Translations under genes and position numbers: made by a program
Part shown: one piece after another, positions 1 to 64,000 of the stretch
How the letters are laid out: every line of letters begins with the position of its first letter
How positions within the stretch are numbered: position 1 is the first letter of the stretch
DNA from: a virus
Strand: one strand, 5' to 3'
Length of the DNA: 64,000 bases
IMG/VR virus record: IMGVR_UViG_3300008116_000173
Coordinates: 1-64,000 of that record
The notes under the pieces: generated by a model
The model's database searches: none
What the model was told of the DNA's origin: nothing
The model's input: only the letters and a program-made list of their open reading frames with translations

Positions 1-1161
1 AAAGCTAAAACAATAGCACAAGGTATAGCCGCTACTAAAAAATGGCACAGAGAAAATCCTGAATATACTAATGGTGGTTGGTTAAATCAATATGAACAAG
101 GTGGTATTAATCCTTTAGAAGCTGATATAATTTCAAAAGTTATAATGCAAAGGAATAAAGATAAAGACTTTGTAAAAAGAGCTTATGCTGTTGGTGAATA
201 CCCAGAATCTAATATGTTTCAACGCAATAGCCCTAATGATTTTGGTGAAAAAGAATCACATTTAATGTCTTGGGGAACAGATGATGAAGGACAAGCTTGG
301 ATGTATCCTAGTATTTTTAATCCTAATAATGAAGCTATTAAAGTTCCTAATGAATATGCAGATTATATTTCTTCTATAGGTTATAAAAAAGCTACAGGTA
401 TAAAATATGAAGAAGGTGGTTATGCTGATGATTCTGCAGTGTTAAATACTGAAGGTCAAGAAGTTAACACTATGCAATTTGCATTACCAACAGTACCTAC
501 TTTTAATTTTGGCAATGGTGATGGTGATGGTGAAGATCCTAAAGATAAAAAAAAGTCTAAAGATAAAAAAACTGATACTAGAACAATAGGTCAAAAAAGA
601 CATGATGCATTAGAAGCTGCTAAAACTAAAATCTTAAAAACTGAAAGTCCAGAAAACAAGAAAAAAATGGACATGTTATACAGCACTACTATAGCTGCTG
701 AAAATACATATGGGTATGACCCTAATGCTTATGGTAGAAAAAAACAAACACGTTCACCAATGTCAATTGATAATATTGCATTAGATGAATTGTTTAACCC
801 TAAAGGTGAAAAAAATCGTTATACACTACAACAAAAATTAAATTTTGATTTGTTGAGAAGTTTAGGTTTACCTACTGATAAAGCTAAGTTAAAAGAACTA
901 TTAGAAACAGATGATGCTTATGCTGGATTAGGTGCTGCTAAAACACTTTACTATAATGAAGGCGCTTTAAAAAATTTACCTAATCCTACAGATACTGCAG
1001 CTTATATAAATTTATATTTAAATGAATATAATAAAAGCGGTGCTTTAAAATATCAAAAAAGAAATGAATTAATTGATAATATTACTAATAAGATGAGGGC
1101 TGAAGGTAAACGTAAAACTAAAACTATTAAGCCAGTTGTTAAAAATAAAACTACTAAATAA
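1..1161 (+). CDS. Virion cargo protein, 5'-partial, with xxGG motifs and a C-terminal lysozyme-like domain
   Basis: Frame 1 is open from base 1 (KAKTIAQGIAATKKWHRENPEYTNGG...), so the 145 start is internal. YTNGG/YEQGG/YEEGG motifs. The C-terminal IAAENTYG...AYAGLGAAKTLY...LP...YN pattern resembles phage lysozyme-fold domains. Confidence 0.55.
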   Translation, partial: KAKTIAQGIAATKKWHRENPEYTNGGWLNQYEQGGINPLEADIISKVIMQRNKDKDFVKRAYAVGEYPESNMFQRNSPNDFGEKESHLMSWGTDDEGQAWMYPSIFNPNNEAIKVPNEYADYISSIGYKKATGIKYEEGGYADDSAVLNTEGQEVNTMQFALPTVPTFNFGNGDGDGEDPKDKKKSKDKKTDTRTIGQKRHDALEAAKTKILKTESPENKKKMDMLYSTTIAAENTYGYDPNAYGRKKQTRSPMSIDNIALDELFNPKGEKNRYTLQQKLNFDLLRSLGLPTDKAKLKELLETDDAYAGLGAAKTLYYNEGALKNLPNPTDTAAYINLYLNEYNKSGALKYQKRNELIDNITNKMRAEGKRKTKTIKPVVKNKTTK

Positions 1162-4100
1162 TGAAATCTAAATTATTAAAATTAGCAAACGTTAAATCTG
1201 AACAGGAATTTTATAAAAAATATCCTACTGAAGATGCTTTTTTAAAAGCTTTTCCTAAAATGAAAAGTGAACTTAAACAGTTTGCTAATGGTGGACCTGG
1301 TGATGGTGACGGTGATTCTAAACGTAAAACTAAATATCCAGTATTAGATGTTAGTAAAATTAAACCTAAAAGTACTGCTGATAGTGTTATAACATGGGCA
1401 CAATTACCTATTGCTCAAGCAGCTATTGCAAGTAGAATGGCTAAGGGTGAATTTAATAATTTATCAACAGATCAATTAAAAGATTCTGTTAACAATATGT
1501 ATAAAAGTTTTGGTGTTAATCCTGACTTATTATATAATTCAGGTAAAACAATGGATTCAGCATTATCATATTATAAAAATGAAAATGGTGATTACGTAGG
1601 TTTTATACCTAAAGATGCTTATGCTCCTAAAGCTTGGAACCCAGAATATATAACTACTCAAACTAGGTCACAAGCTATGCAATCTTCAAAAGGTAAAAAA
1701 GTAAATTCTGATTTTGCAATAATCAATATTAATGATATAACTGGTGATAAAAAACAAGTAACATTACCTGGTAGAGATAGTGAAAGAATAATTGTATCAT
1801 TAAAAGATAAGGATAAAACTAAACCTTTAATGTTAAAAACAAGAAATGATGCTGCTGAAACTAATCTTTTAAATGCTAATCCAAATTTAACAGGTTGGAA
1901 TACTGTAAAAAATTATTATAATGATCCATCATTTAATCAAGAAATAAATGCACTTTCCCCTACATCAGAAAACCCAAATAATAAAGTAACACGTACTTTT
2001 ACTCCTAACTTTATAATGAAGCAAAGAGCATATGGTGGTTTACAAGAATATGCTGATGGTGGTAAAATAATGAAAGATATTGGTGCTGGTGCTTATGGTA
2101 TTGGTGAAGGTATATTAGATACGGCTACTTTTGGTTTAACAGATCAATTAACTGATAAAGGTTATACAGCTTTGCAAAAAGCTGGTGGTACTACTAATGA
2201 AGAAGAACTTAAACAACAAAATGCTATCCGTGGTGGTGGTAATATTGCAGGTGCTGTAGGCACAGCTATATTTACTGGTGGTGCTACTACGGGTGCTGCT
2301 ATAGGTCAAGGTGCTAAAGGTGCTAATGAAATTGTACAAAACACTAATATAGTTCCTGATGAATATAAACAAACTGCAGGTTCAATAATTAACCTTGCAG
2401 GTATGGCTGGTAGTATGGCTGCTGGTTCACCAAGCTCTTTATCAAATCCTGCAGCAACTCAATTTATGAATAGTAATTTTACACAAGGTGTACAACAAAT
2501 GAATAAATATAAACCTTTTATGAATGCCGTAGGTTTTAGAAACGGTGGTATTCAACAATATGTAGATGGTGGTATGGGACCTAATGCTGAAGTAGAAAAA
2601 CAAGAAAACACAGTAGCTCCTGATGGCACTTTTACACAATATAATGGTCCATCACATGAAGATGGTGGTATAGAAACAACTTTAGATCAAGGTGAAATGA
2701 TATTCTCTGATAAATTAAAACCAATAGGTTCTAAAAAAACATATGCTCAATTAAATAAATCGTTTAATACTCAAAAAGAAGATGAGTTATTAAATGACCC
2801 TAAAACAAATGCTGTACAAAAATTAACAGCTGCAATGATGCGTAGAGCTAAATTAACACAATCTATTGCTTTATTCCAAAACCAAGAACAACAGAAAGAA
2901 GCTAAAGTACAAGCTTATGCTGATAAAATGGGTGTTCCTGTTTTAACTCCTAACAGTCAAGCTGAAGAACAAATGGCTAATGAATCACAAGAAATGGGTG
3001 AAGAAATGCCAATGGCTAGAATGGGTGGTATGATTAAACGTGCTGATGGTAGTTATTCTAAACGTGGTTTATGGGATAATATTAGGGCTAATAAAGGTAG
3101 TGGTAAGAAGCCTACTCCTGAAATGTTAAAACAAGAAGCTAAGATTAAAGCTCAATATGCTATGGGTGGTCCTACTGATCCTCCTTTAACTCCAGAAGAA
3201 CTTAAATGGTTAGCTACAAGCTTAAGAGGAATAGAAAGTGCTAAATATTTATCTGGTCGATATCCTGATAATACCATGCCTGGTGGGACAGCGGACAGAA
3301 TTAAAGAATTAACCGGACCACAAAAACTTCAGTTACAAAAGTATATGCAAAATACTGATGTAATAACAGATATGATAGAAGGTATTACTCCAAATATTGA
3401 ATTTTTTAACCCTAAGCCAAAAAATAGTAAATTAGCTATGGGTGGTATGATATATGCTAATGGTGGTAGTTTTGATAACCCTGGTTTTAAAGCATTACCT
3501 GAAGCTGTACAACAAAAGATTATGGCTAACTATGAAATGGGTGGTATGTTGAAAGATACTGAAATGGATTACACACCTATGGAAGGTGAAGAATACATGG
3601 AGTATAAAAAAGGTGGTATATATATTAAACCTGAAAACCGTGGTAAGTTTAGTGCTGCAGCTAAAAGGGCTGGTATGGGCACACAAGCTTACGCTAAACA
3701 CATTTTAGCTAATAAAGAGAATTATAGTTCAACATTAGTTAAACGTGCTAATTTTGCACGTAATGCAGCTAAATGGCATCATGAAATGGGTGGTTTACAA
3801 CAATTTGCTGAAGCTGGTATGTATGGTGATCCACTTAAACCAGCTTGGCAAACATCATCAACACCTACAGCTGCATCAGCTGGTATTGCTAATCAAGGTA
3901 ATACTTTTGTTGCTTCTTCACCAGTTTCAGAACCTAGAAGAAATCTGCTTGCTATTCGTAAATTAGATGAAAGAACTTTTAATAATAATAAACCATCTAA
4001 TAAATTACTTTCAGGAGAAACAAAGCTTAATTTTGGTCCTAAAATTAAACTTGATGACGATAATTGGTCAAAAAATAATTTAACTTTTAATCCTCTTAAA

Positions 4101-4718
4101 TACAAAGGACAATCTAAATCTGAAGGAGAATCTTTTGATTGGCAAAATGCTGCAGGTATTGCATGTGTAGGCTTATTAAGTAATGCTGGTAATATATATA
4201 ATATTGCACGTGGTTTACAAAAACCTGAAGATTGGCAATATGAACGTGCTACAGCACAGTATTTAGATCCTAGTGCTGATTTAGCTGAAAATGCTAGAAT
4301 GTACCAAGAAGCTAAACGTGCTTCTCAATATGCTTCAGCAGGTAATGCTACTAATTATTTAGCTAATACTGCTGCAGGTAGAGCTGCTAAAATGAATGCT
4401 GATAGACTTGTTAGAACTAATTATAGTAATGCTAATGCTCAGATAGCCAATCAGTTAGGTTTATTTAATACACAAATAGCTAATGCTGAAATGAATGCTA
4501 AACAACAAGATGAAGCACAACGCAGAAATTTAATTGGTCAAGGTATGTCAGGTATTGGTGAAAATGTATTAGGTTTCACAGGTGATTTAATGCGTATGAA
4601 TGCTTATAATAATTACTTTGATAATCCTGACTTTAAAAAAACAACTAAAGGTTTACCTACATTAGGTGGTACTAGATCTAGTACTAGAGGTAGTAGTATA
4701 GGTAAAACAGGTGTATAA
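1161..4718 (+). CDS. Modular virion cargo/ejection protein with ~12 xxGG motifs and Gly/Ala-rich membrane-like segments
   Basis: 1185 aa; AEVEKQE...GPSHEDGGI...IFSDKL block; hydrophobic Gly-rich stretches; lies upstream of the virion RNAP as in crAss-like phages. Confidence 0.6.
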   Translation: MKSKLLKLANVKSEQEFYKKYPTEDAFLKAFPKMKSELKQFANGGPGDGDGDSKRKTKYPVLDVSKIKPKSTADSVITWAQLPIAQAAIASRMAKGEFNNLSTDQLKDSVNNMYKSFGVNPDLLYNSGKTMDSALSYYKNENGDYVGFIPKDAYAPKAWNPEYITTQTRSQAMQSSKGKKVNSDFAIININDITGDKKQVTLPGRDSERIIVSLKDKDKTKPLMLKTRNDAAETNLLNANPNLTGWNTVKNYYNDPSFNQEINALSPTSENPNNKVTRTFTPNFIMKQRAYGGLQEYADGGKIMKDIGAGAYGIGEGILDTATFGLTDQLTDKGYTALQKAGGTTNEEELKQQNAIRGGGNIAGAVGTAIFTGGATTGAAIGQGAKGANEIVQNTNIVPDEYKQTAGSIINLAGMAGSMAAGSPSSLSNPAATQFMNSNFTQGVQQMNKYKPFMNAVGFRNGGIQQYVDGGMGPNAEVEKQENTVAPDGTFTQYNGPSHEDGGIETTLDQGEMIFSDKLKPIGSKKTYAQLNKSFNTQKEDELLNDPKTNAVQKLTAAMMRRAKLTQSIALFQNQEQQKEAKVQAYADKMGVPVLTPNSQAEEQMANESQEMGEEMPMARMGGMIKRADGSYSKRGLWDNIRANKGSGKKPTPEMLKQEAKIKAQYAMGGPTDPPLTPEELKWLATSLRGIESAKYLSGRYPDNTMPGGTADRIKELTGPQKLQLQKYMQNTDVITDMIEGITPNIEFFNPKPKNSKLAMGGMIYANGGSFDNPGFKALPEAVQQKIMANYEMGGMLKDTEMDYTPMEGEEYMEYKKGGIYIKPENRGKFSAAAKRAGMGTQAYAKHILANKENYSSTLVKRANFARNAAKWHHEMGGLQQFAEAGMYGDPLKPAWQTSSTPTAASAGIANQGNTFVASSPVSEPRRNLLAIRKLDERTFNNNKPSNKLLSGETKLNFGPKIKLDDDNWSKNNLTFNPLKYKGQSKSEGESFDWQNAAGIACVGLLSNAGNIYNIARGLQKPEDWQYERATAQYLDPSADLAENARMYQEAKRASQYASAGNATNYLANTAAGRAAKMNADRLVRTNYSNANAQIANQLGLFNTQIANAEMNAKQQDEAQRRNLIGQGMSGIGENVLGFTGDLMRMNAYNNYFDNPDFKKTTKGLPTLGGTRSSTRGSSIGKTGV

Positions 4719-4746
4719 TATTAAAAATAATAATTAACTTTATAAC

Positions 4747-6795
4747 ATGGCAAATAGATTTGACGTAGGTACTCCTCAAAAGTATGTTAGTATATATCCT
4801 TTTCAAGAATTAGCTGCTATAGGTGAAAAACTTAATGCAAGAGCTGGGCAGGCACAACAAAAAATGTCTGCTATTGAAGATGCTATATCTAAAATGGAAG
4901 TAGAAGATCAAGTTATTACTGAAGGTTCTACACTAGGTGATCAATATACTCCTGGAGTTCAATGGGCTAGTACTGGTTATGGTCAATTTAAAAATAATTT
5001 ATTAAATACTGTAAAAACTGCACATGAAGATTTAACAGCTCTTTGGCAAGCAGGTGAAATAAGTATAAGTGATTTAGAACGTCAAAGTAATATATTAAAT
5101 AAAAATATATTAAAAGATTATAATAAATTAAGTTTAGCTGCTGAAAATAGTAAAGTAATTAAAGAAATTAATAAAAAATACCGTGAAAATCAAGATGTAC
5201 CTAATTCACCATTTGTATTAAATACTTTAGCTAAAGCTGGTAGTGAATTTCTTAAAGATCCATTTGCATTAAATTATGTTGGTGCTCCTATAGCTAAATT
5301 ATTAACTGAAATGGATTATGTTAATAAATATGCATCAGGATTTAAAGATAGTGATATTGCACAATTTCAAACTGCTGCTGATAAAAATGGATATATTGAT
5401 TATGGTAAAATAACTGGTGTTACAGCAGATAGAGTAAAAGCAGTTGCTCAAGATGTAGATACTGATCCTGAAATAGGTTCTCAACTTAAACAACAAGCTT
5501 ATAGAGATGTTGCTAACATGATGGATCCTAATAATTCAAACTTTAATGTTGCTGTTCAAAAACAGTATGAAGGTTATAAAAATCAATTTATACAATCTGT
5601 ACTTGCTAAAGCTGTTGGTCAAACTACAACACATAATCTTAAATTTGATAGATTAGGTGAAACTAAAAAGCTTCAAGATGAAATGAATGCTTTACAAGTA
5701 AGTGGTTTAATACCTGGAGATCCGCAAACAATTAATATGGATTCTGCTTTTAAAGATATAACATCTTATAATGATAAAACAAAATCTCATGTTTTAAATA
5801 GAGATCCTTATATAGTTATGCCTGAAGGTTCACGTCAAAGTGGAAATATATTTTTAAATGAACGTGCTGATGTTTCTTTTTTCAAAAATAAAGAAATAAA
5901 TCAACAAAATGAAAAAATTAAAAAACAATTAGCTGATATAGCAATACAATTAAATCAAAAAGCACCTACAAATAAACAAGAAGCTGAAAAATTACTTAAC
6001 GCATATTTAGAAGAAACTAAATATATTCAAGGACAACCAGTAATGGATCCTAAAGAACAAAAAGTAATATCTGAACAATTTAAAAATAATCCTGAAAAAT
6101 TTAGTATTTATGAAGATGGTTATGGTAAAGAAGCTGTTGCTGCTTTAACTCCTGAAGAACGTAAAACATTTAATGCTTTAACACCAGTATCATTTAAATT
6201 AAATAATGGCACATTTATGACTGTTTATAAAGGTTCATACACAGATAAAAATGGTGCTTTAAAACAAATTTATTTAAGAGATATTGATGATACTAAAAAT
6301 TCTTATGTTGATATTTACGCTAACATAAGAAATAATGCAATGAATATTTATCAATCTAATTTTAAAACTAAACTTGAAAATACAAATTCAGAAGAATATA
6401 AAAAATTAAATGCTTTAAATTATAGTTCTCAAGGAGAAAAAATTAAAAAAATTATATCTGGTGCATATGCTGATCAAACAAAATCACTTTTAAAACCTGA
6501 TGCTTTTATAATAAATGATATGCAACAAGATCGTCAAGGTAATATTTATTATACTATTGTTAAAACTAAAGATGATTCTAAATTAGATCAAAAAAATATT
6601 AAAATACCTGATACAGAACAAATAGTATTTAAAATAGTTAATACAGAGCAAGGTCCTACTATGTATCTTGTTGGTAATATATCTCAAGATCTTTATAATT
6701 CTGTTACAAATAGTTATATAAAAACAAAAGCTGGACAATCTAATTTTCCACAAAAAAAATTAACTGAATATGTTAATTTTAACGATAATGATTAA
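4747..6795 (+). CDS. Putative ejection/cargo protein
   Basis: 682 aa, helical; MANRF...YVSIYPFQEL start; adjacent to the RNAP gene. Confidence 0.5.
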   Translation: MANRFDVGTPQKYVSIYPFQELAAIGEKLNARAGQAQQKMSAIEDAISKMEVEDQVITEGSTLGDQYTPGVQWASTGYGQFKNNLLNTVKTAHEDLTALWQAGEISISDLERQSNILNKNILKDYNKLSLAAENSKVIKEINKKYRENQDVPNSPFVLNTLAKAGSEFLKDPFALNYVGAPIAKLLTEMDYVNKYASGFKDSDIAQFQTAADKNGYIDYGKITGVTADRVKAVAQDVDTDPEIGSQLKQQAYRDVANMMDPNNSNFNVAVQKQYEGYKNQFIQSVLAKAVGQTTTHNLKFDRLGETKKLQDEMNALQVSGLIPGDPQTINMDSAFKDITSYNDKTKSHVLNRDPYIVMPEGSRQSGNIFLNERADVSFFKNKEINQQNEKIKKQLADIAIQLNQKAPTNKQEAEKLLNAYLEETKYIQGQPVMDPKEQKVISEQFKNNPEKFSIYEDGYGKEAVAALTPEERKTFNALTPVSFKLNNGTFMTVYKGSYTDKNGALKQIYLRDIDDTKNSYVDIYANIRNNAMNIYQSNFKTKLENTNSEEYKKLNALNYSSQGEKIKKIISGAYADQTKSLLKPDAFIINDMQQDRQGNIYYTIVKTKDDSKLDQKNIKIPDTEQIVFKIVNTEQGPTMYLVGNISQDLYNSVTNSYIKTKAGQSNFPQKKLTEYVNFNDND

Positions 6796-6821
6796 ATAAT
6801 CAATTTATTAAAATTATTTAA

Positions 6822-9800
6822 ATGGGCAAAAAACAAAATATTAAGCAACCTATTATTATTGATGGTGTCAAACTTGGTGGCGTTGAACCAAGTGTAAAAG
6901 ATGTTACAGTATCAGATTATAGTCCAGTATTAACTACATTATCTCCAGATAATACATTTGGTGAATCTAAATATGATCTTGAAAAACCATGGTCTGTTGA
7001 AGAAATACAAAGTGGTGATTATGAACTGTATAGAGGTAAAGCTCAAAATGGTTTTGCACAATTAGGTCTTGGCTTACTTAGAGCTACTGGCAAAGCATTA
7101 CTTGAAGGTGTTAAAACACCTGGTTATTTGTATGCATTAGGTGATGCTATGCGTCCTGGTGTAACATTAGATCAAGCACTTGATAATTCTTTTATTAAAG
7201 CTTTTGAAGGTGTTGAAGAAAGTATGAAAGAAGCTATGCCTGTTTATCAATCTTATAAATCAGGTAGAGGTGGATTAGTTGATAATTTATTTTCAACATC
7301 ATTTTGGGGATCTGAAGGTGCTGATGGTGTAGGTTATATGGCTGGTTTATTTATACCTGGTGCTGGTATAAAAGCATTAGGTATGGCTGGTAAAATTGCT
7401 AAATTAAGCAGGGGTACTAAGATATTAGGTGGTGCTGAAAAGATAGGTGAAATGGCTGAATTAGGTACTATTACATTAGTTAATACTATAGCTGAAGCTG
7501 GTGCTGAAGCTAAAGGATTAGCAGATAATCTTAAAATACAATTTAGAGATAGATTAAATCCTGACTCACCTAATTACAATCCTATTAATCCTAGTACAGG
7601 TCAAGTATGGACAGAAAAAGAAATATCTGAAGCTATAGCTGACAATACAAGAAATTTATTTACTGAAAACTTTGCTTTATTAGTAGGACCTAATTTATTA
7701 ATGAATAAATTTTTATTAGGTCGTTTTGCTAAAGATAAAAAGATACTAGATAGTTTTAGAGATGCTAATGGTAATTTAATATCTAACCCTGTAGTTAAAC
7801 GTAAATTACTTTCTGAATATGGTAAAAAAATAGGTTTAGGTTTAGGTAGTGAAGGTTTTTTTGAAGAAGGTAGTCAATTTGCACTTGAAAATTATCATAA
7901 TAAAAAAGCATTTAATGAAACTAATAAAAACCTTTTAGATGGTTTTATTAATGAATACTATAATGGTTTAAGTAACATTGATGGTCAAAAATCAATAGCA
8001 TTAGGTGCTATACTTGGTGGTTTTGGTGGTGCTATAGGTCAGTACAGACAGAATAAAGCTGAAAGTAAAATGCGTCCTAAAATCAGTAAACTTATTGATA
8101 TGAATTTTGATGGGTTTGCTGCTGATACAGATATTTATGACAGGGATGAAAATGGTAATATTATTAAAGTAAATGTTGAAAAACAATTAGCTTATTTTGC
8201 TAATATGGCTAGTGAAATGAAAGCATCACAATTAGCTGATGCTGCAACATTAGCAGATGATCCTGTATTACATGATCTTATTCAAAGTGATCAATTTGCA
8301 AGGTTTGCTGTACCTTTTATTCAATTAGGTGATGTAGGTTTAGAAATATTAGATGAAAAAATTGATAAAGCATCAGAAACTAGAGAGTTACGTGATAATG
8401 AATTATTAGGTCAAGATAAAACTAAATTTAAATTAGATTTTAATGAACAGCAATGGAAACAGAATCTTAAAAACAGTGCTAAACAATTAGCAGCTGCTTA
8501 TAATGGTTCTATTGAATTAGCTAATAAATTACCTTTTCTTGAAGAAGCTGCTGCTAAAAATCCTAAATATGCAGCTGATTACATTAATGTTTTAGCTAAC
8601 ATGATGTATTTTGAAACATCTAAACAGATGTTTTATGTAGAACAAATAAGTAAACTAAATGCTCAAATTTTAGATATAGATAACAGTGATAAAAGATTTT
8701 TACCACAGAATGAAGCTTTTCGTGAAAAATTTGTTAAACAAATTGAATCATTAGAAAAACTATTATCAGAATCTAAAGAAAATTATAAAATTTTGTTTGA
8801 TGAAAATGAACAAAGTAAAGCATATGATGAATATATAAAAGATAGAAAAGAAGAAGAAAATTTAGCACAACAAGCACAAGCTGAAGTTGATGCTGTTAAT
8901 AATGAATTTGATCCTGTTAATAATCCTCAAGGTGCAGCTAAAGAACAAGCAGCTGCTGCAAGTAATGTTGCTGAAGATCTTAAAAATGAATTTGGTAATA
9001 CACAAACTAATCCACCAACACTTAATGAAATATTAAATCAAAGTCAAGGTGACCGTGCACCTGCACCTACATTAAGTGATGTATTAAATCAAACTGCTCA
9101 ACAAACTCCTGTTTCTACAGATGCTAAGAAAGCTGATATAGAAAAAAATTATTTTATAGTTACAATGTCTGGCTCTAGAACTATTGAGCAATTAAAATCA
9201 GAAAAAAATCCTGATTTTATAGGAGACTATGAATTTTTAGATTTAGGAGATGGTTTAGTAGCATGGAAAACACCTAAAGATCCAAAATCAACAATTCAAC
9301 AATATTTAATTGCAGATACTAAATCAAATAGTAAATTAATACATAAAACATCTAAAGATGTAAAAGGTAATTTTGCAAGAATAAATGAACCTAATGTAAA
9401 AGCAGATGCTAAGTCTAGTAATGATAATTATGAATTAAGATTAAATAGATTAAATGAAGCTATTTCAAAAATTAATAATGCAGAACTAGCTGCTTTAGAA
9501 GGTAGTAAACCTGCTGAACCAATTGCTACTCAAACACCTGTTACATCAACTGTATCTGATGAAGATCAAGATGAAGTATCTAAACAAATAAATAATGTAT
9601 CAGTTTATTCTCATACTGATGATTATGATAATGTTGATAAAATACCTTTAAACTCAATAGAAGGTAAAATAAAACAACTCTGGAATGATTTCAGAATGCT
9701 TTTATTTAAAGGTAAAAAAATAGGTAAACAATATTTATTTGATCGTAATGAAAATGGTTTGCCTAATTATGAAAATAAATCAGGTATTGATGTTACTGCT

Positions 9801-12800
9801 TTAAATAATTTAAGAAAAGGTGATACTGTTAGATTTGAATCACGTCCTTTATCTGTAGATCCAGATGCTATTGCTATATTAGATTTAAATAATAAACTAA
9901 TAGGTTGGGTTAGGGCTTCAGCTAAAAAACAATTAGAACAATTAAAAACAAATAATCAGTTAAATACTGAACAAGCTCAAACACTTCAACAATTTGAAGA
10001 ATGGCGTACAACATTACTTAATAAACTTAAATCAGGTGAAGAAGTATATAGTACAGTTCAAGAAAAAGGTACAGGTAACTTATACACTAAAACTATATTA
10101 TTACCTACAGGTCAACAGATTGTAGATGCTAATATAGATATATTTAATTCATTTAGAGAAAAAGATACCATACAAAGTAAACCTATATTTGTATATGCAA
10201 GTAAAAAAGATGTTACAGGTAGATCAAAATTAGTATTACCTGAAACAACATTTACACCTGAAGAAAATGCAGCTATTCAAAATAGATTAGAAACATTAAA
10301 TAAATATGATTTAAAACCAGGTCGTGTATTTAAATTAATTAAAGATTTAAATGATGAGTGGAGTTTAATGCCATTATATGCTAATAATATTACTGATGAT
10401 ATTTTTAAAGATATAGTTGAAATATTAAAAAATACAGATAATGAATCTGATATTCAAATACTTAGTCGTGATTTAAATAAATATATTTATAGTACTACTA
10501 ATGATAATAAATCAGCACCATTATTAATTAAGAAAAATCAAATTAATCAAATTGTTTTTTATTTAGGTACTAAAAGTTTTACATTAGATGATATAAAATC
10601 AAAACCTGAAATTTGGAAACAAGTTAAAGATATACTTAAAAAACAAAAACAAAATATAGAGGTAGCAAACCTTAATCAATCATTTCAACAACAAGAGTAT
10701 GCTAAAAACAAAACCTTGTTAACAAATGTTAATTTATATGAAGGTGAATATTTTATACAACCTTATGTATCTTACGTAACAGATTTTAAAATTAACATAA
10801 ATCCTAAACCTGTAACTACAACACCAGCTGCAGCTAGTGCTCAACCTAGTACTAATCAACAACAAGTTGATAGGGCTGAACGTTTAAAACGTGCAGCAGC
10901 TAGGTATAAAAATCCAGATACTGAAGGTGCAGCATCAGTTAGACCTGATTATAGTAAATATAATGAAAAGCAATTTAAAGCCTTTTTAAAGAAGAAATTA
11001 CCTCAGCTTAGTATAGCTAACCAAGACCAATTAAATGCTCTTAGAGGGCTTCTAATTGATCCTGTGGGGTATTTTAAAGGTAACCTTATATATTTATTTA
11101 AAGGTGCTGGTAATTTAACAGCTTACCATGAAGCATTTCACGGTGTATTTAGGAATTTATTAACAGTAGCTGAGCGTGAAAATATAATTAATGAAGCTAA
11201 AAGTAAGTATAAAGAACCTACAAAAGAAGATTTAGATAACTTACAAAAACGTTTAAACAATAATTATACTACTGAACAATTAACTTATTTATATTACGAA
11301 GAACAATTAGCTGATGATTTTGCAATTTATACTAATGATAAAAACAACCGTAGCTTACTTAAAAGAATTACAGATGCTATTAGAGCTATATTTGATAAAA
11401 TACTGTCCTATTTTGATTTATTTGAGAGTGCTAATACCTCAAGTATAAATGATGTATTTGATGCTGTAAATGAAGGTAGATTTAAACAAAGACAATCTAT
11501 AAGTAATAATGTAGTTAATTTACCTTTGTTTCAAGAAGGTGCTTATTCACCTAAAGCTAAATTAAATATTGGTTTAGCTGATAGAATTAAAGTTGTATCA
11601 TCATTAGCTGATAACTTTTTAGCTTTATTGAATCAACGTATAGTTAATGATAAATATGCTGATGTAAGTAAAAAAGATTTATTTAATGGTATATATGATG
11701 AATTATACAATCAATTAAATGAAGCTTTTGATTTAAGCGATTCAGATTTACTTGGTAATGTTATATTAAATTATGCTGATTTAATTAATCAGGATGTTAA
11801 AACTAATTTAAAAGAACGTGGTGTACTTGATAATTTTGATTATGAATTTATTAATAGTGAAGAACGTAATCCTGAATCAAAATCAACATTAACTAATGAT
11901 GATAAATTAACATTAGCTGTATCTGAAACTGAAGAAACTCAAATTAAAGAAGGTAAAGATTCTAAAGGATATAGAGAACAAACTTCTATTTCAGGTTTAA
12001 CTACTGCATCTGCACGTATTAAATTATTTTTATCAGCTATACCTGTTTATGAAGAAAATGAAAATGGTGAATTAGTTTATGAAAAAAATGAATTAGGTTT
12101 ACAAAAATATCATGATTTTAAATCATTATATTATTATATAGAAAAGAACTTAATTGATAAATATACTTTTGAAGAACAATTAGCAGTGTTAAAAAATTTA
12201 ACATCTTCTAATCCTGCTTTAATAAGTGTATTAAATAAACTTCAAGTTAATCCGCCCTACATGAGTGCTGAAAGATTTGAAATGTTACAAAATGATTTTA
12301 AAACTAATTTTAGTAAACAACAACTAGTATACACATTAGTTAAACATTCATATAATCCTGCTAATAATACTATTAGTTTTAAAATAATAGATGCTAATAG
12401 AAATAATTTACCTACTAAATTAAAAGAAAGTTGGAAAAATAGTTATACAGTTAATGTATCTGAAAAAGGTTTATCACAACCAATTAAATTAGAAAACACT
12501 CTTAAAAAAGAAATTAAAAAACTTGATAATGAAAATGGTGCTTTAGATGTTGATGTTATCAGTTCATTGCTTAAAACTATTCATATTGATTTAAGTAAAA
12601 AAACTATAGAAGCTAATGCTGATAGTAAAGTATTTGCAAGGGATATAAATGTTGTATTATCATGGTATATTAAAAATAATAATACTAATTATGATGCTGC
12701 TACAAGGATAGCTATTGAAAATTTAATTAAACTTGAAACAGCTGTAATGATAGAAATGCATTCACAATCATTTATTGATGGTGAAGGTAATAATATCTGG

Positions 12801-15800
12801 ACTATACAATTACCATCTGAATTAAGTAAGTTTTTAGCTAAAGTTAAAAATCCTCAAAAACGTGAACGATTTATAAATGATTTCTTTAAAGATGTTTTTT
12901 ATAAAAATTCTAATTTACTTAACGAATTACAACGTAATTCTAAATTTGCTGAAATATTTTCAATATCTTATTTAGATTCATTTAAAGATGAAATAGGTGT
13001 TAAAAAAGGTATTGGATTTACATCATTATCACCAAGAGATTATTTAGCTATGAAAATAGCTTTATTTAATAACCTTGAGGTTAATAGTGAAGATCGTTTT
13101 ACAATGCCTGTAAATAAATATTTATATATTGTACCTGCTGATAAGAGTATGCAAGCCATTGTAGACTCTACATCATTTGATGTTTTCTTTGCACCAAACA
13201 ATATTGAAGTAAGTACCAATAGTAAAATCATTGAGTCGTTTTATAATATATTTTTACAAGAAGCTAAACGTATAAATAAGTTTAATAAAATAAAAAATAG
13301 TTTTTTAACTGAAGGTTCACAATCAAAATTTAAACCTACATTGCTTAATGAGTATGGTGTATTTAGTAAAAAAACATATCAAAGTGATTTAGTACAAAAT
13401 TTATTAAATAAATATAATACTGAAGGTACATTAACTAATGAAGAATATGCACAATTAGCCAATAAAATGGATGGTCAAGCATTTAAATTTAATTATTTAA
13501 ATAATGATTATTTTACATTTGCTAAAAATTTACCACAACAAACTAAAGAGTTAATTAAAAATACATTAGAAAATAGTTTACTTACTGATGATATGCTTGA
13601 AAAATCTTTAGCTGCGCAAAAAAATATAATTAAAAAAGAGTTAGCTTCATTTGTATATAAAACTTATGAAATAACTTTAAAAGAGTGGGAAAGTAAAGGC
13701 ATAATAACTAAAAATAAAAATAATGAATATGTTAATTCATTAGTTCAATTACCTTCTGTAAAAACAACTACTAGTGTAGATCAACGTATTAAAAATTTAG
13801 CATTAAAATATAGTGCTAATTATTTATTACACAATATTGAACTATCTAATATGTTTAACGGTGATGTATCTCAATATAAACCTAATGATTTACAAAAACG
13901 TACTAATCAGTCACAAAGTTTTATGACTGATGGTAAATTTAATAATCCTGTAATAAGAACTAAAGTAAATAAAGATGTTATACATGATTATTCTTTAGAA
14001 TCAGATTATACTAACATGGTTGATGTACTTAAACAATTAGGTGTATCTGATGAACGTATAAATGAAATATTAGATCCATATAAAAAGACTAATGTAACAG
14101 ATGCTCAAGTAATAATTCATCCTGAATTTTTTAAACTTATTCATTATTCACAAGGTACTTGGACACCTGAATTAGAAACAGCTTATAACATAGCTGAAGG
14201 TATAATACCTGGTGATGCTAAAAAAAGTGTACAAACATTATTACGTGGTTTTAAACCATTTTATTTTGGTAAACGTTTTGATCCTGTAACTGAAACATGG
14301 TATTATGAACAAGTTAAATGTTCTATGTTTCCATTATTTAAATCTTATACAGATATTAATCCATTATTTGCTTTAAAACGTGAAGAAATGGAAAAAGATA
14401 ATATAGATATGATAGCTTTTGAATCATCATTCAAAGGTGCTATAGGTTATAGAAGTGATTTTTTAGATGATAATAAAACTATATTAGAATTAGATGTTAA
14501 TAATTTTGGTATTCAACAAGCTAACCCTGATCATACTACTGAAGGTAATGATTCATTACGTCAGCTTAAAATGATTTTACCAGGTACTATTGACACTAAT
14601 GTTAGTTATAATGGTAGATCAGGTGCTGATATATTAGATGAAATATTATCACTTGAAGCTGCTAATTTAAAAACTGATTTAATTAAATTAACTAAATTAT
14701 TAAATAATCCTTCGTCACAAGCTGAGTTTAATAGCTTTATTCAAGAAATGATTACTAAGCGTGGTGCTTATGAAGTATTAGTTAATTTTTTAAGTGTTGA
14801 TGAAAATGGTCAATATATTTACCCATTAGATAGTGGTATAACAAGTACTAAAGTACAAGAATTATTATCTAGTGTATTTACTTCTAAAGTATTAAAACAA
14901 AAATTTAATCATGGTGGTTCATTAGTACAAGCTACTAGTTTAGGTCTTAAGTTTAGTAATTTAAGTGAACAACAAAAAAACCTTACACCTGAATTATTAG
15001 CTAAACAACGTAAATTAGAATGGTTTAAACCAAACATTCAAACTGGTCAAATAGGTTATGCAGAATGTATTATGCCTGCATCAGCTAAAAAATTCTTTGA
15101 TGAAAATGGTTTTTTAAAAGATATAAATAATATACCTGATGCATTAAAAGAATTTATAGCTTATCGTATACCTACTGAAGGTTTACATTCAACAATGGCT
15201 ATTAGAGTAATTGAATTTTTACCTAAAGAATTAGGTAATTTTATATTATTACCTTATCATGTAACTACACAATTTGGTGCTGACTTTGACTTTGATAAAA
15301 TTTATTTCTTTGGTAGAGAATTTACTACAAGTGTAAATAAGAAAACAGGTAAAGTAACTTACAGAATACCTGAAATGAATTATGATGAAACTGAGTATGC
15401 TACTGAACAACGTTATAAAGATTATGTATATTCTGTATTACAAGATAAAAATAATGAACTTTATTATGAAGATGTTATTACTGAATATGAAAAATATTAT
15501 GGTGAACCAATAGCATCATTATCTAAAAATGAAAAAATACAAGTTTTAGTAAGTGAAAACATACTAATGACACTAGATAAATTTAGTAAACGACCTATAG
15601 AAGAACAAAATACTAAAGCAGCTAGGAATAATCGTATAGTTGATAATTATCTTAATATTATTACATCTATTGAAAACTTAACTAATATTATTGCACCTTC
15701 AAGTTTTAAAGACATTGCTGATTTTAAAAATAATTATTTTGGTGAAAATGAAAAAGTTAATTTCTTTGCTGATTTTACACAAAATAATTATAAAAATCGT

Positions 15801-18473
15801 AACCATACAGGTAGGATATTAAAAGGTATATGGGCTTTACATTTAACAGGTCATTCATATGCTCGTATATCAGGTTTATCAACTAAACAAAATGTAAATG
15901 CTCAAGGTTTTGTAGATTATGGTAATTCAGTTAATCTTGAAGGTGGTATTACTGAAGGTAATAATCATAGAAATGATTTTTCAAGATTATATAATGATGA
16001 AGGTAAATTAATAGCTCGTGAGTTAGGTAAAGTGATGGCTGCTGTATTAGATGACCTTAAAAATCCATTACTTGAAAGTTTAAATATTAACCAATATACA
16101 ACACATGCGTTAGCTGCTATTCTTAGGGCAGGTTATTCTATGGAAACTATGTTATTGTTTTCAAGTCAACCTGCAATAACTAAGTTTTCACAACAGTCTA
16201 TAGATAATTCAAGTGCTTTATCTAAAAAAACTGAACGTTTTGACATTGAAAATTTAAAAGTATCTTATATTAAAATATTAAAAGATATCTATAATAAATA
16301 TGAATATCAAGATAATCCTGATATTAAAAGACTTATGGATACTTTAAATACAAATATACCTATTACAAATGCTGAATTAAAGGATATTTTAACTAATTTT
16401 ACTAATGACGCTAATGGTAATTTAATTAATAAAGTTACTGGTAAAAAACCTAGTGTTGAACAAGCTATGAAATACTATCATGTTCAGGTTAATGTTTTAA
16501 AACAAATGGAAAACTTAATTGCAATAGGTGATCAGTTTAAAAACTTAAATAATTTTTATACTATAAATAAAGAAGTAGGACCTCAAATAGAAGATATTAT
16601 TGAACAACAAGATTTGTTAGTTCAAATATCTAAAGATGATATATTACGTGATTATGAAATTGATTCAATGGCTACTTTATATCAAACATGGGATACTCAT
16701 TTAAATGCTTTAGATTACTTTTCTAAATACTTTCCTTATAGTAGTGAGCTATACATGGGTATTAAAAGTCAAATAGCTTTAATTCAAAAAAATAAAAGTA
16801 TTAGCGGTATTAAAACTGATGACCGTAAATTAATAAATAACTTTATTAGGACTTATTTAGATTATTCTTTTGAGAAGTTTGTTGATATACCATCTCAATC
16901 TGAAGAATTATTAAGATCATTCCCATCAATGGTTAAACAAATTACTAAAGGTACATCAGGTTTAAAGATAGATGATATATCATATGAAGAATTAAGTAAA
17001 AATCCTTTTATAGCTAATATTGAAGTTAAATTCAATAAAAAAACTGGTTTAAATCAAATTCAATTAAAAAGTGGTCAGTTAATACCTCAAGTAAAAGATA
17101 GTATCTCTAATGGGCTTATATTGCTTTATAACAATAAAAAAACAAGAGGGTTAGCTGAAAATTTTGTTAAATATGCATTTTTAACTAGTGGTTTTTATAC
17201 TGGTGTTAATATGTATTCAAATCTTATAGATCCAAGTATATTAAAAGCTATGGAGTATACAAATTATAGGATGCAAACAACTAATGATTTAGTTAATGGT
17301 ACTTTTACATTAGAAGTTGATAATAATAGATTAATAGATCAATTAGTTAGAAATTATCCTTATAACTTTACTAATATATTTGATAGTAATTTATTTGATG
17401 AATCAACTAAAAATGGTTTACCTAATAAATTAACACTTAATGAAGAAGCTTTAAATGAAGCTAATATGAGTGGTTATATGTTTGATACTAAAATTGGTAT
17501 TTTAACACCACGTTATATAATGGTACGTCAAAAAGATGCTGAATCTACTAAAAAAGAAGGTTTAACATTATATAAATTAGAAAATAATAATGAAGGTTTT
17601 AAATATGTTAAAATAAATGAATTAGGTAAAAAAGGATTTTTAATAGAAGTAAATCCTTTAGAAGATATTGTTAATAGTGTTGTTAACAGAAATTTAGAAA
17701 AAATACCTGATGCTATACTTCAAGATCCACCTGATGGTGTTGAAAATGATATGATGCCTGAATTAAGTATGTCAAAAGATACTGAATATGATATGGAAGC
17801 TAGTATACTTGGTAAATCACAAGTTGAATTTGATGCTATAGATAAAGCTATTGCTGCTAAATCTATTACTCAACCTATAGTACAACCTACTGAAAGAAAA
17901 ACTTATTCAGGAAAAGTAACAAGTTTACAGCCTAATCAAATATTTGTATTTGGAAGTAATCCTCTTGGTATTAATGGAAATCCTTCTAAAGGCACAGGAG
18001 GAGCAGCTTTAGTTGCGTATAATATTGCAGGTGTTAAACAAGGTGAAAAAATGGATAATAAGTTATCTGATTCAGGAAAAGCTTGGGGAATTACAACAGT
18101 AAAAGCTCCAGGACAAAAAAGAAGTAAAACTCCTGAACAAATAACAGAAGGTATTAAAAAATTATATGAATATGCTAAACAAAATCCAACCAAAGAATTT
18201 TTAATTTCTGATTATTCAGGAACAAATCTTAATGGTTATACAGGTCAAGAAATGGCAGATATGTTTGTTAATGCAGGATCAATACCTTCTAATATAGTAT
18301 TTAATAACAACTTTGATAAATTAATTACTACTCAACCTACTACTCAACCTACTGCACAAGATAATCAAATATTAAATTCACCACAATTTAAAGAATTTTA
18401 CAATAAAGAATTAGAAAGTAATCCTAATTTAACTGTAGAAGAAGCTTTAGATTATTATAAAAAATGTAAATAA
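6822..18473 (+). CDS. Giant virion-packaged DNA-dependent RNA polymerase (crAss-type) with zincin protease domain and accessory cassettes
   Basis: 3883 aa; catalytic GADFDFDK (DFDFD at 15282-15296), AYRIPTEG, TDAQ and FESSFKG motifs; zincin YHEAFHG (11127-11141) with downstream EEQLAD; Gly-rich hydrophobic N-terminus. Confidence 0.9.
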   Translation: MGKKQNIKQPIIIDGVKLGGVEPSVKDVTVSDYSPVLTTLSPDNTFGESKYDLEKPWSVEEIQSGDYELYRGKAQNGFAQLGLGLLRATGKALLEGVKTPGYLYALGDAMRPGVTLDQALDNSFIKAFEGVEESMKEAMPVYQSYKSGRGGLVDNLFSTSFWGSEGADGVGYMAGLFIPGAGIKALGMAGKIAKLSRGTKILGGAEKIGEMAELGTITLVNTIAEAGAEAKGLADNLKIQFRDRLNPDSPNYNPINPSTGQVWTEKEISEAIADNTRNLFTENFALLVGPNLLMNKFLLGRFAKDKKILDSFRDANGNLISNPVVKRKLLSEYGKKIGLGLGSEGFFEEGSQFALENYHNKKAFNETNKNLLDGFINEYYNGLSNIDGQKSIALGAILGGFGGAIGQYRQNKAESKMRPKISKLIDMNFDGFAADTDIYDRDENGNIIKVNVEKQLAYFANMASEMKASQLADAATLADDPVLHDLIQSDQFARFAVPFIQLGDVGLEILDEKIDKASETRELRDNELLGQDKTKFKLDFNEQQWKQNLKNSAKQLAAAYNGSIELANKLPFLEEAAAKNPKYAADYINVLANMMYFETSKQMFYVEQISKLNAQILDIDNSDKRFLPQNEAFREKFVKQIESLEKLLSESKENYKILFDENEQSKAYDEYIKDRKEEENLAQQAQAEVDAVNNEFDPVNNPQGAAKEQAAAASNVAEDLKNEFGNTQTNPPTLNEILNQSQGDRAPAPTLSDVLNQTAQQTPVSTDAKKADIEKNYFIVTMSGSRTIEQLKSEKNPDFIGDYEFLDLGDGLVAWKTPKDPKSTIQQYLIADTKSNSKLIHKTSKDVKGNFARINEPNVKADAKSSNDNYELRLNRLNEAISKINNAELAALEGSKPAEPIATQTPVTSTVSDEDQDEVSKQINNVSVYSHTDDYDNVDKIPLNSIEGKIKQLWNDFRMLLFKGKKIGKQYLFDRNENGLPNYENKSGIDVTALNNLRKGDTVRFESRPLSVDPDAIAILDLNNKLIGWVRASAKKQLEQLKTNNQLNTEQAQTLQQFEEWRTTLLNKLKSGEEVYSTVQEKGTGNLYTKTILLPTGQQIVDANIDIFNSFREKDTIQSKPIFVYASKKDVTGRSKLVLPETTFTPEENAAIQNRLETLNKYDLKPGRVFKLIKDLNDEWSLMPLYANNITDDIFKDIVEILKNTDNESDIQILSRDLNKYIYSTTNDNKSAPLLIKKNQINQIVFYLGTKSFTLDDIKSKPEIWKQVKDILKKQKQNIEVANLNQSFQQQEYAKNKTLLTNVNLYEGEYFIQPYVSYVTDFKININPKPVTTTPAAASAQPSTNQQQVDRAERLKRAAARYKNPDTEGAASVRPDYSKYNEKQFKAFLKKKLPQLSIANQDQLNALRGLLIDPVGYFKGNLIYLFKGAGNLTAYHEAFHGVFRNLLTVAERENIINEAKSKYKEPTKEDLDNLQKRLNNNYTTEQLTYLYYEEQLADDFAIYTNDKNNRSLLKRITDAIRAIFDKILSYFDLFESANTSSINDVFDAVNEGRFKQRQSISNNVVNLPLFQEGAYSPKAKLNIGLADRIKVVSSLADNFLALLNQRIVNDKYADVSKKDLFNGIYDELYNQLNEAFDLSDSDLLGNVILNYADLINQDVKTNLKERGVLDNFDYEFINSEERNPESKSTLTNDDKLTLAVSETEETQIKEGKDSKGYREQTSISGLTTASARIKLFLSAIPVYEENENGELVYEKNELGLQKYHDFKSLYYYIEKNLIDKYTFEEQLAVLKNLTSSNPALISVLNKLQVNPPYMSAERFEMLQNDFKTNFSKQQLVYTLVKHSYNPANNTISFKIIDANRNNLPTKLKESWKNSYTVNVSEKGLSQPIKLENTLKKEIKKLDNENGALDVDVISSLLKTIHIDLSKKTIEANADSKVFARDINVVLSWYIKNNNTNYDAATRIAIENLIKLETAVMIEMHSQSFIDGEGNNIWTIQLPSELSKFLAKVKNPQKRERFINDFFKDVFYKNSNLLNELQRNSKFAEIFSISYLDSFKDEIGVKKGIGFTSLSPRDYLAMKIALFNNLEVNSEDRFTMPVNKYLYIVPADKSMQAIVDSTSFDVFFAPNNIEVSTNSKIIESFYNIFLQEAKRINKFNKIKNSFLTEGSQSKFKPTLLNEYGVFSKKTYQSDLVQNLLNKYNTEGTLTNEEYAQLANKMDGQAFKFNYLNNDYFTFAKNLPQQTKELIKNTLENSLLTDDMLEKSLAAQKNIIKKELASFVYKTYEITLKEWESKGIITKNKNNEYVNSLVQLPSVKTTTSVDQRIKNLALKYSANYLLHNIELSNMFNGDVSQYKPNDLQKRTNQSQSFMTDGKFNNPVIRTKVNKDVIHDYSLESDYTNMVDVLKQLGVSDERINEILDPYKKTNVTDAQVIIHPEFFKLIHYSQGTWTPELETAYNIAEGIIPGDAKKSVQTLLRGFKPFYFGKRFDPVTETWYYEQVKCSMFPLFKSYTDINPLFALKREEMEKDNIDMIAFESSFKGAIGYRSDFLDDNKTILELDVNNFGIQQANPDHTTEGNDSLRQLKMILPGTIDTNVSYNGRSGADILDEILSLEAANLKTDLIKLTKLLNNPSSQAEFNSFIQEMITKRGAYEVLVNFLSVDENGQYIYPLDSGITSTKVQELLSSVFTSKVLKQKFNHGGSLVQATSLGLKFSNLSEQQKNLTPELLAKQRKLEWFKPNIQTGQIGYAECIMPASAKKFFDENGFLKDINNIPDALKEFIAYRIPTEGLHSTMAIRVIEFLPKELGNFILLPYHVTTQFGADFDFDKIYFFGREFTTSVNKKTGKVTYRIPEMNYDETEYATEQRYKDYVYSVLQDKNNELYYEDVITEYEKYYGEPIASLSKNEKIQVLVSENILMTLDKFSKRPIEEQNTKAARNNRIVDNYLNIITSIENLTNIIAPSSFKDIADFKNNYFGENEKVNFFADFTQNNYKNRNHTGRILKGIWALHLTGHSYARISGLSTKQNVNAQGFVDYGNSVNLEGGITEGNNHRNDFSRLYNDEGKLIARELGKVMAAVLDDLKNPLLESLNINQYTTHALAAILRAGYSMETMLLFSSQPAITKFSQQSIDNSSALSKKTERFDIENLKVSYIKILKDIYNKYEYQDNPDIKRLMDTLNTNIPITNAELKDILTNFTNDANGNLINKVTGKKPSVEQAMKYYHVQVNVLKQMENLIAIGDQFKNLNNFYTINKEVGPQIEDIIEQQDLLVQISKDDILRDYEIDSMATLYQTWDTHLNALDYFSKYFPYSSELYMGIKSQIALIQKNKSISGIKTDDRKLINNFIRTYLDYSFEKFVDIPSQSEELLRSFPSMVKQITKGTSGLKIDDISYEELSKNPFIANIEVKFNKKTGLNQIQLKSGQLIPQVKDSISNGLILLYNNKKTRGLAENFVKYAFLTSGFYTGVNMYSNLIDPSILKAMEYTNYRMQTTNDLVNGTFTLEVDNNRLIDQLVRNYPYNFTNIFDSNLFDESTKNGLPNKLTLNEEALNEANMSGYMFDTKIGILTPRYIMVRQKDAESTKKEGLTLYKLENNNEGFKYVKINELGKKGFLIEVNPLEDIVNSVVNRNLEKIPDAILQDPPDGVENDMMPELSMSKDTEYDMEASILGKSQVEFDAIDKAIAAKSITQPIVQPTERKTYSGKVTSLQPNQIFVFGSNPLGINGNPSKGTGGAALVAYNIAGVKQGEKMDNKLSDSGKAWGITTVKAPGQKRSKTPEQITEGIKKLYEYAKQNPTKEFLISDYSGTNLNGYTGQEMADMFVNAGSIPSNIVFNNNFDKLITTQPTTQPTAQDNQILNSPQFKEFYNKELESNPNLTVEEALDYYKKCK

Positions 18474-18489
18474 TAATAACTTATAAATT

Positions 18490-21400
18490 ATGTCACAAAG
18501 TTGTTTTAATTTTAGTCTTAACGAAAATAAAAGAATAGCTGAAGATTTTGGAGAAATAGAAACTCAAAAATTAATTGAGTTGTATTTTCCAGATAAAAAT
18601 CCTGCTAGTTATAATGAATTTATAAGTAATGATAAAGTAAAAGAAGCTTTAGGTTTAAAAGGTATAACTGAAGCTAACAAACTTTTAAATACTAATTATA
18701 AAAAAGAAATTAGTAATCAACAATTAATTAATTTAAAAAGTATTATTAGTCAAACTAATAATAAATTAAAAGGTGAAAATAAAAACATAGTATATAAATT
18801 ATACAATGTTAAACAATTAGGTGAATCTGATAATTATACTTGGGGTATACGTGAAATAAAAGGTAATTTAGATGTTGATGCTAAAATTGAAAGAGCTTTA
18901 ACTAGAGGTAAAACTGAACAAGCTAAAAATTTAAAAAATTTAAATGATAATAATCAATTAACATTATTTCAATTATCTAATAAACAAATTATTAAACCAG
19001 GAGTACAAGAACTATTTGATTCTAATCCTGAATTAGCTAATCAAGTATATGAAGCTTTAGGGTTTAAAAATCAAACACCTAAAAGATTAACTAAATCTGA
19101 TAGAACTTTATCTAAGTATATATCTATTGGAAAATCTGAATTTGAAAAAGCTCAAAAAGAAGCCAATACCAAAAGTTCTGATTTTAATCATAATGGATTT
19201 AGATGGTATGAATCTGAGGATGAGTTATTTGGTGGAAAAGATTGGAGAAAAGATGAATTACCACAAAGTAATAGTGGAACTTTTGAGGATGATTACTATA
19301 AGTTACAAGTAGAATTTTCTCAAAAAGCAAGAAGTTTTCATCCAGAAGATTTTGATGAAATGGGTTTTGAGTTATTGTATGATTTACCTCAAGATGAATT
19401 ATTTCAAGCTATCAGATATTGGTATAAACCTTTAGAAGGAATTGAATTTACAGAATTAGCTGATATATATGACCCAAATTCTTCTTATAATAAAAAACAT
19501 CCAGAAGATATTAAATCTAAAGATGCTTCTGATTTAAGAAAGTTTATTGAAAAAGAAATAGGAATTAAAAATAAACTATACCCTTCCTTAAACAACCAAA
19601 TAACCCCACAACAAAAACAAAAAGCTCTACAACTATACTCTCAATACTTAGATACTATATTTCCTGAAAGAACAAATATTGTTTATTCTACATCAACACT
19701 AGATGATGGAAGTAATTTTTTAACAGATGATATAAATTATTCAAAAAAATATAAAGGTATTACAAAACCATATATTGTAAATTTAAAAAATTCTTTAAAA
19801 ACTAATTATGGTATTAATATTGCAATTTCTAATATATTATTTGAAGAAAATCCTAATATAGATGTAATTTATGGTAAAGAAGGAGAAAGAATAAGTTATA
19901 AAGATATATGGGCTGAAATTCAACAAGATCCTGATTTAACACAAAATGAAGCTATAAAATTATTATCATCTAGACCAACAAGAAATATTAATGTTTTTGT
20001 TGTTAAAAATAAATCAGAAAAATATGAATTAAATACTAAACAAGATATTGAAAATTTTAAAAATTTTATTAATAAAGAAAATAAATTAAATAATTTTGAT
20101 TTAGATATTGATGAAAATCTAACAAAAAAAGAAAAATTAACAAAATTTTTTACTCAATTTGGTTTTAAATTTGAAGAAGGAGATTTATCAACAGATTTAT
20201 TAAAAAAAATAATATATGTTAATAAAAATGATATTGAATTATTTATTAATAATTCTGTAAAAGCTTTAAGTCAACTTTTATTAGCTAATACTAATATAGA
20301 TTTTAATAAACTTAAAAATTTAATTGAAAATACTGAAGAATTTAAAAGTTTATTAAATAATTCAACAACTGAATTTAAAAATAATTATTATCATATAAAC
20401 AGTGGTAATAAAATTCCAATTAATGATTATAGAATTTATCAAAAAGATTATGAAAATATAAAAAAACAAGTAATTGAAAAATATTTAAAAGAATCTTTAT
20501 TAGATAATAAAAATTTAAAACCTTTACACAAATTAATTATTGATTTTATTAATTGGTTAAAAAATTTATTTGAAACTGCTACAAATTTAAAAGATATTAC
20601 TGATAGTTTAATACAACAAGTTTTTGAAAATCAAAAAGAAATTATTATTAATTCTAATCTTTTAAAAAATAAAGAAAAAGTTAATTTAAATAAAGCTTTA
20701 AAAGAAACTAAACATGGTAAAAATATAATTAAAATATTTGGTGATTTTGGTTTAATTCTTACTGGTAGTATAAGTGCATCTGAACAAGGTACTATTTGGA
20801 GAAAAATTGGTAAACTTTTACACGATATTGATTGGATTGTACCTAAAGATTTTAATAAAGATTATTTACAAAAATTATTTGATGAATTTCCTGGAGCAAC
20901 ATTAATAAGACAATTTGATAGTCCTGGTTATTACACAAGAACATATGTTGTTCCACCAAAAGGATACACTATTGCTAATTTAGAATATTTTGAAAAAGAA
21001 AAATATAATGAAAAATATATTAAACAATATGATTTGTTAGATCAAAATAATAAAATAGTTAATAATTATAGAAGATATTATGATGTAACACCTGAAGGAA
21101 AAGTTTACGAAACAAAAGAAGTTTATAATGAAAATTTACAAAATGTTGATGTAAATTTAGATCCTGTATTAGTTGATTTTTTTGAAAATAAACAAAATTT
21201 AGAATTTAAACCTTATACTGTAAATGTAGAAGGTGTTAAACTACAATTATCAAATTGGTTATCTTCTTTTTCTGAAAAATTAAGATACGGTAGAGCTAAA
21301 GATTTATTAGATTATGCTTTATTTATACCTAATGATTTAAATCAATCAAAAGATAATAAATCATTTCAATTAGAACCAACAATACAAAAAGATCCTACTG

Positions 21401-24400
21401 AAATTATTCAACAAGTTGATACTTTATTAAATGATTATATTAATAACAATAATATAAAAGTTGAATTTAAAGATAGGGTTTTAGATGATAATGGTAATGA
21501 TGTTGTAGCTTTTTACAATAGTGTTAAAAAAGTTATTGAGATTAATCAAAATCAACGTGATAGTAAAACATTACCTGAAGAATTAGCTCACCATTTACAT
21601 TTAGCTTTAGGTAAAGATCATATACTTGTTAAACGTGCTTTTAACCTATTAAATAGGGTTGATTATAAAGCTATGTTAGGTCAAGAATATGTTGACTTAT
21701 ATAAAAATAATACAGATTTATTAAAATTTGAAATATTAGGTAAATTAACTGCAGCAGCAGTACGTGGTGAAAAGATACCTTTACAAATGAATACTGTTGA
21801 AGGTAATAAGCTTTGGGATACTATTAAACGTATGATTGATGCTGTTATAAAGTTATTTAAACCTGATGTAAATGTTCAAAAAGAACTTGATAATTTAAGT
21901 AATCAATTTGCTAATATGCTTAAATCAGGTGTTAAAGTTGATAGTGAAAAATCAATTAATGCTAAATTATATCAAACTAATAAAGATTTAATTAATTTAA
22001 GTTCTAAAATTAAACCTGCTTACGTTTATTATACAACATTATCAACAGCACTTAAAAAGAAACAAAAACAATTTAGTGCATTATCTGAAGAATATAAAAT
22101 TATTCAAAATCAAATTAATACTATTGATATATCATTAAGAGAATTAATTCAAAATGAAAATGAATTACCTTTAATTAATCTTGTTGAAGAAACTATAACA
22201 ACTGTAGCTCAAAACATTAATGATTTTGAAATTAATTATTCTAAAGGTATAATGCCTTCAGAAAAAAATATTATTGAAGCTGTTGAAATACTTAAAAAGT
22301 TTTCAGGATTTCCTGGTACAGAAAGTAAAATTAATGCTTTAAAAGCTAGATTAATTAATTTTATTAAACCTTATTTAGCAAATAAAGCTTCTGAGGTATT
22401 AGGTAAACCTGTTACTGAGGAAGATATATCTGCTGTAACAAGTGATATTAATGTACTTGAAAAGAATTTTGGTACATTAGCAAGAACTGAATTTACATTA
22501 TCACGTATGCTTGGTTTATTAATTAAACAAAAGCAAAATACTATAGAACGTGAAAATAAGCAAGCTTTTGAACAAGTACAAGCTGCTACTAATAAATTAA
22601 AAGATTGGGCAGCTAGCAAAGGTATGTCTTTAGAGCAAGCTTTTGATGTATTACAACAAGAATACAGAGGTACTAGAATATTAACTAAAGAATATACTAG
22701 TGAATTTTATAAGTTAATTAATGATACTTATAAATTAGATCCTGAAAAAGCTAAAGAAGCACGTGCTAAAATAGCTATTTGGGATGCTGCTAATAAAAAA
22801 TGGATACCTAAATCTACTAAGTATAATAATCCAAATTACCAATTAATACATAAAAAAGGTAATGAAGATTTATTAAACTATTATAATTTCTTTAAAGATC
22901 AAATTCAAAAAATATCTGATAATACATTACCTATTGAATTAGATGATTATTTTATACCTAATGTGTATGAAGAAACACTTTTAGATATATTAAAAACTGA
23001 AGATGCTGTTGGTGATAAATTAAAAGATAGTGTTATCCATATATTAGAATTTAATCCATTTGAAAAAATGGGTACTGTTGATAAGCAGATGGATGTTATT
23101 TATGATGCTGATTTGATTGGTGATAAAATACCTTTAAAATACATTCAAGCACTACCTGAAGATAAGAAATCTAAAAATTTAAGTGCAGCATTATTAAAAT
23201 TCATGTATTTTGCTAATAGTTATAATCACATGAATGAAATATTACCTATTGCTAACTTAGTTCAGGAAACTATAACAGACCCTGATACTAGTAAAATACT
23301 TCAATATGGTAACCCTAACTTAAACGTTGCTGCTAAATCTAATATAGTTGACATGGTTAAAACTATAAAAGAAATGCAGATTTTAGGTAAGATGCGTAAA
23401 GAGAATGAAATGTTTAATGTATTAGGTTATAAATTAAACTATGGTAAATTAATTGATTTTGGTTTACAGTACACTTCTAAAATACGTTTAGGTTTAAATC
23501 CATTTGCTGCATTAGCTAACGTTGCTGTAGGTAACTTAGGTAATATTATTGAAGCTGCAGGTGGTAAATACTTTACATTAAGTGAATATTTTAGTGCTTT
23601 AGGTACCTTTACAACTGAAGCTAAAAAAGTAGATGGATTGATTAATCTATTTAACCCTTTGATGGAAATGGATGATTATGAAAATCTTAAAAAATTAGGT
23701 GTTGGTTCTAAAGAATACCGTGAAAAAATAAATGGTTTGTTATATGCACCTACACGTATGGGTGAAAAACAAATGCAAACTACTACTATGATTGCTATAT
23801 TAAAGCATAAAAAAGTTGACATTAAAGATAAAAAAGGTAATGTAACTGGTAGTATATCAATGTTAGATGCTTTTGATAGTAATGGTAAATGGGATACTGC
23901 TAAAATGGGTTATGAATTAAATGAACAAGAAATTAATAAAATAACCAATAGAGTACATGGTGTTAACCAAATGATTCATGGTAGGTATTCAGCTAAAGAT
24001 GCTGCTGCAATGCAACAATATGCTATGTATAGGGCTTTAATGCAATTTAAAAAATGGATACCAGCTGCTGTTGAACAACGTTTTATGGCTAGACGTTATG
24101 ACCCACTATTAGATGAAGAAACTGAAGGTAGGTATTGGGCTTATGCTAAAGGTCTTAGACTTATGATGGCTAAATTAAAAAATGATGCCAAAAAGATTGA
24201 AGAAAATAAGTTTACTGAATTAGATTGGTATAACATGCGTAGAAATGCTATGGAAGTACTAATGATAGGTTTAATGTTTGGTTTAACTACTTTCCTTAAA
24301 GCTGGTGATGATGATGATGAATTAAAGCGTAATGCAAGTTATAAGACTTATATGCGCCTTTTAAACAGCGTTAGTGGTGATTTAATGCAATGGTATTTAC

Positions 24401-24660
24401 CAGGTACATTTTTAGATAAAGCTATGGTATTACCTGTAACTAAAACATTAAGGTCACTTGAAAGAACTATACAGTATACACCTTATATGTTTGGTGATTA
24501 TACTAGTGATGCTTCAGGTACTTATGAAGCTGGTGAACGTAAAGATGAAAATAAATTCTGGAGTAATTTCTTTAATAATGTACCTTTTGGTAGTACTACT
24601 GCTGACATGTACAGAACATGGTTTAAAGATGATGTAAGTTACATACCTCGTAATAGGTAA
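18490..24660 (+). CDS. Large multidomain ejection protein (ART-like, nucleotidyltransferase, degenerate zincin, helical C-terminal region)
   Basis: 2056 aa immediately after the RNAP; LTGS...HDID; PEELAHH; C-terminal HGRYS...MQFKKW block. Confidence 0.7.
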   Translation: MSQSCFNFSLNENKRIAEDFGEIETQKLIELYFPDKNPASYNEFISNDKVKEALGLKGITEANKLLNTNYKKEISNQQLINLKSIISQTNNKLKGENKNIVYKLYNVKQLGESDNYTWGIREIKGNLDVDAKIERALTRGKTEQAKNLKNLNDNNQLTLFQLSNKQIIKPGVQELFDSNPELANQVYEALGFKNQTPKRLTKSDRTLSKYISIGKSEFEKAQKEANTKSSDFNHNGFRWYESEDELFGGKDWRKDELPQSNSGTFEDDYYKLQVEFSQKARSFHPEDFDEMGFELLYDLPQDELFQAIRYWYKPLEGIEFTELADIYDPNSSYNKKHPEDIKSKDASDLRKFIEKEIGIKNKLYPSLNNQITPQQKQKALQLYSQYLDTIFPERTNIVYSTSTLDDGSNFLTDDINYSKKYKGITKPYIVNLKNSLKTNYGINIAISNILFEENPNIDVIYGKEGERISYKDIWAEIQQDPDLTQNEAIKLLSSRPTRNINVFVVKNKSEKYELNTKQDIENFKNFINKENKLNNFDLDIDENLTKKEKLTKFFTQFGFKFEEGDLSTDLLKKIIYVNKNDIELFINNSVKALSQLLLANTNIDFNKLKNLIENTEEFKSLLNNSTTEFKNNYYHINSGNKIPINDYRIYQKDYENIKKQVIEKYLKESLLDNKNLKPLHKLIIDFINWLKNLFETATNLKDITDSLIQQVFENQKEIIINSNLLKNKEKVNLNKALKETKHGKNIIKIFGDFGLILTGSISASEQGTIWRKIGKLLHDIDWIVPKDFNKDYLQKLFDEFPGATLIRQFDSPGYYTRTYVVPPKGYTIANLEYFEKEKYNEKYIKQYDLLDQNNKIVNNYRRYYDVTPEGKVYETKEVYNENLQNVDVNLDPVLVDFFENKQNLEFKPYTVNVEGVKLQLSNWLSSFSEKLRYGRAKDLLDYALFIPNDLNQSKDNKSFQLEPTIQKDPTEIIQQVDTLLNDYINNNNIKVEFKDRVLDDNGNDVVAFYNSVKKVIEINQNQRDSKTLPEELAHHLHLALGKDHILVKRAFNLLNRVDYKAMLGQEYVDLYKNNTDLLKFEILGKLTAAAVRGEKIPLQMNTVEGNKLWDTIKRMIDAVIKLFKPDVNVQKELDNLSNQFANMLKSGVKVDSEKSINAKLYQTNKDLINLSSKIKPAYVYYTTLSTALKKKQKQFSALSEEYKIIQNQINTIDISLRELIQNENELPLINLVEETITTVAQNINDFEINYSKGIMPSEKNIIEAVEILKKFSGFPGTESKINALKARLINFIKPYLANKASEVLGKPVTEEDISAVTSDINVLEKNFGTLARTEFTLSRMLGLLIKQKQNTIERENKQAFEQVQAATNKLKDWAASKGMSLEQAFDVLQQEYRGTRILTKEYTSEFYKLINDTYKLDPEKAKEARAKIAIWDAANKKWIPKSTKYNNPNYQLIHKKGNEDLLNYYNFFKDQIQKISDNTLPIELDDYFIPNVYEETLLDILKTEDAVGDKLKDSVIHILEFNPFEKMGTVDKQMDVIYDADLIGDKIPLKYIQALPEDKKSKNLSAALLKFMYFANSYNHMNEILPIANLVQETITDPDTSKILQYGNPNLNVAAKSNIVDMVKTIKEMQILGKMRKENEMFNVLGYKLNYGKLIDFGLQYTSKIRLGLNPFAALANVAVGNLGNIIEAAGGKYFTLSEYFSALGTFTTEAKKVDGLINLFNPLMEMDDYENLKKLGVGSKEYREKINGLLYAPTRMGEKQMQTTTMIAILKHKKVDIKDKKGNVTGSISMLDAFDSNGKWDTAKMGYELNEQEINKITNRVHGVNQMIHGRYSAKDAAAMQQYAMYRALMQFKKWIPAAVEQRFMARRYDPLLDEETEGRYWAYAKGLRLMMAKLKNDAKKIEENKFTELDWYNMRRNAMEVLMIGLMFGLTTFLKAGDDDDELKRNASYKTYMRLLNSVSGDLMQWYLPGTFLDKAMVLPVTKTLRSLERTIQYTPYMFGDYTSDASGTYEAGERKDENKFWSNFFNNVPFGSTTADMYRTWFKDDVSYIPRNR

Positions 24661-24678
24661 TTCAATATCAATGCAGGT

Positions 24679-24726
24679 AAAAAAAAGGGTTAGCTCACTT
24701 AAGAACTAACCCTTGATTTATTTTTT
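24679..24726. terminator. Intrinsic, probably bidirectional, terminator at the convergent junction
   Basis: AAGGGTTAG (24685-24693) pairs with CTAACCCTT (24706-24714); A8 tract on the left (U tract on the - strand), T-rich tract on the right. Confidence 0.85.
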
Positions 24727-24735
24727 ATTAATTAA

Positions 24736-24927
24736 TTAAAACGTACTTAAATAATTTTTAGCAGCTTTAAGTGTATCAAATGTAATACGCTTACTAACAC
24801 CACTAACACATTTACGCACAGTATATTTACCACTTATTTGTTTGTAAATATTCTTTGCTATACGTTGATCTTGCTTTAGGTTTGTAACCTTGGTTTTAGA
24901 TTTACCCTTGTTTGTTTGTTTTTTCAT
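24736..24927 (-). CDS. Small basic hypothetical protein, possibly DNA-binding
   Basis: 63 aa, Lys-rich; NIYK...KYTVR...FDTLKAAK resembles AP2/Arm-type small domains. Confidence 0.45.
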   Translation of the reverse strand: MKKQTNKGKSKTKVTNLKQDQRIAKNIYKQISGKYTVRKCVSGVSKRITFDTLKAAKNYLSTF

Positions 24928-24936
24928 AGTTTATAT

Positions 24937-25167
24937 TTAATCTTTAAATTTATTGACTATACTGTCCCAACTAACCCAAATCTTATTATTATCATCACAC
25001 AAGTAAAATAAACCATCATATTCAAGAAATACAACAGATTCTTTAGTTGCTTGGGAATGTGCTAAAACTTGGTTGTTTTCATCATGTACTACAAGTACAT
25101 TATAGTTTTCATTAACACCTTTATCATTAGGTATTTGAACTACGTCTTTAAATATATTAAATTTCAT
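24937..25167 (-). CDS. Hypothetical protein
   Basis: 76-aa ORF tightly packed in the operon. Confidence 0.55.
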   Translation of the reverse strand: MKFNIFKDVVQIPNDKGVNENYNVLVVHDENNQVLAHSQATKESVVFLEYDGLFYLCDDNNKIWVSWDSIVNKFKD

Positions 25168-25168
25168 A

Positions 25169-25495
25169 TTATCTATTATCTCCAGAGCCTTGTATTACAC
25201 CTCTGTTCATCCTATCTTTTAATTTAGCTATATTATTTTCTGCAATAGCATTCATATCAAGTCCTAAATCTCTAGATAAGGCAGCTATATACCAAAGTAC
25301 ATCACCTATTTCTTTACCAATCTCTACCACACTAGCAGGTGAATATACGCCATTATTATCCCGTAATACTTTTTTAATCTTACCTAAAACTTCACCAGCT
25401 TCATTGCTAAGACCTAAAGCAGGGTAAATAATTTTGCTATTGTCACTGTAAACAGCTGTCTGTGCAGCTTCATTTTGATATTCGTTAAACGTCAT
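25169..25495 (-). CDS. mazG: MazG-like NTP pyrophosphohydrolase
   Basis: LGLSNEAGEV...KEIGDVLWY...NIAKL..R motif. Confidence 0.9.
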   Translation of the reverse strand: MTFNEYQNEAAQTAVYSDNSKIIYPALGLSNEAGEVLGKIKKVLRDNNGVYSPASVVEIGKEIGDVLWYIAALSRDLGLDMNAIAENNIAKLKDRMNRGVIQGSGDNR

Positions 25496-26445
25496 TTTGT
25501 TTCTTTTATTACTGCAAAGCTAGCATAAGCTCCACATTTTTTACATTGTTTTTGTATTTTTAACACACCTGTAGCAGTTATACGTTTTTTACAATATGCT
25601 AAATCATTATTACCACATTTAGGGCAAGTATGTTTATCATGACCACGTAATACACCTACATGTGTTTTAGCTGATACATAATTTTCAAGTTTCTTAAATA
25701 CACGTTCTAATAATAAAACATCATTACAACAATATTTAATCATCTTGCTTAAGGCTGTAGGATCATTATTTTCAATAATCTTTTTCCACAATTCAAACCC
25801 ACCTGTATCTATTTTCTTCCCTACTTTAAGTATTTGACCTATGTAGTCCAACCTGTTAGAGTTAAATTTAAACTCTTTACGGGCTATTTTAAGTGTATCT
25901 ATACTGGTTATAGAAGGCATGTTTCTAATACCATGATATAAACACCTGGTTTTGAACCACTTAATATCAAACTTATCTGAATTATGACCTACAATCTCAT
26001 CAGCATCCATTATAATTTTATAGAACTGATGGATCATTTCATAATCATCACCTTTATTCCAATGTAAAGAATGTACTTTATTTTCATGTTCCCATTTGTA
26101 ACATATACAAATAATGGCTCTTTCCTTAATAATATTTTGGTAACCTACATTAAGGTTATAACCAATAGTCCATGAATAAACAACATTAGGGCTTGTTTCA
26201 ATGTCAAAATATAGGCGTTTTAAGCTATTTTTAGGCATTTTAAAGACACTTTGTTGTTCAGGTATACTTTTACTTGGTTTAGATTTAGTAAACGATTTAA
26301 AGTTATCCTGAGCTGTTTTTTTAGCTATTACAATATCATTTAGTGACCACCTAGGCCACATTGATTTTATAAACTTTACGTTTTTCTTGAAATAGCCTGG
26401 TCTATCCATTAGCCATTTATATATAACTAATTGATTTTCAGTCAT
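25492..26445 (-). CDS. DnaQ/RNase H-like 3'-5' exonuclease with C-terminal Zn ribbon
   Basis: FDIETS, GHNSDKFD, YCCNDV; CPKCG...CKKCG. Confidence 0.85.
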   Translation of the reverse strand: MTENQLVIYKWLMDRPGYFKKNVKFIKSMWPRWSLNDIVIAKKTAQDNFKSFTKSKPSKSIPEQQSVFKMPKNSLKRLYFDIETSPNVVYSWTIGYNLNVGYQNIIKERAIICICYKWEHENKVHSLHWNKGDDYEMIHQFYKIIMDADEIVGHNSDKFDIKWFKTRCLYHGIRNMPSITSIDTLKIARKEFKFNSNRLDYIGQILKVGKKIDTGGFELWKKIIENNDPTALSKMIKYCCNDVLLLERVFKKLENYVSAKTHVGVLRGHDKHTCPKCGNNDLAYCKKRITATGVLKIQKQCKKCGAYASFAVIKETK

Positions 26446-26905
26446 TTGTTTTTGTTTTATATACTACATTACGGTCATCAACACCTTTATTTGTTTTTTG
26501 ACTATCTAAAATCATCATAATACTGGCTGCTGCATTAGCCAAATGATTAGTACCAATCTCATCAATATCTTCCCCACGTAACCATTGGTTTAAATGACGC
26601 ATAGCTGCTGCTATATAACGCCTGTAATTAGTACCATGACTATAATTAAATACCCCATATTTTTGAGCACCTTTTGAAAATACTATTGCTATTTCTAATA
26701 ATGCTTCTTGTGGTATTAATGTAAAGTCAGGTTTATCATGATCAAATTTTATAGTTTCTTTAATTTCTACAGTATTTGAATTACTATATGTAGTATTTGA
26801 TTTATAATTAGGATAATATTCTCCTATTTTAGGTGCAGAAACCCTATTTTCTAGGGCTTCTGTTCCATTTGCTGGTCTATTTAGTTTATTAAAGTCAAAT
26901 TCCAT
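26438..26905 (-). CDS. dATP/dGTP diphosphohydrolase domain protein (DUF5664-like)
   Basis: KFDHDKPDFTLIP...GAQKYG..NY..G...AAMRHL...GEDID...HLANAA. Confidence 0.85.
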   Translation of the reverse strand: MEFDFNKLNRPANGTEALENRVSAPKIGEYYPNYKSNTTYSNSNTVEIKETIKFDHDKPDFTLIPQEALLEIAIVFSKGAQKYGVFNYSHGTNYRRYIAAAMRHLNQWLRGEDIDEIGTNHLANAAASIMMILDSQKTNKGVDDRNVVYKTKTND

Positions 26906-26918
26906 TCGGCAAATATAA

Positions 26919-28769
26919 TTATTTTATTTCACATGCACCACCTGCGCAAGCAGCTTGGTCAGTAAAATTTGTACCATCCTCATTTTCAATGACTTTAGTT
27001 AAGTCAATCTCTTTTAAACTTGAGCTAAGTTTATCAAAAACAGCCTTAGTACAGTTTTCAAATGGTGCTTGTATATAGCTACCATTATCATAAGGTAATA
27101 CACTTATACCGTTATATGTGTGTTTATTATGCCACATCCAATCTCCTACAATAATCCATTCTTCAGGTTTAATAGACACTGTTGCACTAACGTTATTTGT
27201 ATTATCACCTTTTCTGTGACCATTTCTAACCCACTCTAGATTAAATTTGCTAATACGATCTAATAACTGCATAGCACTTTCAGTTCTTAATATAGAACCT
27301 TGTGGTGCTTCTTGAGGTATAGTTATAATAGCAGTATCTGATCTTAACTGGTCATCTTCTATAAGTTCAGGATGATGTATTGCTAAGTGAAAGTATAAAG
27401 GATCATTTTTCATAAGCCTAATACGACGTAAATAATAATCATTATGCCATGCATGAATACCACTAGATGTACCTAATACACAACTTGTAGTGCCACTAGG
27501 TTTAATAGTTGTTACACGTGCAGCTTCATTAATATGTAATATAGCAGCATAATGTTTATTAGTTGCTTTAGCAAGTTCAGCAGCTAAGTTTAAATCATAA
27601 TTTAAAATAGTACCTGAACCAATACCAGTCATACCAACACCAATTAATGCATCTTCTTCAGTTGTTTTTTTCCATATGCTGCGCAGATAATGAAAATCTG
27701 TAAAGCCAGCCTGTAATGTACCAAAGAATGCTGCTGTTGATACCCTTGTATTTAAATCATCTTGTGACGTTATATCACTTACATTTACTTCACATAAATT
27801 ACAAAATTGGTATGGACGTAAAGCAATCTCACAACATGGGTTAGTACCCCAATCTAAATTATTAGTCCAATATACACCTGGTTCTCCACTACCTGATAGT
27901 TCTATCTTCTTCCAAATATTTTTAAATTCTTGTTCTGTTGTTGTAGCTCTATCTAAAACTACAGAGTTATTTGCTCTACCACGTTGGGCATTTAATTCCC
28001 ACCATGCACCAAATTTACATTCTAGCATTTCCTGGTCATCATGTGAAAATAAGCTAATCATTGCTGAACGCCTAATACCACCTGATAACACAGCATCTGC
28101 TATGTGACACATTAAATCATGACAATCAATAGGTTTTAGTTTATCACCGTTTTCCTTACGTTCAAATATACTTTCCATATGTGCTAAACATATTTTTAAT
28201 GGTTCAGGTCCTGGTGCTTTACCACCAGCTGTAACCAAACGCACACCTTTATGACGTATATCTGAAAAATTAAATTTAGGTTTATATTGTGTATAACCTA
28301 AATATGATTTAACAAGTGCTTTAATAGCATCAGCCCAACCTTCTAAAGAATCACCAATGATGAATTTCTTTTCCTTAATAGGTTTTTTAATAGCTGGTAA
28401 TTGGTCAACATGTTGTTTTTGTACTGAAAAACCAACACCAGTACCACCTAATAATAAGAACATGGCTTCACTGAATGCTTTATAATTATCTACAGGAAAA
28501 TATGCACAATTATATATCCTGCTTTCGTTTTTAAATATAGGTAAACCTGCAAATTGCATAGCACGCATACTTGGTAATATTTGTTTATTACGCACTAATA
28601 ACATTTTGGTTGTGATATCCTCAGTTAATTGAGGATACCGTTCAACCATCATGTTCTCATACCTATCACAAATTTCCTGCCAAGTTTCTCTACGACTAAA
28701 CTCAGGTTTAAATTTTGCATACTTGTTAAAAATTGTAATTTCTGATAAAATTTGATTACTGATTGTCAT
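26919..28769 (-). CDS. nrdJ: Class II (adenosylcobalamin-dependent) ribonucleotide reductase
   Basis: TNPCCEI, FCNLCE, TIKPSGT, C-terminal CAGGAC; no beta-subunit gene nearby. Confidence 0.9.
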   Translation of the reverse strand: MTISNQILSEITIFNKYAKFKPEFSRRETWQEICDRYENMMVERYPQLTEDITTKMLLVRNKQILPSMRAMQFAGLPIFKNESRIYNCAYFPVDNYKAFSEAMFLLLGGTGVGFSVQKQHVDQLPAIKKPIKEKKFIIGDSLEGWADAIKALVKSYLGYTQYKPKFNFSDIRHKGVRLVTAGGKAPGPEPLKICLAHMESIFERKENGDKLKPIDCHDLMCHIADAVLSGGIRRSAMISLFSHDDQEMLECKFGAWWELNAQRGRANNSVVLDRATTTEQEFKNIWKKIELSGSGEPGVYWTNNLDWGTNPCCEIALRPYQFCNLCEVNVSDITSQDDLNTRVSTAAFFGTLQAGFTDFHYLRSIWKKTTEEDALIGVGMTGIGSGTILNYDLNLAAELAKATNKHYAAILHINEAARVTTIKPSGTTSCVLGTSSGIHAWHNDYYLRRIRLMKNDPLYFHLAIHHPELIEDDQLRSDTAIITIPQEAPQGSILRTESAMQLLDRISKFNLEWVRNGHRKGDNTNNVSATVSIKPEEWIIVGDWMWHNKHTYNGISVLPYDNGSYIQAPFENCTKAVFDKLSSSLKEIDLTKVIENEDGTNFTDQAACAGGACEIK

Positions 28770-29322
28770 AATGTAAGTTTTGTTTTGTTAGTTCATGTAA
28801 TGGTTTGTAAATTTCGTAGTTTAAGTCAGGAGAATCCAATACCTCACTGATAAGTTTAGTTTCAACACCAAGCCTATCAGCTATTTGTTTTCTTTTGAAT
28901 TCTTGAGGATATAACGTATTATAAGCTGTTACTTTATACGTATCTTTTATAGATGTTCTACCATATGCTTTTACAATTAAGCTTTTATAATTAGTAGATG
29001 TTTTACTGTATTCTCCTTTTATGATTTTGTTAAAATCAGATTTGAAGTTATCAGGAATTGTAAAATACAATAGAATTTCTTCACTTGTATCTTCATATTT
29101 ACTGTAATCTCCATTTTCGTTAATAGTTGCTAAAAACCTATCAAACCCACTTATCTCTTTTTCTTCAGGTTTAGAACAAACTAATACAACACTATTGCTA
29201 TCATAAATATATGTATTTATATAATTATTTGGTAATAATGTTGATTTCAAACCAAACATTGGTAGTATAAATGTATGGCACTTTGTTGCTTTATTTCCTA
29301 TAAGTTCTATTCTTTTATTCAC
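28756..29322 (-). CDS. Hypothetical protein
   Basis: 188 aa; TFILPM...GEYSKTS..YK; overlaps neighbouring genes. Confidence 0.6.
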   Translation of the reverse strand: MNKRIELIGNKATKCHTFILPMFGLKSTLLPNNYINTYIYDSNSVVLVCSKPEEKEISGFDRFLATINENGDYSKYEDTSEEILLYFTIPDNFKSDFNKIIKGEYSKTSTNYKSLIVKAYGRTSIKDTYKVTAYNTLYPQEFKRKQIADRLGVETKLISEVLDSPDLNYEIYKPLHELTKQNLHYDNQ

Positions 29323-30064
29323 ACACTTCTATTTTTAGTACATTATTTAGTTTTATATTCTTAACATCCACATTCTCAATTAGTTTTAAACTTAAATAAT
29401 TTGTATAGAATTGTTTTATCCCTTCATATTCACCAAAATGCATAACATATTCATTAAAAATACAATCCCTCCAACTTAAAGTTTCAGGTTTATTATTTTT
29501 AATATTTTTAACATATGCTAAACCTTTACCAGGTAAACCTTTAATATTGTCTACACGGTCACCTATAATCATACTTGACCAGAAATATTCTTCAATATCT
29601 TGTATGCTATTATTGACATATACACTAGATTTAGGGTTAAAACCTATTTCTAGCGAATATAAGACATCTTTATCAGGTGATACAACAATGTGTTCATATT
29701 CAGGATAAGTAGCTTTAAATGACATTACAAGGTCATCTGCTTCATATCCTTCAATGAACATAAATTGATGTTTATTAATTAAATAATCTTTGACTTCAGC
29801 TAAATACTTAGGCATGTCAGTATATTTTCTATTAGCCTTATAGTCAGGATTAACTGTATATCTAAAACATTTACCCACAGTCATAAAACCACAATATAAA
29901 TCACCAAATAAATAGTTATTTATATTAGTTATAAGACTGTCACACTGAATTATACAATCTTCCAGTGTTTTTTCAGGTTCATCTTTTTTATTGTGGCATA
30001 CGTAAAAAGGTATAAAATCAGCGTCATAGCTGATTACTTTTAGTTTATTGCTTGATTCTTCCAT
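29315..30064 (-). CDS. 5'-3' exonuclease / RNase H (FEN-like)
   Basis: DADF, YKANR, EADD, SPDKD, GDRVDNIKGLPGKG. Confidence 0.9.
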   Translation of the reverse strand: MEESSNKLKVISYDADFIPFYVCHNKKDEPEKTLEDCIIQCDSLITNINNYLFGDLYCGFMTVGKCFRYTVNPDYKANRKYTDMPKYLAEVKDYLINKHQFMFIEGYEADDLVMSFKATYPEYEHIVVSPDKDVLYSLEIGFNPKSSVYVNNSIQDIEEYFWSSMIIGDRVDNIKGLPGKGLAYVKNIKNNKPETLSWRDCIFNEYVMHFGEYEGIKQFYTNYLSLKLIENVDVKNIKLNNVLKIEVCE

Positions 30065-30246
30065 TCATCAAACCCTTCTAAGCCATACCTGTTTATTAAC
30101 TGACGTTTAAGCTCAAATAGCTCCTCCTTAGTTTCAAGGAATACAGCTCTGTTTTGACCTAAACGTTCAAGTGTATTTATTGCAAATAAAGATTTGTCTA
30201 AAGTTTTGACAATCTTTATAAGTTCATATGATGATACTTTAAACAT
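30040..30246 (-). CDS. Hypothetical protein
   Basis: 68-aa ORF overlapping both neighbours. Confidence 0.5.
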   Translation of the reverse strand: MFKVSSYELIKIVKTLDKSLFAINTLERLGQNRAVFLETKEELFELKRQLINRYGLEGFDEWKNQAIN

Positions 30247-30700
30247 AGTACATGTTTTTTATTTTATCTATTGTTTTTAACACGTTGGTTTGATTGTTAG
30301 GCTTAAACAATGTAACTTTAAAACCATTTTGTAACAAATGTAATTTAAACCATTTCCATTTTAAAGGAAATGCATCATTTGGATAACCCTTACATTCAAC
30401 AATCCAACCTTCTTTCTGCTCATTAATGCAGGCAAAATCAGGTAAATAAGTTATTGCCCTGATATTACCACTAGCTATGTCATATAATTTATCTTTTTTT
30501 ACCTCAAAGGAAGGATATGTAAATTCAAATGCAGGTAATAATGTAAACTTTAAAGTTTCATACTGAAAGTTAGTTATACCTGATTCTATTAACTTATTAT
30601 AAGTAAACAATTCAAGTTTAGATTTAAATACTAAACCATTTGCTTCTAGCTTTGTGGCATTTTTAATTTTGCCTTCACTACTCTTTTTATATTTCACCAT
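30239..30700 (-). CDS. PD-(D/E)XK endonuclease (T7 endonuclease I-like resolvase candidate)
   Basis: FKSKLE...YLPDF...IVECKG. Confidence 0.8.
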   Translation of the reverse strand: MVKYKKSSEGKIKNATKLEANGLVFKSKLELFTYNKLIESGITNFQYETLKFTLLPAFEFTYPSFEVKKDKLYDIASGNIRAITYLPDFACINEQKEGWIVECKGYPNDAFPLKWKWFKLHLLQNGFKVTLFKPNNQTNVLKTIDKIKNMYYV

Positions 30701-31097
30701 CTTTAATTTCCATCATCAACCTATCAAAAACTAACACATAGTCAGGTTTAAGGTAATATTTATTTAAGTTCTTAGTTACCAAAACACCATGACTACTAGG
30801 TGTTAATTCATCAATTTTTATAACAAAACTTTGTAGATTGTCAAGATGAATATCAATATTTAGACTTTCAATGAGTTGCAGTTTGTCACTTTCAAAGTTA
30901 CAAATCTTAACATGATCAGCATCCATACTTAGGTTTTGGCCTGTTTTTAAAATATATGATGAATTATCATCATTAGATATAATATAAACATCAAAAGTAT
31001 TTTCATCAGATAATAATACTTTTATAAAATTCCTAAAACCTTGTATAGTCCAGTTATCTGTTACTTCAAAAGATACTCTAAATTTACCATTTGTCAT
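30687..31097 (-). CDS. Degenerate HAD-fold-like protein
   Basis: VSFE at motif I position, VYIIS, K...IDIHLDN; catalytic Asp appears replaced. Confidence 0.45.
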   Translation of the reverse strand: MTNGKFRVSFEVTDNWTIQGFRNFIKVLLSDENTFDVYIISNDDNSSYILKTGQNLSMDADHVKICNFESDKLQLIESLNIDIHLDNLQSFVIKIDELTPSSHGVLVTKNLNKYYLKPDYVLVFDRLMMEIKDGEI

Positions 31098-32089
31098 TTT
31101 AATTGATTTAGTTTGTTAGTTATTTGTTTTTTAGCTTTATTAAAACCATATAAATTTAAATAATCGCTAATGTCCTTAGCATCGTCAATAAAGAAATACT
31201 TAAATCCATAAGTGTCAGATATAAGTTTTGTATTTTTCCTACCTTCTGAGTCATTGTCATAATTTATTATTATTTCTTTAAAACGTTTAAGCAATTTATT
31301 TACAACTTCAGGTTTTAATTTGTTGGTTTCACCTTGTAAAGATATAGCATTATAATTAAATAACCTATAAACCATACAATCTTTTAAACTTTTTGTCAAA
31401 ATTAGTTTATCACCAACCCAATCTAATTGGTCAAATCCTTCAATATAATCTGCTTTACCATCAAATAGCCATTTAAACCGTTTATTTTTTTCATAAGGTT
31501 TATATATCTTATAACGATATTCATCGTTAGAATTAAACCTATATGCGTATATAGGGTTATTTAAGGTTTCAGCAAACTTGTATAAATTATCATCTTTATG
31601 TAAAATGTATGATGAACATGCACTTACATTATAATAATCTAACATAGTTAAAGGTATTTTATATTTATCCCAATATTCAAAGTCAATTAAACTAAAAGGT
31701 CTTTTTTCAATCTCAATTTTTATTTTAGGTTTTTCATATGCGATGTGTTCCATAACAACGCTTTTATATTCTTTTAAATCTAACGACCTGATTTTAAAGT
31801 CATTAGCTATAATATTAAGACATTCTTTATATGTACACCCATATTTTAACATAATATAATCATAAACAGACATCTTTGCAGAGCTATTACCAAAATCCTT
31901 ATAATATAATTTACCTCTATAAGGCCCTATTACACAACTTGGATTTTTATCATTATATAATTCAGATTTGAATTTTTTATTTATTTCCTTAAAGTTATGA
32001 CAATAATACCTCCATAAATCATACCCTGAGATTTTAGATTCTATTTCCTGTGAAGAAATAGGTTTATAATTATCTTTTAGACTAAACAT
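31094..32089 (-). CDS. DNA primase (TOPRIM)
   Basis: DKNPSC...YKDFG; ILTKSLKD; YDNDSEG; KDISDY. Confidence 0.85.
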   Translation of the reverse strand: MFSLKDNYKPISSQEIESKISGYDLWRYYCHNFKEINKKFKSELYNDKNPSCVIGPYRGKLYYKDFGNSSAKMSVYDYIMLKYGCTYKECLNIIANDFKIRSLDLKEYKSVVMEHIAYEKPKIKIEIEKRPFSLIDFEYWDKYKIPLTMLDYYNVSACSSYILHKDDNLYKFAETLNNPIYAYRFNSNDEYRYKIYKPYEKNKRFKWLFDGKADYIEGFDQLDWVGDKLILTKSLKDCMVYRLFNYNAISLQGETNKLKPEVVNKLLKRFKEIIINYDNDSEGRKNTKLISDTYGFKYFFIDDAKDISDYLNLYGFNKAKKQITNKLNQLK

Positions 32090-32094
32090 AAAAT

Positions 32095-32140
32095 AAAAAA
32101 GTAGTGTAAAATACTATTAACTAATACTTTACACTACTTT
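32095..32140 (-). terminator. Intrinsic terminator
   Basis: AAAGTAGTGTAAA ... TTTACACTACTTT inverted repeat with A tract, just after the 32151-32735 stop. Confidence 0.75.
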
Positions 32141-32150
32141 AAAATTAAAA

Positions 32151-32735
32151 TTAGAATGGCATATCTTCAGCTGTAGTAGCTGTTGTTGCAAACAATTTAA
32201 CATCTTTACTCTCATCAAACTTGAGATAAGATTGAGATGCTGGTATGCTCATAGACTCAGAACGATCTAAACTAGCATAAACAATACCATTTTCTTTAGT
32301 TTGCTCACCAATAAATTTAGCACGGAATGGTTTACCAATCAATAAGCTTGATAATTTATTAACCAATTGTGCATACATTTTATCAGGATTAGTTTCACTT
32401 GGAGATACTAATTCAATATTTTCAGCTTCTTGTTTAGAAATGTTATTTGTAGAAATAATCAAATTAATCAAGTTCTTAGCTGTAATAGTCCAAGCAGTAG
32501 TCTGCTTGCCTTCAGCACGTGTATTTGATAAATACATACGTGAAGAGTTACCAACTTCATCAAGATTGTTAACAGTCTTAAGTTGTATATACGGTGTTTG
32601 TTTTACACTTGATTTACCAAATAAAATTTCAGTAATCTTAACATTGTCATAAATACCAGGACGCTGATATCTAACTTTGTTTGGTTGTGTTGATTGTTGA
32701 CTGTTTGAATTTTCTTGTTTTAAGTTAAAGTTCAT
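32151..32735 (-). CDS. Putative ssDNA-binding protein
   Basis: Acidic DMPF C-terminus; follows the Sak4-like ATPase. Confidence 0.6.
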   Translation of the reverse strand: MNFNLKQENSNSQQSTQPNKVRYQRPGIYDNVKITEILFGKSSVKQTPYIQLKTVNNLDEVGNSSRMYLSNTRAEGKQTTAWTITAKNLINLIISTNNISKQEAENIELVSPSETNPDKMYAQLVNKLSSLLIGKPFRAKFIGEQTKENGIVYASLDRSESMSIPASQSYLKFDESKDVKLFATTATTAEDMPF

Positions 32736-32756
32736 ATATTTTTATATTTTAAGTTA

Positions 32757-33506
32757 TTATTTATAGATTTTATCCCAATGAGTTACAATTTGACCATTTA
32801 CTTCTTCAGCCAGTACAATCTCTTGATTTTTTAAATGGTCAGGTCTGGCACCACAAGTTACTTCCTCATTAGTTTTAAAGCTGATTACAGTTTGATTATC
32901 ACGTCTAAACACATAACCAATGGCATCAGCACCAGCGCATATTAATGATTTAATTTTACCAGTCAAATCAATATTTGCAGCCATTACTAATTCACCACTA
33001 TCATCTACTTGTTTGTCTTTTATATGACCTACAAGGATAATGTGTTCAGCTAATGAATCAATATAATCTAGCACTTGAAAGAATGCTTCACGCAGATATA
33101 AATAACCAGCGCCATTAGGTAATTTAAGTACATCATCACCTGTAAATCTACTACCCATAGCTGTGTCTTTATATAATTTTAAAGCAAGCGGTTTAACCAT
33201 ATCTTCTAAAGCTGTGACAGTGTCAATAGCTACATATTTATATGGTCTATTATTAAGCTTAATTTGCTCACCAACAGCTTTTAATTCAGTAAGGGTATTA
33301 ACCTTTACTTTTAAAGCTTCAACGTAATCTGAGCCATCTTCCAAGTCAATAATTAAATTGTTATCTAAACCTGCAAGAGCTGTAGTCTTGCCAGTTTTAG
33401 GTTTTGAGTAAATAACCAAGCGTTTTGGGTTTACTCGTTCTGCCTTAAGTTTTTTAGTAGGCAATTTTATAGTTGTTTCTGTCATATCATATTTCTTTCT
33501 AACCAA
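32757..33506 (-). CDS. AAA_24/Sak4-like ATPase (ssDNA annealing)
   Basis: YSKPKTGKTT, IIDLEDGS, VAIDTVT. Confidence 0.85.
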   Translation of the reverse strand: MVRKKYDMTETTIKLPTKKLKAERVNPKRLVIYSKPKTGKTTALAGLDNNLIIDLEDGSDYVEALKVKVNTLTELKAVGEQIKLNNRPYKYVAIDTVTALEDMVKPLALKLYKDTAMGSRFTGDDVLKLPNGAGYLYLREAFFQVLDYIDSLAEHIILVGHIKDKQVDDSGELVMAANIDLTGKIKSLICAGADAIGYVFRRDNQTVISFKTNEEVTCGARPDHLKNQEIVLAEEVNGQIVTHWDKIYK

Positions 33507-34558
33507 CCTTGTGACATTTCATCAGCAGGTGGTAGTTCTTTAAATGCCCCTGCTTTTGGCAAAAATAATAAACCAATAGCTATGTTGTCCCTACTTAGCC
33601 TATTTTTTATTATTTTTAATAATCTGAATGAATCTTTTAGATTATATGGTGCTGCAAACTTATTAATATTATAATTAAGTGAGCTTTCCATATCCATTTT
33701 ATAGGCATTCATTAGACCTAATACTACATCAGCATCTGTATAAGGGTTAGTTGTATCTTTAAAGTCTGACTGTTGTGGAGATATGTCAATACCTTTAAAT
33801 TTCTGTCGTTCTATAGAACTTAGACCCTGATTGAATTGCTGTAGCCATATAAAGGTCATTTTAAACATATTTCTAGCAATTACAGAATACTCAGATATCT
33901 TGTCAATATTTTGTTTTAATGTAAATCCTATATTATTTCTTGATTCTAGTTTAGCTATAGCTAAGTGATCACCAACAACAATGTTGTATTCTTTAGGATT
34001 ATGTAAATCAAATCTAACAATACGTTCTTTTGTATTCCCAAATTCATCTGTATAGGGTTCCTTAATAAATGTCCCACGATCTTTCATAAAATCCCACCAG
34101 TATTTATACATACCTGTAGGATTCTCCGCTTCCCATATAAAATGAATTCTGCTAAAAAGTTTTTCAACTGTTTCAACTTCACTAAAAACTAATAGTTGTT
34201 CTTCCTGACTTAACCTATATTTACCATAACCTTTTATACGTTCAGGTGGTATTACAATATTGTATTTTTTGTATATCAGTATGGACAGCCAATTAGCTTT
34301 CTTTGACATCTCATCAATTTCCCATGAATAATAAATGATGTTTATAGGTATACCTTTAGTATCTGCATCCTCAATAGCATTGAGTATCCAAAAGTCTAAG
34401 AATGTAGTCTTGGCACTACCTGATAAACCACCAATTAAATAATAACAGGCTCTTTGTGTTTTAAATATATAATCATTTATTCTGTCTAAGCCGTTACTTA
34501 AACCTTCGTAATCACCAGTTAAACCAGCGTATATTCTTTCTTTTAGATTAGATTGCAT
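33482..34558 (-). CDS. DnaB-like replicative helicase
   Basis: GGLSGSAKT, SWEI, VGDHL, LQQFN, IIKNR. Confidence 0.85.
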   Translation of the reverse strand: MQSNLKERIYAGLTGDYEGLSNGLDRINDYIFKTQRACYYLIGGLSGSAKTTFLDFWILNAIEDADTKGIPINIIYYSWEIDEMSKKANWLSILIYKKYNIVIPPERIKGYGKYRLSQEEQLLVFSEVETVEKLFSRIHFIWEAENPTGMYKYWWDFMKDRGTFIKEPYTDEFGNTKERIVRFDLHNPKEYNIVVGDHLAIAKLESRNNIGFTLKQNIDKISEYSVIARNMFKMTFIWLQQFNQGLSSIERQKFKGIDISPQQSDFKDTTNPYTDADVVLGLMNAYKMDMESSLNYNINKFAAPYNLKDSFRLLKIIKNRLSRDNIAIGLLFLPKAGAFKELPPADEMSQGWLERNMI

Positions 34559-35138
34559 CTACATTAGTTATTTTACTTATATTATAATCATTACTATCAT
34601 TATTTGTTATATCGTCAACATATAACAAATAGTTTTTCTGATTTAACCAAACAGATAGGTCTTGCATATACATCTCAGAATTAGCCCTTATTTTCTCTTG
34701 GTGATATAATTTAGCAGCTTTACATAATATGTCATGAGTTGTTTCCAAAAGTAATTTGTTGTATAGTTCTTTAGCCCGTTTTAAATTACCGTGTAACCTC
34801 CTTGGTACACCATTGTGCGTATGCACTATTTTAGGATAAAAAGATCTAAATTCATCAAAATTACTCAACCCAGTTTTATCTTCTTTCATAAGCTCTGTAG
34901 CTTTCTGGGTAAGTGATAAGGACTCAAAAAATATTAAATTGTTTTTAGCACGCTTTATATTTAGAAAACCTTTATTTTCTAATATATTAAATATATCACT
35001 AGGAAATGTTACATTATTCCTATAGCTATGCAATAAATTCTCATCATTTTTATAAACACAATATATTATAAAATATTCTTCAAAACTTAATCTCTGCTCT
35101 AATATTGTCTTTACATCTATGATAAGTTTTTCATCCAT
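34548..35138 (-). CDS. Putative replication initiator / helicase loader
   Basis: wHTH-like N-terminus (LENKGFL); FDEFRSFYP...YMQDLSVWLNQ; upstream of DnaB. Confidence 0.6.
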   Translation of the reverse strand: MDEKLIIDVKTILEQRLSFEEYFIIYCVYKNDENLLHSYRNNVTFPSDIFNILENKGFLNIKRAKNNLIFFESLSLTQKATELMKEDKTGLSNFDEFRSFYPKIVHTHNGVPRRLHGNLKRAKELYNKLLLETTHDILCKAAKLYHQEKIRANSEMYMQDLSVWLNQKNYLLYVDDITNNDSNDYNISKITNVDAI

Positions 35139-35373
35139 AATTTACTCCTACGTGTTTTAAAGTTAAATGTAAATCTTCCATTTCAAGCTCTATTAAAGAT
35201 TTATAATAATCTTGTAAATCCCTTGTATTTGCTTGAAAATTGAATTCAAATTTAAGTTTTTCTACGGCAATTTCCAAATTTATATTGCCATATTTAGAAA
35301 ATATTAGGGGCATGTAAACCCCTAATATAATTTGTTTTTGTGCTTGATTAAGCAACAATTTGTTTTCCAGCAT
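35131..35373 (-). CDS. Hypothetical protein
   Basis: 80-aa ORF in the operon. Confidence 0.5.
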   Translation of the reverse strand: MLENKLLLNQAQKQIILGVYMPLIFSKYGNINLEIAVEKLKFEFNFQANTRDLQDYYKSLIELEMEDLHLTLKHVGVNYG

Positions 35374-35383
35374 GTTACATGTT

Positions 35384-36061
35384 TTACATACTAATTTCTC
35401 TTAACGCTTTGTCAAAAGATTTGTTAATTTCATGACCTCCACGGTCCCATACATGTTGTCTAAAGCCATTATTTGAATGATAACATCCATCAACTTTAAT
35501 ATAACTACCAATTAAAAGTATTCCCTTTTCAGGATGTAAGATACATATCTTATCAGAACCTATTATATTTTTGGTTAATTTATCAAATAATTTACTGTTA
35601 TCATAAGCCATATCCAACATGCCATTTACAGCCAACACATATCTTGTGAAGGCATAAGTGTCAGAAAACTTAGGATTTAATTTAACATACTCACTTATAT
35701 CATAAAATATACCATTATGAACCATACACGGTTTATCTGTAACAACATCTGTTGCTATTATTTCTAAATGGTTATCTGATATAACAAAAGGATGTGTATT
35801 TTCATCACTATTATCACCTTGAGTACCAAACCTATGATGTAATATTAAATGATCATTACTTGTTAAGTTCAAATCAGAAATATCACGTATCATGCGTTCA
35901 GCATTAAAGTAACCTTTCTTAACACCTATTGTATTAGCATTGCCTTTTTTATACATAAAACCACTACCATCAGTATTAGTTTTCATGCCTTGTATAATAT
36001 AACGGCTAATATTTCTAATATTCTTTTCAACCCCTTGAGGTATTACACTAATTAAACACAT
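35384..36061 (-). CDS. Class II (Ntn) glutamine amidotransferase
   Basis: N-terminal MC; NTDGSG; HHRFGTQG; NTHPF; HNGI; SDT. Confidence 0.9.
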   Translation of the reverse strand: MCLISVIPQGVEKNIRNISRYIIQGMKTNTDGSGFMYKKGNANTIGVKKGYFNAERMIRDISDLNLTSNDHLILHHRFGTQGDNSDENTHPFVISDNHLEIIATDVVTDKPCMVHNGIFYDISEYVKLNPKFSDTYAFTRYVLAVNGMLDMAYDNSKLFDKLTKNIIGSDKICILHPEKGILLIGSYIKVDGCYHSNNGFRQHVWDRGGHEINKSFDKALREISM

Positions 36062-36062
36062 T

Positions 36063-37616
36063 TTATAAGTTTTTTAAGGATATATTATTATCTAATTCAT
36101 TATCAACATACTCATCATTTTCAGTAAATTCAGCATCATTAAACTTAGCTATACGTTTATCAACCCAAGCTATAAGTTTATTTGCTTTCTGTCCATATAC
36201 TTCAGTAAGTATTTTTGCTAATGATAGATTACTATTTTCATAAATAAAACGTTTATGATTTTCAACAATATCTACTAAAGCCATACAGATTAACAACCAG
36301 TTTTTAATCTTAATATAAGATGTAGAACCAGGTGCTGGTCTGAATTCAATAGTATAAATCTTGTTTTTCCTAGTATTAAATAATGCAGGTACAAAATTTA
36401 CCCAGCAATAACGTGCTGAATCATGATCATAACCACATTTATAACCTTTAGGATGGTCATTCTTTTTATTTACTTTTTTACTAGGATTATTATTTGCGCT
36501 AACATATCTAACAATAGCTTCATAAGTAACATCTATAGCATAATTCCTATTAAAGCTTTGTAAGTCTTTAATATTAAAATTTATCATAGGACGACTATCT
36601 AAGAATCTACAATATGTATTATTACGACGAGATTTAGGTAACATTGTAAATATCTCACGTTGTAATTTATGATACAAATAATACATTAAAACAATATTTT
36701 CTTTGTTAAAGTTAATATTGGATAAATGCACATGCACACCACATTGATGATTTACTAAACAACGTTTAGTTAACTCATTACAAAGCTTTTTTAGTTTAAG
36801 TAAACCACGGTCACCCATTAATACATCAGTAACATATTCCTTACCATAAGGATGATTGTTTTCAGCATCACGTAATGAACCATCATGAACACTAGAACAA
36901 TTTAATGGTGCTAGTACATGTGCAGGTACTAAACCACTAATAGTTTCTATTTCTAAACCAAAACTATAACGTTTACCATAAGTATTATGATATGTTGTAG
37001 GTAGATTGTTATTATCACTTGGTGCATTAAATTTAATACCATCAACACGCATTTGTTTTACAAATGGTTCAATTTCAGATTTAAGTTTAAATATACCTGT
37101 ATAATAATCTTCAGCGTAAAATTTATTAAAAGTTGCATTAGCAAGTAAACTTGGTTTACCTAGATATGGTTTATTAGATTGTATACGTATATAACCTAAT
37201 CTAAAAGCTTGATCATGATCACAAGTATACTTTATTTCAGAATCAATTATAGGATAATTCTCAATAACAGCTGTTGCATTAAATTTAATAATATAACGAT
37301 CTGATTCAAAATAATCTGTTACAATATTAGGATCATCAGGCCTAGCATAAGAATCATGAAGTTGTATTAAATCATTTGAATATTCTACAACTTCACCTGT
37401 ATATAACATTACCTCATTTTCATCTAAATCAGGTTCATAAGGATTATTGTCATCATCATGTACTTCTGTATACTCATCTTCTGAAGGGTTAAACCAAAGA
37501 TCATCAAGAGTTGTAGATATTATATCAGTAGATGTGGGTACTACATCTGGTTCAGGAGCATCTGGTTCAGGTGGTGTTAAATTTTCAGGTATTGAATGAT
37601 TTGGAATTATTGGCAT
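36063..37616 (-). CDS. Putative amidoligase (GS-fold COOH-NH2 ligase)
   Basis: FGLEIE, HDGSL, EYVT, CGVHVH, TIEFR; acidic/Pro-rich N-terminal extension. Confidence 0.85.
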   Translation of the reverse strand: MPIIPNHSIPENLTPPEPDAPEPDVVPTSTDIISTTLDDLWFNPSEDEYTEVHDDDNNPYEPDLDENEVMLYTGEVVEYSNDLIQLHDSYARPDDPNIVTDYFESDRYIIKFNATAVIENYPIIDSEIKYTCDHDQAFRLGYIRIQSNKPYLGKPSLLANATFNKFYAEDYYTGIFKLKSEIEPFVKQMRVDGIKFNAPSDNNNLPTTYHNTYGKRYSFGLEIETISGLVPAHVLAPLNCSSVHDGSLRDAENNHPYGKEYVTDVLMGDRGLLKLKKLCNELTKRCLVNHQCGVHVHLSNINFNKENIVLMYYLYHKLQREIFTMLPKSRRNNTYCRFLDSRPMINFNIKDLQSFNRNYAIDVTYEAIVRYVSANNNPSKKVNKKNDHPKGYKCGYDHDSARYCWVNFVPALFNTRKNKIYTIEFRPAPGSTSYIKIKNWLLICMALVDIVENHKRFIYENSNLSLAKILTEVYGQKANKLIAWVDKRIAKFNDAEFTENDEYVDNELDNNISLKNL

Positions 37617-37618
37617 AA

Positions 37619-39142
37619 TTAAAGTTTTTGATCCATTGTTAATAATTGATAATGCATTGTTTCAGCATTTGTTTTTAATTGTTTAAGTGTTTCACAAACA
37701 TCAAAAGTATCATCACATTCACCTTTACTGAGTATGGTAATTAACATTTGTAATTCAACATCAAGATTTGTAAAAAATGAATCTGTTTTTGTTAGTACTT
37801 CTTCAATGTCAAGTTCAGTATCAGCATCATTAAAATCATCATGATTAACCATTGGTGTAGTATTATGTTTGGTTATATCTTTTACTACAGGATGCACAGT
37901 TGTAGGTGTATTATAAATATCATAAGCATCATAATAACCTTCATAATAACCATCTGTTGAAGTATAATCATTAACAGCTGTATTATTATTTTTATATGTT
38001 CTTATTTCTAAGTCTGTAGCAGCTCTGAAATAACGACGGTCTGCATTACAAATATCTTTTTTAGTATTGTAATTTTCAAGACTTAAGATGTTATTATTGA
38101 CTTTAGTAATTGTTACAAGTTCATCAACATCAATAACAACTTCTTTCTTATCATCAACAATATCATATAAAGATACTGCAGTGTCCCATATTTCAAGATA
38201 ATCATTTGTATTAAAATAAGATTTGTGATATATTTCTACTGGTGAATTATCTTCATCTTTTTGTTTAACCTCTAACATACCAAATTCTGTTGCACCACAT
38301 ATAAAATAAAATTTATCTTGTATGAGTTTGAATTTACGTGTAGTAGAAGTATCATTAAAGTTTGCCCTTAACCAAGAATTAACTAATTCATTAGGTTGTA
38401 CAAAACTATTATAATAACCACTGTTTGTATTATAGTTACCATATGTAGTATTATTATAACCAGTATTAATAAAAGGACGTTTGTAAGGTGTATTATTAAT
38501 TTTAACAGTTTTTTCAACAATACCATCACATATTGTGTATACTGTATCTACTTTAAATTCTTTAACACTTTCACAACCAATATAAATTAATGATTCTTTA
38601 ATAGATGATATATACATACAACCATCAATCATACCTCTAAATAAAGGACGTTCTGTATTCCTAAAAACAAATAATTTATTAGGCATAGTAGTTTTATGCA
38701 TAATAATTGCTGCAGGACCATCAATTTCCTTTAACACACTAATGTTATCTTGTTTACTTATTGCACCACATATAACGTCACTATCTACAGAATATTCCAT
38801 AGTTGACAATTCATACTTATGTGCTAAATCTAAGTGATTTTTAAGTGTACCATTGTGTTGAAGATACCAATCCCCTCGTTTGAAGGGATGAGTATTTTCA
38901 AGTGTATTTAAACCAATGGTTTTAGCTCTAACGTGAGCCATTAGAATTGTGTCAGGTATTAATTTAAAGTTATTATGAATAACTACATCAGAACCCTTGT
39001 TTAAGGTCCTATTATGCCCATTTAAGGGACTATAAAAACCAGTAGCATCTTCACCACGTTCTAAAGAATTCCATAATGTTAATAATTTTATTTTCTCAAT
39101 ATCAAATGGTTTGGTACCACTGTAACCTAATTGTCCACACAT
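37619..39142 (-). CDS. Class II glutamine amidotransferase with long C-terminal extension
   Basis: MCG; RGEDATG; HVRAKT; NTHPF; HNGTL; VDSD; RPL. Confidence 0.9.
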   Translation of the reverse strand: MCGQLGYSGTKPFDIEKIKLLTLWNSLERGEDATGFYSPLNGHNRTLNKGSDVVIHNNFKLIPDTILMAHVRAKTIGLNTLENTHPFKRGDWYLQHNGTLKNHLDLAHKYELSTMEYSVDSDVICGAISKQDNISVLKEIDGPAAIIMHKTTMPNKLFVFRNTERPLFRGMIDGCMYISSIKESLIYIGCESVKEFKVDTVYTICDGIVEKTVKINNTPYKRPFINTGYNNTTYGNYNTNSGYYNSFVQPNELVNSWLRANFNDTSTTRKFKLIQDKFYFICGATEFGMLEVKQKDEDNSPVEIYHKSYFNTNDYLEIWDTAVSLYDIVDDKKEVVIDVDELVTITKVNNNILSLENYNTKKDICNADRRYFRAATDLEIRTYKNNNTAVNDYTSTDGYYEGYYDAYDIYNTPTTVHPVVKDITKHNTTPMVNHDDFNDADTELDIEEVLTKTDSFFTNLDVELQMLITILSKGECDDTFDVCETLKQLKTNAETMHYQLLTMDQKL

Positions 39143-39143
39143 A

Positions 39144-39953
39144 TTAAATTAATTGTTTAATGTTAGTAATATTTAAATTATAATCTTCAATAATATCGGT
39201 AGCTATCCGTTGATTGCATGAATTAACAGCATCAATTATATCACCAGGGTTAGTAATAATACCACCTTGATTAACAAAATTAATAGCTGCTTGTGTTTGG
39301 TCATAAACCCAGCTTATAAGTTGGTCATTTTGTATAAAATAACTACTTAATACACGGTATTCTACACCATATTTCTTCATCCTAAAATCACCAGCTTTAC
39401 CATACATTTTCCTACGTTCATTATCTGGGTCAATAAGTACACTAGGTACACCTAGGAATAAATCCATAGCCCTGATAATATCAATAGAAGTTTGATCATT
39501 AGGATTATCATAACCCACATGAATATGCATACCAGTAGTACGTAATGTATAATCACTACGATCTACCTGATGTTCTTCAAATGACCATGCATCATATGAT
39601 TTACTACAACCCATATGCTGAGCTGCAGGATTGCTTAAATCATCTTCATTAAAACGTGCTGAAGCTACATAATGAGGTATTAATTCTAAAGGCTTTAATA
39701 CTGTTTCAGTAATATAATTCTTTACAAAATTAATACTATTAATAAATTCAGTTTTAGTTGTAGCTGGCGGTATTGTAAATTCTAATGCCACGTTATCTTC
39801 TTGTAAAGAATAGCCTATATTTTCTTCATTAATAGGGATAGGTTTTTCTTTTGTACCACCAACTAAACCACATACAGGTACATATTTACCATAAAGTGGT
39901 GAGTATAAAAATAATTCAGGATCTGTACCAATTTTTGCGTTATTAATTTTCAT
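39144..39953 (-). CDS. phiEco32-like COOH-NH2 ligase type 2
   Basis: IGTDPELF, GGTKEKP, QEDNVALEF, GMHIHVGY, RRKMYGKAG, YGVEYRVLS. Confidence 0.9.
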   Translation of the reverse strand: MKINNAKIGTDPELFLYSPLYGKYVPVCGLVGGTKEKPIPINEENIGYSLQEDNVALEFTIPPATTKTEFINSINFVKNYITETVLKPLELIPHYVASARFNEDDLSNPAAQHMGCSKSYDAWSFEEHQVDRSDYTLRTTGMHIHVGYDNPNDQTSIDIIRAMDLFLGVPSVLIDPDNERRKMYGKAGDFRMKKYGVEYRVLSSYFIQNDQLISWVYDQTQAAINFVNQGGIITNPGDIIDAVNSCNQRIATDIIEDYNLNITNIKQLI

Positions 39954-39958
39954 AGTTT

Positions 39959-40525
39959 TTAAATTAGTTTGTTAAAAATTTTAATTAAGCCACCACGTTT
40001 ATTTACATATTGATCTACAATAGCATATGATTGAGCTAAATAAGGTTCTAAAAGTAAATTAGCAGTATTATCAGCACTAACACTATATGTTACACATGTA
40101 TAACCAAATAAATCAGCTAAATCTTCAGCAATAGTTAATCCTAATTCAAAATATTCAGGATGTTTATTGCTGCCATACATACCATTTAATTCCATATTGT
40201 TAATAACTGCAGTTGAACAATTACCAAATAATTCATTTACATTAAATCTTATATTTGATAATGGTCTATATTGTTCATATTCACTTTTAGTTTCATAAAA
40301 ATAAATACGAAACTCATTATCAATAAAATGTGCATGAATAGTATTATTAGCTTTACTTATAACTCTTATATGTTTAGGCTTTATAATTTTACTATATTTT
40401 TCCTGAATTAATTTTGTAGCTAAAGATTCAATATAAAGATCTAATGCTTTTAAAAACATAGGTGCTTTGTGAGCATCCATACCACCATAATTTGATTTGA
40501 TGTTTTTTATTTCATTTCTTTCCAT
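39959..40525 (-). CDS. Hypothetical protein in the ligase cluster, possibly GNAT-like
   Basis: 188 aa; GNCSTAVINNM...FGYTCVTYSV; the fold guess is weak. Confidence 0.45.
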   Translation of the reverse strand: MERNEIKNIKSNYGGMDAHKAPMFLKALDLYIESLATKLIQEKYSKIIKPKHIRVISKANNTIHAHFIDNEFRIYFYETKSEYEQYRPLSNIRFNVNELFGNCSTAVINNMELNGMYGSNKHPEYFELGLTIAEDLADLFGYTCVTYSVSADNTANLLLEPYLAQSYAIVDQYVNKRGGLIKIFNKLI

Positions 40526-41367
40526 TTTAAAATAATTAAATTTGTTAATTGTTGTAAATAATGTTTATGTGTTAATGTACCAAATGATGGTGCGCTACAA
40601 CTTTCAATAATAATATATTCACAAGATTTTCTTCTTTGACCTTTACTATTAGTTGCAGATTGTACTTTTACATCAAAAGCGCCTATATCTAAACCTAATT
40701 GTTTTAAAGCTTTAACACAATCCTGTATAATATCATTAAAATTAATAGGTTCATCAAATTTTTCATTGTCTTGTAAAATCCATACACAGTTATCATCATG
40801 TCTTTGAAAACGTTTATTTTCAGGTGTATCATTTTTTAACATTTTACGACAGGTATAAAAACAACCATTTTCAGTAACATGTAAACGATATTCACGAGAA
40901 TATGTATAGAATTTCTCAAATATATAATTACTTAAGTCCTTATCAGCCATCCATGCTTTTAGTTCTTCTGGTGTATTATGTTTTACATTACCAGTACCAC
41001 GTGAACCATGTATATGTTTAGATAACATAGGATATGGTAAATCATTAATAGATACTGAAATATTAAGTTTTTTATCTAAAAACATAATTTCTGAATTAGC
41101 ACTATTAAAAGTATACCAATCTGCTGTTTTTATATTGGCTTGGTTAAAACATTGTTTCATTAGAAACTTATTAGCACTATTAATTATACCTTGTATAGAA
41201 TTTATTTCTACTTGAGGTTTAAATATAGCACCACTTGTTGTAGAACCTAAGCGTATAACAGATCTGAATCTAAATAAAGGTAATTCACTACGTAAATTAC
41301 TATGACTAGGATGTCTACTAAATACTTTTGGTCTAAAAGCTGTTAATTTTTTCTTTTTAGTAATCAT
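40507..41367 (-). CDS. ATP-grasp ligase
   Basis: NKFLMKQCF, HGSRGTG, EYRLHV, LGLDIGAFDV, IIESCSAPS. Confidence 0.85.
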   Translation of the reverse strand: MITKKKKLTAFRPKVFSRHPSHSNLRSELPLFRFRSVIRLGSTTSGAIFKPQVEINSIQGIINSANKFLMKQCFNQANIKTADWYTFNSANSEIMFLDKKLNISVSINDLPYPMLSKHIHGSRGTGNVKHNTPEELKAWMADKDLSNYIFEKFYTYSREYRLHVTENGCFYTCRKMLKNDTPENKRFQRHDDNCVWILQDNEKFDEPINFNDIIQDCVKALKQLGLDIGAFDVKVQSATNSKGQRRKSCEYIIIESCSAPSFGTLTHKHYLQQLTNLIILKWKEMK

Positions 41368-42134
41368 AAAAGTTTAAGGTTTTTTTGGTCTATCATAAAA
41401 AGATAATTTTTAGATTTAATCTGACAATATGTTGTAGAAGATACTTTACGTATATCACTTACAACATAATCAGTTTTTACATTTAAAGGAAGACGACCAG
41501 GATTAATTATATTAACTTTACTACCTACAACTATTTTAGTAATTTTAGGTAAAGAATAACCTTTAAATAATTGTATAAAATTAGGTTCAACTAATTCTAA
41601 ATCAGAAGCTACAAATTTTAAACTTTTATTAATTTCAGGGTTATATACTTCAGCAATAGTTTGTGTTTCACCTGTTTCTTTACAAACATAATTGGTTAAA
41701 ACTTTTGTAATTACAAATTGTTTACCAACCATACTTTGTTTGACATTTGTATATTTAAAAAGCTCACTAGATTTTTTAAAATCTACAACTTTAAATATTA
41801 AATTATCAAGTAAATTTTTATAACCTGAAAGTTCAAGATGTGCAAATTGTATAGTATTATTAAAATTTATTAATGAATCAGTTCTAAATCTATGTATAAA
41901 ATCTTTTAACTCAAATAATCTATAATTTTTAGTAGAATTATCTAAAATTATTATAAAATTTTTCTCTTGATATTCAGGTTTAAATCTTATAATAAAAGCA
42001 TTATAACCTTGTATTAAACTATTATGTATATGACGATAAGCACCTGTTGCATATCTGACATATTCTACACGTGTATCTGTTAAAATTAATCGTTTTATAT
42101 GTTCTGTTAAGTTATTAAAATTGTTCATAATCAA
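41364..42134 (-). CDS. Hypothetical protein, possible SH3-like beta domains
   Basis: 256-aa ORF overlapping PolB and the ATP-grasp gene. Confidence 0.55.
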   Translation of the reverse strand: MIMNNFNNLTEHIKRLILTDTRVEYVRYATGAYRHIHNSLIQGYNAFIIRFKPEYQEKNFIIILDNSTKNYRLFELKDFIHRFRTDSLINFNNTIQFAHLELSGYKNLLDNLIFKVVDFKKSSELFKYTNVKQSMVGKQFVITKVLTNYVCKETGETQTIAEVYNPEINKSLKFVASDLELVEPNFIQLFKGYSLPKITKIVVGSKVNIINPGRLPLNVKTDYVVSDIRKVSSTTYCQIKSKNYLFMIDQKNLKLL

Positions 42135-44034
42135 ATAATGTTAATTGTTTATCAATAATTAAATTTATTTCTTTATAACATTCTGTTACATAAAAATTAT
42201 AATCAATATTATATTGAGCAATTGGTTTTGCTACATATGTATTAAATATAGTTACTGTGTAACCTTTGTTAATTAATTCTGTAGTACCTTTTTTATAATG
42301 TTTTATAAATACAGCACCTTTGTTAGATATATAATATCTGACATTTTTTTGTTGTTTTTCTCTAATGATTTGTTCACCATTTAAATAATGAATTTCACTA
42401 TGGTCACCTTCCCTGAATTTCTGTCTACCACAAAAATCATAAATATTGGTATGGTTTAATATTGTAGTTTCTACAGGTGTATTATTTACAAAATACTCTT
42501 GTAATGCTAAAGGTATAATCCTAAATGAATTATCCTTATGATAAGCTGGTTCACTACCAACTACTTTATCTACTTCAAACCTACCTTTATTTTTAATTTT
42601 ACCTTTAGTAGATACAGCAATATAATTATTAACATCAGCAATAATCATTTTACTGTAATTCACATATTCAAGATTTAATTTAGTTTTAACTTCCCAATCT
42701 TTACACAATTGATAATATAAAGCTTCATCTGACTTTTTAAGTTTTACAGTAATACCATCAGTATTAACTTGTAAAACAGTCAGGTTACTTATAGTATCAA
42801 CTAATGTTTCAGCAAGCAAGCTTAATAACAATTGACCATTTAATGTTATACTCATTGTAAACTTTGGGTCATATAAAAAGCTGTTAACATCATTAGATTT
42901 ACCATATACACTATTAGCAGCAAGCTTAAATCCATCAGATAACACCATATTACCTGCTTTTTTAGCCTGCATACGTAAATCAATAATACCTTTATATACT
43001 TCAACAAAGTCCTGACCTAAATGCTCAGGGTAAAATCCATTAGTAATAGCTAAATTAGGGTATAGTGAACCCACATCAGCATCAATAATAATAGTTTCAT
43101 TATCAGCTTCATACACACCAGGTTTAATACAACCATGAATACCACCAGTACCATAATCATACTTAAAACCTTTATAAACAACAGATTCTGCAAAAGCACC
43201 TTTAGTATTATTTATGGTAGTTTGTTTAAAAGTATGTAGTAATGTGTTAAATTCTACAGAGTTAAACGTAATGTAAGGTAAAATAACGTCATTTAAGGCT
43301 ATTTTTAGCCTATCTGAGCGTAGTTTTTTAACTTCATGTGTGTCAGTATCAGTTTTATCACAATAAAGCTTTAAAATCAATTGTTCGCCTATTTTACTAT
43401 CAGACCAGTTTAAGCATGGTATGTTATAGGTGTTCATTAAAGATTTGCGTAATTCAATTTTAGGTAATGATTTCTTATAAAATTCATAAGTAGCCATAAC
43501 ATCATTAAGGTTATAGGCTAATATACCTGCAATTTCTTCAGCTGTAATATTAGTTCTGGTATGTTCTATTGGCATTTCCATAACATTAGGGTAGTTCATG
43601 CTAATCTCTAAGGATTTTAAGCTTGTACTCCTGGCTTTGTTATTATAATGCCATAGTTTAAATAGATCTAATTGAGGTATTAATACTTCAGAGTGTTTAA
43701 CTGCTACAACATTGTGGAATTTATCTTGTATTTGTTCCTGTATAATTTGTTGAGCTTTAAGGTAAAGGCCATCAACGATTTCATAAGGGTTATTTTTAAC
43801 TCTATAACTCCTTGTTGTTATCAATTTATGAATAACAGGATAGTCAAAATTAACATTATTAAAACCTATGTGGCCTTTACATATTTTCAAATGCTTTAAC
43901 AGTTCTTTACAATCATTCCTATCCTTATGTATAACATATTGCACAGTTTCATGTGTATCAATGTTATACGCTGTATAGGTAAAACAACTAGCTAATGTTT
44001 CAATATCATATACCCATACATTTCTGTTATCCAT
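42115..44034 (-). CDS. polB: Family B DNA polymerase
   Basis: ExoI YDIET, ExoII FNNVNFD, ExoIII YNLNDV; DADVGSLYPN, KLAANSVYG, NTDG. Confidence 0.92.
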   Translation of the reverse strand: MDNRNVWVYDIETLASCFTYTAYNIDTHETVQYVIHKDRNDCKELLKHLKICKGHIGFNNVNFDYPVIHKLITTRSYRVKNNPYEIVDGLYLKAQQIIQEQIQDKFHNVVAVKHSEVLIPQLDLFKLWHYNNKARSTSLKSLEISMNYPNVMEMPIEHTRTNITAEEIAGILAYNLNDVMATYEFYKKSLPKIELRKSLMNTYNIPCLNWSDSKIGEQLILKLYCDKTDTDTHEVKKLRSDRLKIALNDVILPYITFNSVEFNTLLHTFKQTTINNTKGAFAESVVYKGFKYDYGTGGIHGCIKPGVYEADNETIIIDADVGSLYPNLAITNGFYPEHLGQDFVEVYKGIIDLRMQAKKAGNMVLSDGFKLAANSVYGKSNDVNSFLYDPKFTMSITLNGQLLLSLLAETLVDTISNLTVLQVNTDGITVKLKKSDEALYYQLCKDWEVKTKLNLEYVNYSKMIIADVNNYIAVSTKGKIKNKGRFEVDKVVGSEPAYHKDNSFRIIPLALQEYFVNNTPVETTILNHTNIYDFCGRQKFREGDHSEIHYLNGEQIIREKQQKNVRYYISNKGAVFIKHYKKGTTELINKGYTVTIFNTYVAKPIAQYNIDYNFYVTECYKEINLIIDKQLTLFDYEQF

Positions 44035-44036
44035 AT

Positions 44037-44216
44037 TTAGTTTTTATTTATATTTTTAGTTTCTTTAATAAGTTCATTAGCATCTCTAAGTGCTAATTCA
44101 TAACCTTTTAAAAAACCTATAACATATGCACTTCTTTCAACTTCAGTATTATCTTCCATACCATAAGTTTGTACAGCTGCATATTTAGCTGCTGATTTTA
44201 ATTCTTCTAAATTCAT
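44037..44216 (-). CDS. Hypothetical protein, 59 aa (not in ORF track)
   Basis: Hand-translated MNLEELKSAAKYAAVQTYGMEDNTEVERSAYVIGFLKGYELAL...; fills the gap and overlaps the upstream stop. Confidence 0.6.
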   Translation of the reverse strand: MNLEELKSAAKYAAVQTYGMEDNTEVERSAYVIGFLKGYELALRDANELIKETKNINKN

Positions 44217-44518
44217 AATTTATCTATTAAACATGTTGATTTGTTGTGTGAATTAGCATAACCACCACAATAAGGGCATTTAACTTCTAAAGGACCTGTA
44301 ATAGAAGCATATACTTTACCTTGATATAATGGTACATTATGATAATATTCAGGATGTGTAAATTCATCTATATAATTGTAATCTACTCTTACATTATCTA
44401 AATGTGTTTGTGCTTCATTAAGTGCTGGTATTTCAGTAAAATGTACTTCAAACCTTTGTTTGTTGTATTCATCTTCAATAAACCAGTTATCTTTAATTTT
44501 ATGTAATCTACCTTTCAT
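44213..44518 (-). CDS. Hypothetical protein with C-terminal Zn-finger-like motif
   Basis: CPYCGG...H...C. Confidence 0.55.
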   Translation of the reverse strand: MKGRLHKIKDNWFIEDEYNKQRFEVHFTEIPALNEAQTHLDNVRVDYNYIDEFTHPEYYHNVPLYQGKVYASITGPLEVKCPYCGGYANSHNKSTCLIDKL

Positions 44519-44721
44519 AGTTTTTCTATTTCTTGTTTGACTTTAGTCCAAAATTCATATCCTCTATCAGCACCCATGTAACCTAATACTTCATTACAAG
44601 TTATTAAAGCACATTCTTTAGCATTTTCTAGCGAAAGAGTGGTGTATTGAGCTTGCTCCCATTTAATTCCGAGATATCCAAACTTTTGACATAGTTGGAG
44701 TGCTTTTTCTCTTGGTGTCAT
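44515..44721 (-). CDS. Small phage protein (MTPxEKA type)
   Basis: MTPREKA...AKECALI...FWTKVKQEIEKL. Confidence 0.6.
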   Translation of the reverse strand: MTPREKALQLCQKFGYLGIKWEQAQYTTLSLENAKECALITCNEVLGYMGADRGYEFWTKVKQEIEKL

Positions 44722-45398
44722 ATTTCAAATATATTTCCGTTATATGTTAAACCTAAATCAAATCTTCTATCAGTTACTCCTGCTGCATTACTAAATGTAA
44801 TACCATAGTCAGGTAAATATCTGAATCCAGTATTGATTATATCTTCAAAGTTGTGAATGTGTCCTGATAAAAAGTATTTTGGTTTAATTCTATCCAAAAC
44901 ATGTTTGCGCAAAGCACCATCACCACAAAACTCTAATACATTTTGTCTATTTCGAGATAAATCCAATATACCTTTGCATGGACCATGCACTGCAACTATA
45001 TCCATTCCTTCAGGTATTTGTTCCCAAACACGGTTTATAGTTTCTCTTGATTTCATAAAAGCCCAATTACCAAATGTTGGTGTGAATGGACTACCAAATA
45101 TCTTTATACCATTTACATCCATCCAATCGTGATTGAGTAAATGAATGCCACGAGATATAAAATCAGATACTTTAACCAAACCACGTTCAATTGAAGTATC
45201 ATGATTACCTGGAATGAAGATTTTGTTTGGTATAGGTACTTGTTCATACCAATCTATAAACTTACGAACTTCATTTTCATTAGGAAATGGGTCTTTGTGA
45301 TTACTACAATCGCCTGTATGAATAACCAAGTCAATATCTTCAGGTATAACAAGTCGGAGGTGAAATCCGTGTGTATCTGATATGTGCCAAATTTTCAT
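44718..45398 (-). CDS. Calcineurin-like metallophosphoesterase
   Basis: ISDTH, HTGD, PGNHD, HGP, GHIH. Confidence 0.92.
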   Translation of the reverse strand: MKIWHISDTHGFHLRLVIPEDIDLVIHTGDCSNHKDPFPNENEVRKFIDWYEQVPIPNKIFIPGNHDTSIERGLVKVSDFISRGIHLLNHDWMDVNGIKIFGSPFTPTFGNWAFMKSRETINRVWEQIPEGMDIVAVHGPCKGILDLSRNRQNVLEFCGDGALRKHVLDRIKPKYFLSGHIHNFEDIINTGFRYLPDYGITFSNAAGVTDRRFDLGLTYNGNIFEI

Positions 45399-45400
45399 AA

Positions 45401-45661
45401 TTACATATAGTTTTGATTATAGTATTCTTCAAATGTTAAAGATTCAGTATTACCTTTAACCATATTAAATGCTGATTGACCACCTGCAATAAAAGATTTA
45501 TGCATTTGTTGTTTACTTTTAGTAAGTGCTTTATTAGCAAGTAAACGCCAATTACTATTTAATTCAAAACTTGACATTTTATTAAGTTCATCAATAAACC
45601 ATTGTACAGCTAATTGTTCACAATCAGTTTCTGTATCATGTGCTTGGCAAGGTGTTTTCAT
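45401..45661 (-). CDS. Small phage protein (QxAVxW type)
   Basis: QLAVQWF...FEEYYNQNY. Confidence 0.55.
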   Translation of the reverse strand: MKTPCQAHDTETDCEQLAVQWFIDELNKMSSFELNSNWRLLANKALTKSKQQMHKSFIAGGQSAFNMVKGNTESLTFEEYYNQNYM

Positions 45662-45857
45662 TTGATTCTTGTGTTTTAAGTGATTCTTCTCTAAGTTTAT
45701 GACTAGCTACATCTAAAAATGCATTTAAATATGTACCACGTATACGTTTACTTTCATATAGTTGTTTTAATTCATCTAATGATAAAGCCATGTATTCATG
45801 GTATTTTTTAACATATGCATTATATTTTGCTATTTTATCTTTTTTAGTGAGTTTCAT
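45636..45857 (-). CDS. Hypothetical protein
   Basis: 73 aa, overlapping genes. Confidence 0.5.
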   Translation of the reverse strand: MKLTKKDKIAKYNAYVKKYHEYMALSLDELKQLYESKRIRGTYLNAFLDVASHKLREESLKTQESNENTLPST

Positions 45858-46107
45858 AGATTTTCCATTTTATTTTTAAGTTTTTATTTTGTGTTAGCAT
45901 ATTACCTATTATATTTTTAGTTTCATTTTTAGATAATGAGCCTATAAACTTTTTAAAATATAACACATTAAATAATATATAATACCTATAAACATCACAA
46001 TCACTGTAGCGTAAATCTAAGTATATAAATTCTTTAACTAAAATGGTATCAGACTTTTTTAATAAATTTTGTTTTAATTTATTTAATATTTTAATCATTT
46101 GTTTCAT
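45844..46107 (-). CDS. Hypothetical protein
   Basis: 87 aa, overlapping genes. Confidence 0.45.
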   Translation of the reverse strand: MKQMIKILNKLKQNLLKKSDTILVKEFIYLDLRYSDCDVYRYYILFNVLYFKKFIGSLSKNETKNIIGNMLTQNKNLKIKWKIYETH

Positions 46108-46300
46108 TTTGATTTAGTTTAGGTAGTTTAAATCTATTATTATTTCTATCAATATGCCCATTGTTATAATCATCTATACGTTGAGCAAGTTCCATTTTTT
46201 TGGCTTGTAAAATTGTTTTGTATGCATCTTCAATAGGCATACTTAAAAATGGCTTAATTTCTTCAATTAGAAATTCTACTGCTGTTTGTTTATTTTTCAT
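46091..46300 (-). CDS. Small phage protein (KQTAVE type)
   Basis: KQTAVEFL...QAKKME..RIDDY; paralog-like to 45401-45661. Confidence 0.55.
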   Translation of the reverse strand: MKNKQTAVEFLIEEIKPFLSMPIEDAYKTILQAKKMELAQRIDDYNNGHIDRNNNRFKLPKLNQNETND

Positions 46301-46487
46301 TGCGTATATTTTTTAAAGTATTTCGAATAAATTGTGTATTTTCACCCCAATACATTTCGCATTTACCATCATTGATTGGTGGTTCTACAAAATATGATTG
46401 GTAATATTCATTTGCTTTAACTGTGAATCTATAGCAAGAGTCTTTAATAGAACATCCTTCACCATTACATTTAGTTATATCTGCCAT
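46290..46487 (-). CDS. Small Cys-rich phage protein
   Basis: MADITKC.G.GC...SCYRF...QSYF...CEMYW. Confidence 0.65.
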   Translation of the reverse strand: MADITKCNGEGCSIKDSCYRFTVKANEYYQSYFVEPPINDGKCEMYWGENTQFIRNTLKNIRNEK

Positions 46488-46517
46488 TGTTTTGTTGTTT
46501 TACAATTTATTTTAGTT

Positions 46518-47375
46518 TTAAAATATGTATCTAATTGTATTCCAAGGTATTATACTATCATGTAATTCTTTAAACTGTTCAATAAACTCAGTTTTTAAAT
46601 AATGTTTATACCTTATATTTTTACCACCATATTGTGATATTTTATCTTCTTGAATATCTGGTTGCCATAATAATTCTTCACCAGGTATATTATTAATGAT
46701 ATTATATTGATGTTTATTAACATTATGTGTAAGGAATATAACTTCACATTTAACCATGTCTTTATAATCAACATAATCATTAACCATTTGAAATAAATAT
46801 TCATAATCTTCAAGCCAATTATGATATACTACGACAGGACTAAAATTAATATGTACATCATAACCAGCATCAATAAATGCATCAATAGCTTTAATTCTAT
46901 CTATTATTTCAGATGTATTAGGTTCTAATATATCAGATATATTTTGTGGCATAAGACTAAATCTAATCCTTACTTTAAATTCAGGATCAAATGTTGTTAA
47001 TGTAGGATTAACATATTTAGTAGCAAATGAACCAAAAGCTTTGGGATGTTCTTTAAAGAATTTAAATATATATTCCCATTTGTGGTATTTAGCATGTAAT
47101 GCAAAATCTTCATTACATGATATGTCATAAGTAATGTATTCTGAATGTGTTTGATTAGGTTTTGATACGTCAGCTAAAAACCAGACGTGATTATTTATAG
47201 CATCAAGTATTTGACTTGCATTATTAGCTATATCTAACCCATCTGGTTTATGCCTTTTCATATAACAATAACCACAATTGTACAGACATCCATAACCAAA
47301 ACTAGGACTAATATAATCAGTTGACCTACCACTAGGTCTGATTATCATTGATTTTCTTGTTAATTGTTTTAACAT
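46518..47375 (-). CDS. splB: Spore photoproduct lyase-like radical SAM enzyme
   Basis: GCLYNCGYCY (CxxxCxxC), DISCNED, FATK, RIRFSLMP, INFSPV, SQYGG.NIRY. Confidence 0.85.
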   Translation of the reverse strand: MLKQLTRKSMIIRPSGRSTDYISPSFGYGCLYNCGYCYMKRHKPDGLDIANNASQILDAINNHVWFLADVSKPNQTHSEYITYDISCNEDFALHAKYHKWEYIFKFFKEHPKAFGSFATKYVNPTLTTFDPEFKVRIRFSLMPQNISDILEPNTSEIIDRIKAIDAFIDAGYDVHINFSPVVVYHNWLEDYEYLFQMVNDYVDYKDMVKCEVIFLTHNVNKHQYNIINNIPGEELLWQPDIQEDKISQYGGKNIRYKHYLKTEFIEQFKELHDSIIPWNTIRYIF

Positions 47376-47389
47376 AATTTATTTTTTAG

Positions 47390-47457
47390 TAGTCAGGGCA
47401 GGTCCGAGCTGCATCTCTCATCTACTATGATGAGGCGTTACCTTACGCCACCTGACT
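47390..47457 (-). ncRNA. Degenerate tRNA-like element
   Basis: - strand reads AGTCAGG TG GCGT AAGGTA ACGC CTCATC ATAGTA GATGAG AGAT GCAG CTCGGAC CTGC CCTGACT A. This is a cloverleaf with a perfect 7-bp acceptor stem but non-canonical anticodon and T loops. Confidence 0.6.
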
Positions 47458-47468
47458 AACATTATTGA

Positions 47469-47657
47469 TTACTCAATAATTTCTTGTTTATTAATTACTT
47501 TAACTAACATTTTACCTATCCCCATCCATGATGAAGGTGCAAATTCATTTTTATCTGGATTTGTGGTATTAGTAGGTATAAATAATACCCAACCTACTAC
47601 TGATAATGCAGCTAAAAATGTTAATAATAGCCATATAATAAAACACCATTGTTTCAT
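47469..47657 (-). CDS. Small membrane protein
   Basis: Hydrophobic N-terminal segment, 62 aa. Confidence 0.55.
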   Translation of the reverse strand: MKQWCFIIWLLLTFLAALSVVGWVLFIPTNTTNPDKNEFAPSSWMGIGKMLVKVINKQEIIE

Positions 47658-47658
47658 A

Positions 47659-47934
47659 TTAGTATGTTATTATAACTTGGTTATTATTAATAGTTAAAGA
47701 TTTAATATTAAAACGTAATTCACGTGTTGTTGTATTTGATACAACAGGTGTAATACGGCTTATAGTACGTTTAGATGATACATTATTCATCTTATGTAGT
47801 TTTGATGCTATACTGCTATAAGTACGTTTATATGTAAGCATATGCATTTTAATAGCATTTAAACGTGATTTACCTTTAAGTGTATTGATAATGTTTAATT
47901 GTTTTATTTCTGAATTTGTGAATTGTTGACGCAT
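47659..47934 (-). CDS. Small basic protein, possibly HTH/Myb-like
   Basis: FTNSEIKQL...RTYSSIASKL. Confidence 0.5.
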   Translation of the reverse strand: MRQQFTNSEIKQLNIINTLKGKSRLNAIKMHMLTYKRTYSSIASKLHKMNNVSSKRTISRITPVVSNTTTRELRFNIKSLTINNNQVIITY

Positions 47935-47951
47935 GATTATGTATAATTAAT
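47933..47951 (-). promoter_or_regulatory. 19-bp repeated motif, copy 1 (candidate early regulatory element)
   Basis: ATGATTATGTATAATTAAT, identical to 49462-49480. Confidence 0.45.
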
Positions 47952-47958
47952 AATTAAT

Positions 47959-47992
47959 AAAAAATAGGGTAGTATATTTCAACTACCCTATT
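47959..47992 (-). terminator. Intrinsic terminator
   Basis: AATAGGGTAGT-ATATTTCA-ACTACCCTATT, 11-bp stem with A tract, after the 48002-48460 gene. Confidence 0.85.
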
Positions 47993-48001
47993 ACGTGATT
48001 A

Positions 48002-48460
48002 TTATGCATTTAAAGCAACTGTCCTAGTTGCAGCTTGAAATGCTTTAATTTCAGCGGTATTATTATGCTGAATTAATGTATCAACTACACTTAAATCATC
48101 AACATATTCAGTACGACGATAAATAGGTTGACCATTAAATGTACAAGTTGGTGCATTTTCAGCATTACCAGCACGTTTAAGTTGTGAACCTAATTCTTTA
48201 GTTAGTGTTTCAACCACAATGATATTACCACTCATTTCCATACCTGGTACAAGAAATGTTTTAGCTTTTTCATAAGCTTCTAAAGATATAGATTTTAAAG
48301 CTGTACGTACTTTAACGCTAGCAACGCTAGATGACATATCTACAACTTGTTGTTCTAGACGTAAATAGCCATAAACTTTACCATCTTTACCTAAAGATTC
48401 ATTAGCTGTGAATACTGTGCCTGTTGAAGGATTTACTGTTAATTTTACATTTGATTTCAT
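48002..48460 (-). CDS. Hypothetical early protein, possible OB-fold
   Basis: 152 aa, beta-rich, followed by its own terminator. Confidence 0.55.
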   Translation of the reverse strand: MKSNVKLTVNPSTGTVFTANESLGKDGKVYGYLRLEQQVVDMSSSVASVKVRTALKSISLEAYEKAKTFLVPGMEMSGNIIVVETLTKELGSQLKRAGNAENAPTCTFNGQPIYRRTEYVDDLSVVDTLIQHNNTAEIKAFQAATRTVALNA

Positions 48461-48506
48461 AATTTTTGTTTTTTAATTGTTTTTGATTGGTTAGTTAATT
48501 AATTGA

Positions 48507-48914
48507 TTAGTTTTTTTGATAACGATATATATTTTTGTGAGGTACTGGTTTTAACTCACCTAATATGATATCTGGTTTATTTCTTTCAAGAAATATGTTT
48601 ATTACATTAGGTACACTATCAGGATTAATCAGTAATGATACTGTATTATAACCTGGATGTGTAAATTCCATATGACAAAACATATTAGGGTCAACCCAAG
48701 TACTAAATTGATTACTAATTTTAATACCTGCTTGTTTACTATTGAATATGCCATCTATTGTGTATAGTTTAACATACACAGAATCAGTTTCAATTAAATT
48801 ATAATCTAGATATACTTTAAATGATAAAGTTTTATCAGTTAATTTAGGTGAACTGTCCTGTGCATGTAAAACTGACCCTAAAACAATAACCATGGCAGTT
48901 ATTATGTTTTTCAT
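48507..48914 (-). CDS. Secreted protein with carboxypeptidase-regulatory/PEGA-like beta sandwich
   Basis: Signal peptide MKNIITAMVIVLGSVLHA-Q; FTHPGYNT motif. Confidence 0.55.
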   Translation of the reverse strand: MKNIITAMVIVLGSVLHAQDSSPKLTDKTLSFKVYLDYNLIETDSVYVKLYTIDGIFNSKQAGIKISNQFSTWVDPNMFCHMEFTHPGYNTVSLLINPDSVPNVINIFLERNKPDIILGELKPVPHKNIYRYQKN

Positions 48915-49036
48915 ATTTGCACAAATATTCTAATTGCTTGGAATACAAGATATGCAAATGTAAATGTCAATATTGCTACTGTTACACCAAATGTTGCATC
49001 TTCATGTTTAGTGTAGATTTGTTTGATTTTTTTCAT
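48911..49036 (-). CDS. Small single-TM protein, 41 aa (not in ORF track)
   Basis: MKKIKQIYTKHEDATFGVTVAILTFTFAYLVFQAIRIFVQI; ATGA overlap with the next gene. Confidence 0.55.
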   Translation of the reverse strand: MKKIKQIYTKHEDATFGVTVAILTFTFAYLVFQAIRIFVQI

Positions 49037-49042
49037 AGTTTA

Positions 49043-49144
49043 TTATATTATTTTGGTTATAATTATTATCAGTGATGATGATAATATAAAAATGACAGCA
49101 GTAAGACCTATTACTGCTATCATTTTAAGTTGTTGCTTAGACAT
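49043..49144 (-). CDS. Possible small TM peptide, 33 aa
   Basis: MSKQQLKMIAVIGLTAVIFILSSSLIIIITKII fills the gap. Confidence 0.4.
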   Translation of the reverse strand: MSKQQLKMIAVIGLTAVIFILSSSLIIIITKII

Positions 49145-49397
49145 AAGTTTCTATGTACCAAGATTGTACTTGTGGAAATACAGGATGATCTGTATATGCT
49201 TCACTGTTATTAGGGTGAACCATATCAAACCAATAATCACTGTAACCACCCTCCCAAATGTATTGTTGTAACCTATAGGCTGCATTAGGATCTTTATCTA
49301 ATTGTTCTTGCATATCATCAAGAAAATCCATAATAGGTGATTTTAAATTGTTTGATGATTGTACATCAATAGCTGTGTTAATTTGTTGTGTTGTCAT
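49137..49397 (-). CDS. Acidic early hypothetical protein
   Basis: 86-aa ORF with AT-rich leader. Confidence 0.55.
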   Translation of the reverse strand: MTTQQINTAIDVQSSNNLKSPIMDFLDDMQEQLDKDPNAAYRLQQYIWEGGYSDYWFDMVHPNNSEAYTDHPVFPQVQSWYIETYV

Positions 49398-49461
49398 GGT
49401 TATTGTTTTTTAGTTTATGTTAATGAAATATAACATTACGCTATGTAATATTATAATGTGT

Positions 49462-49480
49462 ATGATTATGTATAATTAAT
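49462..49480 (-). promoter_or_regulatory. 19-bp repeated motif, copy 2
   Basis: ATGATTATGTATAATTAAT, intergenic. Confidence 0.45.
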
Positions 49481-49498
49481 GAAAAGTGAAACAGTGGG

Positions 49499-49729
49499 TT
49501 AGAAGACCCACTGCAACACATTAGTACCGTCTGTGTGTAACACAAACTCACCATTCTCATTAACTACAGGTGTAGTACTCTTAGGTTCAAAGTCTGTTAG
49601 TATGTCACCAACAGCATTTCCTGGGTTAGCACACCAAGCAAATGTATAGCCAACGCTATATTTAGATGTTTTAGCACCTACTAACATTGTTTTACCTGTT
49701 TGTGATAATTTAAATACTTTAGCTTCCAT
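49499..49729 (-). CDS. First gene of the leftward (early) block, hypothetical
   Basis: 76 aa, preceded by an A-rich leader typical of Bacteroidota translation starts. Confidence 0.6.
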   Translation of the reverse strand: MEAKVFKLSQTGKTMLVGAKTSKYSVGYTFAWCANPGNAVGDILTDFEPKSTTPVVNENGEFVLHTDGTNVLQWVF

Positions 49730-49840
49730 GATTTTTGTTTTTTAAGGTTTAGGTGGCAGTACTACCCTTCCTGCCAAAGTTTAGTGGGGGTATGTAGTTG
49801 GGGGAGGTCACTAACAACATGCATATAATTTTTCAAAAAA

Positions 49841-50011
49841 ACTAAAGGTAAAGGTCAATGTATTTTAGTAATTGATTATAGTGAGGAGCATGATTTAAAA
49901 TGGGTAGTTATACAGGATGATACAGGTGAGGTATGGGCTTGGCCTAATGATAAGGTTAGGGGTTTTAAGAATGTAACTATGGGTAGAAACAGTGTTAGTA
50001 AAATAAGTTAA
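49841..50011 (+). pseudogene. Start-less or frameshifted small phage gene
   Basis: Open frame TKGKGQCILVIDYSEEHDLKWVVIQDDTGEVWAWPNDKVRGFKNVTMGR...; in-frame TAA at 49826; ATG at 49819 is out of frame by one base across an A7 run. Confidence 0.55.
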
Positions 50012-50018
50012 TTTATAT

Positions 50019-50291
50019 ATGAGCAATGATGAATTTCAAATGAAAGGTTTTTGGGATAAGAAACCTACACAAAGTAAGGTTTTTAAACCTAATGAGATTA
50101 TTGGTTTTTTAATGGTTAATGGCTCTTGGGCTGTTTATTTAAAGGAAGGTGTTAGGCGTAAAAGGTATGTCCAAAACCCTGAGTTTGAAAACTTTACACA
50201 GATTAATCAGGAATTAATTAATTATGAATTATGGCAAAAGTATTATAAGGTTATATTAGGGGTTGATGACTTTAGTCATAACATTGAATAA
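50019..50291 (+). CDS. Hypothetical protein
   Basis: 90-aa ORF. Confidence 0.5.
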   Translation: MSNDEFQMKGFWDKKPTQSKVFKPNEIIGFLMVNGSWAVYLKEGVRRKRYVQNPEFENFTQINQELINYELWQKYYKVILGVDDFSHNIE

Positions 50292-50342
50292 TTTTTTAAT
50301 AATTTATAGCTCATATATCAAAATTTATTGTATATTAATAGT

Positions 50343-50640
50343 ATGGTAAGGGTTAACATTGTTAACATCACCTCTGAGGGCCAAAAGGTAGTTAAGAGGT
50401 CAGACATTGGGTTAGTAGGTATAAATAATACTGAGGTTGTCCCCAATACCTTACAAAAAGGACCTTATAAGGAAAAAGGTAGATAGCTGGAGCACAAGGT
50501 AAAGGTACCCTCCTGAATTAACAGGGTTAAAGCTTCCAGATAGGTTTAAATGACCTAGGGCTAAATACTGATCTACTATAATCCTAAAGGTTAAAATCGC
50601 TTAGTGGTAACATTAAGTCAAAAAAGGCAGTTTCTGCAGG
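50343..50640 (+). ncRNA. Candidate structured noncoding RNA (~300 nt)
   Basis: ORF-free, richer in G/C than its flanks, with about ten nested helices, G-U pairs and a GTAA (GNRA) tetraloop on the + strand. Confidence 0.55.
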
Positions 50641-50702
50641 GGTATGTTTTATCTTAAAAAATATAAGGGATAGTTATATAACATGTGTTATTATATATTA
50701 AA

Positions 50703-50740
50703 TTTGTAAGATATAATAATATATGTTATATTTAACATTA
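50703..50740 (+). promoter_or_regulatory. Candidate late promoter
   Basis: TTTGTAA...TTATATTTAACATTA shared with 58444-58483; resembles the Bacteroidota -33 TTTG / -7 TAnnTTTG layout. Confidence 0.55.
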
Positions 50741-50756
50741 AAAGGGTAAAAGTAAT

Positions 50757-51119
50757 ATGGAATATAAAATACCAGTTAATAGCCAGAATTATTTTAAGGC
50801 TATGCTGACCGTTTTAAATTTTAATTTGAATCTGTCAGAATTGGAAATGGATATACTCTGTGCCATGATGAATAATGGTTTGATAGAGGTAAACATTGAC
50901 ACTAGGGAAATTATTAGGAAGGTGCTTAATAAGGATAAGTTCATGACTAATAATTATATTAAACGATTAAGGAATAAAAATGTACTTTTAGATAAGCCTA
51001 ATGCCAATAGGGTGTATTATATTAATCCAGCTATATTGAACATTATGAATGATATGAAAGTGAGTTTTGAATTTATTATAGCAGATGAAAATAACACAAT
51101 TCAGGATCAGCAAGATTAA
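50757..51119 (+). CDS. Winged-HTH-like protein
   Basis: LSELEMDIL...NNYIKRLRNKNVL...YYINP. Confidence 0.6.
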   Translation: MEYKIPVNSQNYFKAMLTVLNFNLNLSELEMDILCAMMNNGLIEVNIDTREIIRKVLNKDKFMTNNYIKRLRNKNVLLDKPNANRVYYINPAILNIMNDMKVSFEFIIADENNTIQDQQD

Positions 51120-51267
51120 TGAAGAAGACTTTGAAGAAGTACTTAATGAGCTTACAATGGGTTTTAGGAAGTATCGTAATAAAAATGTAGGTTTTAATTA
51201 TACATTGGAGCATGACGATAAGACTATAACTATTAAGTTTGTAGAGTTAGATGAGTCCGTTAATTGA
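51085..51267 (+). CDS. Hypothetical protein
   Basis: 60 aa, overlapping neighbours. Confidence 0.5.
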   Translation: MKITQFRISKINEEDFEEVLNELTMGFRKYRNKNVGFNYTLEHDDKTITIKFVELDESVN

Positions 51268-51505
51268 TGATATATTAAATGAAATGAAAGCTGAATTTGG
51301 GATAACTAAATTTGAGCTTGAAAAAATAATTGACTCCCAGTTTAAGATGCTTGCACAAACTATTGAAAGCAGGGAAGTTAAAGAAGTACATATTAAGAAT
51401 GTAGGTAAATTTAAACCAACAACGTATTTAATAGCTTATAAGGATGGCAGAGTTAAAAGCAAAAATAAAGGAAATAATACAGGGGTGGAAGAATCACCTC
51501 AGTAA
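51251..51505 (+). CDS. HU/IHF-like DNA-binding protein
   Basis: Helical N-terminus followed by VHIKNVGKF. Confidence 0.65.
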   Translation: MSPLIDDILNEMKAEFGITKFELEKIIDSQFKMLAQTIESREVKEVHIKNVGKFKPTTYLIAYKDGRVKSKNKGNNTGVEESPQ

Positions 51506-51734
51506 TCCTTCTGTTGATATAACTAGGTTAGCTGATACAAGGATGCAGTTGTGTGGACGTTGTTCTTTAAACATAGGTAACTTTTGTTCTAAGAATAAGG
51601 AAGGGTATGCTTTAACTAAGTTCATGTATAATGGGGAACAAAGATCCCCAGGTTATAAATACAAAGGGTGTGGTTGTTATTTACCTGCTAAAACCAAATC
51701 ACCAACCTCTTCTTGTCCTTTAGGTAAATGGTGA
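51444..51734 (+). CDS. Cys-rich Zn-binding protein
   Basis: RMQLCGRC...GCGCYLPAKT...CPLGKW. Confidence 0.7.
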   Translation: MAELKAKIKEIIQGWKNHLSNPSVDITRLADTRMQLCGRCSLNIGNFCSKNKEGYALTKFMYNGEQRSPGYKYKGCGCYLPAKTKSPTSSCPLGKW

Positions 51735-51750
51735 TATAAAAGTAAATACT

Positions 51751-52041
51751 ATGAGGTTGCATGAATTTGAAATAATAAGCGATGTTCAGTCAACAACTTC
51801 TAAACCAAAGATATTGACCAAGAACGATAAAATTAAAAAGTTATTTAACCTTGATGAAATAACTGCTGAGGAGTTTATAGATGGTAAGACAGGTAAACAT
51901 GTTAAGAAGTACTGTGTTATACATGATTTAAACAATACAGCATATAAGGTTAATACACCATATGAAACTGTTAAAAATATAATACTTAATAAAACTTTTA
52001 TGGTGCAAGGTTTTGCATCTAAAAGTAAAAATAAAAAATAG
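51751..52041 (+). CDS. Hypothetical protein
   Basis: 96-aa ORF. Confidence 0.55.
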   Translation: MRLHEFEIISDVQSTTSKPKILTKNDKIKKLFNLDEITAEEFIDGKTGKHVKKYCVIHDLNNTAYKVNTPYETVKNIILNKTFMVQGFASKSKNKK

Positions 52042-52043
52042 TT

Positions 52044-52322
52044 GTGAAGATACCTAAGAAATTACAAATACTAGGCAAGACTGTGGTTATACAACAACCA
52101 TGGAGAATTAGTAAGCAAGATCATAGGGGTGAGTTTGATTATATTAAGGGTATTATTAAGGTTAAACGTAGTTTACCTAAAGAAGAAAAAGAAACTATAT
52201 TTTTACATGAATTGACACATGCTGTTTTAGATTATTTAGAATATGATGAGTTGTCAAAAGATGAAAAGTTTGTAGAGCGTTTTTCAAAAGGTTTACATCA
52301 AGCATTAACAACAATGGAATAA
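52044..52322 (+). CDS. Small zincin-like metallopeptidase
   Basis: FLHELTHAVL...DEKFV; GTG start. Confidence 0.8.
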   Translation: MKIPKKLQILGKTVVIQQPWRISKQDHRGEFDYIKGIIKVKRSLPKEEKETIFLHELTHAVLDYLEYDELSKDEKFVERFSKGLHQALTTME

Positions 52323-52323
52323 T

Positions 52324-52554
52324 ATGGAAGAAAATAAAACACTTGAAGAAAAAAACATAATTGAAAAGCATACCTTCGATAAGCAATTTAAACTAAGCGT
52401 AGCTTTAATTGACCTTGAAAATAGGATTAAAGATTTAGACGTTAGAACCAGGGCATTAGAAGAAGCTATGCATTTTTTTGTTCAATGGTATAATGAAAAA
52501 GAAAGAGTAGACATATTGGTGCCAGAGCACTTAAAAGAGTATACGAAAAAATAA
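52324..52554 (+). CDS. Hypothetical coiled-coil protein
   Basis: 76 aa. Confidence 0.5.
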   Translation: MEENKTLEEKNIIEKHTFDKQFKLSVALIDLENRIKDLDVRTRALEEAMHFFVQWYNEKERVDILVPEHLKEYTKK

Positions 52555-52557
52555 TTT

Positions 52558-52878
52558 ATGAGTAAAAAACAGGGCGTAAAAGTAGAAGAAAGTCAAAAAG
52601 GTGTTGTACCCAACCCTAACAAAACCATATCTATGAGTTTATTAGAATCTTATAGAAGGGTATTGTATGAAATAAAGATATTTTTTGACTCTATAGAGTT
52701 TGATAAGATTGAAGAATTAGAACTCAAGATTAAAACCGCTAAGTCTATACTTGATGCTGGCAAAGTATTAGGTGACAATATTAGTTCTTTGGATGTGCTT
52801 GAAGAAAAAGTAAAGCGTGAAGAAAAAGAAAATTCAGTACGCAGAGGTGGTGCTGAAACAAGTATGTTTGAATTGTAA
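52558..52878 (+). CDS. Putative terminase small subunit
   Basis: Helical, ends VRRGGAETSMFE, directly upstream of TerL. Confidence 0.5.
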   Translation: MSKKQGVKVEESQKGVVPNPNKTISMSLLESYRRVLYEIKIFFDSIEFDKIEELELKIKTAKSILDAGKVLGDNISSLDVLEEKVKREEKENSVRRGGAETSMFEL

Positions 52879-52880
52879 AT

Positions 52881-54896
52881 ATGTCATCTAATACACAATA
52901 TGTACCACAGGTAGATAAGTTTGAGAATACCGATGAGTTTAGACAGTTAGCAATACTGTTTGAACAAAAAGGGTATTATACAGATTTACCTAAAGGTACT
53001 CCTCAGTATAAAGAGTTTTGGGTAGAAGAAGATAGGAAATGTAGGTTTGGTGTAACTAATTCAAAAGGGATTAGTATAACAGGTATACATTATTTTTACT
53101 TGAATTATATTCAGATTAAAGCTGAAGATGAATCTACAGGTAGGAAGAAGATGAAGTTCCCAAGATTTTTGGATATTGATTATGATTATTTTCATTTAGT
53201 TGAAGCGTGCAGAAGATTAAAAAAAGGTCTTATATTTTCTAAACCACGACGTACTGGGTTTAGTTATAAGAATGCTGCATTAATGACACATGAATATAAT
53301 TTTTATAGAGATTCTAAATGTGTTATAGGTGCTTATTTAGAACGTTTGTCTACAAACACAATGAACATGGTTTTAGACAATATGAACTTTTTAAATGCCA
53401 ACACAGAATGGCGTAAACAACGTAATCCTGATACAAAGGATTTTGTTAAGTCCAGGTTTGAAGCATCTGTAGATGGTGTTAAAGTGTGGCGTGGTTACAT
53501 GTCTGAAGTAACCAAGTTAACATTTAAAGATAACCCATTTGCATCTGTTGGTTTGAGTGCTAGTGTATTTATATTTGAAGAAGCTGGTACTTTGGTAAAC
53601 CTAAAAGAATCTTATAATATGTCAGAGCCGTGCTGGAAAGATGGTGAGAATATGATAGGTGTACCTATTGTATTTGGTACTGGTGGTGATATGGAAGGTG
53701 GTACAGCAGACTTTGCATACATGTTTAATAACCCAAAACAATATAACTTGTTAGAGTTTACAAATGTGTGGGAAGATGGTAAATCACATACTAGTTGTGG
53801 TTGGTTTATACCAGCTACACGTGGTAGGTTAGGTTTATACAAAAATAAACGCATGGTAGATGTGGATGGTAATTCTGATCAGGAATTAGCATTAGAATCA
53901 ATTATGAGTTTACGTGAAGCTAAAAGATCAGGGCATGATAATAAGGCTTTACAAGATGCTATAACACAGTATCCATTAACACCTAGTGAATCTTTTTTAA
54001 GGAACGCAGGCACAGTATTTTCAAGTATGGAGATGAATGAATGGTTAGCTAAACTTGAAACTACACCTTCTTTAAGGGATGATAAAAAGAAAGTTGAATT
54101 ATACTTTGATACAAATAACAAGCTTAAAGCTAAAATAAACCCAGATCTGCAGGATATTATAAATTATCCTTTGCAGAAGTCAGATAACAAAGAGGGTTGT
54201 GTTGTATTGTATGAGGATCCTGTAGATAACCCACCATTTGGGTTGTATATTGCAGGGTGTGACCCATATGATCAAGATAAAGCACAACACAGTGAATCAT
54301 TAGGTTCATTCTTTGTGTACAAAAGGTTTATGACTAATGCTCATACCTACGATCATATTGTAGCTGAGTATACAGGTAGACCTGAAAGAGCTGATGATTT
54401 TTATGAAACATGCAGACGTTTATGCATATATTACAATGCTAAGTGTTTGTATGAAAACCAGCTTAAAGGTTTAAAAGGTTATTTTGAAATGAAGAACAGC
54501 CTGCATTATTTGTGTGAACAACCACAGATAATTAAGGATATTGTTACTAATTCAAAAGTGAGCAGGGGATATGGTATTCATATGGCTATACAAATTAAAG
54601 ATCAATGTGAATTGTATTTAAAACAATGGTTATATGAAGAACGTGAGGATATAGATGGAAAAAAAATATTAAATTTACATACTATAAAATCTATACCACT
54701 GCTTAAAGAATTAATTACATATGACAGACAAGCTAACACGGATAGAGTTATAGCTTTTATGTTATGTATATTACAATCCAAAGAATTACATAAAATTCAT
54801 TTGGAAGAAACACAACCTAAAACTATTTTAGAAATGGACCCTTTCTTTTCAAAGCGTTTGTTTCAAAAAAATACATACAATAAAATTAAATACTAA
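52881..54896 (+). CDS. terL: Terminase large subunit
   Basis: KPRRTGFSY, FEEAG, FGTGG, AGCDPY, NTDRV; crAss-type. Confidence 0.93.
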   Translation: MSSNTQYVPQVDKFENTDEFRQLAILFEQKGYYTDLPKGTPQYKEFWVEEDRKCRFGVTNSKGISITGIHYFYLNYIQIKAEDESTGRKKMKFPRFLDIDYDYFHLVEACRRLKKGLIFSKPRRTGFSYKNAALMTHEYNFYRDSKCVIGAYLERLSTNTMNMVLDNMNFLNANTEWRKQRNPDTKDFVKSRFEASVDGVKVWRGYMSEVTKLTFKDNPFASVGLSASVFIFEEAGTLVNLKESYNMSEPCWKDGENMIGVPIVFGTGGDMEGGTADFAYMFNNPKQYNLLEFTNVWEDGKSHTSCGWFIPATRGRLGLYKNKRMVDVDGNSDQELALESIMSLREAKRSGHDNKALQDAITQYPLTPSESFLRNAGTVFSSMEMNEWLAKLETTPSLRDDKKKVELYFDTNNKLKAKINPDLQDIINYPLQKSDNKEGCVVLYEDPVDNPPFGLYIAGCDPYDQDKAQHSESLGSFFVYKRFMTNAHTYDHIVAEYTGRPERADDFYETCRRLCIYYNAKCLYENQLKGLKGYFEMKNSLHYLCEQPQIIKDIVTNSKVSRGYGIHMAIQIKDQCELYLKQWLYEEREDIDGKKILNLHTIKSIPLLKELITYDRQANTDRVIAFMLCILQSKELHKIHLEETQPKTILEMDPFFSKRLFQKNTYNKIKY

Positions 54897-54913
54897 CTTA
54901 ATAATAAAGAAAA

Positions 54914-57442
54914 GTGGCTTTACCTATACAAAAGTTACCTTTTAAGAAAAAGGATGATGATTGGAAAAAAGATACTATGGACTACTTTGAACGTATGTCA
55001 TACAGTTCTGTAGCATCTAACCGTACAACCAATTATAATAAAAAAATTAACTATGACCTGTTTAATGGTCGTTTTAACAAAGCTGACTTAGAATATGTTT
55101 GTAATCCTTTAGGGCTTACAGAAAATGAATTCCCAGCTACACTGCAGCATTATGATATTGCATCTCCTTCTCTTAACCTTCTTATAGGTGAAGAAACTAA
55201 AAGGGGTGATAATTTTATAGTAGTTTCAGAAAGTTTAAGCGATATTAATCGTAAACAAGAACAGTTAAAAAATACTATAGTAGCTGCATTACAGCAGAAA
55301 CTAATGGGTGAGATTGATCCAAGTACTATTGATCCTAACAATCCTCCACCCACCCCAGAACAAATTGTTAAATACCAAAAGCATAACATTACAGATCTTA
55401 TAGAGTCACAAGCTAATAAGATACTTAAGTTTTTACGTAAGAATTTAAATACCAAAGAGATATTTAAAAAGGGATGGAAAGATGCTTTAATAGCTGGTGA
55501 AGAAATTTACTGGACAGGTATATCTAATGATGATGTTACACTAAGACGTTGTAACCCATTAAACGTTACTGTAATACTTGATGGTGATACAGATTATGTA
55601 GATGATGCTTTAGCTGTAGTAGAAGTACGTATGTTAGCTCCTGCTAGTATTATTGATGAGTTTGGTAGTGATTTAACACCTGAACAAGTTGAGAAGATTG
55701 AAGCATTATCTAAACGTTTTACATCAGGTTATAACTTAGTTAATAACAGTCCTACATTTACATTAGATAAAACAGCTGGTGTAGTTGATACAGGTTTATC
55801 AAACTTCTCAACAATTAACACTACTGCAGGTGCATTTAATTCTGAATTACTACGTGTAGTACGTGTAGAATGGAAATCATTTAAAAAGCTTTACCATTTG
55901 ACATATTTAGATATGGAAACAGGGTTACCTGTTGAACAAATTGTAGATGAATCTTTTGATATTAAAGTATTTAAAGGTTTTAATGATACTGCTAAGGTTG
56001 AAGAGTTTTGGATTAATGAAGCATGGGAGGGTATTAAGATTGGTGATAGTATTTATGTAAATGTACAACCTAAACCTAATCAACGTAGACGTATGGATAA
56101 CCCATACTATTGTAAATTAGGTTATACAGGTTTAATTTATAATGCTACTAACAGTGTATCAGTATCTCTGTTAGATCGTATTAAACCATATCAATATTTA
56201 TACAACATTATATCTTACAGGTTAGAATTAGCATTTGCTAGTGATCAAGGTAGGATATTCCTTATGGACTTAGCTCAAGTACCTAGGTCTGAAGGTATGG
56301 ATATTGAACGCTGGATGTATTATTTGAAAGCTATGAAGATAGCTTTTATTAACAGCTTTGAAGAAGGTAAAAAAGGTGTAGCTACTGGTAAGTTATCAAA
56401 CTTTAATCAGTTTCAATCTATTGATTTAAGTTTAGCTAATCAAATTAATCAGTATATACAAACTTTAGATTACATTAAATCTCAAGTAGCATTTATCAGT
56501 GGTGTATCACCACAACGTTTAGGTTCTATTAACACAAGTGAACTTGTAGGTAATGTAGAACGTTCAGTAAATCAATCTGCGTTGATTACAGAGTATTTAT
56601 TTGACTCTCATGATGAAGTTAAACGTAGGGTATATATGGCACTTGTAGAATGTGCTAAAATGGCTTATAGGGATGGTAAAAAAGTACAATTTGTACTTGA
56701 TGATATGGGTATAGAATTATTAGATGTACCTGAATTACAACTTGAAAATTCTGAATTTGGTGTTTATATTTCCAATGCTACAAAAGATCAAACAGTTGTT
56801 CAAACGCTTAAACAATTGGCTCAAGCAGCTATTCAGTCTGATAAAGCTGATTTGTCTACTATTATTGACACCATTGTTAATGACAATCCTAGGGACATCA
56901 TTAGGTTGTTACAGAATAATGAGCAGGCTAAACAACAGCGTGATGCACAATCTGCACAGCAACAACAACAAATGCAACAGCAACAGTTAGAAATGCAAAT
57001 GCAGATGAAGCAACAAGAGATGAATCTTAAACAATATGAAGTTGATAGTAATAATCAAACTAAGATTCAGGTTGCTGAGATAAATGCTATGCGTAGTATG
57101 ACAGGTCCTAGTGATGTTAATGAAAACAAAATACCTGATCCTATGGAAGTAGCTAATGCATCATTAAAAGAACGTGAGATAGCATCTAAATCATTTAGTG
57201 AGCAAGCTAAACTAATGCAGGATTCAAATAAACACAATAAACAAATGCAACTTAAAGAAAAAGAGATGCAGATGAAAAAAGATATTGAAGATAAAAAACT
57301 TGAAGCTATTAAAATACAAAATCAAAATCAAATTGAATTAGCTAATAAAAAAGCACAACTTGATAAAGAAATGGCTAATAAAAAACTTGAACTTGAAAAA
57401 TTAAAAATAAAAGCATCAAATAATAATAAAACTAAAAAATAA
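54914..57442 (+). CDS. Portal protein
   Basis: 842 aa after TerL; LPIQKLP start, GVSPQRLG, Gln-rich coiled-coil C-terminus. Confidence 0.9.
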   Translation: MALPIQKLPFKKKDDDWKKDTMDYFERMSYSSVASNRTTNYNKKINYDLFNGRFNKADLEYVCNPLGLTENEFPATLQHYDIASPSLNLLIGEETKRGDNFIVVSESLSDINRKQEQLKNTIVAALQQKLMGEIDPSTIDPNNPPPTPEQIVKYQKHNITDLIESQANKILKFLRKNLNTKEIFKKGWKDALIAGEEIYWTGISNDDVTLRRCNPLNVTVILDGDTDYVDDALAVVEVRMLAPASIIDEFGSDLTPEQVEKIEALSKRFTSGYNLVNNSPTFTLDKTAGVVDTGLSNFSTINTTAGAFNSELLRVVRVEWKSFKKLYHLTYLDMETGLPVEQIVDESFDIKVFKGFNDTAKVEEFWINEAWEGIKIGDSIYVNVQPKPNQRRRMDNPYYCKLGYTGLIYNATNSVSVSLLDRIKPYQYLYNIISYRLELAFASDQGRIFLMDLAQVPRSEGMDIERWMYYLKAMKIAFINSFEEGKKGVATGKLSNFNQFQSIDLSLANQINQYIQTLDYIKSQVAFISGVSPQRLGSINTSELVGNVERSVNQSALITEYLFDSHDEVKRRVYMALVECAKMAYRDGKKVQFVLDDMGIELLDVPELQLENSEFGVYISNATKDQTVVQTLKQLAQAAIQSDKADLSTIIDTIVNDNPRDIIRLLQNNEQAKQQRDAQSAQQQQQMQQQQLEMQMQMKQQEMNLKQYEVDSNNQTKIQVAEINAMRSMTGPSDVNENKIPDPMEVANASLKEREIASKSFSEQAKLMQDSNKHNKQMQLKEKEMQMKKDIEDKKLEAIKIQNQNQIELANKKAQLDKEMANKKLELEKLKIKASNNNKTKK

Positions 57443-57447
57443 AAACA

Positions 57448-57981
57448 ATGGCTTTAGATATAAACAGTTTTAAAAAACAAAATACAGGTAAAAATCCTAT
57501 GATATCTGATGAGGTAATCAGTTATTTAAACATGCGTATTGAACAAGAAGAGTTATCTTCAAGGATGTATTTATCCATGAGTATGTGGTTAAATAACAAA
57601 GGTTATACTGGCGCAGCATCTTTATGGAAAAAATATTCACAAGAAGAATTAGCACATTCTGATTGGTCACGTGAATATTTATTAGCTATGGGTGTTCAAC
57701 CTGATACTCCTGCTTTAAAATCACCTTCACAAAATTATCAAGGTTTACCTCAAATTATTAAACTTTCATATGAACATGAAATAACTATTACTAAGCAATG
57801 TAAAGAATTAGCTAGTAACGCTATGAAAAAAGGTGATTTTATGTTATTTGAATTAGCTGGTAAATTTTTAAAAGAGCAAATTGAAGAACATGATAAGATG
57901 CAAAACTGGATGGATAAGTTAGATGCTTTTGGTACAGATCAAATTGCTCTGCGTCTTTTAGATAATGAAATGGCTGGATAA
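57448..57981 (+). CDS. Ferritin (FtnA-like)
   Basis: EELSSRMY, EELAH, HEITIT, EQIEEH ferroxidase residues. Confidence 0.85.
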   Translation: MALDINSFKKQNTGKNPMISDEVISYLNMRIEQEELSSRMYLSMSMWLNNKGYTGAASLWKKYSQEELAHSDWSREYLLAMGVQPDTPALKSPSQNYQGLPQIIKLSYEHEITITKQCKELASNAMKKGDFMLFELAGKFLKEQIEEHDKMQNWMDKLDAFGTDQIALRLLDNEMAG

Positions 57982-57995
57982 TAATAAATAAAACA

Positions 57996-58406
57996 ATGAT
58001 TGATATAAACAAACCAATAGGACAACCAAAAGGTAAATCCTCAAGTAAAGCTGAAGAGTTTTTTGGTAAACTTTTCCAATTAAGAGATCAAATTCATCTC
58101 ACCCATCTCAAAGTATCAGGACCAGGATCATATGCTGCCCATAAGGCTTTAAATGAGTTTTATGATGGGTTATTGGATCATATTGATACTTTAATTGAAA
58201 GTTATCAAGGTAAATATGGTATTATTACTGTAAATATACCTGCTTCATCTGCAGTAGAACCTGAAATGGCACTTGAAATGTTAGCTAAATTAACTGATGA
58301 TGGTAATGCATACATTATGTTCAAAGAAACATGGATACAAAACCAAATTGATGAAATTAGTACGTTAACATACCAAACTTTATACAAACTGAAAAACCTG
58401 GCATAA
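57996..58406 (+). CDS. Ferritin/Dps-like four-helix protein (DUF5856-like)
   Basis: HLTH...SYAAHKALNEFYD...D.LIESYQGKYG...NQIDEI...TLYKL. Confidence 0.75.
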   Translation: MIDINKPIGQPKGKSSSKAEEFFGKLFQLRDQIHLTHLKVSGPGSYAAHKALNEFYDGLLDHIDTLIESYQGKYGIITVNIPASSAVEPEMALEMLAKLTDDGNAYIMFKETWIQNQIDEISTLTYQTLYKLKNLA

Positions 58407-58443
58407 TAAAACGCCATATGTTTTATTACGTATTTTAGAAAGT

Positions 58444-58483
58444 TTTGTAAATTATATAACAAGAAGTATTATATTTAACATTA
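58444..58483 (+). promoter_or_regulatory. Candidate late promoter for scaffold/MCP
   Basis: TTTGTAA...TTATATTTAACATTA, matching 50703-50740. Confidence 0.55.
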
Positions 58484-58490
58484 TAACAAC

Positions 58491-59696
58491 ATGGCAAAAA
58501 GTAAAAGTACAGAAGAAACAGCAGGAACAAGTCCTTTTGGAGGGTTTAAAATTCTACAAGGTGAATTTCCACCCCCACCTGCAACTGATGATATTCAGGA
58601 TGGTGATGATGTAGCATTAGTTGATAAAACTGATGATGCAGAAGAAGAACAAACTGATGATCAAAAGCAAAGGATGCTTGAAGCTGACAAGAAGCTAGAA
58701 AAAGTAGCTGAAAAAGCAGCTAAAAATTCTAAAAAAACTGAAGATGTTGCTCAAGATGAAACAGATGAAGAAGCTGAAGATGAAGTTGAAGATGATACTG
58801 ATACTGATAATCTGGCAGATGAGTCTGATGATGACAACACTGAGTCACCGCTCAAAGAATTTGCTAAATCTCTTTACAACAAAGGGGTTTTGGATTTTGA
58901 TGATAGTGATGAAGAGTTTGAAGACAGTGAAGAAGGTCTTGAAAAACTGGTTAACAAGACTGTAGAAAACAGGATTAATGATTGGGTATCCAATTTACCT
59001 GATGAATACAGTAAATTTTTAGAGTTTGTTCAAAATGGTGGTCAACCTAAAGATTTCCTTAATGTATATTACGGTAATCACTCTTGGGAAAACTACAAAG
59101 TAGAAAATGAAAGTCAACAAATAGTAGCTGTTGAAGAGTCCCTAAGACTTACAGGTGAAACTGAAGAAGATATTAGGGATATGGTTGAAGAATGGCGTGA
59201 TAATGGTACTTTAGAAAAACGTGCTAAATCAGCTTTAACTAAACTTCAACGTATAGAAGCAAGTCAAAAACAAGAACTTGTAGAAATACAAAAACAACAA
59301 GCTGCAAAACAAAAAGCTGCACAAAAACAATACTGGGATAATTTTAAAAACAGTTTGTTTGAACGTGAAGACATTAAAGGGTTTAAATTAACTCCTAAAA
59401 TGAAAGAACAGCTTTGGCATCATATGACTGCTATAGATAAGTCCACTGGTAAAACAGGTTATCAGATGGCAGTAGAGCAGGATAATGAAGCTTCACTGTT
59501 GTTTGCTTTACAATCAATGTTAGGTTTTGACATTAAGAAACTTGAAAAACAAGTTGAAAGTAAAGTAAGTAACAAATTCAGCAAAATGCTGAAAAATTAC
59601 AATAAATCATCTAAAGAGAAAATTTCTTCAGGTGGTACACAAGATTTTGGTGGTGGGAATAATCCATTCTCAGGCTTTAAATCTGTTAAACTTTGA
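58491..59696 (+). CDS. Acidic scaffold-like protein
   Basis: Asp/Glu-rich N-terminal half; directly upstream of the MCP, as in crAss-like phages. Confidence 0.7.
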   Translation: MAKSKSTEETAGTSPFGGFKILQGEFPPPPATDDIQDGDDVALVDKTDDAEEEQTDDQKQRMLEADKKLEKVAEKAAKNSKKTEDVAQDETDEEAEDEVEDDTDTDNLADESDDDNTESPLKEFAKSLYNKGVLDFDDSDEEFEDSEEGLEKLVNKTVENRINDWVSNLPDEYSKFLEFVQNGGQPKDFLNVYYGNHSWENYKVENESQQIVAVEESLRLTGETEEDIRDMVEEWRDNGTLEKRAKSALTKLQRIEASQKQELVEIQKQQAAKQKAAQKQYWDNFKNSLFEREDIKGFKLTPKMKEQLWHHMTAIDKSTGKTGYQMAVEQDNEASLLFALQSMLGFDIKKLEKQVESKVSNKFSKMLKNYNKSSKEKISSGGTQDFGGGNNPFSGFKSVKL

Positions 59697-59726
59697 TATC
59701 TATAAACAATATAAAAATAAAACAAA

Positions 59727-61187
59727 ATGCAATTATCTGATTTACAGATAAGTACTGGTAACTGGCACACTGGCCTAACCCAGGCAACTCACTTATCTAA
59801 CTTCTTTTTAACTGAGCCAGCATTGGCTTCTGAAGTAATCACTCGTGTATATAACAAGATGAATGGTTACAAAAATGCATTGTCATTCCTTACTTCTGGT
59901 ACTGGTCGTACTAAAGGTTTGGATAACATTGTATATCGTTGGCCTTTAATGGGAGATAGCCAAAAAGCTGTTCCTATTTCTGTTGCTCAATCTACCTATG
60001 GTGATGGTGGTTCTACACCTGGTATTGCTAACTCTACATTCCGTGTAGGTTTACCTGAAAAATGGTTTACTATTGGTGATGTATTGGTAGCTGATGACAA
60101 CCAATATTTATTCCGTGTAATGGAAGAGCCTTATCAAGATGGTGTTGATTATGTTTACACTTTGCAATTGATCACTAAAGATCCAGCTGCTTATGTACCT
60201 CAATCACTTCTTGGAATTGGTAAAGAATTATCTAAAGACTACAACGTAGTTGAACATGATCATTCTCGTACTTCTGGTGACACTACTTATGCAACTCCTT
60301 TCATGATGGAGAACTACATGACTACTTTCCGTAAAATGTATGCTGTATCTGGAGCTGCTCAAGCTAAAGTTCTTAAAATAGGATTAATGAACCCACAAGG
60401 TAAAGAAGTATCTTATACTTGGGTTAAATATGCTGAATGGGAATTTTGGGCACAATGGATGGATGAAATGGAAATTGCTTACATCTATGGTAAAGGTAAC
60501 GTGAATAAAAATGGTACTACTGCTATGAAAGGTGCTTCTGGTAACCCAGTTTATACTGGTGCTGGTTTAGAAGAGCAAATTGCTCCTGCTAACAAGCGTA
60601 AGTATACTACTCTTACTGAGCAAGTTCTTCGTGATTTCATGGATGATCTTTCTTATAACGGTACTGAAGATGGTCCACGTGAGTATGTTGCTCTTTGTGG
60701 TCGTCAGTTCATGAACCTTTTTGATCAAGCTATGAAAAAATCTGCTTCTAACTTTACTTTAGTTGACAGCAAATTCATCACTGGTTCTGGTCAAGAACTT
60801 ATCTTAGGTGGTCAGTTCAAAACTTATATCGGTTTGAATGGTGATAAAATTACTTTAAAAGAGTGTCCTCTTTATAATTCAGTTGTACGTAACCGTCAGC
60901 TTCACCCACAAACTGGTAAACCAGCTGAATCTTACAAAGCTACTTTCCTTAACTTCAAGATTAACTCTAACGGAGAATCTAACGTTATGAAAGTTTACCA
61001 TAATGGACGTGAAATGGCTTCTACTTACATTGAAGGATTATGTTCACCTTATGGTATGAAGAAAAATGGTACTTCTAGTTCACCTGTAGATGGATATGAA
61101 TTCCATGTATTAAGTGAGTGTGGTATCATGTTGAAAGATCCTACCGATGCAGGACAATTCATCCTGGATGTTGAATCTATCTCTTAA
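59727..61187 (+). CDS. Major capsid protein (crAss-type)
   Basis: 486 aa; GAGLEEQI, HPQTGKPAESY, SSPVDGY; high-expression codon bias (TTC, ATC, AAC, CGT); followed by a terminator. Confidence 0.9.
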   Translation: MQLSDLQISTGNWHTGLTQATHLSNFFLTEPALASEVITRVYNKMNGYKNALSFLTSGTGRTKGLDNIVYRWPLMGDSQKAVPISVAQSTYGDGGSTPGIANSTFRVGLPEKWFTIGDVLVADDNQYLFRVMEEPYQDGVDYVYTLQLITKDPAAYVPQSLLGIGKELSKDYNVVEHDHSRTSGDTTYATPFMMENYMTTFRKMYAVSGAAQAKVLKIGLMNPQGKEVSYTWVKYAEWEFWAQWMDEMEIAYIYGKGNVNKNGTTAMKGASGNPVYTGAGLEEQIAPANKRKYTTLTEQVLRDFMDDLSYNGTEDGPREYVALCGRQFMNLFDQAMKKSASNFTLVDSKFITGSGQELILGGQFKTYIGLNGDKITLKECPLYNSVVRNRQLHPQTGKPAESYKATFLNFKINSNGESNVMKVYHNGREMASTYIEGLCSPYGMKKNGTSSSPVDGYEFHVLSECGIMLKDPTDAGQFILDVESIS

Positions 61188-61204
61188 TTGTTATATAGGC
61201 TTTG

Positions 61205-61234
61205 AAGGGTGTGCCTTAAACACCCTTTATTTTT
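61205..61234 (+). terminator. Intrinsic terminator after MCP
   Basis: AAGGGTGT-GCCTTAA-ACACCCTT followed by TATTTTT. Confidence 0.8.
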
Positions 61235-61269
61235 AAAACAACAACAACAAAAACAACAAAAGTAAAAGT

Positions 61270-62070
61270 ATGAAATTTGAAGGACCTAAGTCTGTAAAGA
61301 TTAAAAAATGCCCAAAAGTAGGATATTTTGGTTTAGTATCTTACCCAAAATCAGTAACAACAATAGGTTGTCAACTTGGTTCAAAAGGTGGTTATAACAC
61401 TGGTTTAACTGAGGATGAAGAACGCTATTTTGAAAAAGCACTTGATTTACAACCCAACCAATTAAATAAACATAGCAAATGGTGGGGTGATGTTTTTAAT
61501 GTTGAATATGCTATACGCTTAAACAACACAAAAACCACTGAATTAATTATGGATAATCCAGTTAATCAGTTAAAATATAAAGTACTTTTATCCCACACAG
61601 ATGTTGCTAACTCTGAGTTGGAAAAAAATAAACCAGGTGTTCAGTTTTACATTGATGATGAAGAACTGAAAGCAAAAGAAGAACTTAAGACTCTTAACTT
61701 TGAACTTGAAGGTATGAAACTAATTATTGGTTTCACACCAGATGAAAAGAAAGGTGCTCTACGCTTATTTGGTAAGATTGGTTTAGATACCATGAGTGAA
61801 GATGTAGCTAGCAGTTACCTAATGCAAGAAATGAAAAGAGATCCTAAGAAATTCTTTGACATAGTCACTGATAAAGAAATGAAAACTAAAATGTTTATTT
61901 CTGAATTAAGTGAACGTAAGATTTTAACACGTACAGGTAATATGTTTAAATATGGTGATGATATCATAGCTAATAGTACATCTGAATGTGTTGAATACCT
62001 TAATGATCCTAAAAATCAATCTGTTAGATTGGCTTTAGAAACTAAATTAAAGAAACATAAAAAAGCGTAA
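61270..62070 (+). CDS. Conserved crAss-like structural-module protein following MCP
   Basis: TGLTEDEE, FYIDDEE, YLNDPKNQ; conserved position. Confidence 0.7.
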   Translation: MKFEGPKSVKIKKCPKVGYFGLVSYPKSVTTIGCQLGSKGGYNTGLTEDEERYFEKALDLQPNQLNKHSKWWGDVFNVEYAIRLNNTKTTELIMDNPVNQLKYKVLLSHTDVANSELEKNKPGVQFYIDDEELKAKEELKTLNFELEGMKLIIGFTPDEKKGALRLFGKIGLDTMSEDVASSYLMQEMKRDPKKFFDIVTDKEMKTKMFISELSERKILTRTGNMFKYGDDIIANSTSECVEYLNDPKNQSVRLALETKLKKHKKA

Positions 62071-62075
62071 TAACC

Positions 62076-62453
62076 TTGACAATAGCTGAAGCACATAGAG
62101 CATTTAGGTTTGGTCTTGATAAGATGGATGGTTTAAATTATCCAAACTTCTTACCTGAAGAAATTGATTTACTTTTAAATCAGGCACAAGAACGGATAAT
62201 TAAACAACGTTATGGTAAAAATAATATCAAACGTGCATCATTTGAAGAAGAACAAAAACGGACTGAAGATTTAAAAGAAATCATTCAAACCAGGATTGCT
62301 TTACCTCAAACTCCAGGTATTTATGGTAATTCAGCTAGTAATGCTACGTTTTTTGATTTAACTGATGATCATTGGTTTATTATTTGGGAAAAAGCAATTA
62401 TTAACTGTCCAAGTTGTAATGTAAATAACCAATTACCACCAAGAAATCCTTAA
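62076..62453 (+). CDS. Neck/ring (head-tail connector) protein, N-terminal half
   Basis: LDK...PEEIDLLLNQAQ...FEEEQKRTEDL; TTG start. Confidence 0.7.
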   Translation: MTIAEAHRAFRFGLDKMDGLNYPNFLPEEIDLLLNQAQERIIKQRYGKNNIKRASFEEEQKRTEDLKEIIQTRIALPQTPGIYGNSASNATFFDLTDDHWFIIWEKAIINCPSCNVNNQLPPRNP

Positions 62454-62464
62454 ATTAAAATCAT

Positions 62465-62848
62465 ATGGCAATAGGACCTCCTCCTCCTCCAGTAGACCCA
62501 AATCCTCCTGTAAGTGGGATTGAGGTTGAAGTAAGACCAGTAACACATCTGGAACTTGAAAAGATTAAGAATGATCCTTTTAAAGGTCCTGATCAAACTA
62601 AGGTTTTACGTTTGATGTACAAGAATAATGTTGAAATTATTCCTGCAACAGGTTGTACAGCAGTTAGGTATATGTACAGATATATAGCTAAACCAACACC
62701 TGTGTCACTGCAAAATAATGTCACATTTGTATTATCTGAACATATGCATCAAGAAATAGTTGATGAAGCTATTAAGATAGCATTAGAAGGTATAGAAGCT
62801 AAGCGTAATCAAACATTTACACCAATTGTAGATAACCAAAAAGAATAA
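62465..62848 (+). CDS. Neck/ring protein, C-terminal half
   Basis: NDPFKGP...YRYIAKP...LSEHMHQEIVDEAIKIA. Confidence 0.7.
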   Translation: MAIGPPPPPVDPNPPVSGIEVEVRPVTHLELEKIKNDPFKGPDQTKVLRLMYKNNVEIIPATGCTAVRYMYRYIAKPTPVSLQNNVTFVLSEHMHQEIVDEAIKIALEGIEAKRNQTFTPIVDNQKE

Positions 62849-62860
62849 AAAAATTAAAAA

Positions 62861-63271
62861 ATGGCTAACATAAAAAATATCAAACCTGCATACTTCTTAG
62901 GAAGTTTGCTAACAAATCCTAAAGTTTTAGGTGGTAAAGTAGCTGAGATGATCACTGCTTTAACTGAAAAAAGCACTGTTACACAGGCTACAAGTATATC
63001 AACAGGAGTTACTATCAATGCTCAATCAGGTGTTATTACAACTGTAGCATTATCAACTGCTGCTGATACTGATTGTGGTTCATTTACTGTTACTAACAAT
63101 AAATGTTACTCAAACTCAGTAGTACTTTTAACTGTAGTTAATAGTGGTGCTGGTGCACCTATAGCAACTGTTACATCTGTAAGCAATGGTTCATTCATTG
63201 TTAAATTACGTAATGTACACAGCGCTACTGCACTTAACAGCGTATTAAAATTAAACTATCAAATAATCTAA
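62861..63271 (+). CDS. Small beta-rich structural protein (head fibre/decoration candidate)
   Basis: VTQATSISTGVTINAQSGVITT...SFTVTN. Confidence 0.55.
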   Translation: MANIKNIKPAYFLGSLLTNPKVLGGKVAEMITALTEKSTVTQATSISTGVTINAQSGVITTVALSTAADTDCGSFTVTNNKCYSNSVVLLTVVNSGAGAPIATVTSVSNGSFIVKLRNVHSATALNSVLKLNYQII

Positions 63272-63296
63272 ATTATTAATATTAAAACACAAAAAA

Positions 63297-64000
63297 ATGA
63301 ATAACTTACAAAGAGTTCAAAACATCTTCATCAGTAACGGTAGTGCTACTCCTGCTGGTGGTTCTGCTATTACCTCTGTTACACCTGGTGTAATTGGAGT
63401 ATATGGCACTGGTATGGCTGCTTTAACTGCAGGTAATACCGTATCAACTAGCACTAATACTGGTGCAATCTACATGGTAGAAGGTAAAACTGACGCTAGC
63501 GGTGTTAGTTATGTTAAACGTTCATCTAAAATAGATGGAATGTCTATACTTAGCTATCAAGCTGAATCTTATGCTCCTGCTCAACGTCAAGTATGGTCTA
63601 TTGGTTTTAACCGTGCTACTTCAGCTGGTCTTATTGAAGTGAATAATGATGTTAACTATAACTTCAGCATTCGTTTTAAGAATGACAAATGGTTATATTC
63701 AGAACGTCCTGAACTTCTTAATATCAACTTCCAATCTTCAAGTACTGCTACTCAATTAAGCATTGCTACTCAAGTTGCTAACTCTATCAATAACAGTGCT
63801 TACAAAAAGCAAGTTGTTGCTATTGTAGTTGGTGATGGTACTGGTGTTTATGGTGTAACTGGTGCTAGCAACTTTGGTGTTGAAATTACTGCTAAAGATG
63901 TTGATCAGTTCTTTAACAGCACTTATACTCCTAATAAAGTATATTTCTCTGTTCAAGTAAATGATGCTACTGGTTTTGGTACTTCTACAACTTGTACTGA
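63297..64000 (+). CDS. Structural protein, 3'-partial (auxiliary capsid/tail candidate; not in ORF track)
   Basis: ATG at 63297, frame appears open to the window end (MNNLQRVQNIFISNG...); Gly/Thr/Ser-rich, MCP-like codon bias. Confidence 0.7.
   Translation, partial: MNNLQRVQNIFISNGSATPAGGSAITSVTPGVIGVYGTGMAALTAGNTVSTSTNTGAIYMVEGKTDASGVSYVKRSSKIDGMSILSYQAESYAPAQRQVWSIGFNRATSAGLIEVNNDVNYNFSIRFKNDKWLYSERPELLNINFQSSSTATQLSIATQVANSINNSAYKKQVVAIVVGDGTGVYGVTGASNFGVEITAKDVDQFFNSTYTPNKVYFSVQVNDATGFGTSTTCT

Follow-up and report, generated by a model that had tools for sequence, protein, structure and literature searches.

A conserved Gly-Gly motif at module boundaries in two predicted cargo proteins of a crAss-like phage

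The locus and its genes

The window, by which we mean the whole stretch of 64,000 nucleotides analysed (positions 1 to 64,000 of IMG/VR record IMGVR_UViG_3300008116_000173), starts at base 1 of its contig, and the record is only ~53% complete. Among the phages of the human gut, crassviruses are the most abundant. Judging from its sequence, the phage of the window is Crassvirales-like (crAss-like): in a Pfam search of the window ORFs the MCP matches Crass_capsid (E 1e-133) and the ring proteins match CrAss_Ring_3_4. Megablast did not match window bases 1-12000 to any GenBank phage, and a search with whole ORF2 for related loci in IMG/VR returned no relative. ORF2 is followed by ORF3 (682 aa), taken by its position as C2, the second cargo protein, and by ORF4, predicted to be a fused zincin/DFDxD virion RNA polymerase (RNAP). 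The Pfam search found no family in ORF4, so its zincin membership rests on the motif and the literature. The location of ORF2 fits that of cargo protein 1, whose gene in a crassvirus is followed closely by those of the second cargo protein and the virion RNAP. The features discussed below are as follows.

1..1161, + strand: ORF1, a second modular cargo or polyvalent protein, with ~83 codons missing at the contig start
1..78, + strand: tail of a ~65-aa KKWH-type module of ORF1, closed by YTNGG (64-78)
91..105, + strand: YEQGG, second half of a tandem pair in ORF1
103..420, + strand: ORF1 cassette of ~106 aa, with YEEGG (406-420) at its end
1161..4718, + strand: ORF2, 1185 aa, a predicted cargo-protein-1-like modular ejection protein
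1161..1295, + strand: N-terminal leader of ORF2, 45 aa, with FANGG (1281-1295) at its end; family M9
1296..2039, + strand: 248-aa cassette of ORF2 (aa 46-293), with RAYGG at its end; family M19
2049..2063, + strand: YADGG, in tandem with RAYGG (2025)
2064..2549, + strand: Gly-rich, glycine-zipper-like block of ORF2 (aa 302-463), with FRNGG (2535-2549) at its end; family M2
2559..2573, + strand: YVDGG, in tandem with FRNGG
2574..2996, + strand: conserved SHE-containing domain of ORF2, with near-invariant H499, G502, G503, S516, K520 and A529
3015..3170, + strand: ARMGG and a basic 47-aa MIKRADGSYS module, with YAMGG (3156-3170) at its end; family M6
3171..3446, + strand: variable cassette of ORF2 (aa 671-762), with LAMGG (3432-3446) at its end
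3453..3545, + strand: YANGG and a 26-aa NPGF module, with YEMGG (3531-3545) at its end; family M5
3546..3617, + strand: 24-aa acidic module of ORF2, with YKKGG (3603-3617) at its end; family M13
3618..3794, + strand: 59-aa basic IYIKPENRGKF module of ORF2, with HEMGG (3780-3794) at its end; PHROG 20603, family M3
3795..4715, + strand: C-terminal region of ORF2 (aa 879-1185), a hypervariable linker (893-990) and then a conserved helical-looking domain
11127..11141, + strand: zincin-type HEAFH at aa 1436 of ORF4 (3883 aa), whose DFDxD lies at aa 2821
52044..52322, + strand: candidate minimal zincin, a 92-aa HELTH protein (Peptidase_M78, E 0.0035, under the cut-off)

Residue 1 of ORF1 aligns to residue 84 of its relatives P0362, P0361 and P0365 (806-1091 aa), hence the ~83 codons given as missing; these relatives are 91-97% identical to it over the C-terminal 252-279 aa. 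The KKWH-type module of ORF1 is also flanked by the motif in P0089 and P0144, and its ~106-aa module also stands between motifs in P0192. At the position of 103..420 the close relatives have other cassettes, of 440-700 aa, two of them with HExxH.

The motif and the modules that it delimits

The first-pass annotation had described the two proteins as divided by about fifteen [YFLH]xxGG pentapeptides. All 15 listed were recovered (starts at 64, 91, 406, 1281, 2025, 2049, 2535, 2559, 3015, 3156, 3432, 3453, 3531, 3603 and 3780); two of them, RAYGG and ARMGG, fall outside the pattern, and HEDGG (2655), which fits it, had not been listed. ORF1 and ORF2 together hold 14 [YFLH]xxGG where 1.77 (sd 1.31) are expected from composition-preserving shuffles (n=5000), none of which reached 14. 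The narrower pattern Y..GG occurs nine times for 0.54 expected, again with no shuffle as high, and GG dipeptides number 22 for 12.5 expected (20 of 5000 shuffles reach 22), 14 of them within [YFLH]xxGG. Among the 34 window ORFs of at least 150 aa, [YFHW]xxGG is enriched only in ORF1 (3 vs 0.19) and ORF2 (10 vs 0.84); 26 of the remaining 32 have no motif and six have one. The excess extends to 150 homologues, which carry 1082 motifs against 124 expected and at least three motifs each in 146 cases, the homologue sets having been chosen by similarity to ORF2 and so not being independent samples. Chance or composition as the source of the motif is ruled out by the shuffles and by this count. At 68 IMG/VR loci found with a module alignment as query, the motif density is 5.63 per 1000 aa in module-bearing ORFs and 0.49 in the other ORFs of at least 150 aa.

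The junction consensus reads [LM]-P-[KM]-[YF]-[AP]-[NDM]-G-G-[MIV]-[MIV] and is often doubled, with an 8-residue period. The biases on both sides of GG persist in 386 junctions after redundancy reduction, with A/P at P4 and N/D/M at P3. The close pairs proposed earlier are real, since the GG-to-GG spacing in 239 homologues peaks sharply at 6 residues (146 of the 262 gaps of ≤9). In a 67-sequence alignment, nine of the 14 near-invariant columns are junction glycines.

When 241 proteins were split at the motif, the resulting 2275 segments (clustered at ≥70% mutual coverage) fell into families of fixed length, for instance 70-71 aa in 48 proteins or 24 aa in 14. The module families number more than 100 in all. 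At least nine ORF2 module families recur independently, in other orders, elsewhere. The M9 leader is found in 25 proteins and is N-terminal in every one; family M2 is present in 168 proteins, and the equivalent block of homologue P0201 matches Pfam Gly-zipper_Omp; M6 occurs in 62 proteins (median 48 aa), M5 in 87 copies in 76 proteins, and M13 in 14 proteins, every copy being 24 aa long. The IYIKPENRGKF module (M3, 153 copies) is also found as stand-alone genes. The C-terminal region of ORF2 belongs to the C-type members of family M1, the tail after the last motif having a median of 281 aa in the homologues, and the divergent blocks within 893-990 are without GG boundaries.

Comparison of ORF2 with its ten closest relatives shows cassettes changing at the same points. 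The block 671-762 is replaced in nine of the ten, with edges 0-2 aa from GG670, GG762 or the internal GG709, and the block 46-293 is deleted in one; P0152 is without exactly these residues, with edges ≤3 aa from GG45 and GG293. Thus, the motif marks module boundaries, and whole cassettes are exchanged or lost there between close relatives; the independently recurring modules, the fixed-length families and the cassette edges at GG all bear out the original view that it separates unrelated blocks.

The further description of some of these blocks as enzyme-like found no backing. There is no significant Pfam family in ORF1 (only DUF222, below the cut-off, E 0.0077) or in ORF2 (none at E≤0.1), PDB sequence searches with either protein gave chance-level matches only, and no HExxH was seen when either translation was read by eye. 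Homologues of ORF2 do carry Pfam crAss_CARG1, ART-PolyVal, CHAP and LysM.

Correspondence with crAss001 gp45 and possible roles of the junction

Gene position and alignment identify ORF2 as the predicted counterpart of crAss001 gp45, cargo protein 1 (Pfam crAss_CARG1, PF25725; Bayfield et al. 2023, PMC10172136). Both genes are followed by a second cargo gene and by those of the virion RNAP, and both proteins have a Gly-rich TM-like block, an IHIKP-type module, a conserved SHE-containing domain and aromatic-proximal GG at segment boundaries (in gp45, 7-9 of 20 GGs, depending on the window used). However, ORF2 is longer (1185 vs 842 aa), its cassettes are more numerous and different, and its motif is strictly [YF]xxGG where gp45 has mostly A[FY]GG. 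In addition, ORF2 has no crAss_CARG1 match in Pfam (E<=0.1), PF25725 being present in many homologues, including P0172, P0024 and P0031. By hhalign, ORF2 818-881 matches gp45 374-431 (probability 89%, E 2e-6), which makes G877-G878 of ORF2 homologous to G427-G428 of gp45, where the variant motif has its aromatic residue at -1. An HMM of the 2574..2996 block matches cr128_1 C1 at 506-609 (E 1e-6), the domain (464-612) matches C1 of both cr128_1 and cr127_1, and cr128_1 C1 is 46% identical to gp45; through cr128_1 C1, hence transitively only, the domain would correspond to gp45 425-552. A protein atlas search with ORF2 455-620 returned only viral hypothetical proteins and one crAss_CARG1 cluster, with no structure, and a predicted complex of portal 1-720 with ORF2 455-620 scored 0.31, against a mark of 0.32, in a run without controls.

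The structural data on gp45 bear on whether the motif is a Gly-Gly maturation site, as had been suggested. In the available sections of PMC10172136, gp45 425-552 is modelled by cryo-EM as one continuous portal-bound domain in mature virions, and the authors model a single chain spanning tail and capsid. G427-G428 lies inside this continuous segment and so appears uncut in the crAss001 virion structure, and maturation cleavage is not supported. In the same sections the tail-bound helix 214-245 begins 4 aa past GG209-210, the resolved portal-bound segment begins at the tandem junction AFGG-WLNTQGG, beside SH3-like portal loops, and neither the motif nor cleavage is mentioned (text search for 'cleav' and 'proteoly'). 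This evidence concerns one junction with a variant motif, in one distant relative, and is silent on events after ejection.

We tentatively favor the view that ORF1 and ORF2 are modular ejection (cargo) proteins in which a conserved inter-module joint stays uncut in the virion. The chain would consist of small, independently recurring modules of ~20-250 aa, each closed by a conserved GG junction that may form a tight turn or hinge with an aromatic anchor; N/D-G-G is turn-prone. Such a joint would let every mini-module fold or dock alone, would keep any combination of cassettes in frame and functional and, as has been proposed for gp45, would allow the chain to be laid out and passed through portal and tail. 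The motif also depends on context in a way that would fit a joint, being mostly strict before the IHIKP module in long proteins and relaxed in single-module proteins. A plain hinge leaves unexplained the near-invariance of both glycines, the fixed aromatic residue three residues upstream and the biases on both sides, which look like a site read by another protein, and also the motifs at the extreme N-terminus (within the first 25 residues in 104 of 239 homologues, in some after only 2 residues).

A serious but, in our estimation, somewhat less likely rival is that the junctions are protease sites, cut after Gly-Gly by a phage zincin or by another phage or host protease, with the modules freed to act singly as small effectors or as structural parts. 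Given the intact junction of crAss001 virions, such cutting would most likely follow ejection or affect some junctions only. In favor of cutting, the motif is a short and portable signature that extends to both sides of GG: both glycines are near-invariant, M/I/V is enriched right after them, and a hydrophobic P1' would suit zincins. Basic N-terminal leaders of 7-25 aa terminate in the motif in the homologues, and the motif is relaxed in single-module proteins: of the 169 IHIKP modules in long proteins, 142 are preceded by the strict form, as against only 25 among the 117 single-module proteins, many of which stop exactly at the aromatic/His position. Nevertheless, single-module proteins keep the aromatic residue and the first glycine ([FY]KKG[SNH]K), which a GG-specific enzyme could not cut, and tandem sites 8 residues apart would yield useless octapeptides.

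The two zincins put forward as candidates both exist (HEAFH in ORF4 and HELTH at 52044), and the latter has a weak tblastn match (E 5e-4 in a tiny database) to the HExxH region of the polyvalent P0089 and P0104. HExxH cassettes stand between motifs in P0089, P0104, P0361 and P0365, and cr50_1 encodes, just after the portal gene, a 72-aa module protein whose leader ends in YKDGG, adjacent to a HELGH 'peptidase' gene. The association with the motif is nonetheless weak: just 22 of 240 homologues contain HExxH, and at just 8 of the 68 related loci is one encoded in the ORF with the motif or in its upstream neighbour. The latter count rules out a tight coupling of the motif to a zincin encoded in cis. 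As to the proposed analogy with adenovirus and ASFV proteases, Pfam finds no adenain, ASFV or SUMO-type cysteine protease and no C39 peptidase, nor any other Gly-Gly-specific cysteine protease family, in the 48 window ORFs, which stand for a ~53% complete record and not for the whole genome. The conserved SHE domain was also considered as a GG-protease, and nothing supports it. Autoproteolysis has been proposed for polyvalent proteins (PMC5512222) and for crAss RNAP polyproteins (10.1101/2020.03.07.982082). In the deposited MALDI lists of the 2018 crAss001 gel (13 bands), one of 12 gp45 mass strings was found (1312.68 in Band11, probably by chance), whereas all three gp44 control masses co-occur in Band4. 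Ten gp45 tryptic windows were usable and none but the probable chance match agreed with a band; two high-mass strings probably missed the calibration offset, and the lists yield no size for gp45. The missing masses would agree with cleavage only weakly, being also expected if the gp45 band was not picked.

In a more specific version of protease cutting, which we consider unlikely, the cargo would be Gly-Gly-punctuated polyproteins that remain whole for packaging and threading and whose ~10-15 sites are cut in the cell, either by a zincin ejected with them or by a host protease. If so, the mixture of basic peptides and mini-domains (3-8 kDa) released would act as early effectors, and the phage would have its own form of polyubiquitin- or adenain-type processing, with effector cassettes that can be swapped freely.

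The motif could instead be a docking signal, which seems to us improbable: as a short linear motif it would offer repeated binding sites to a virion component (portal wing, tail-barrel rings or scaffold), and the cargo would thereby be loaded and ordered. A portable two-sided signature common at N-termini would suit this role, as would the start of the portal-bound gp45 segment at AFGG-WLNTQGG, but the bound parts of gp45 shown in the available sections of the structure paper are a helix and a folded domain and not the motif alone, and ~15 copies per chain in 12 chains would require very many binding sites. Moreover, the co-packaged cargo has no motif excess (ORF3 0, ORF4 RNAP 1 vs 1.13 expected, ORF5 0), so that the general capsid-loading signal suggested earlier is unlikely and an ejection signal common to all cargo is ruled out.

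Finally, it is very improbable that the motif results incidentally from cassette exchange at the DNA level, through a microhomology TAT NNN NNN GGT GGT, and has little protein function: cassette edges do coincide with GG, and in the window 33 of 34 motif Gly codons are GGT and all nine motif Tyr codons are TAT, but GGT already makes up 84% of the non-motif Gly codons in ORF1 and ORF2, the reading is largely refuted by crAss001, cr108_1, cr128_1 and cr50_1, where motif Gly codons are GGA, GGT, GGC or GGG, like the background, and the motif is retained at 30-40% protein identity, its glycines being the most conserved columns. The statement that motif codons vary, therefore, does not apply to the window and does apply to relatives with balanced codon usage, and from the latter the argument for selection at the protein level stands.

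Parallels in other systems and implications

Gly-Gly-directed cutting is known from the adenovirus protease, ASFV pS273R and polyubiquitin processing. These systems share with the present one repeated GG at unit boundaries within virion or precursor proteins; they differ in that no clan CE, C39 or DUB-like protease was detected here in the 48 window ORFs. The adenain consensus, (M/I/L)xGG|x, has its hydrophobic residue at P4, unlike the 386 non-redundant junctions, which have their aromatic residue at P5. In one relative, moreover, a junction is intact. The internal proteins of T4 have a capsid-targeting sequence cut by gp21, and ejection proteins of phiKZ and SPN3US are cut by a prohead protease. 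They resemble the proteins described here as packaged, ejected head proteins with a short recurrent processing or targeting motif. Their motifs, which a dedicated prohead serine protease recognizes, have Glu as the last residue; Pfam finds no prohead protease gene between the portal and MCP genes of the window. Polymorphic toxins have cassette-boundary motifs, VENN in CdiA and DPxGL in Rhs, the Rhs boundary being also a cleavage site, and such motifs were reportedly treated by Zhang and colleagues in 2012. Here, too, a short conserved peptide marks the exchange point of variable cassettes, but the toxins have one boundary, before the C-terminal toxin, as opposed to up to ~15 per protein in virion cargo.

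The closest parallel in composition is given by the polyvalent proteins of phages and conjugative elements (Iyer et al. 2017, PMC5512222), in which, according to the available text, many unrelated domains share a polypeptide delivered with DNA and autoproteolytic release by a zincin domain is proposed. ORF2 agrees with their definition of two to 15 unrelated domains per phage polypeptide, and its homologues likewise carry ART-PolyVal, CHAP, LysM and zincin cassettes; an effector enzyme or zincin (MPTase) domain in the same polypeptide is found in homologues and not in ORF1 or ORF2. Most modules here differ from polyvalent domains in being mini-domains of 20-70 aa, and the available text of that paper describes no shared junction motif (search for 'glycine' and 'linker'). 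In a literature search that covered, among others, the available parts of the papers on polyvalent proteins and on the crAss001 structure, no published account of the motif came up.

Structures of crassvirus ejection proteins are still called for in a 2026 paper on the N4 ejection proteins (PMC13434306). The portable junction motif parses giant, unannotated cargo proteins into modules and shows cassette exchange at defined points to be the way in which the cargo evolves. It also bears on the choice between one chain threaded through the portal, as in the gp45 model, and a processed set of pieces.

The phage and its cargo genes

Judged by its sequence, the window, bases 1-64000 of a 72.5-kb IMG/VR record with an estimated completeness of ~53%, belongs to a Crassvirales-like phage. 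Upstream of the capsid gene are genes for a portal and a terminase-like protein. The CrAss_Ring_3_4 profile extends over two ORFs, the sign of a ring-protein gene that is either split or interrupted by a frameshift or a sequencing error.

Main genes of the window
1..1161: ORF1, cargo gene, open at the contig start
1161..4718: ORF2, cargo gene, 1185 aa
6822..18473: ORF4 (RNAP), 3883 aa; HEAFH at aa 1436; DFDxD, a motif of crAss virion RNA polymerases, at aa 2821
from 59727: MCP, 486 aa (Pfam Crass_capsid, E 1e-133)
62076..62453 and 62465..62848 (+): two small adjacent ORFs matching CrAss_Ring_3_4, profile positions 4-109 in the first and 118-219 in the second

Neither ORF1 nor ORF2 contains a significant Pfam family; ORF2 gives nothing at E<=0.1 and ORF1 a DUF222 match below cutoff (E 0.0077). 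Residues 827-867 of ORF2 match PHROG 20603, and phmmer with ORF2 against 1.84 billion representatives returned 3637 matches at E<=0.001, which are local, fall on various ORF2 blocks and lie in proteins with another block order. Pfam domains found in these homologues are crAss_CARG1, ART-PolyVal, ADPrib_exo_Tox, CHAP, LysM, Gly-zipper and DUF5754, the first being the portal-bound domain of gp45, the cargo protein 1 (C1) of crAss001. The 59-aa module at ORF2 residues 820-878 aligns with gp45 374-431 (hhalign, probability 89%, E 2e-6) and matches the genes at the C1 position in the crassviruses cr108_1, cr128_1 and cr127_1. The best-conserved ORF2 block, residues 464-612, matches cr128_1 C1 at 506-609; its link to the portal-bound gp45 domain (425-552) is transitive because it passes through cr128_1 C1, which is 46% identical to gp45. 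Its position and its gp45 and C1 matches place ORF2 among ejection proteins of the cargo-protein-1 type. At the N-terminus of ORF1 ~83 codons are missing; close relatives of 806-1091 aa open with a short leader that closes with YTDGG and are 91-97% identical to ORF1 over its last 252-279 residues. Crassvirus cargo protein 1 and polyvalent proteins are established classes, and the two proteins fall within them.

Several other genes deserve mention. Three neighbours at 36066..39953 (-) match Amidoligase_2, a class-II glutamine amidotransferase and a phiEco32-like COOH-NH2 ligase (Pfam), a predicted peptide- or metabolite-ligating cluster. At 25172..26905 (-), the adjacent genes for a MazG-like pyrophosphohydrolase, a 3'-5' exonuclease and a protein with a dATP/dGTP diphosphohydrolase N-terminal domain hint at editing of the nucleotide pool, and none of the window ORFs scanned is PurZ-like. 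A spore-photoproduct-lyase-like radical SAM protein is encoded at 46521..47375 (-) (Pfam SPL, E 5e-22). A ferritin-like protein (E 4e-23) and a DUF5856 protein (57448..58406, +) stand between the portal gene and the gene for an acidic, scaffold-like protein of 401 aa (58491..59696, +), and no protease was found in that interval, a frequent prohead-protease slot. Near its N-terminus the scaffold-like protein has PFGGFK and near its C-terminus the similar PFSGFK, short motifs that are unlike the cargo junction motif.

The aromatic-x-x-Gly-Gly motif

The first-pass annotation had listed 15 pentapeptides in ORF1 and ORF2 under the class [YFLH]xxGG. All 15 were recovered at their listed positions and most fit the class, but RAYGG and ARMGG fall outside it, and HEDGG (2655), which fits, had been missed. 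In the two proteins together the motif accounts for 14 of 22 GG dipeptides against 1.77 expected by composition, a number reached in none of 5000 shuffles. It is specific to these two genes in the window: among the 34 ORFs of at least 150 aa, none of the other 32 has more than one copy, the RNAP having 1 against 1.13 expected and the further cargo genes ORF3 and ORF5 none. In the rest of the contig (64001-72521) no ORF is enriched to a similar degree; three motifs lie in one reading frame of 1162 aa. Varied codons, as stated earlier, are not seen in the window, where the motif glycines are GGT in 33 of 34 cases and the tyrosines TAT in nine of nine. This dominance of GGT is mainly codon bias, since GGT already makes up 84% of the remaining Gly codons (binomial tail p = 0.02 for the excess at the motif).

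As the homologue sets were picked by ORF2 similarity and are mutually related, the counts across them describe a family and are not independent trials: the best 150 of the 3637 phmmer matches have 1082 copies of [YFWH]xxGG where 124 are expected, with at least three copies in 146 of the 150 and no protein lacking it. A set of 241 proteins has 1970 sites; dropping those with flank identity of at least 30% left 386 junctions, and their consensus is [LM]-P-[KM]-[YF]-[AP]-[NDM]-G-G-[MIV]-[MIV]-[PD]. Successive GGs are most commonly spaced by 6 residues (146 of 262 short gaps), and short-spaced GGs come mostly as pairs (248, with 21 triples and one run of four). The first motif ends at most 25 residues from the start in 104 of 239 homologues and at most 50 in 165; the N-terminal leader is basic, with a mean net charge of +4.6 over 164 leaders of at most 50 aa. 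Eighty IMG/VR loci were fetched with a module alignment (A2); 68 of them have a long module-bearing ORF and entered the density count, and the others are nine loci where the search pattern gave no host ORF and three with small hosts. In the 68, module-bearing ORFs reach 5.63 motifs per 1000 aa (336 in 59,697 aa), and other ORFs of at least 150 aa 0.49 per 1000 aa (151 in 307,159 aa). Fourteen of the other ORFs have at least three motifs, and 11 of these lie in the same orientation, no more than 60 nt away.

Modules and their exchange

The motif marks module boundaries. Cutting the 241 proteins at the motif yielded 2275 segments, 1793 of them internal (median 56 aa), which clustered at no less than 70% mutual coverage into 127 families, many of fixed length. 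The same modules recur, in an order that differs from protein to protein.

Module families
70-71 aa: 48 proteins
31-42 aa (median 31): 57 copies
24 aa: 14 proteins
IHIKP type, median 59 aa: 153 copies
MIKRADGSYS type, median 48 aa: 62 proteins

In nine of the 10 closest ORF2 relatives (68-90% overall identity) block 671-762 is replaced, and one of the 10, P0152, lacks block 46-293; the edges of such swapped or missing blocks lie 0-3 residues from a GG. The central cassette of ORF1 is likewise exchanged, between YANGG-type and YEQGG junctions. Unlike the cassettes, ORF2 893-990 (window 3837..4130) has no GG borders; this hypervariable linker follows the last junction, leads to the conserved C-terminal domain and differs among all close relatives. 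In an alignment of 67 ORF2 sequences (A1), junction glycines occupy nine of the 14 columns conserved at 90% or more. At the IHIKP junction, long proteins have aromatic-xxGG in 142 of 169 copies. In 120 small IHIKP-module proteins (48-156 aa), it directly precedes the module in 25 and GG only in 21; 71 have other arrangements, chiefly [FY]KKG[SNH]K or a start within a few residues, and three were unmatched by the pattern. Many single-module proteins stop exactly at the His/aromatic position.

Cut or uncut junctions

Our best reading, a tentative one, is that the junction would be an uncut, turn-forming joint between modules. Such a joint accounts poorly for the invariance of the glycines, the fixed position of the aromatic and the copies at N-termini. 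For this reason a second idea stays close behind, although we consider it somewhat unlikely: the junctions would be cut by a protease, probably once ejection has taken place or at a subset of them. The signature is two-sided, glycine-invariant, portable and present at N-terminal leaders, as a protease site might be; it is relaxed in single-module proteins, and some relatives have HExxH cassettes between motifs. The gene order of the crassvirus cr50_1 (Suoliviridae; MT774375.1) points the same way: the portal gene is followed by those for a 431-aa HELGH 'peptidase', a 72-aa IHIKP-module protein whose leader ends in YKDGG (annotated 'transcriptional regulator') and an acidic protein annotated 'regulatory protein RecX', which we read as scaffold-like, and then by the MCP gene. 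The HELGH and 72-aa genes (1149-2668) occupy the usual prohead-protease slot. In two reports, autoproteolysis of such proteins is proposed and not demonstrated (PMC5512222; 10.1101/2020.03.07.982082).

Both zincin candidates put forward earlier as possible proteases exist, in ORF4 (HEAFH) and in a 92-aa HExxH protein, but HExxH occurs in few motif-bearing proteins or loci (22 of 240 homologues; in the host or adjacent upstream ORF at 8 of 68 loci). The 92-aa protein matches Peptidase_M78 below cut-off and, weakly, the HExxH region of the homologues P0089 and P0104. Pfam found no clan CE or C39 protease family in the 48 window ORFs.

Against cutting stands gp45 (842 aa), which has junctions near residues 20, 210, 264, 333, 374, 428 and 563 and whose junction after the IHIKP-type module is NAFGG followed by W. 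Its G427-G428, aligned to ORF2 G877-G878, lie within residues 425-552, described as one portal-bound domain resolved by cryo-EM in the virion (PMC10172136). The same paper assigns residues 214-245, which begin 4 aa after GG209-210, to a helix bound to the tail barrel, and models one gp45 chain bridging portal and tail barrel; 'cleav' and 'proteoly' are absent from its main text. In the MALDI peak lists of all 13 bands excised from a crAss001 virion gel published in 2018 (PMC6235969, supplement 8), predicted gp45 tryptic masses were essentially absent (one of 12 strings) and the control masses of gp44, another crAss001 protein, were found together in Band4 (three of three). The reported copy number of gp45 is ~12 per virion. 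No gp45 size follows from this near-absence, which is a hint at best.

A repeated docking motif is improbable, a reading weakened by co-packaged cargo that lacks the motif. A DNA-level recombination scar is the least credible explanation, with very little probability, as motif codons vary in relatives, all four Gly codons being used at motif glycines where codon usage is balanced.

In the literature searched, no description was found of a shared junction motif with cassette exchange at it. The junction system falls outside the adenain/ASFV type, whose protease family was not found in the 48 ORFs and whose site geometry differs from that of the cargo motif; Gly-Gly-directed precursor processing would be a likeness only if the junction is cut. 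VENN and DPxGL are cassette-boundary motifs of polymorphic toxins, and in function they are the closest likeness of the cargo junction. As an uncut, turn-forming joint, the junction would let the modules of these cargo proteins be autonomous, swappable and threadable.

Follow-up and report, generated by a model that had tools for sequence, protein, structure and literature searches.

A conserved structured RNA of about 310 nt between a Bacteroidota-type promoter and the packaging genes of uncultured aquatic crAss-like phages

We hold it to be at least close to certain that the DNA analysed here, a stretch of 64,000 nucleotides (hereafter the window), encodes a structured RNA that is real, non-coding and about 310 nt long. 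The RNA extends on the + strand from 50343 to about 50650, folds into two domains and has a constant 3′ motif (GAAGGGGAA...UGUC); its family is in no catalogue. The preliminary description of this DNA had proposed a multi-domain phage RNA upstream of the packaging operon, a view that is supported by covariation, synteny, a conserved promoter, the lack of any Rfam match and contigs from RNA libraries. Less certain is what the RNA does; our best guess, a tentative one, is that it is a cis-acting leader that conditions the host RNA polymerase for the long packaging/virion operon. The gene order at the locus is F0, a Bacteroidota-type promoter, the RNA, an AT-rich palindrome, a second promoter, the MarR-like gene F1, small ORFs and TerL, with the following features in the window:

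50019..50291, + strand: F0, a conserved gene of 90 aa upstream of promoter P1, with no Pfam or PHROG family
50303..50338, + strand: promoter P1 of the RNA, with its -7 box TATATTAA at 50331-38
50343..50656, + strand: the structured RNA, as the block conserved in alignments of relatives
50678-83/50686-91, + strand, part of 50673..50735: AT-rich inverted repeat ATAACA/TGTTAT, with further GTTAT half-sites
50703-50733, + strand: pattern match for promoter P2 of F1, made up of TTTG (50703-06), 20 bases and TATATTTA (50727-34)
50757..51119, + strand: F1, a MarR/SarA-like winged-helix protein of 120 aa, the first gene after the RNA in most members
52881..54896, + strand: TerL, the large terminase subunit (phrog_6681, E = 1.3e-141), about 2.2 kb 3′ of the RNA

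The carriers of the RNA are a group of uncultured aquatic crAss-like phages, and the TerL of the window has its best GenBank phage matches in crAss-like phages, at 36-38% identity. Slot and strand of the RNA are identical in all 38 loci examined, where it is co-oriented with the packaging genes. An F1 homologue follows on the same strand in 10/10, 21/21 and 6/7 loci of three sets (37 of 38 in all, the one miss being a 1.3-kb contig), an F0 homologue precedes it in 10/10, 17/21 and 5/7 (some of the misses being cut contigs), and TerL lies 2.1-3.8 kb downstream wherever the contig extends that far. The RNA is present as one copy per genome in five of five related records and in the window's own record. 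The phage genes have no Shine-Dalgarno sequence and their leaders are A-rich, both of which are expected of Bacteroidota genes, so that a Bacteroidota host fits. ARAGORN reported only an odd tRNA-like gene, at 47389-47457. For F1, which matches no Pfam or PHROG family, an AlphaFold2 model (pLDDT 88.8) found its best Foldseek matches, weak ones, in MarR-family chains (E 4.5e-3, TM 0.45-0.5), and a profile search matched 3r0a (E = 1.4e-3).

Comparative evidence, rather than folding energy, is decisive for the fold. The comparison of folding energy with shuffles that had been suggested earlier gives modest evidence when taken alone: the + strand reaches -78.9 kcal/mol (z = -2.24, 2 of 200 shuffles as good), and the - strand has z = -1.01 with 35 of 200 shuffles as good. 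Covariation among homologs, also suggested as a check, was found on small alignments, with both-sided changes in 34 of 70 predicted pairs among 7 sequences and in 29 of 40 among 16. A covariance model, R1, was built on the core (50365-50601) and scores 217.5 bits on that of the window (E = 3e-51). In the main test, which used 37 R1 matches amounting to 36 distinct rows, 95.7% of pair cells were paired, versus 70.1% in shuffles and 27-48% when the partner was slid; both sides had changed in 33 of 40 pairs, and none of 500 shuffles reached any of these measures. The family as a whole comprises 44 distinct core sequences, and the stretch is conserved at the DNA level across phages whose TerL proteins are only 51-55% identical. 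The + strand, favoured from the start because of G-U pairs and the GNRA loop, is fixed by the same alignments, since G-U pairs are invariant, or the commonest pair type, on that strand. The region is also, as described, an island free of ORFs: no ORF is conserved, the median longest open run is 33 codons on the + strand and 42 on the - strand under code 11 (37-57 with TAG or TGA read as sense), and core lengths (231, 233, 234, 235, 236, 237, 238 and so on) do not change in multiples of three. A protein-coding gene, including one with recoded stops, is therefore rejected.

All helices listed in the preliminary description were found again at their coordinates by a sequence check, in the MFE fold and among the consensus helices mapped to the window. 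The parts of the fold are:

50346..50454, + strand: domain 1, a four-way junction
50346-51/50449-54, + strand: helix P1, GTAAGG/CCTTAC
50352-57/50361-66, + strand: helix P2, GTTAAC-ATT-GTTAAC, variable
50370-75/50395-400, + strand: helix P3, ACCTCT/AGAGGT
50406-11/50442-47, + strand: helix P4, ATTGGG/CCCAAT, with an invariant GUCCCC side
50412-17/50429-34, + strand: inner stem of P4, TTAGTA/TACTGA
50455..50598, + strand: A-rich linker (AGAAACAGAC in most relatives) and domain 2
50471-73/50582-84, + strand: helix P5
50479-84/50571-76, + strand: helix P6, GTAGAT/ATCTAC
50487-93/50532-39, + strand: helix P7, CTGGAGC/GCTTCCAG
50497-99/50509-11, + strand: helix P7a
50512-15/50522-25, + strand: helix P7b, CCTG/CAGG
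50541-45/50553-57, + strand: helix P8, TAGGT/ACCTA
50557-72, + strand: conserved single-stranded block AGGGCUAAAUACUGAU of domain 2
50599..50618, + strand: helix P9, a peripheral hairpin with the GNRA loop GUAA (50607-10)
50627..50650, + strand: small hairpin GCAG-UUU-CUGC (50627-37), then the 3′ motif

In domain 1, helix P1 shows GC, GU and AU pair types at three of five pairs and both-sided changes at two (7-sequence alignment), and among the 36 rows both sides have changed at five of six pairs of P3 and three of six of P4. A G-to-C change in P4 of one relative, L032, is matched by a C-to-G swap, so that it is compensated inside P4. Helix P2 is the most weakly conserved element, and L032 and L034 lack it. 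The six helices of domain 2 are 88-100% paired, and all of their variable pairs (3, 6, 5, 3, 3 and 5) have changed on both sides; a relative that is 91% identical to the window, L006, is without 41 nt of this domain. P9, with four of its eight pairs changed both-sidedly and a GUAA or GUGA loop in all seven sequences, is limited to the subgroup of the window: L051, L053 and L054 lack it, and the L077 group differs here. The conserved part of the RNA closes near 50650 with the 3′ motif, the most constant block of the family, consisting of GAAGGGGAA, 4-5 bases and (A/G)UGU(C/U). Its form in the window is CAGGGGUAUGUU, where GGGG occupies 50639-42; of 31 3′ flanks, 30 contain the pattern [AG]AGGGG[AT], the sole variant being the window itself with a C in first place. 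As a repeated regulatory site the motif was rejected, its other copies in the window lying only inside genes and none in intergenic DNA. A pseudoknot between GAGGG (50376-80) and CCCTC (50508-12), which had been put forward as a possibility, has to be given up, as it is paired in 57.1% of cells versus 59.1% in shuffles; CCCTC belongs to two local covarying hairpins. A search of the core alignment (31 rows) for extra covarying helices returned only the known nested ones and, over the core columns, no further covarying long-range helix of at least three pairs, a result that also bears on a P3-P7-P8 core of the group I type. A list of single covarying pairs was dominated by shared ancestry and was left aside.

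The RNA had not been recognised as a known type, and it matches none: Rfam 15 (4227 models) gave no match at the gathering threshold over the whole window, only two chance-level rows (E 3.1 and 8.2) on 50200-50800 at E up to 10, and only two tRNAs, both elsewhere, on eight related loci. The models tested include those of group I introns, RNase P, tmRNA, 6S, pRNA, GOLLD, ROOL, HEARO, raiA and riboswitches. A group I intron is rejected on the layout as well: F0 stops at 50291 and is separated from the fold by a conserved promoter, F1 is served by a promoter and a start codon of its own, and all relatives have F0 and F1 as separate genes, so that there is no interrupted gene. Among GenBank phages, neither blastn of 50300-50760 nor tblastn of F1 (from the window and from L077) gave a match, and thus no cultured phage with the RNA module was found. 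Two pattern scans of 185,579 cellular species genomes gave 0 and 20 stretches; the pattern was narrow, so the result does not prove absence, and R1 found no member among the 20. Six of these had partial R1 matches (E 0.003-0.058), five of which cover only the hairpin used for the scan; one match, L165, extends over positions 88-220 of the 237 in the model, with 20.9 bits. A full-text search of the literature yielded nothing on this RNA, nor did passages of PMC10212125 and of bioRxiv 10.64898/2026.10.21.760802; supplementary candidate lists, for example that of PMC8040213, could hold related motifs. The RNA family is therefore new to the literature searched.

R1 had no match in any of five complete crAss-like genomes whose TerL is 40-49% identical. 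Two of these five keep an F1 homologue with other sequence upstream, so F1 is not tied to this type of RNA. In two close relatives, L042 and L014 (TerL 71-72%, F1 61% and 42% identical), a different structured-looking RNA lies between the same promoter and the same palindrome and promoter P2. A pattern scan for this other type found only those two contigs.

The promoter-like site noticed just 5′ of the fold, TGTATATTA, proved to be the -7 box of a promoter conserved in relatives. An alignment of 5′ flanks shows TT[TA]G-N18-21-TAnnTT directly before helix P1 in 28 of 31 members, 20 of the 31 having the strict TTTG form; the motif corresponds to the Bacteroidota sigma-A consensus (-33 TTTG, -7 TAnnTTTG). 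The window is one of the three misses because its -33 element is degenerate, with ATAG at 50306-09 where relatives show TTTG or TTAG. The 5′ end of the RNA would lie at about 50343-50346. On the other side, 20 of 31 members show a palindrome followed by TTTG-N-TAnnTT no more than 110 nt from the core; an additional match in L007 was discounted because it overlaps the 3′ motif. Some members (L007, L037 and the L057/L153 type) have an ORF behind the RNA without any promoter P2-like motif between the two, and this ORF could thus be transcribed only through the RNA. A sigma-70 promoter scan did no better than shuffles (53 matches versus 52.9 expected); a loose Bacteroidota-type pattern gave 37 versus 25.3 expected, of which promoter P2 alone falls in the RNA region. 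A scan not tuned to Bacteroidota detected neither a G+C-rich terminator behind the RNA nor any terminator-like site along 49400-59000 of the + strand.

Metatranscriptome contigs of three RNA runs (X7, X8 and X10) start at 50360 on the + strand, in the loop of helix P2, and reach 50761, 52930 and 54000, bridging the end of the RNA into F1 and beyond. They hint weakly at a 5′ end at 50360 and at read-through into the genes; the data are contigs only, DNA may be carried over into RNA libraries, and the studies may belong to a single campaign. Libraries often lose the first 15-20 bases of a transcript. In X7, 23 loose letters, which we take to be sequencing adapter, stand directly before 50360. 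Over 49608-50359 there is no contig of X8, X10 or X11 and a thin one of X7 at 50005-50254, an absence of cover that is no evidence either way. Depth in X7 was 26.8 for the RNA contig and 17.6 for the next, contig means that do not rank expression.

How the RNA might act can be outlined as follows. The host RNA polymerase would start the RNA at the Bacteroidota-type promoter, about 5 bases before helix P1, would not be stopped at the end of the fold and would go on into the F1...TerL block. The fold would act in cis and close to its promoter, on the polymerase or the transcript that made it, and may render elongation through the packaging/virion operon resistant to termination, or otherwise mark transcripts from promoter P1 as against those from promoter P2. 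The latter lies behind the operator-like palindrome, and the MarR-like F1 would probably be its controller. The reading as a cis-acting leader draws on a fold and strand established by comparison, a -33/-7 motif conserved in 28/31 members, the same slot and strand in every locus examined, a single copy per genome, gene leaders that fit a Bacteroidota host, members whose ORF can be reached only by transcription through the RNA, the missing terminator behind it, and the contigs of three RNA runs that bridge into F1 and beyond. The different RNA in the same slot of L042 and L014 also fits a role tied to position. Against it, contigs cannot show one continuous transcript, its ends or its level, and in most members, among them the window, F1 is preceded by a promoter P2 of its own (20/31 within 110 nt), which means that the genes do not depend on promoter P1 and that the RNA has the look of a transcription unit by itself. 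With put at about 70 nt and EAR at about 120 nt, the known RNA antiterminators are, moreover, far smaller, a scan not tuned to Bacteroidota found no terminator to override in the operon, L006 does without 41 nt of domain 2 at 91% identity, and the lack of R1 matches in all five distant crAss-like genomes implies that the device is dispensable or replaceable. Of the functions guessed at earlier, a late-switch regulator would come closest to this cis-acting leader, and a packaging RNA and a sponge are unsupported. Rather unlikely, as we see it, is the more specific and bolder form of the proposal, in which a large (about 310 nt), self-sufficient RNA of Bacteroidota phages would ride on the host RNA polymerase that made it and keep it termination-resistant over tens of kilobases, as a new structural class of processive antiterminator whose cassette could be exchanged for the L042/L014-type RNA.

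Nearly as likely as a cis-acting leader, and so itself a possibility of less than even weight, is a stand-alone, stable RNA made from promoter P1, perhaps trimmed, that would act in trans as a scaffold, a protein decoy or a self-assembling particle, in the manner of orphan ornate RNAs such as ROOL and GOLLD. The unit appears separable, with a conserved promoter of its own and a second one behind it, and the complex fold of two domains, rich in invariant unpaired bases and with its constant 3′ motif, the single copy per genome and the swapping in of another RNA by relatives, as of an exchangeable cargo gene, would suit such an RNA; the discrete end at 50360 could, as a weak hint, be a processing site. 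What speaks against it is that the RNA has no terminator or conserved 3′-end signal behind it, that RNA contigs bridge into the genes and the ORF of some members depends on transcription through the RNA, and that a position and orientation fixed in 38 loci would be needless for a gene acting in trans. It could also be that the leader is a sensor, a riboswitch or protein-binding element that would bind a metabolite, tRNA or protein and set downstream expression via the purine-rich GAAGGGGAA...(A/G)UG. The 5′ leader position and the invariant unpaired blocks are as expected of one, most members have a Shine-Dalgarno-like GGGG 4-6 bases before AUG/GUG in a genome otherwise without such sites, and GGGGA could, judged by its bases, form an alternative helix with the invariant UCCCC/UCUCC of P4. 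We nevertheless consider a sensor improbable, since the frames after the 3′ motif run for 2-12 codons with no conserved product, the start codon is missing in 3/21 aligned members (the window, L006 and L032), the change in P4 of L032 is compensated within P4 and not by the 3′ motif, promoter P2 separates that motif from F1, and neither an alternative covarying helix nor a terminator/antiterminator pairing was found, the 3′ motif being invariant and covariation thus uninformative there. Size and many invariant junction bases, as in catalytic RNA, and the sharp start of contigs from three RNA runs inside the loop of helix P2 would agree with a self-cutting or self-processing ribozyme that leaves its cleavage product at 50360. 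Yet no ribozyme family matches, helix P2 is the least conserved helix and missing in L032 and L034, which makes a conserved cleavage site there unlikely, and loss of the first bases is a common library effect; we give a ribozyme very little credence. Least credible of all is a signal at the DNA level, a packaging (pac/cos) site or replication origin by the terminase genes: for all that the stretch lies upstream of the terminase operon and adjoins an AT-rich palindrome and a winged-helix protein, the G-U pairs that keep the pairing would turn into A-C mismatches on the opposite strand, the covariation is specific to one strand, the promoter is conserved, and a DNA site would keep its sequence rather than its pairing.

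Whatever its role, the RNA is a well-supported new member of the small set of large structured phage RNAs. The crAss-like phages, which rank with the most abundant phages of Bacteroidota, have to drive host polymerase through very long late operons; a conserved and intricately folded RNA right at the entry of such an operon, preceded by a host promoter, offers a concrete candidate for this control that can be tested. The different RNA in the same slot of close relatives suggests in addition a class of interchangeable leader RNAs so far overlooked by catalogues. Among known systems, phi29 pRNA (RF00044) is likewise a structured RNA encoded by a phage and linked by its position to DNA packaging. 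However, no Rfam model matches here and nothing ties the RNA to a portal, and phi29-type packaging is not known to use a small/large terminase pair of this kind. With ROOL (RF03087) and GOLLD (RF01998) it shares the character of a large, multi-domain and strongly covarying phage RNA; those two are two to three times larger and typically found near tRNA genes, neither model matches, and the RNA described here is instead fixed before packaging genes. The late leader of lambdoid phages (PR′, the short ‘6S’ leader, tR′ and the Q protein) has no intricate conserved fold and needs Q and a terminator. It is similar in that a host promoter and leader enter the late/packaging genes with a small regulator gene nearby, and different in that no terminator was found here and F1 is a MarR-like winged-helix protein, not Q-like. 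The RNA-based processive antiterminators putL/putR of phage HK022 and EAR of Bacilli are co-transcribed with what follows; here RNA contigs bridge into the genes, from which one transcript cannot be proven. Unlike put and EAR, the RNA measures about 310 nt, has no sequence or model similarity to them and is followed by an internal promoter P2. By analogy, it nevertheless resembles both in being a folded RNA right behind a host-type promoter that heads a long operon, and it is phage-borne, as put is.

The helices named in the preliminary description of the ~310-nt RNA are all present in the window where they had been placed, and recur in the minimum-free-energy fold. Folding energy alone is weak evidence for the structure (+ strand, z = -2.24, an energy reached by 2 of 200 shuffles; - strand, z = -1.01). 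In relatives, whose loci were retrieved via the terminase, the same stretch is present upstream of TerL (the large terminase subunit) even where TerL identity is only 51-55%, and compensatory changes are far above those of shuffles. Both sides change in 34 of 70 predicted pairs in a 7-sequence alignment and in 29/40 pairs with 16 sequences. The covariance model R1, made from the core (50365-50601, 237 positions), matched 14 of 84 TerL-derived or pattern-derived loci with E below 1e-3, two further weak rows among them being taken as chance; on contigs from hairpin-pattern scans it matched 20/37 viral and 17/24 metagenome loci. Across the 37 matches in the alignment (36 rows distinct), 95.7% of pair cells hold standard pairs, against 70.1% in shuffles and 27-48% when the partner was slid, and both-sided change affects 33 of their 40 pairs, none of 500 shuffles attaining any of five measures. 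Over 206 loci, nhmmer found the core in 82, with 44 distinct core sequences. The RNA was assigned to the + strand from pairs that are always, or most often, G-U on that strand. The proposed GAGGG/CCCTC pseudoknot had to be given up, being paired in 57.1% of cells compared with 59.1% in shuffles, and no further covarying long-range helix was found in the core.

The RNA consists of two domains joined by an A-rich linker, domain 2 containing helices P5, P6 and P7, the twin hairpins P7a and P7b, P8 and a conserved unpaired block.

Features of the RNA and its surroundings (window coordinates)
50019-50291, + strand: F0 ORF, 90 aa
50346-51/50449-54: helix P1, closing domain 1, a four-way junction
Within domain 1: helix P2, a variable hairpin, absent from the loci L032 and L034
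50370-75/50395-400: helix P3, domain 1
50406-11/50442-47: helix P4, domain 1; tip variable, GUCCCC side invariant
50479-84/50571-76: helix P6, domain 2
50487-93/50532-39: helix P7, domain 2
50541-45/50553-57: helix P8, domain 2
Within domain 2: conserved unpaired block AGGGCU.AA.ACU.AU
50599-618: helix P9 with GNRA loop, peripheral; retained in the window's subgroup, elsewhere lost or replaced
50673-50735: AT-rich inverted repeat ATAACA/TGTTAT; additional GTTAT half-sites flank the -33 element of promoter P2
50703-06 (TTTG) and 50727-34 (TATATTTA): promoter P2
50757-51119, + strand: F1 ORF, 120 aa
52881-54896: TerL gene (phrog_6681, E = 1.3e-141)

No part of the family is more constant than the block 3' of P9, which reads GAAGGGGAA, 4-5 bases, (A/G)UGU(C/U); 30 of 31 3' flanks have it, the window carrying the variant CAGGGGUAUGUU (50637-48). 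In L006, a 91%-identical relative, 41 nt of domain 2 are missing (L006:2271-2467), removing P7a and P7b along with portions of the two P7 strands, which is either a tolerated natural deletion or the mark of a dead copy.

The window and eight relatives are without a match in Rfam, and no description of the RNA was found in the literature searched; the family is thus new to both, and its reading as a novel phage ncRNA is broadly supported. It is not an intron, because it is flanked by two distinct genes, F0 and F1, and a promoter lies between them. No conserved reading frame exists under code 11, nor with TAG or TGA as sense, and the lengths of the RNA across members vary out of step with codons. 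Relatives were found neither among GenBank phages, by DNA or by F1, nor, by pattern scan, in species-representative bacterial and archaeal genomes, and R1 had no match in five complete crAss-like genomes whose terminases are more distant. In one complete crAss-like genome lacking an R1 match, L185, the F1 homologue is preceded by a G-rich non-coding stretch (1960-2140, - strand) that includes AAGGGGAAUCACAC, a sequence similar to the 3' motif of the family; this stretch may be a far-diverged or a different RNA.

The window belongs to a linear virus record of 72.5 kb, and the nearest GenBank relatives of its TerL are crAss-like phages (36-38% identity). The RNA, present in one copy per genome, lies in a gene-free stretch (50292-50756) between the F0 and F1 ORFs, and the gene order is constant across all examined loci, on a single strand: F0, a Bacteroidota-type promoter motif, the RNA, an AT-rich palindrome, promoter P2, F1, small ORFs and TerL. 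Of 31 members, 28 have the motif before the RNA (TT[TA]G, 18-21 bases, TAnnTT; 20 in the strict TTTG form), which is presumably the Bacteroidota sigma-A consensus, and 20 have that of promoter P2 within 110 nt. The phage genes have A-rich leaders without Shine-Dalgarno sequences, which fits a Bacteroidota host. The palindrome has GTTAT/ATAAC half-sites, and an equivalent of ATAACTAAGTTAGTTAT type occupies the same place in most relatives. F1 is predicted to fold as a winged helix (pLDDT 88.8), and its nearest solved folds are MarR/SarA-type regulators, by weak matches (E 4.5e-3); the palindrome is likely to be the operator of this MarR-like protein. The F1 leader is ~17 nt in the window; in L077, L134, L140 and relatives the -7 box of promoter P2 ends only ~4 bases before the F1 ATG, which would leave their F1 mRNA with little or no leader. 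Elsewhere, ARAGORN reports a tRNA-like gene at 47389-47457 (- strand; 'tRNA-???', anticodon undetermined, anticodon loop read as 'ag'), and the L032 terminase is split into two ORFs of 130 and 519 aa (3322-3714 and 3808-5367 relative to the RNA start), which a frameshift, an intron or faulty assembly could explain.

Ten runs recorded as RNA contain at least half of the sampled words of 49500-52000, and contigs (not reads) of four of them were placed on the window. Those of X7, X8 and X10 start at exactly 50360 and extend to 50761, 52930 and 54000; X11 starts at 50431. In X7, 50360 is immediately preceded by 23 letters that we take to be Illumina adapter, implying that many fragments would end there. 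The contigs weakly hint at a discrete 5' end and at RNA that extends from the fold into the genes; they reveal neither expression levels nor whether the RNA is one transcript. Position 50360 is in the loop of helix P2, ~15-17 nt past the start inferred from the promoter. The covariation of helix P1 requires the primary transcript to start ahead of 50346, which leaves a library effect or processing at this site as the source of the offset. Further upstream, all four runs have contigs that break off or diverge within 49405-49462. Loose ends fall at 49410, 49426 and 49461-62; X7 skips 13 bases (49411-49425), and X10 has TTT inserted behind 49405. Strain variation, or a repeat in this leftward block of genes, is the suggested cause.

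Some members have an extra ORF between the RNA and F1. Directly after the RNA, L037:5064-5498 (- strand), L046:4579-5034 and L055:1516-2067 encode DUF559-type endonucleases (Pfam E 3.6e-8 to 1.7e-10), which look like free-standing homing endonucleases whose landing site would be the conserved RNA gene; at this position L112 carries a gene of Cpn10/GroES type, and the remaining such members have ORFs with no product assigned. As no P2-like motif precedes the ORF in L007, L037 and the L057/L153 type, it must there be transcribed through the RNA. In two close relatives, L042:1522-1745 and L014:1925-2150 (TerL 71-72% identical), promoter, palindrome, promoter P2 and F1 are retained around a different structured-looking RNA of ~215 nt, with a pyrimidine-rich 3' end (CUUUCUCUU) in place of GAAGGGGAA. 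It has no Rfam match, a pattern scan yielded no further copies, and both sides change in 9 of 42 predicted pairs, from two sequences only. A swap of the RNA while its surroundings stay constant fits a function that is set by its position.

Our best-supported guess at function is that the fold, as leader of promoter P1 transcripts (promoter P1 being the one before the RNA), would act in cis on transcription of the packaging/virion operon, and we put forward such a cis-acting leader tentatively. In its favor, position and orientation are invariant, the promoter lies directly before helix P1, no terminator follows the fold, some ORFs rely on being transcribed through the RNA, and RNA contigs bridge into the genes. 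However, promoter P2 is an independent promoter for the genes, a terminator that would need to be overridden was sought and none was found, and the known antiterminator RNAs are, to our knowledge, all several times smaller than the fold. For these reasons a stable RNA working in trans, an orphan comparable to ROOL or GOLLD, is nearly as likely; sensor leader and ribozyme are minor options. RNA-mediated processive antitermination is known from put and EAR, and for a cis-acting leader it would be the best-fitting precedent; the + strand gene block beginning here spans tens of kilobases.
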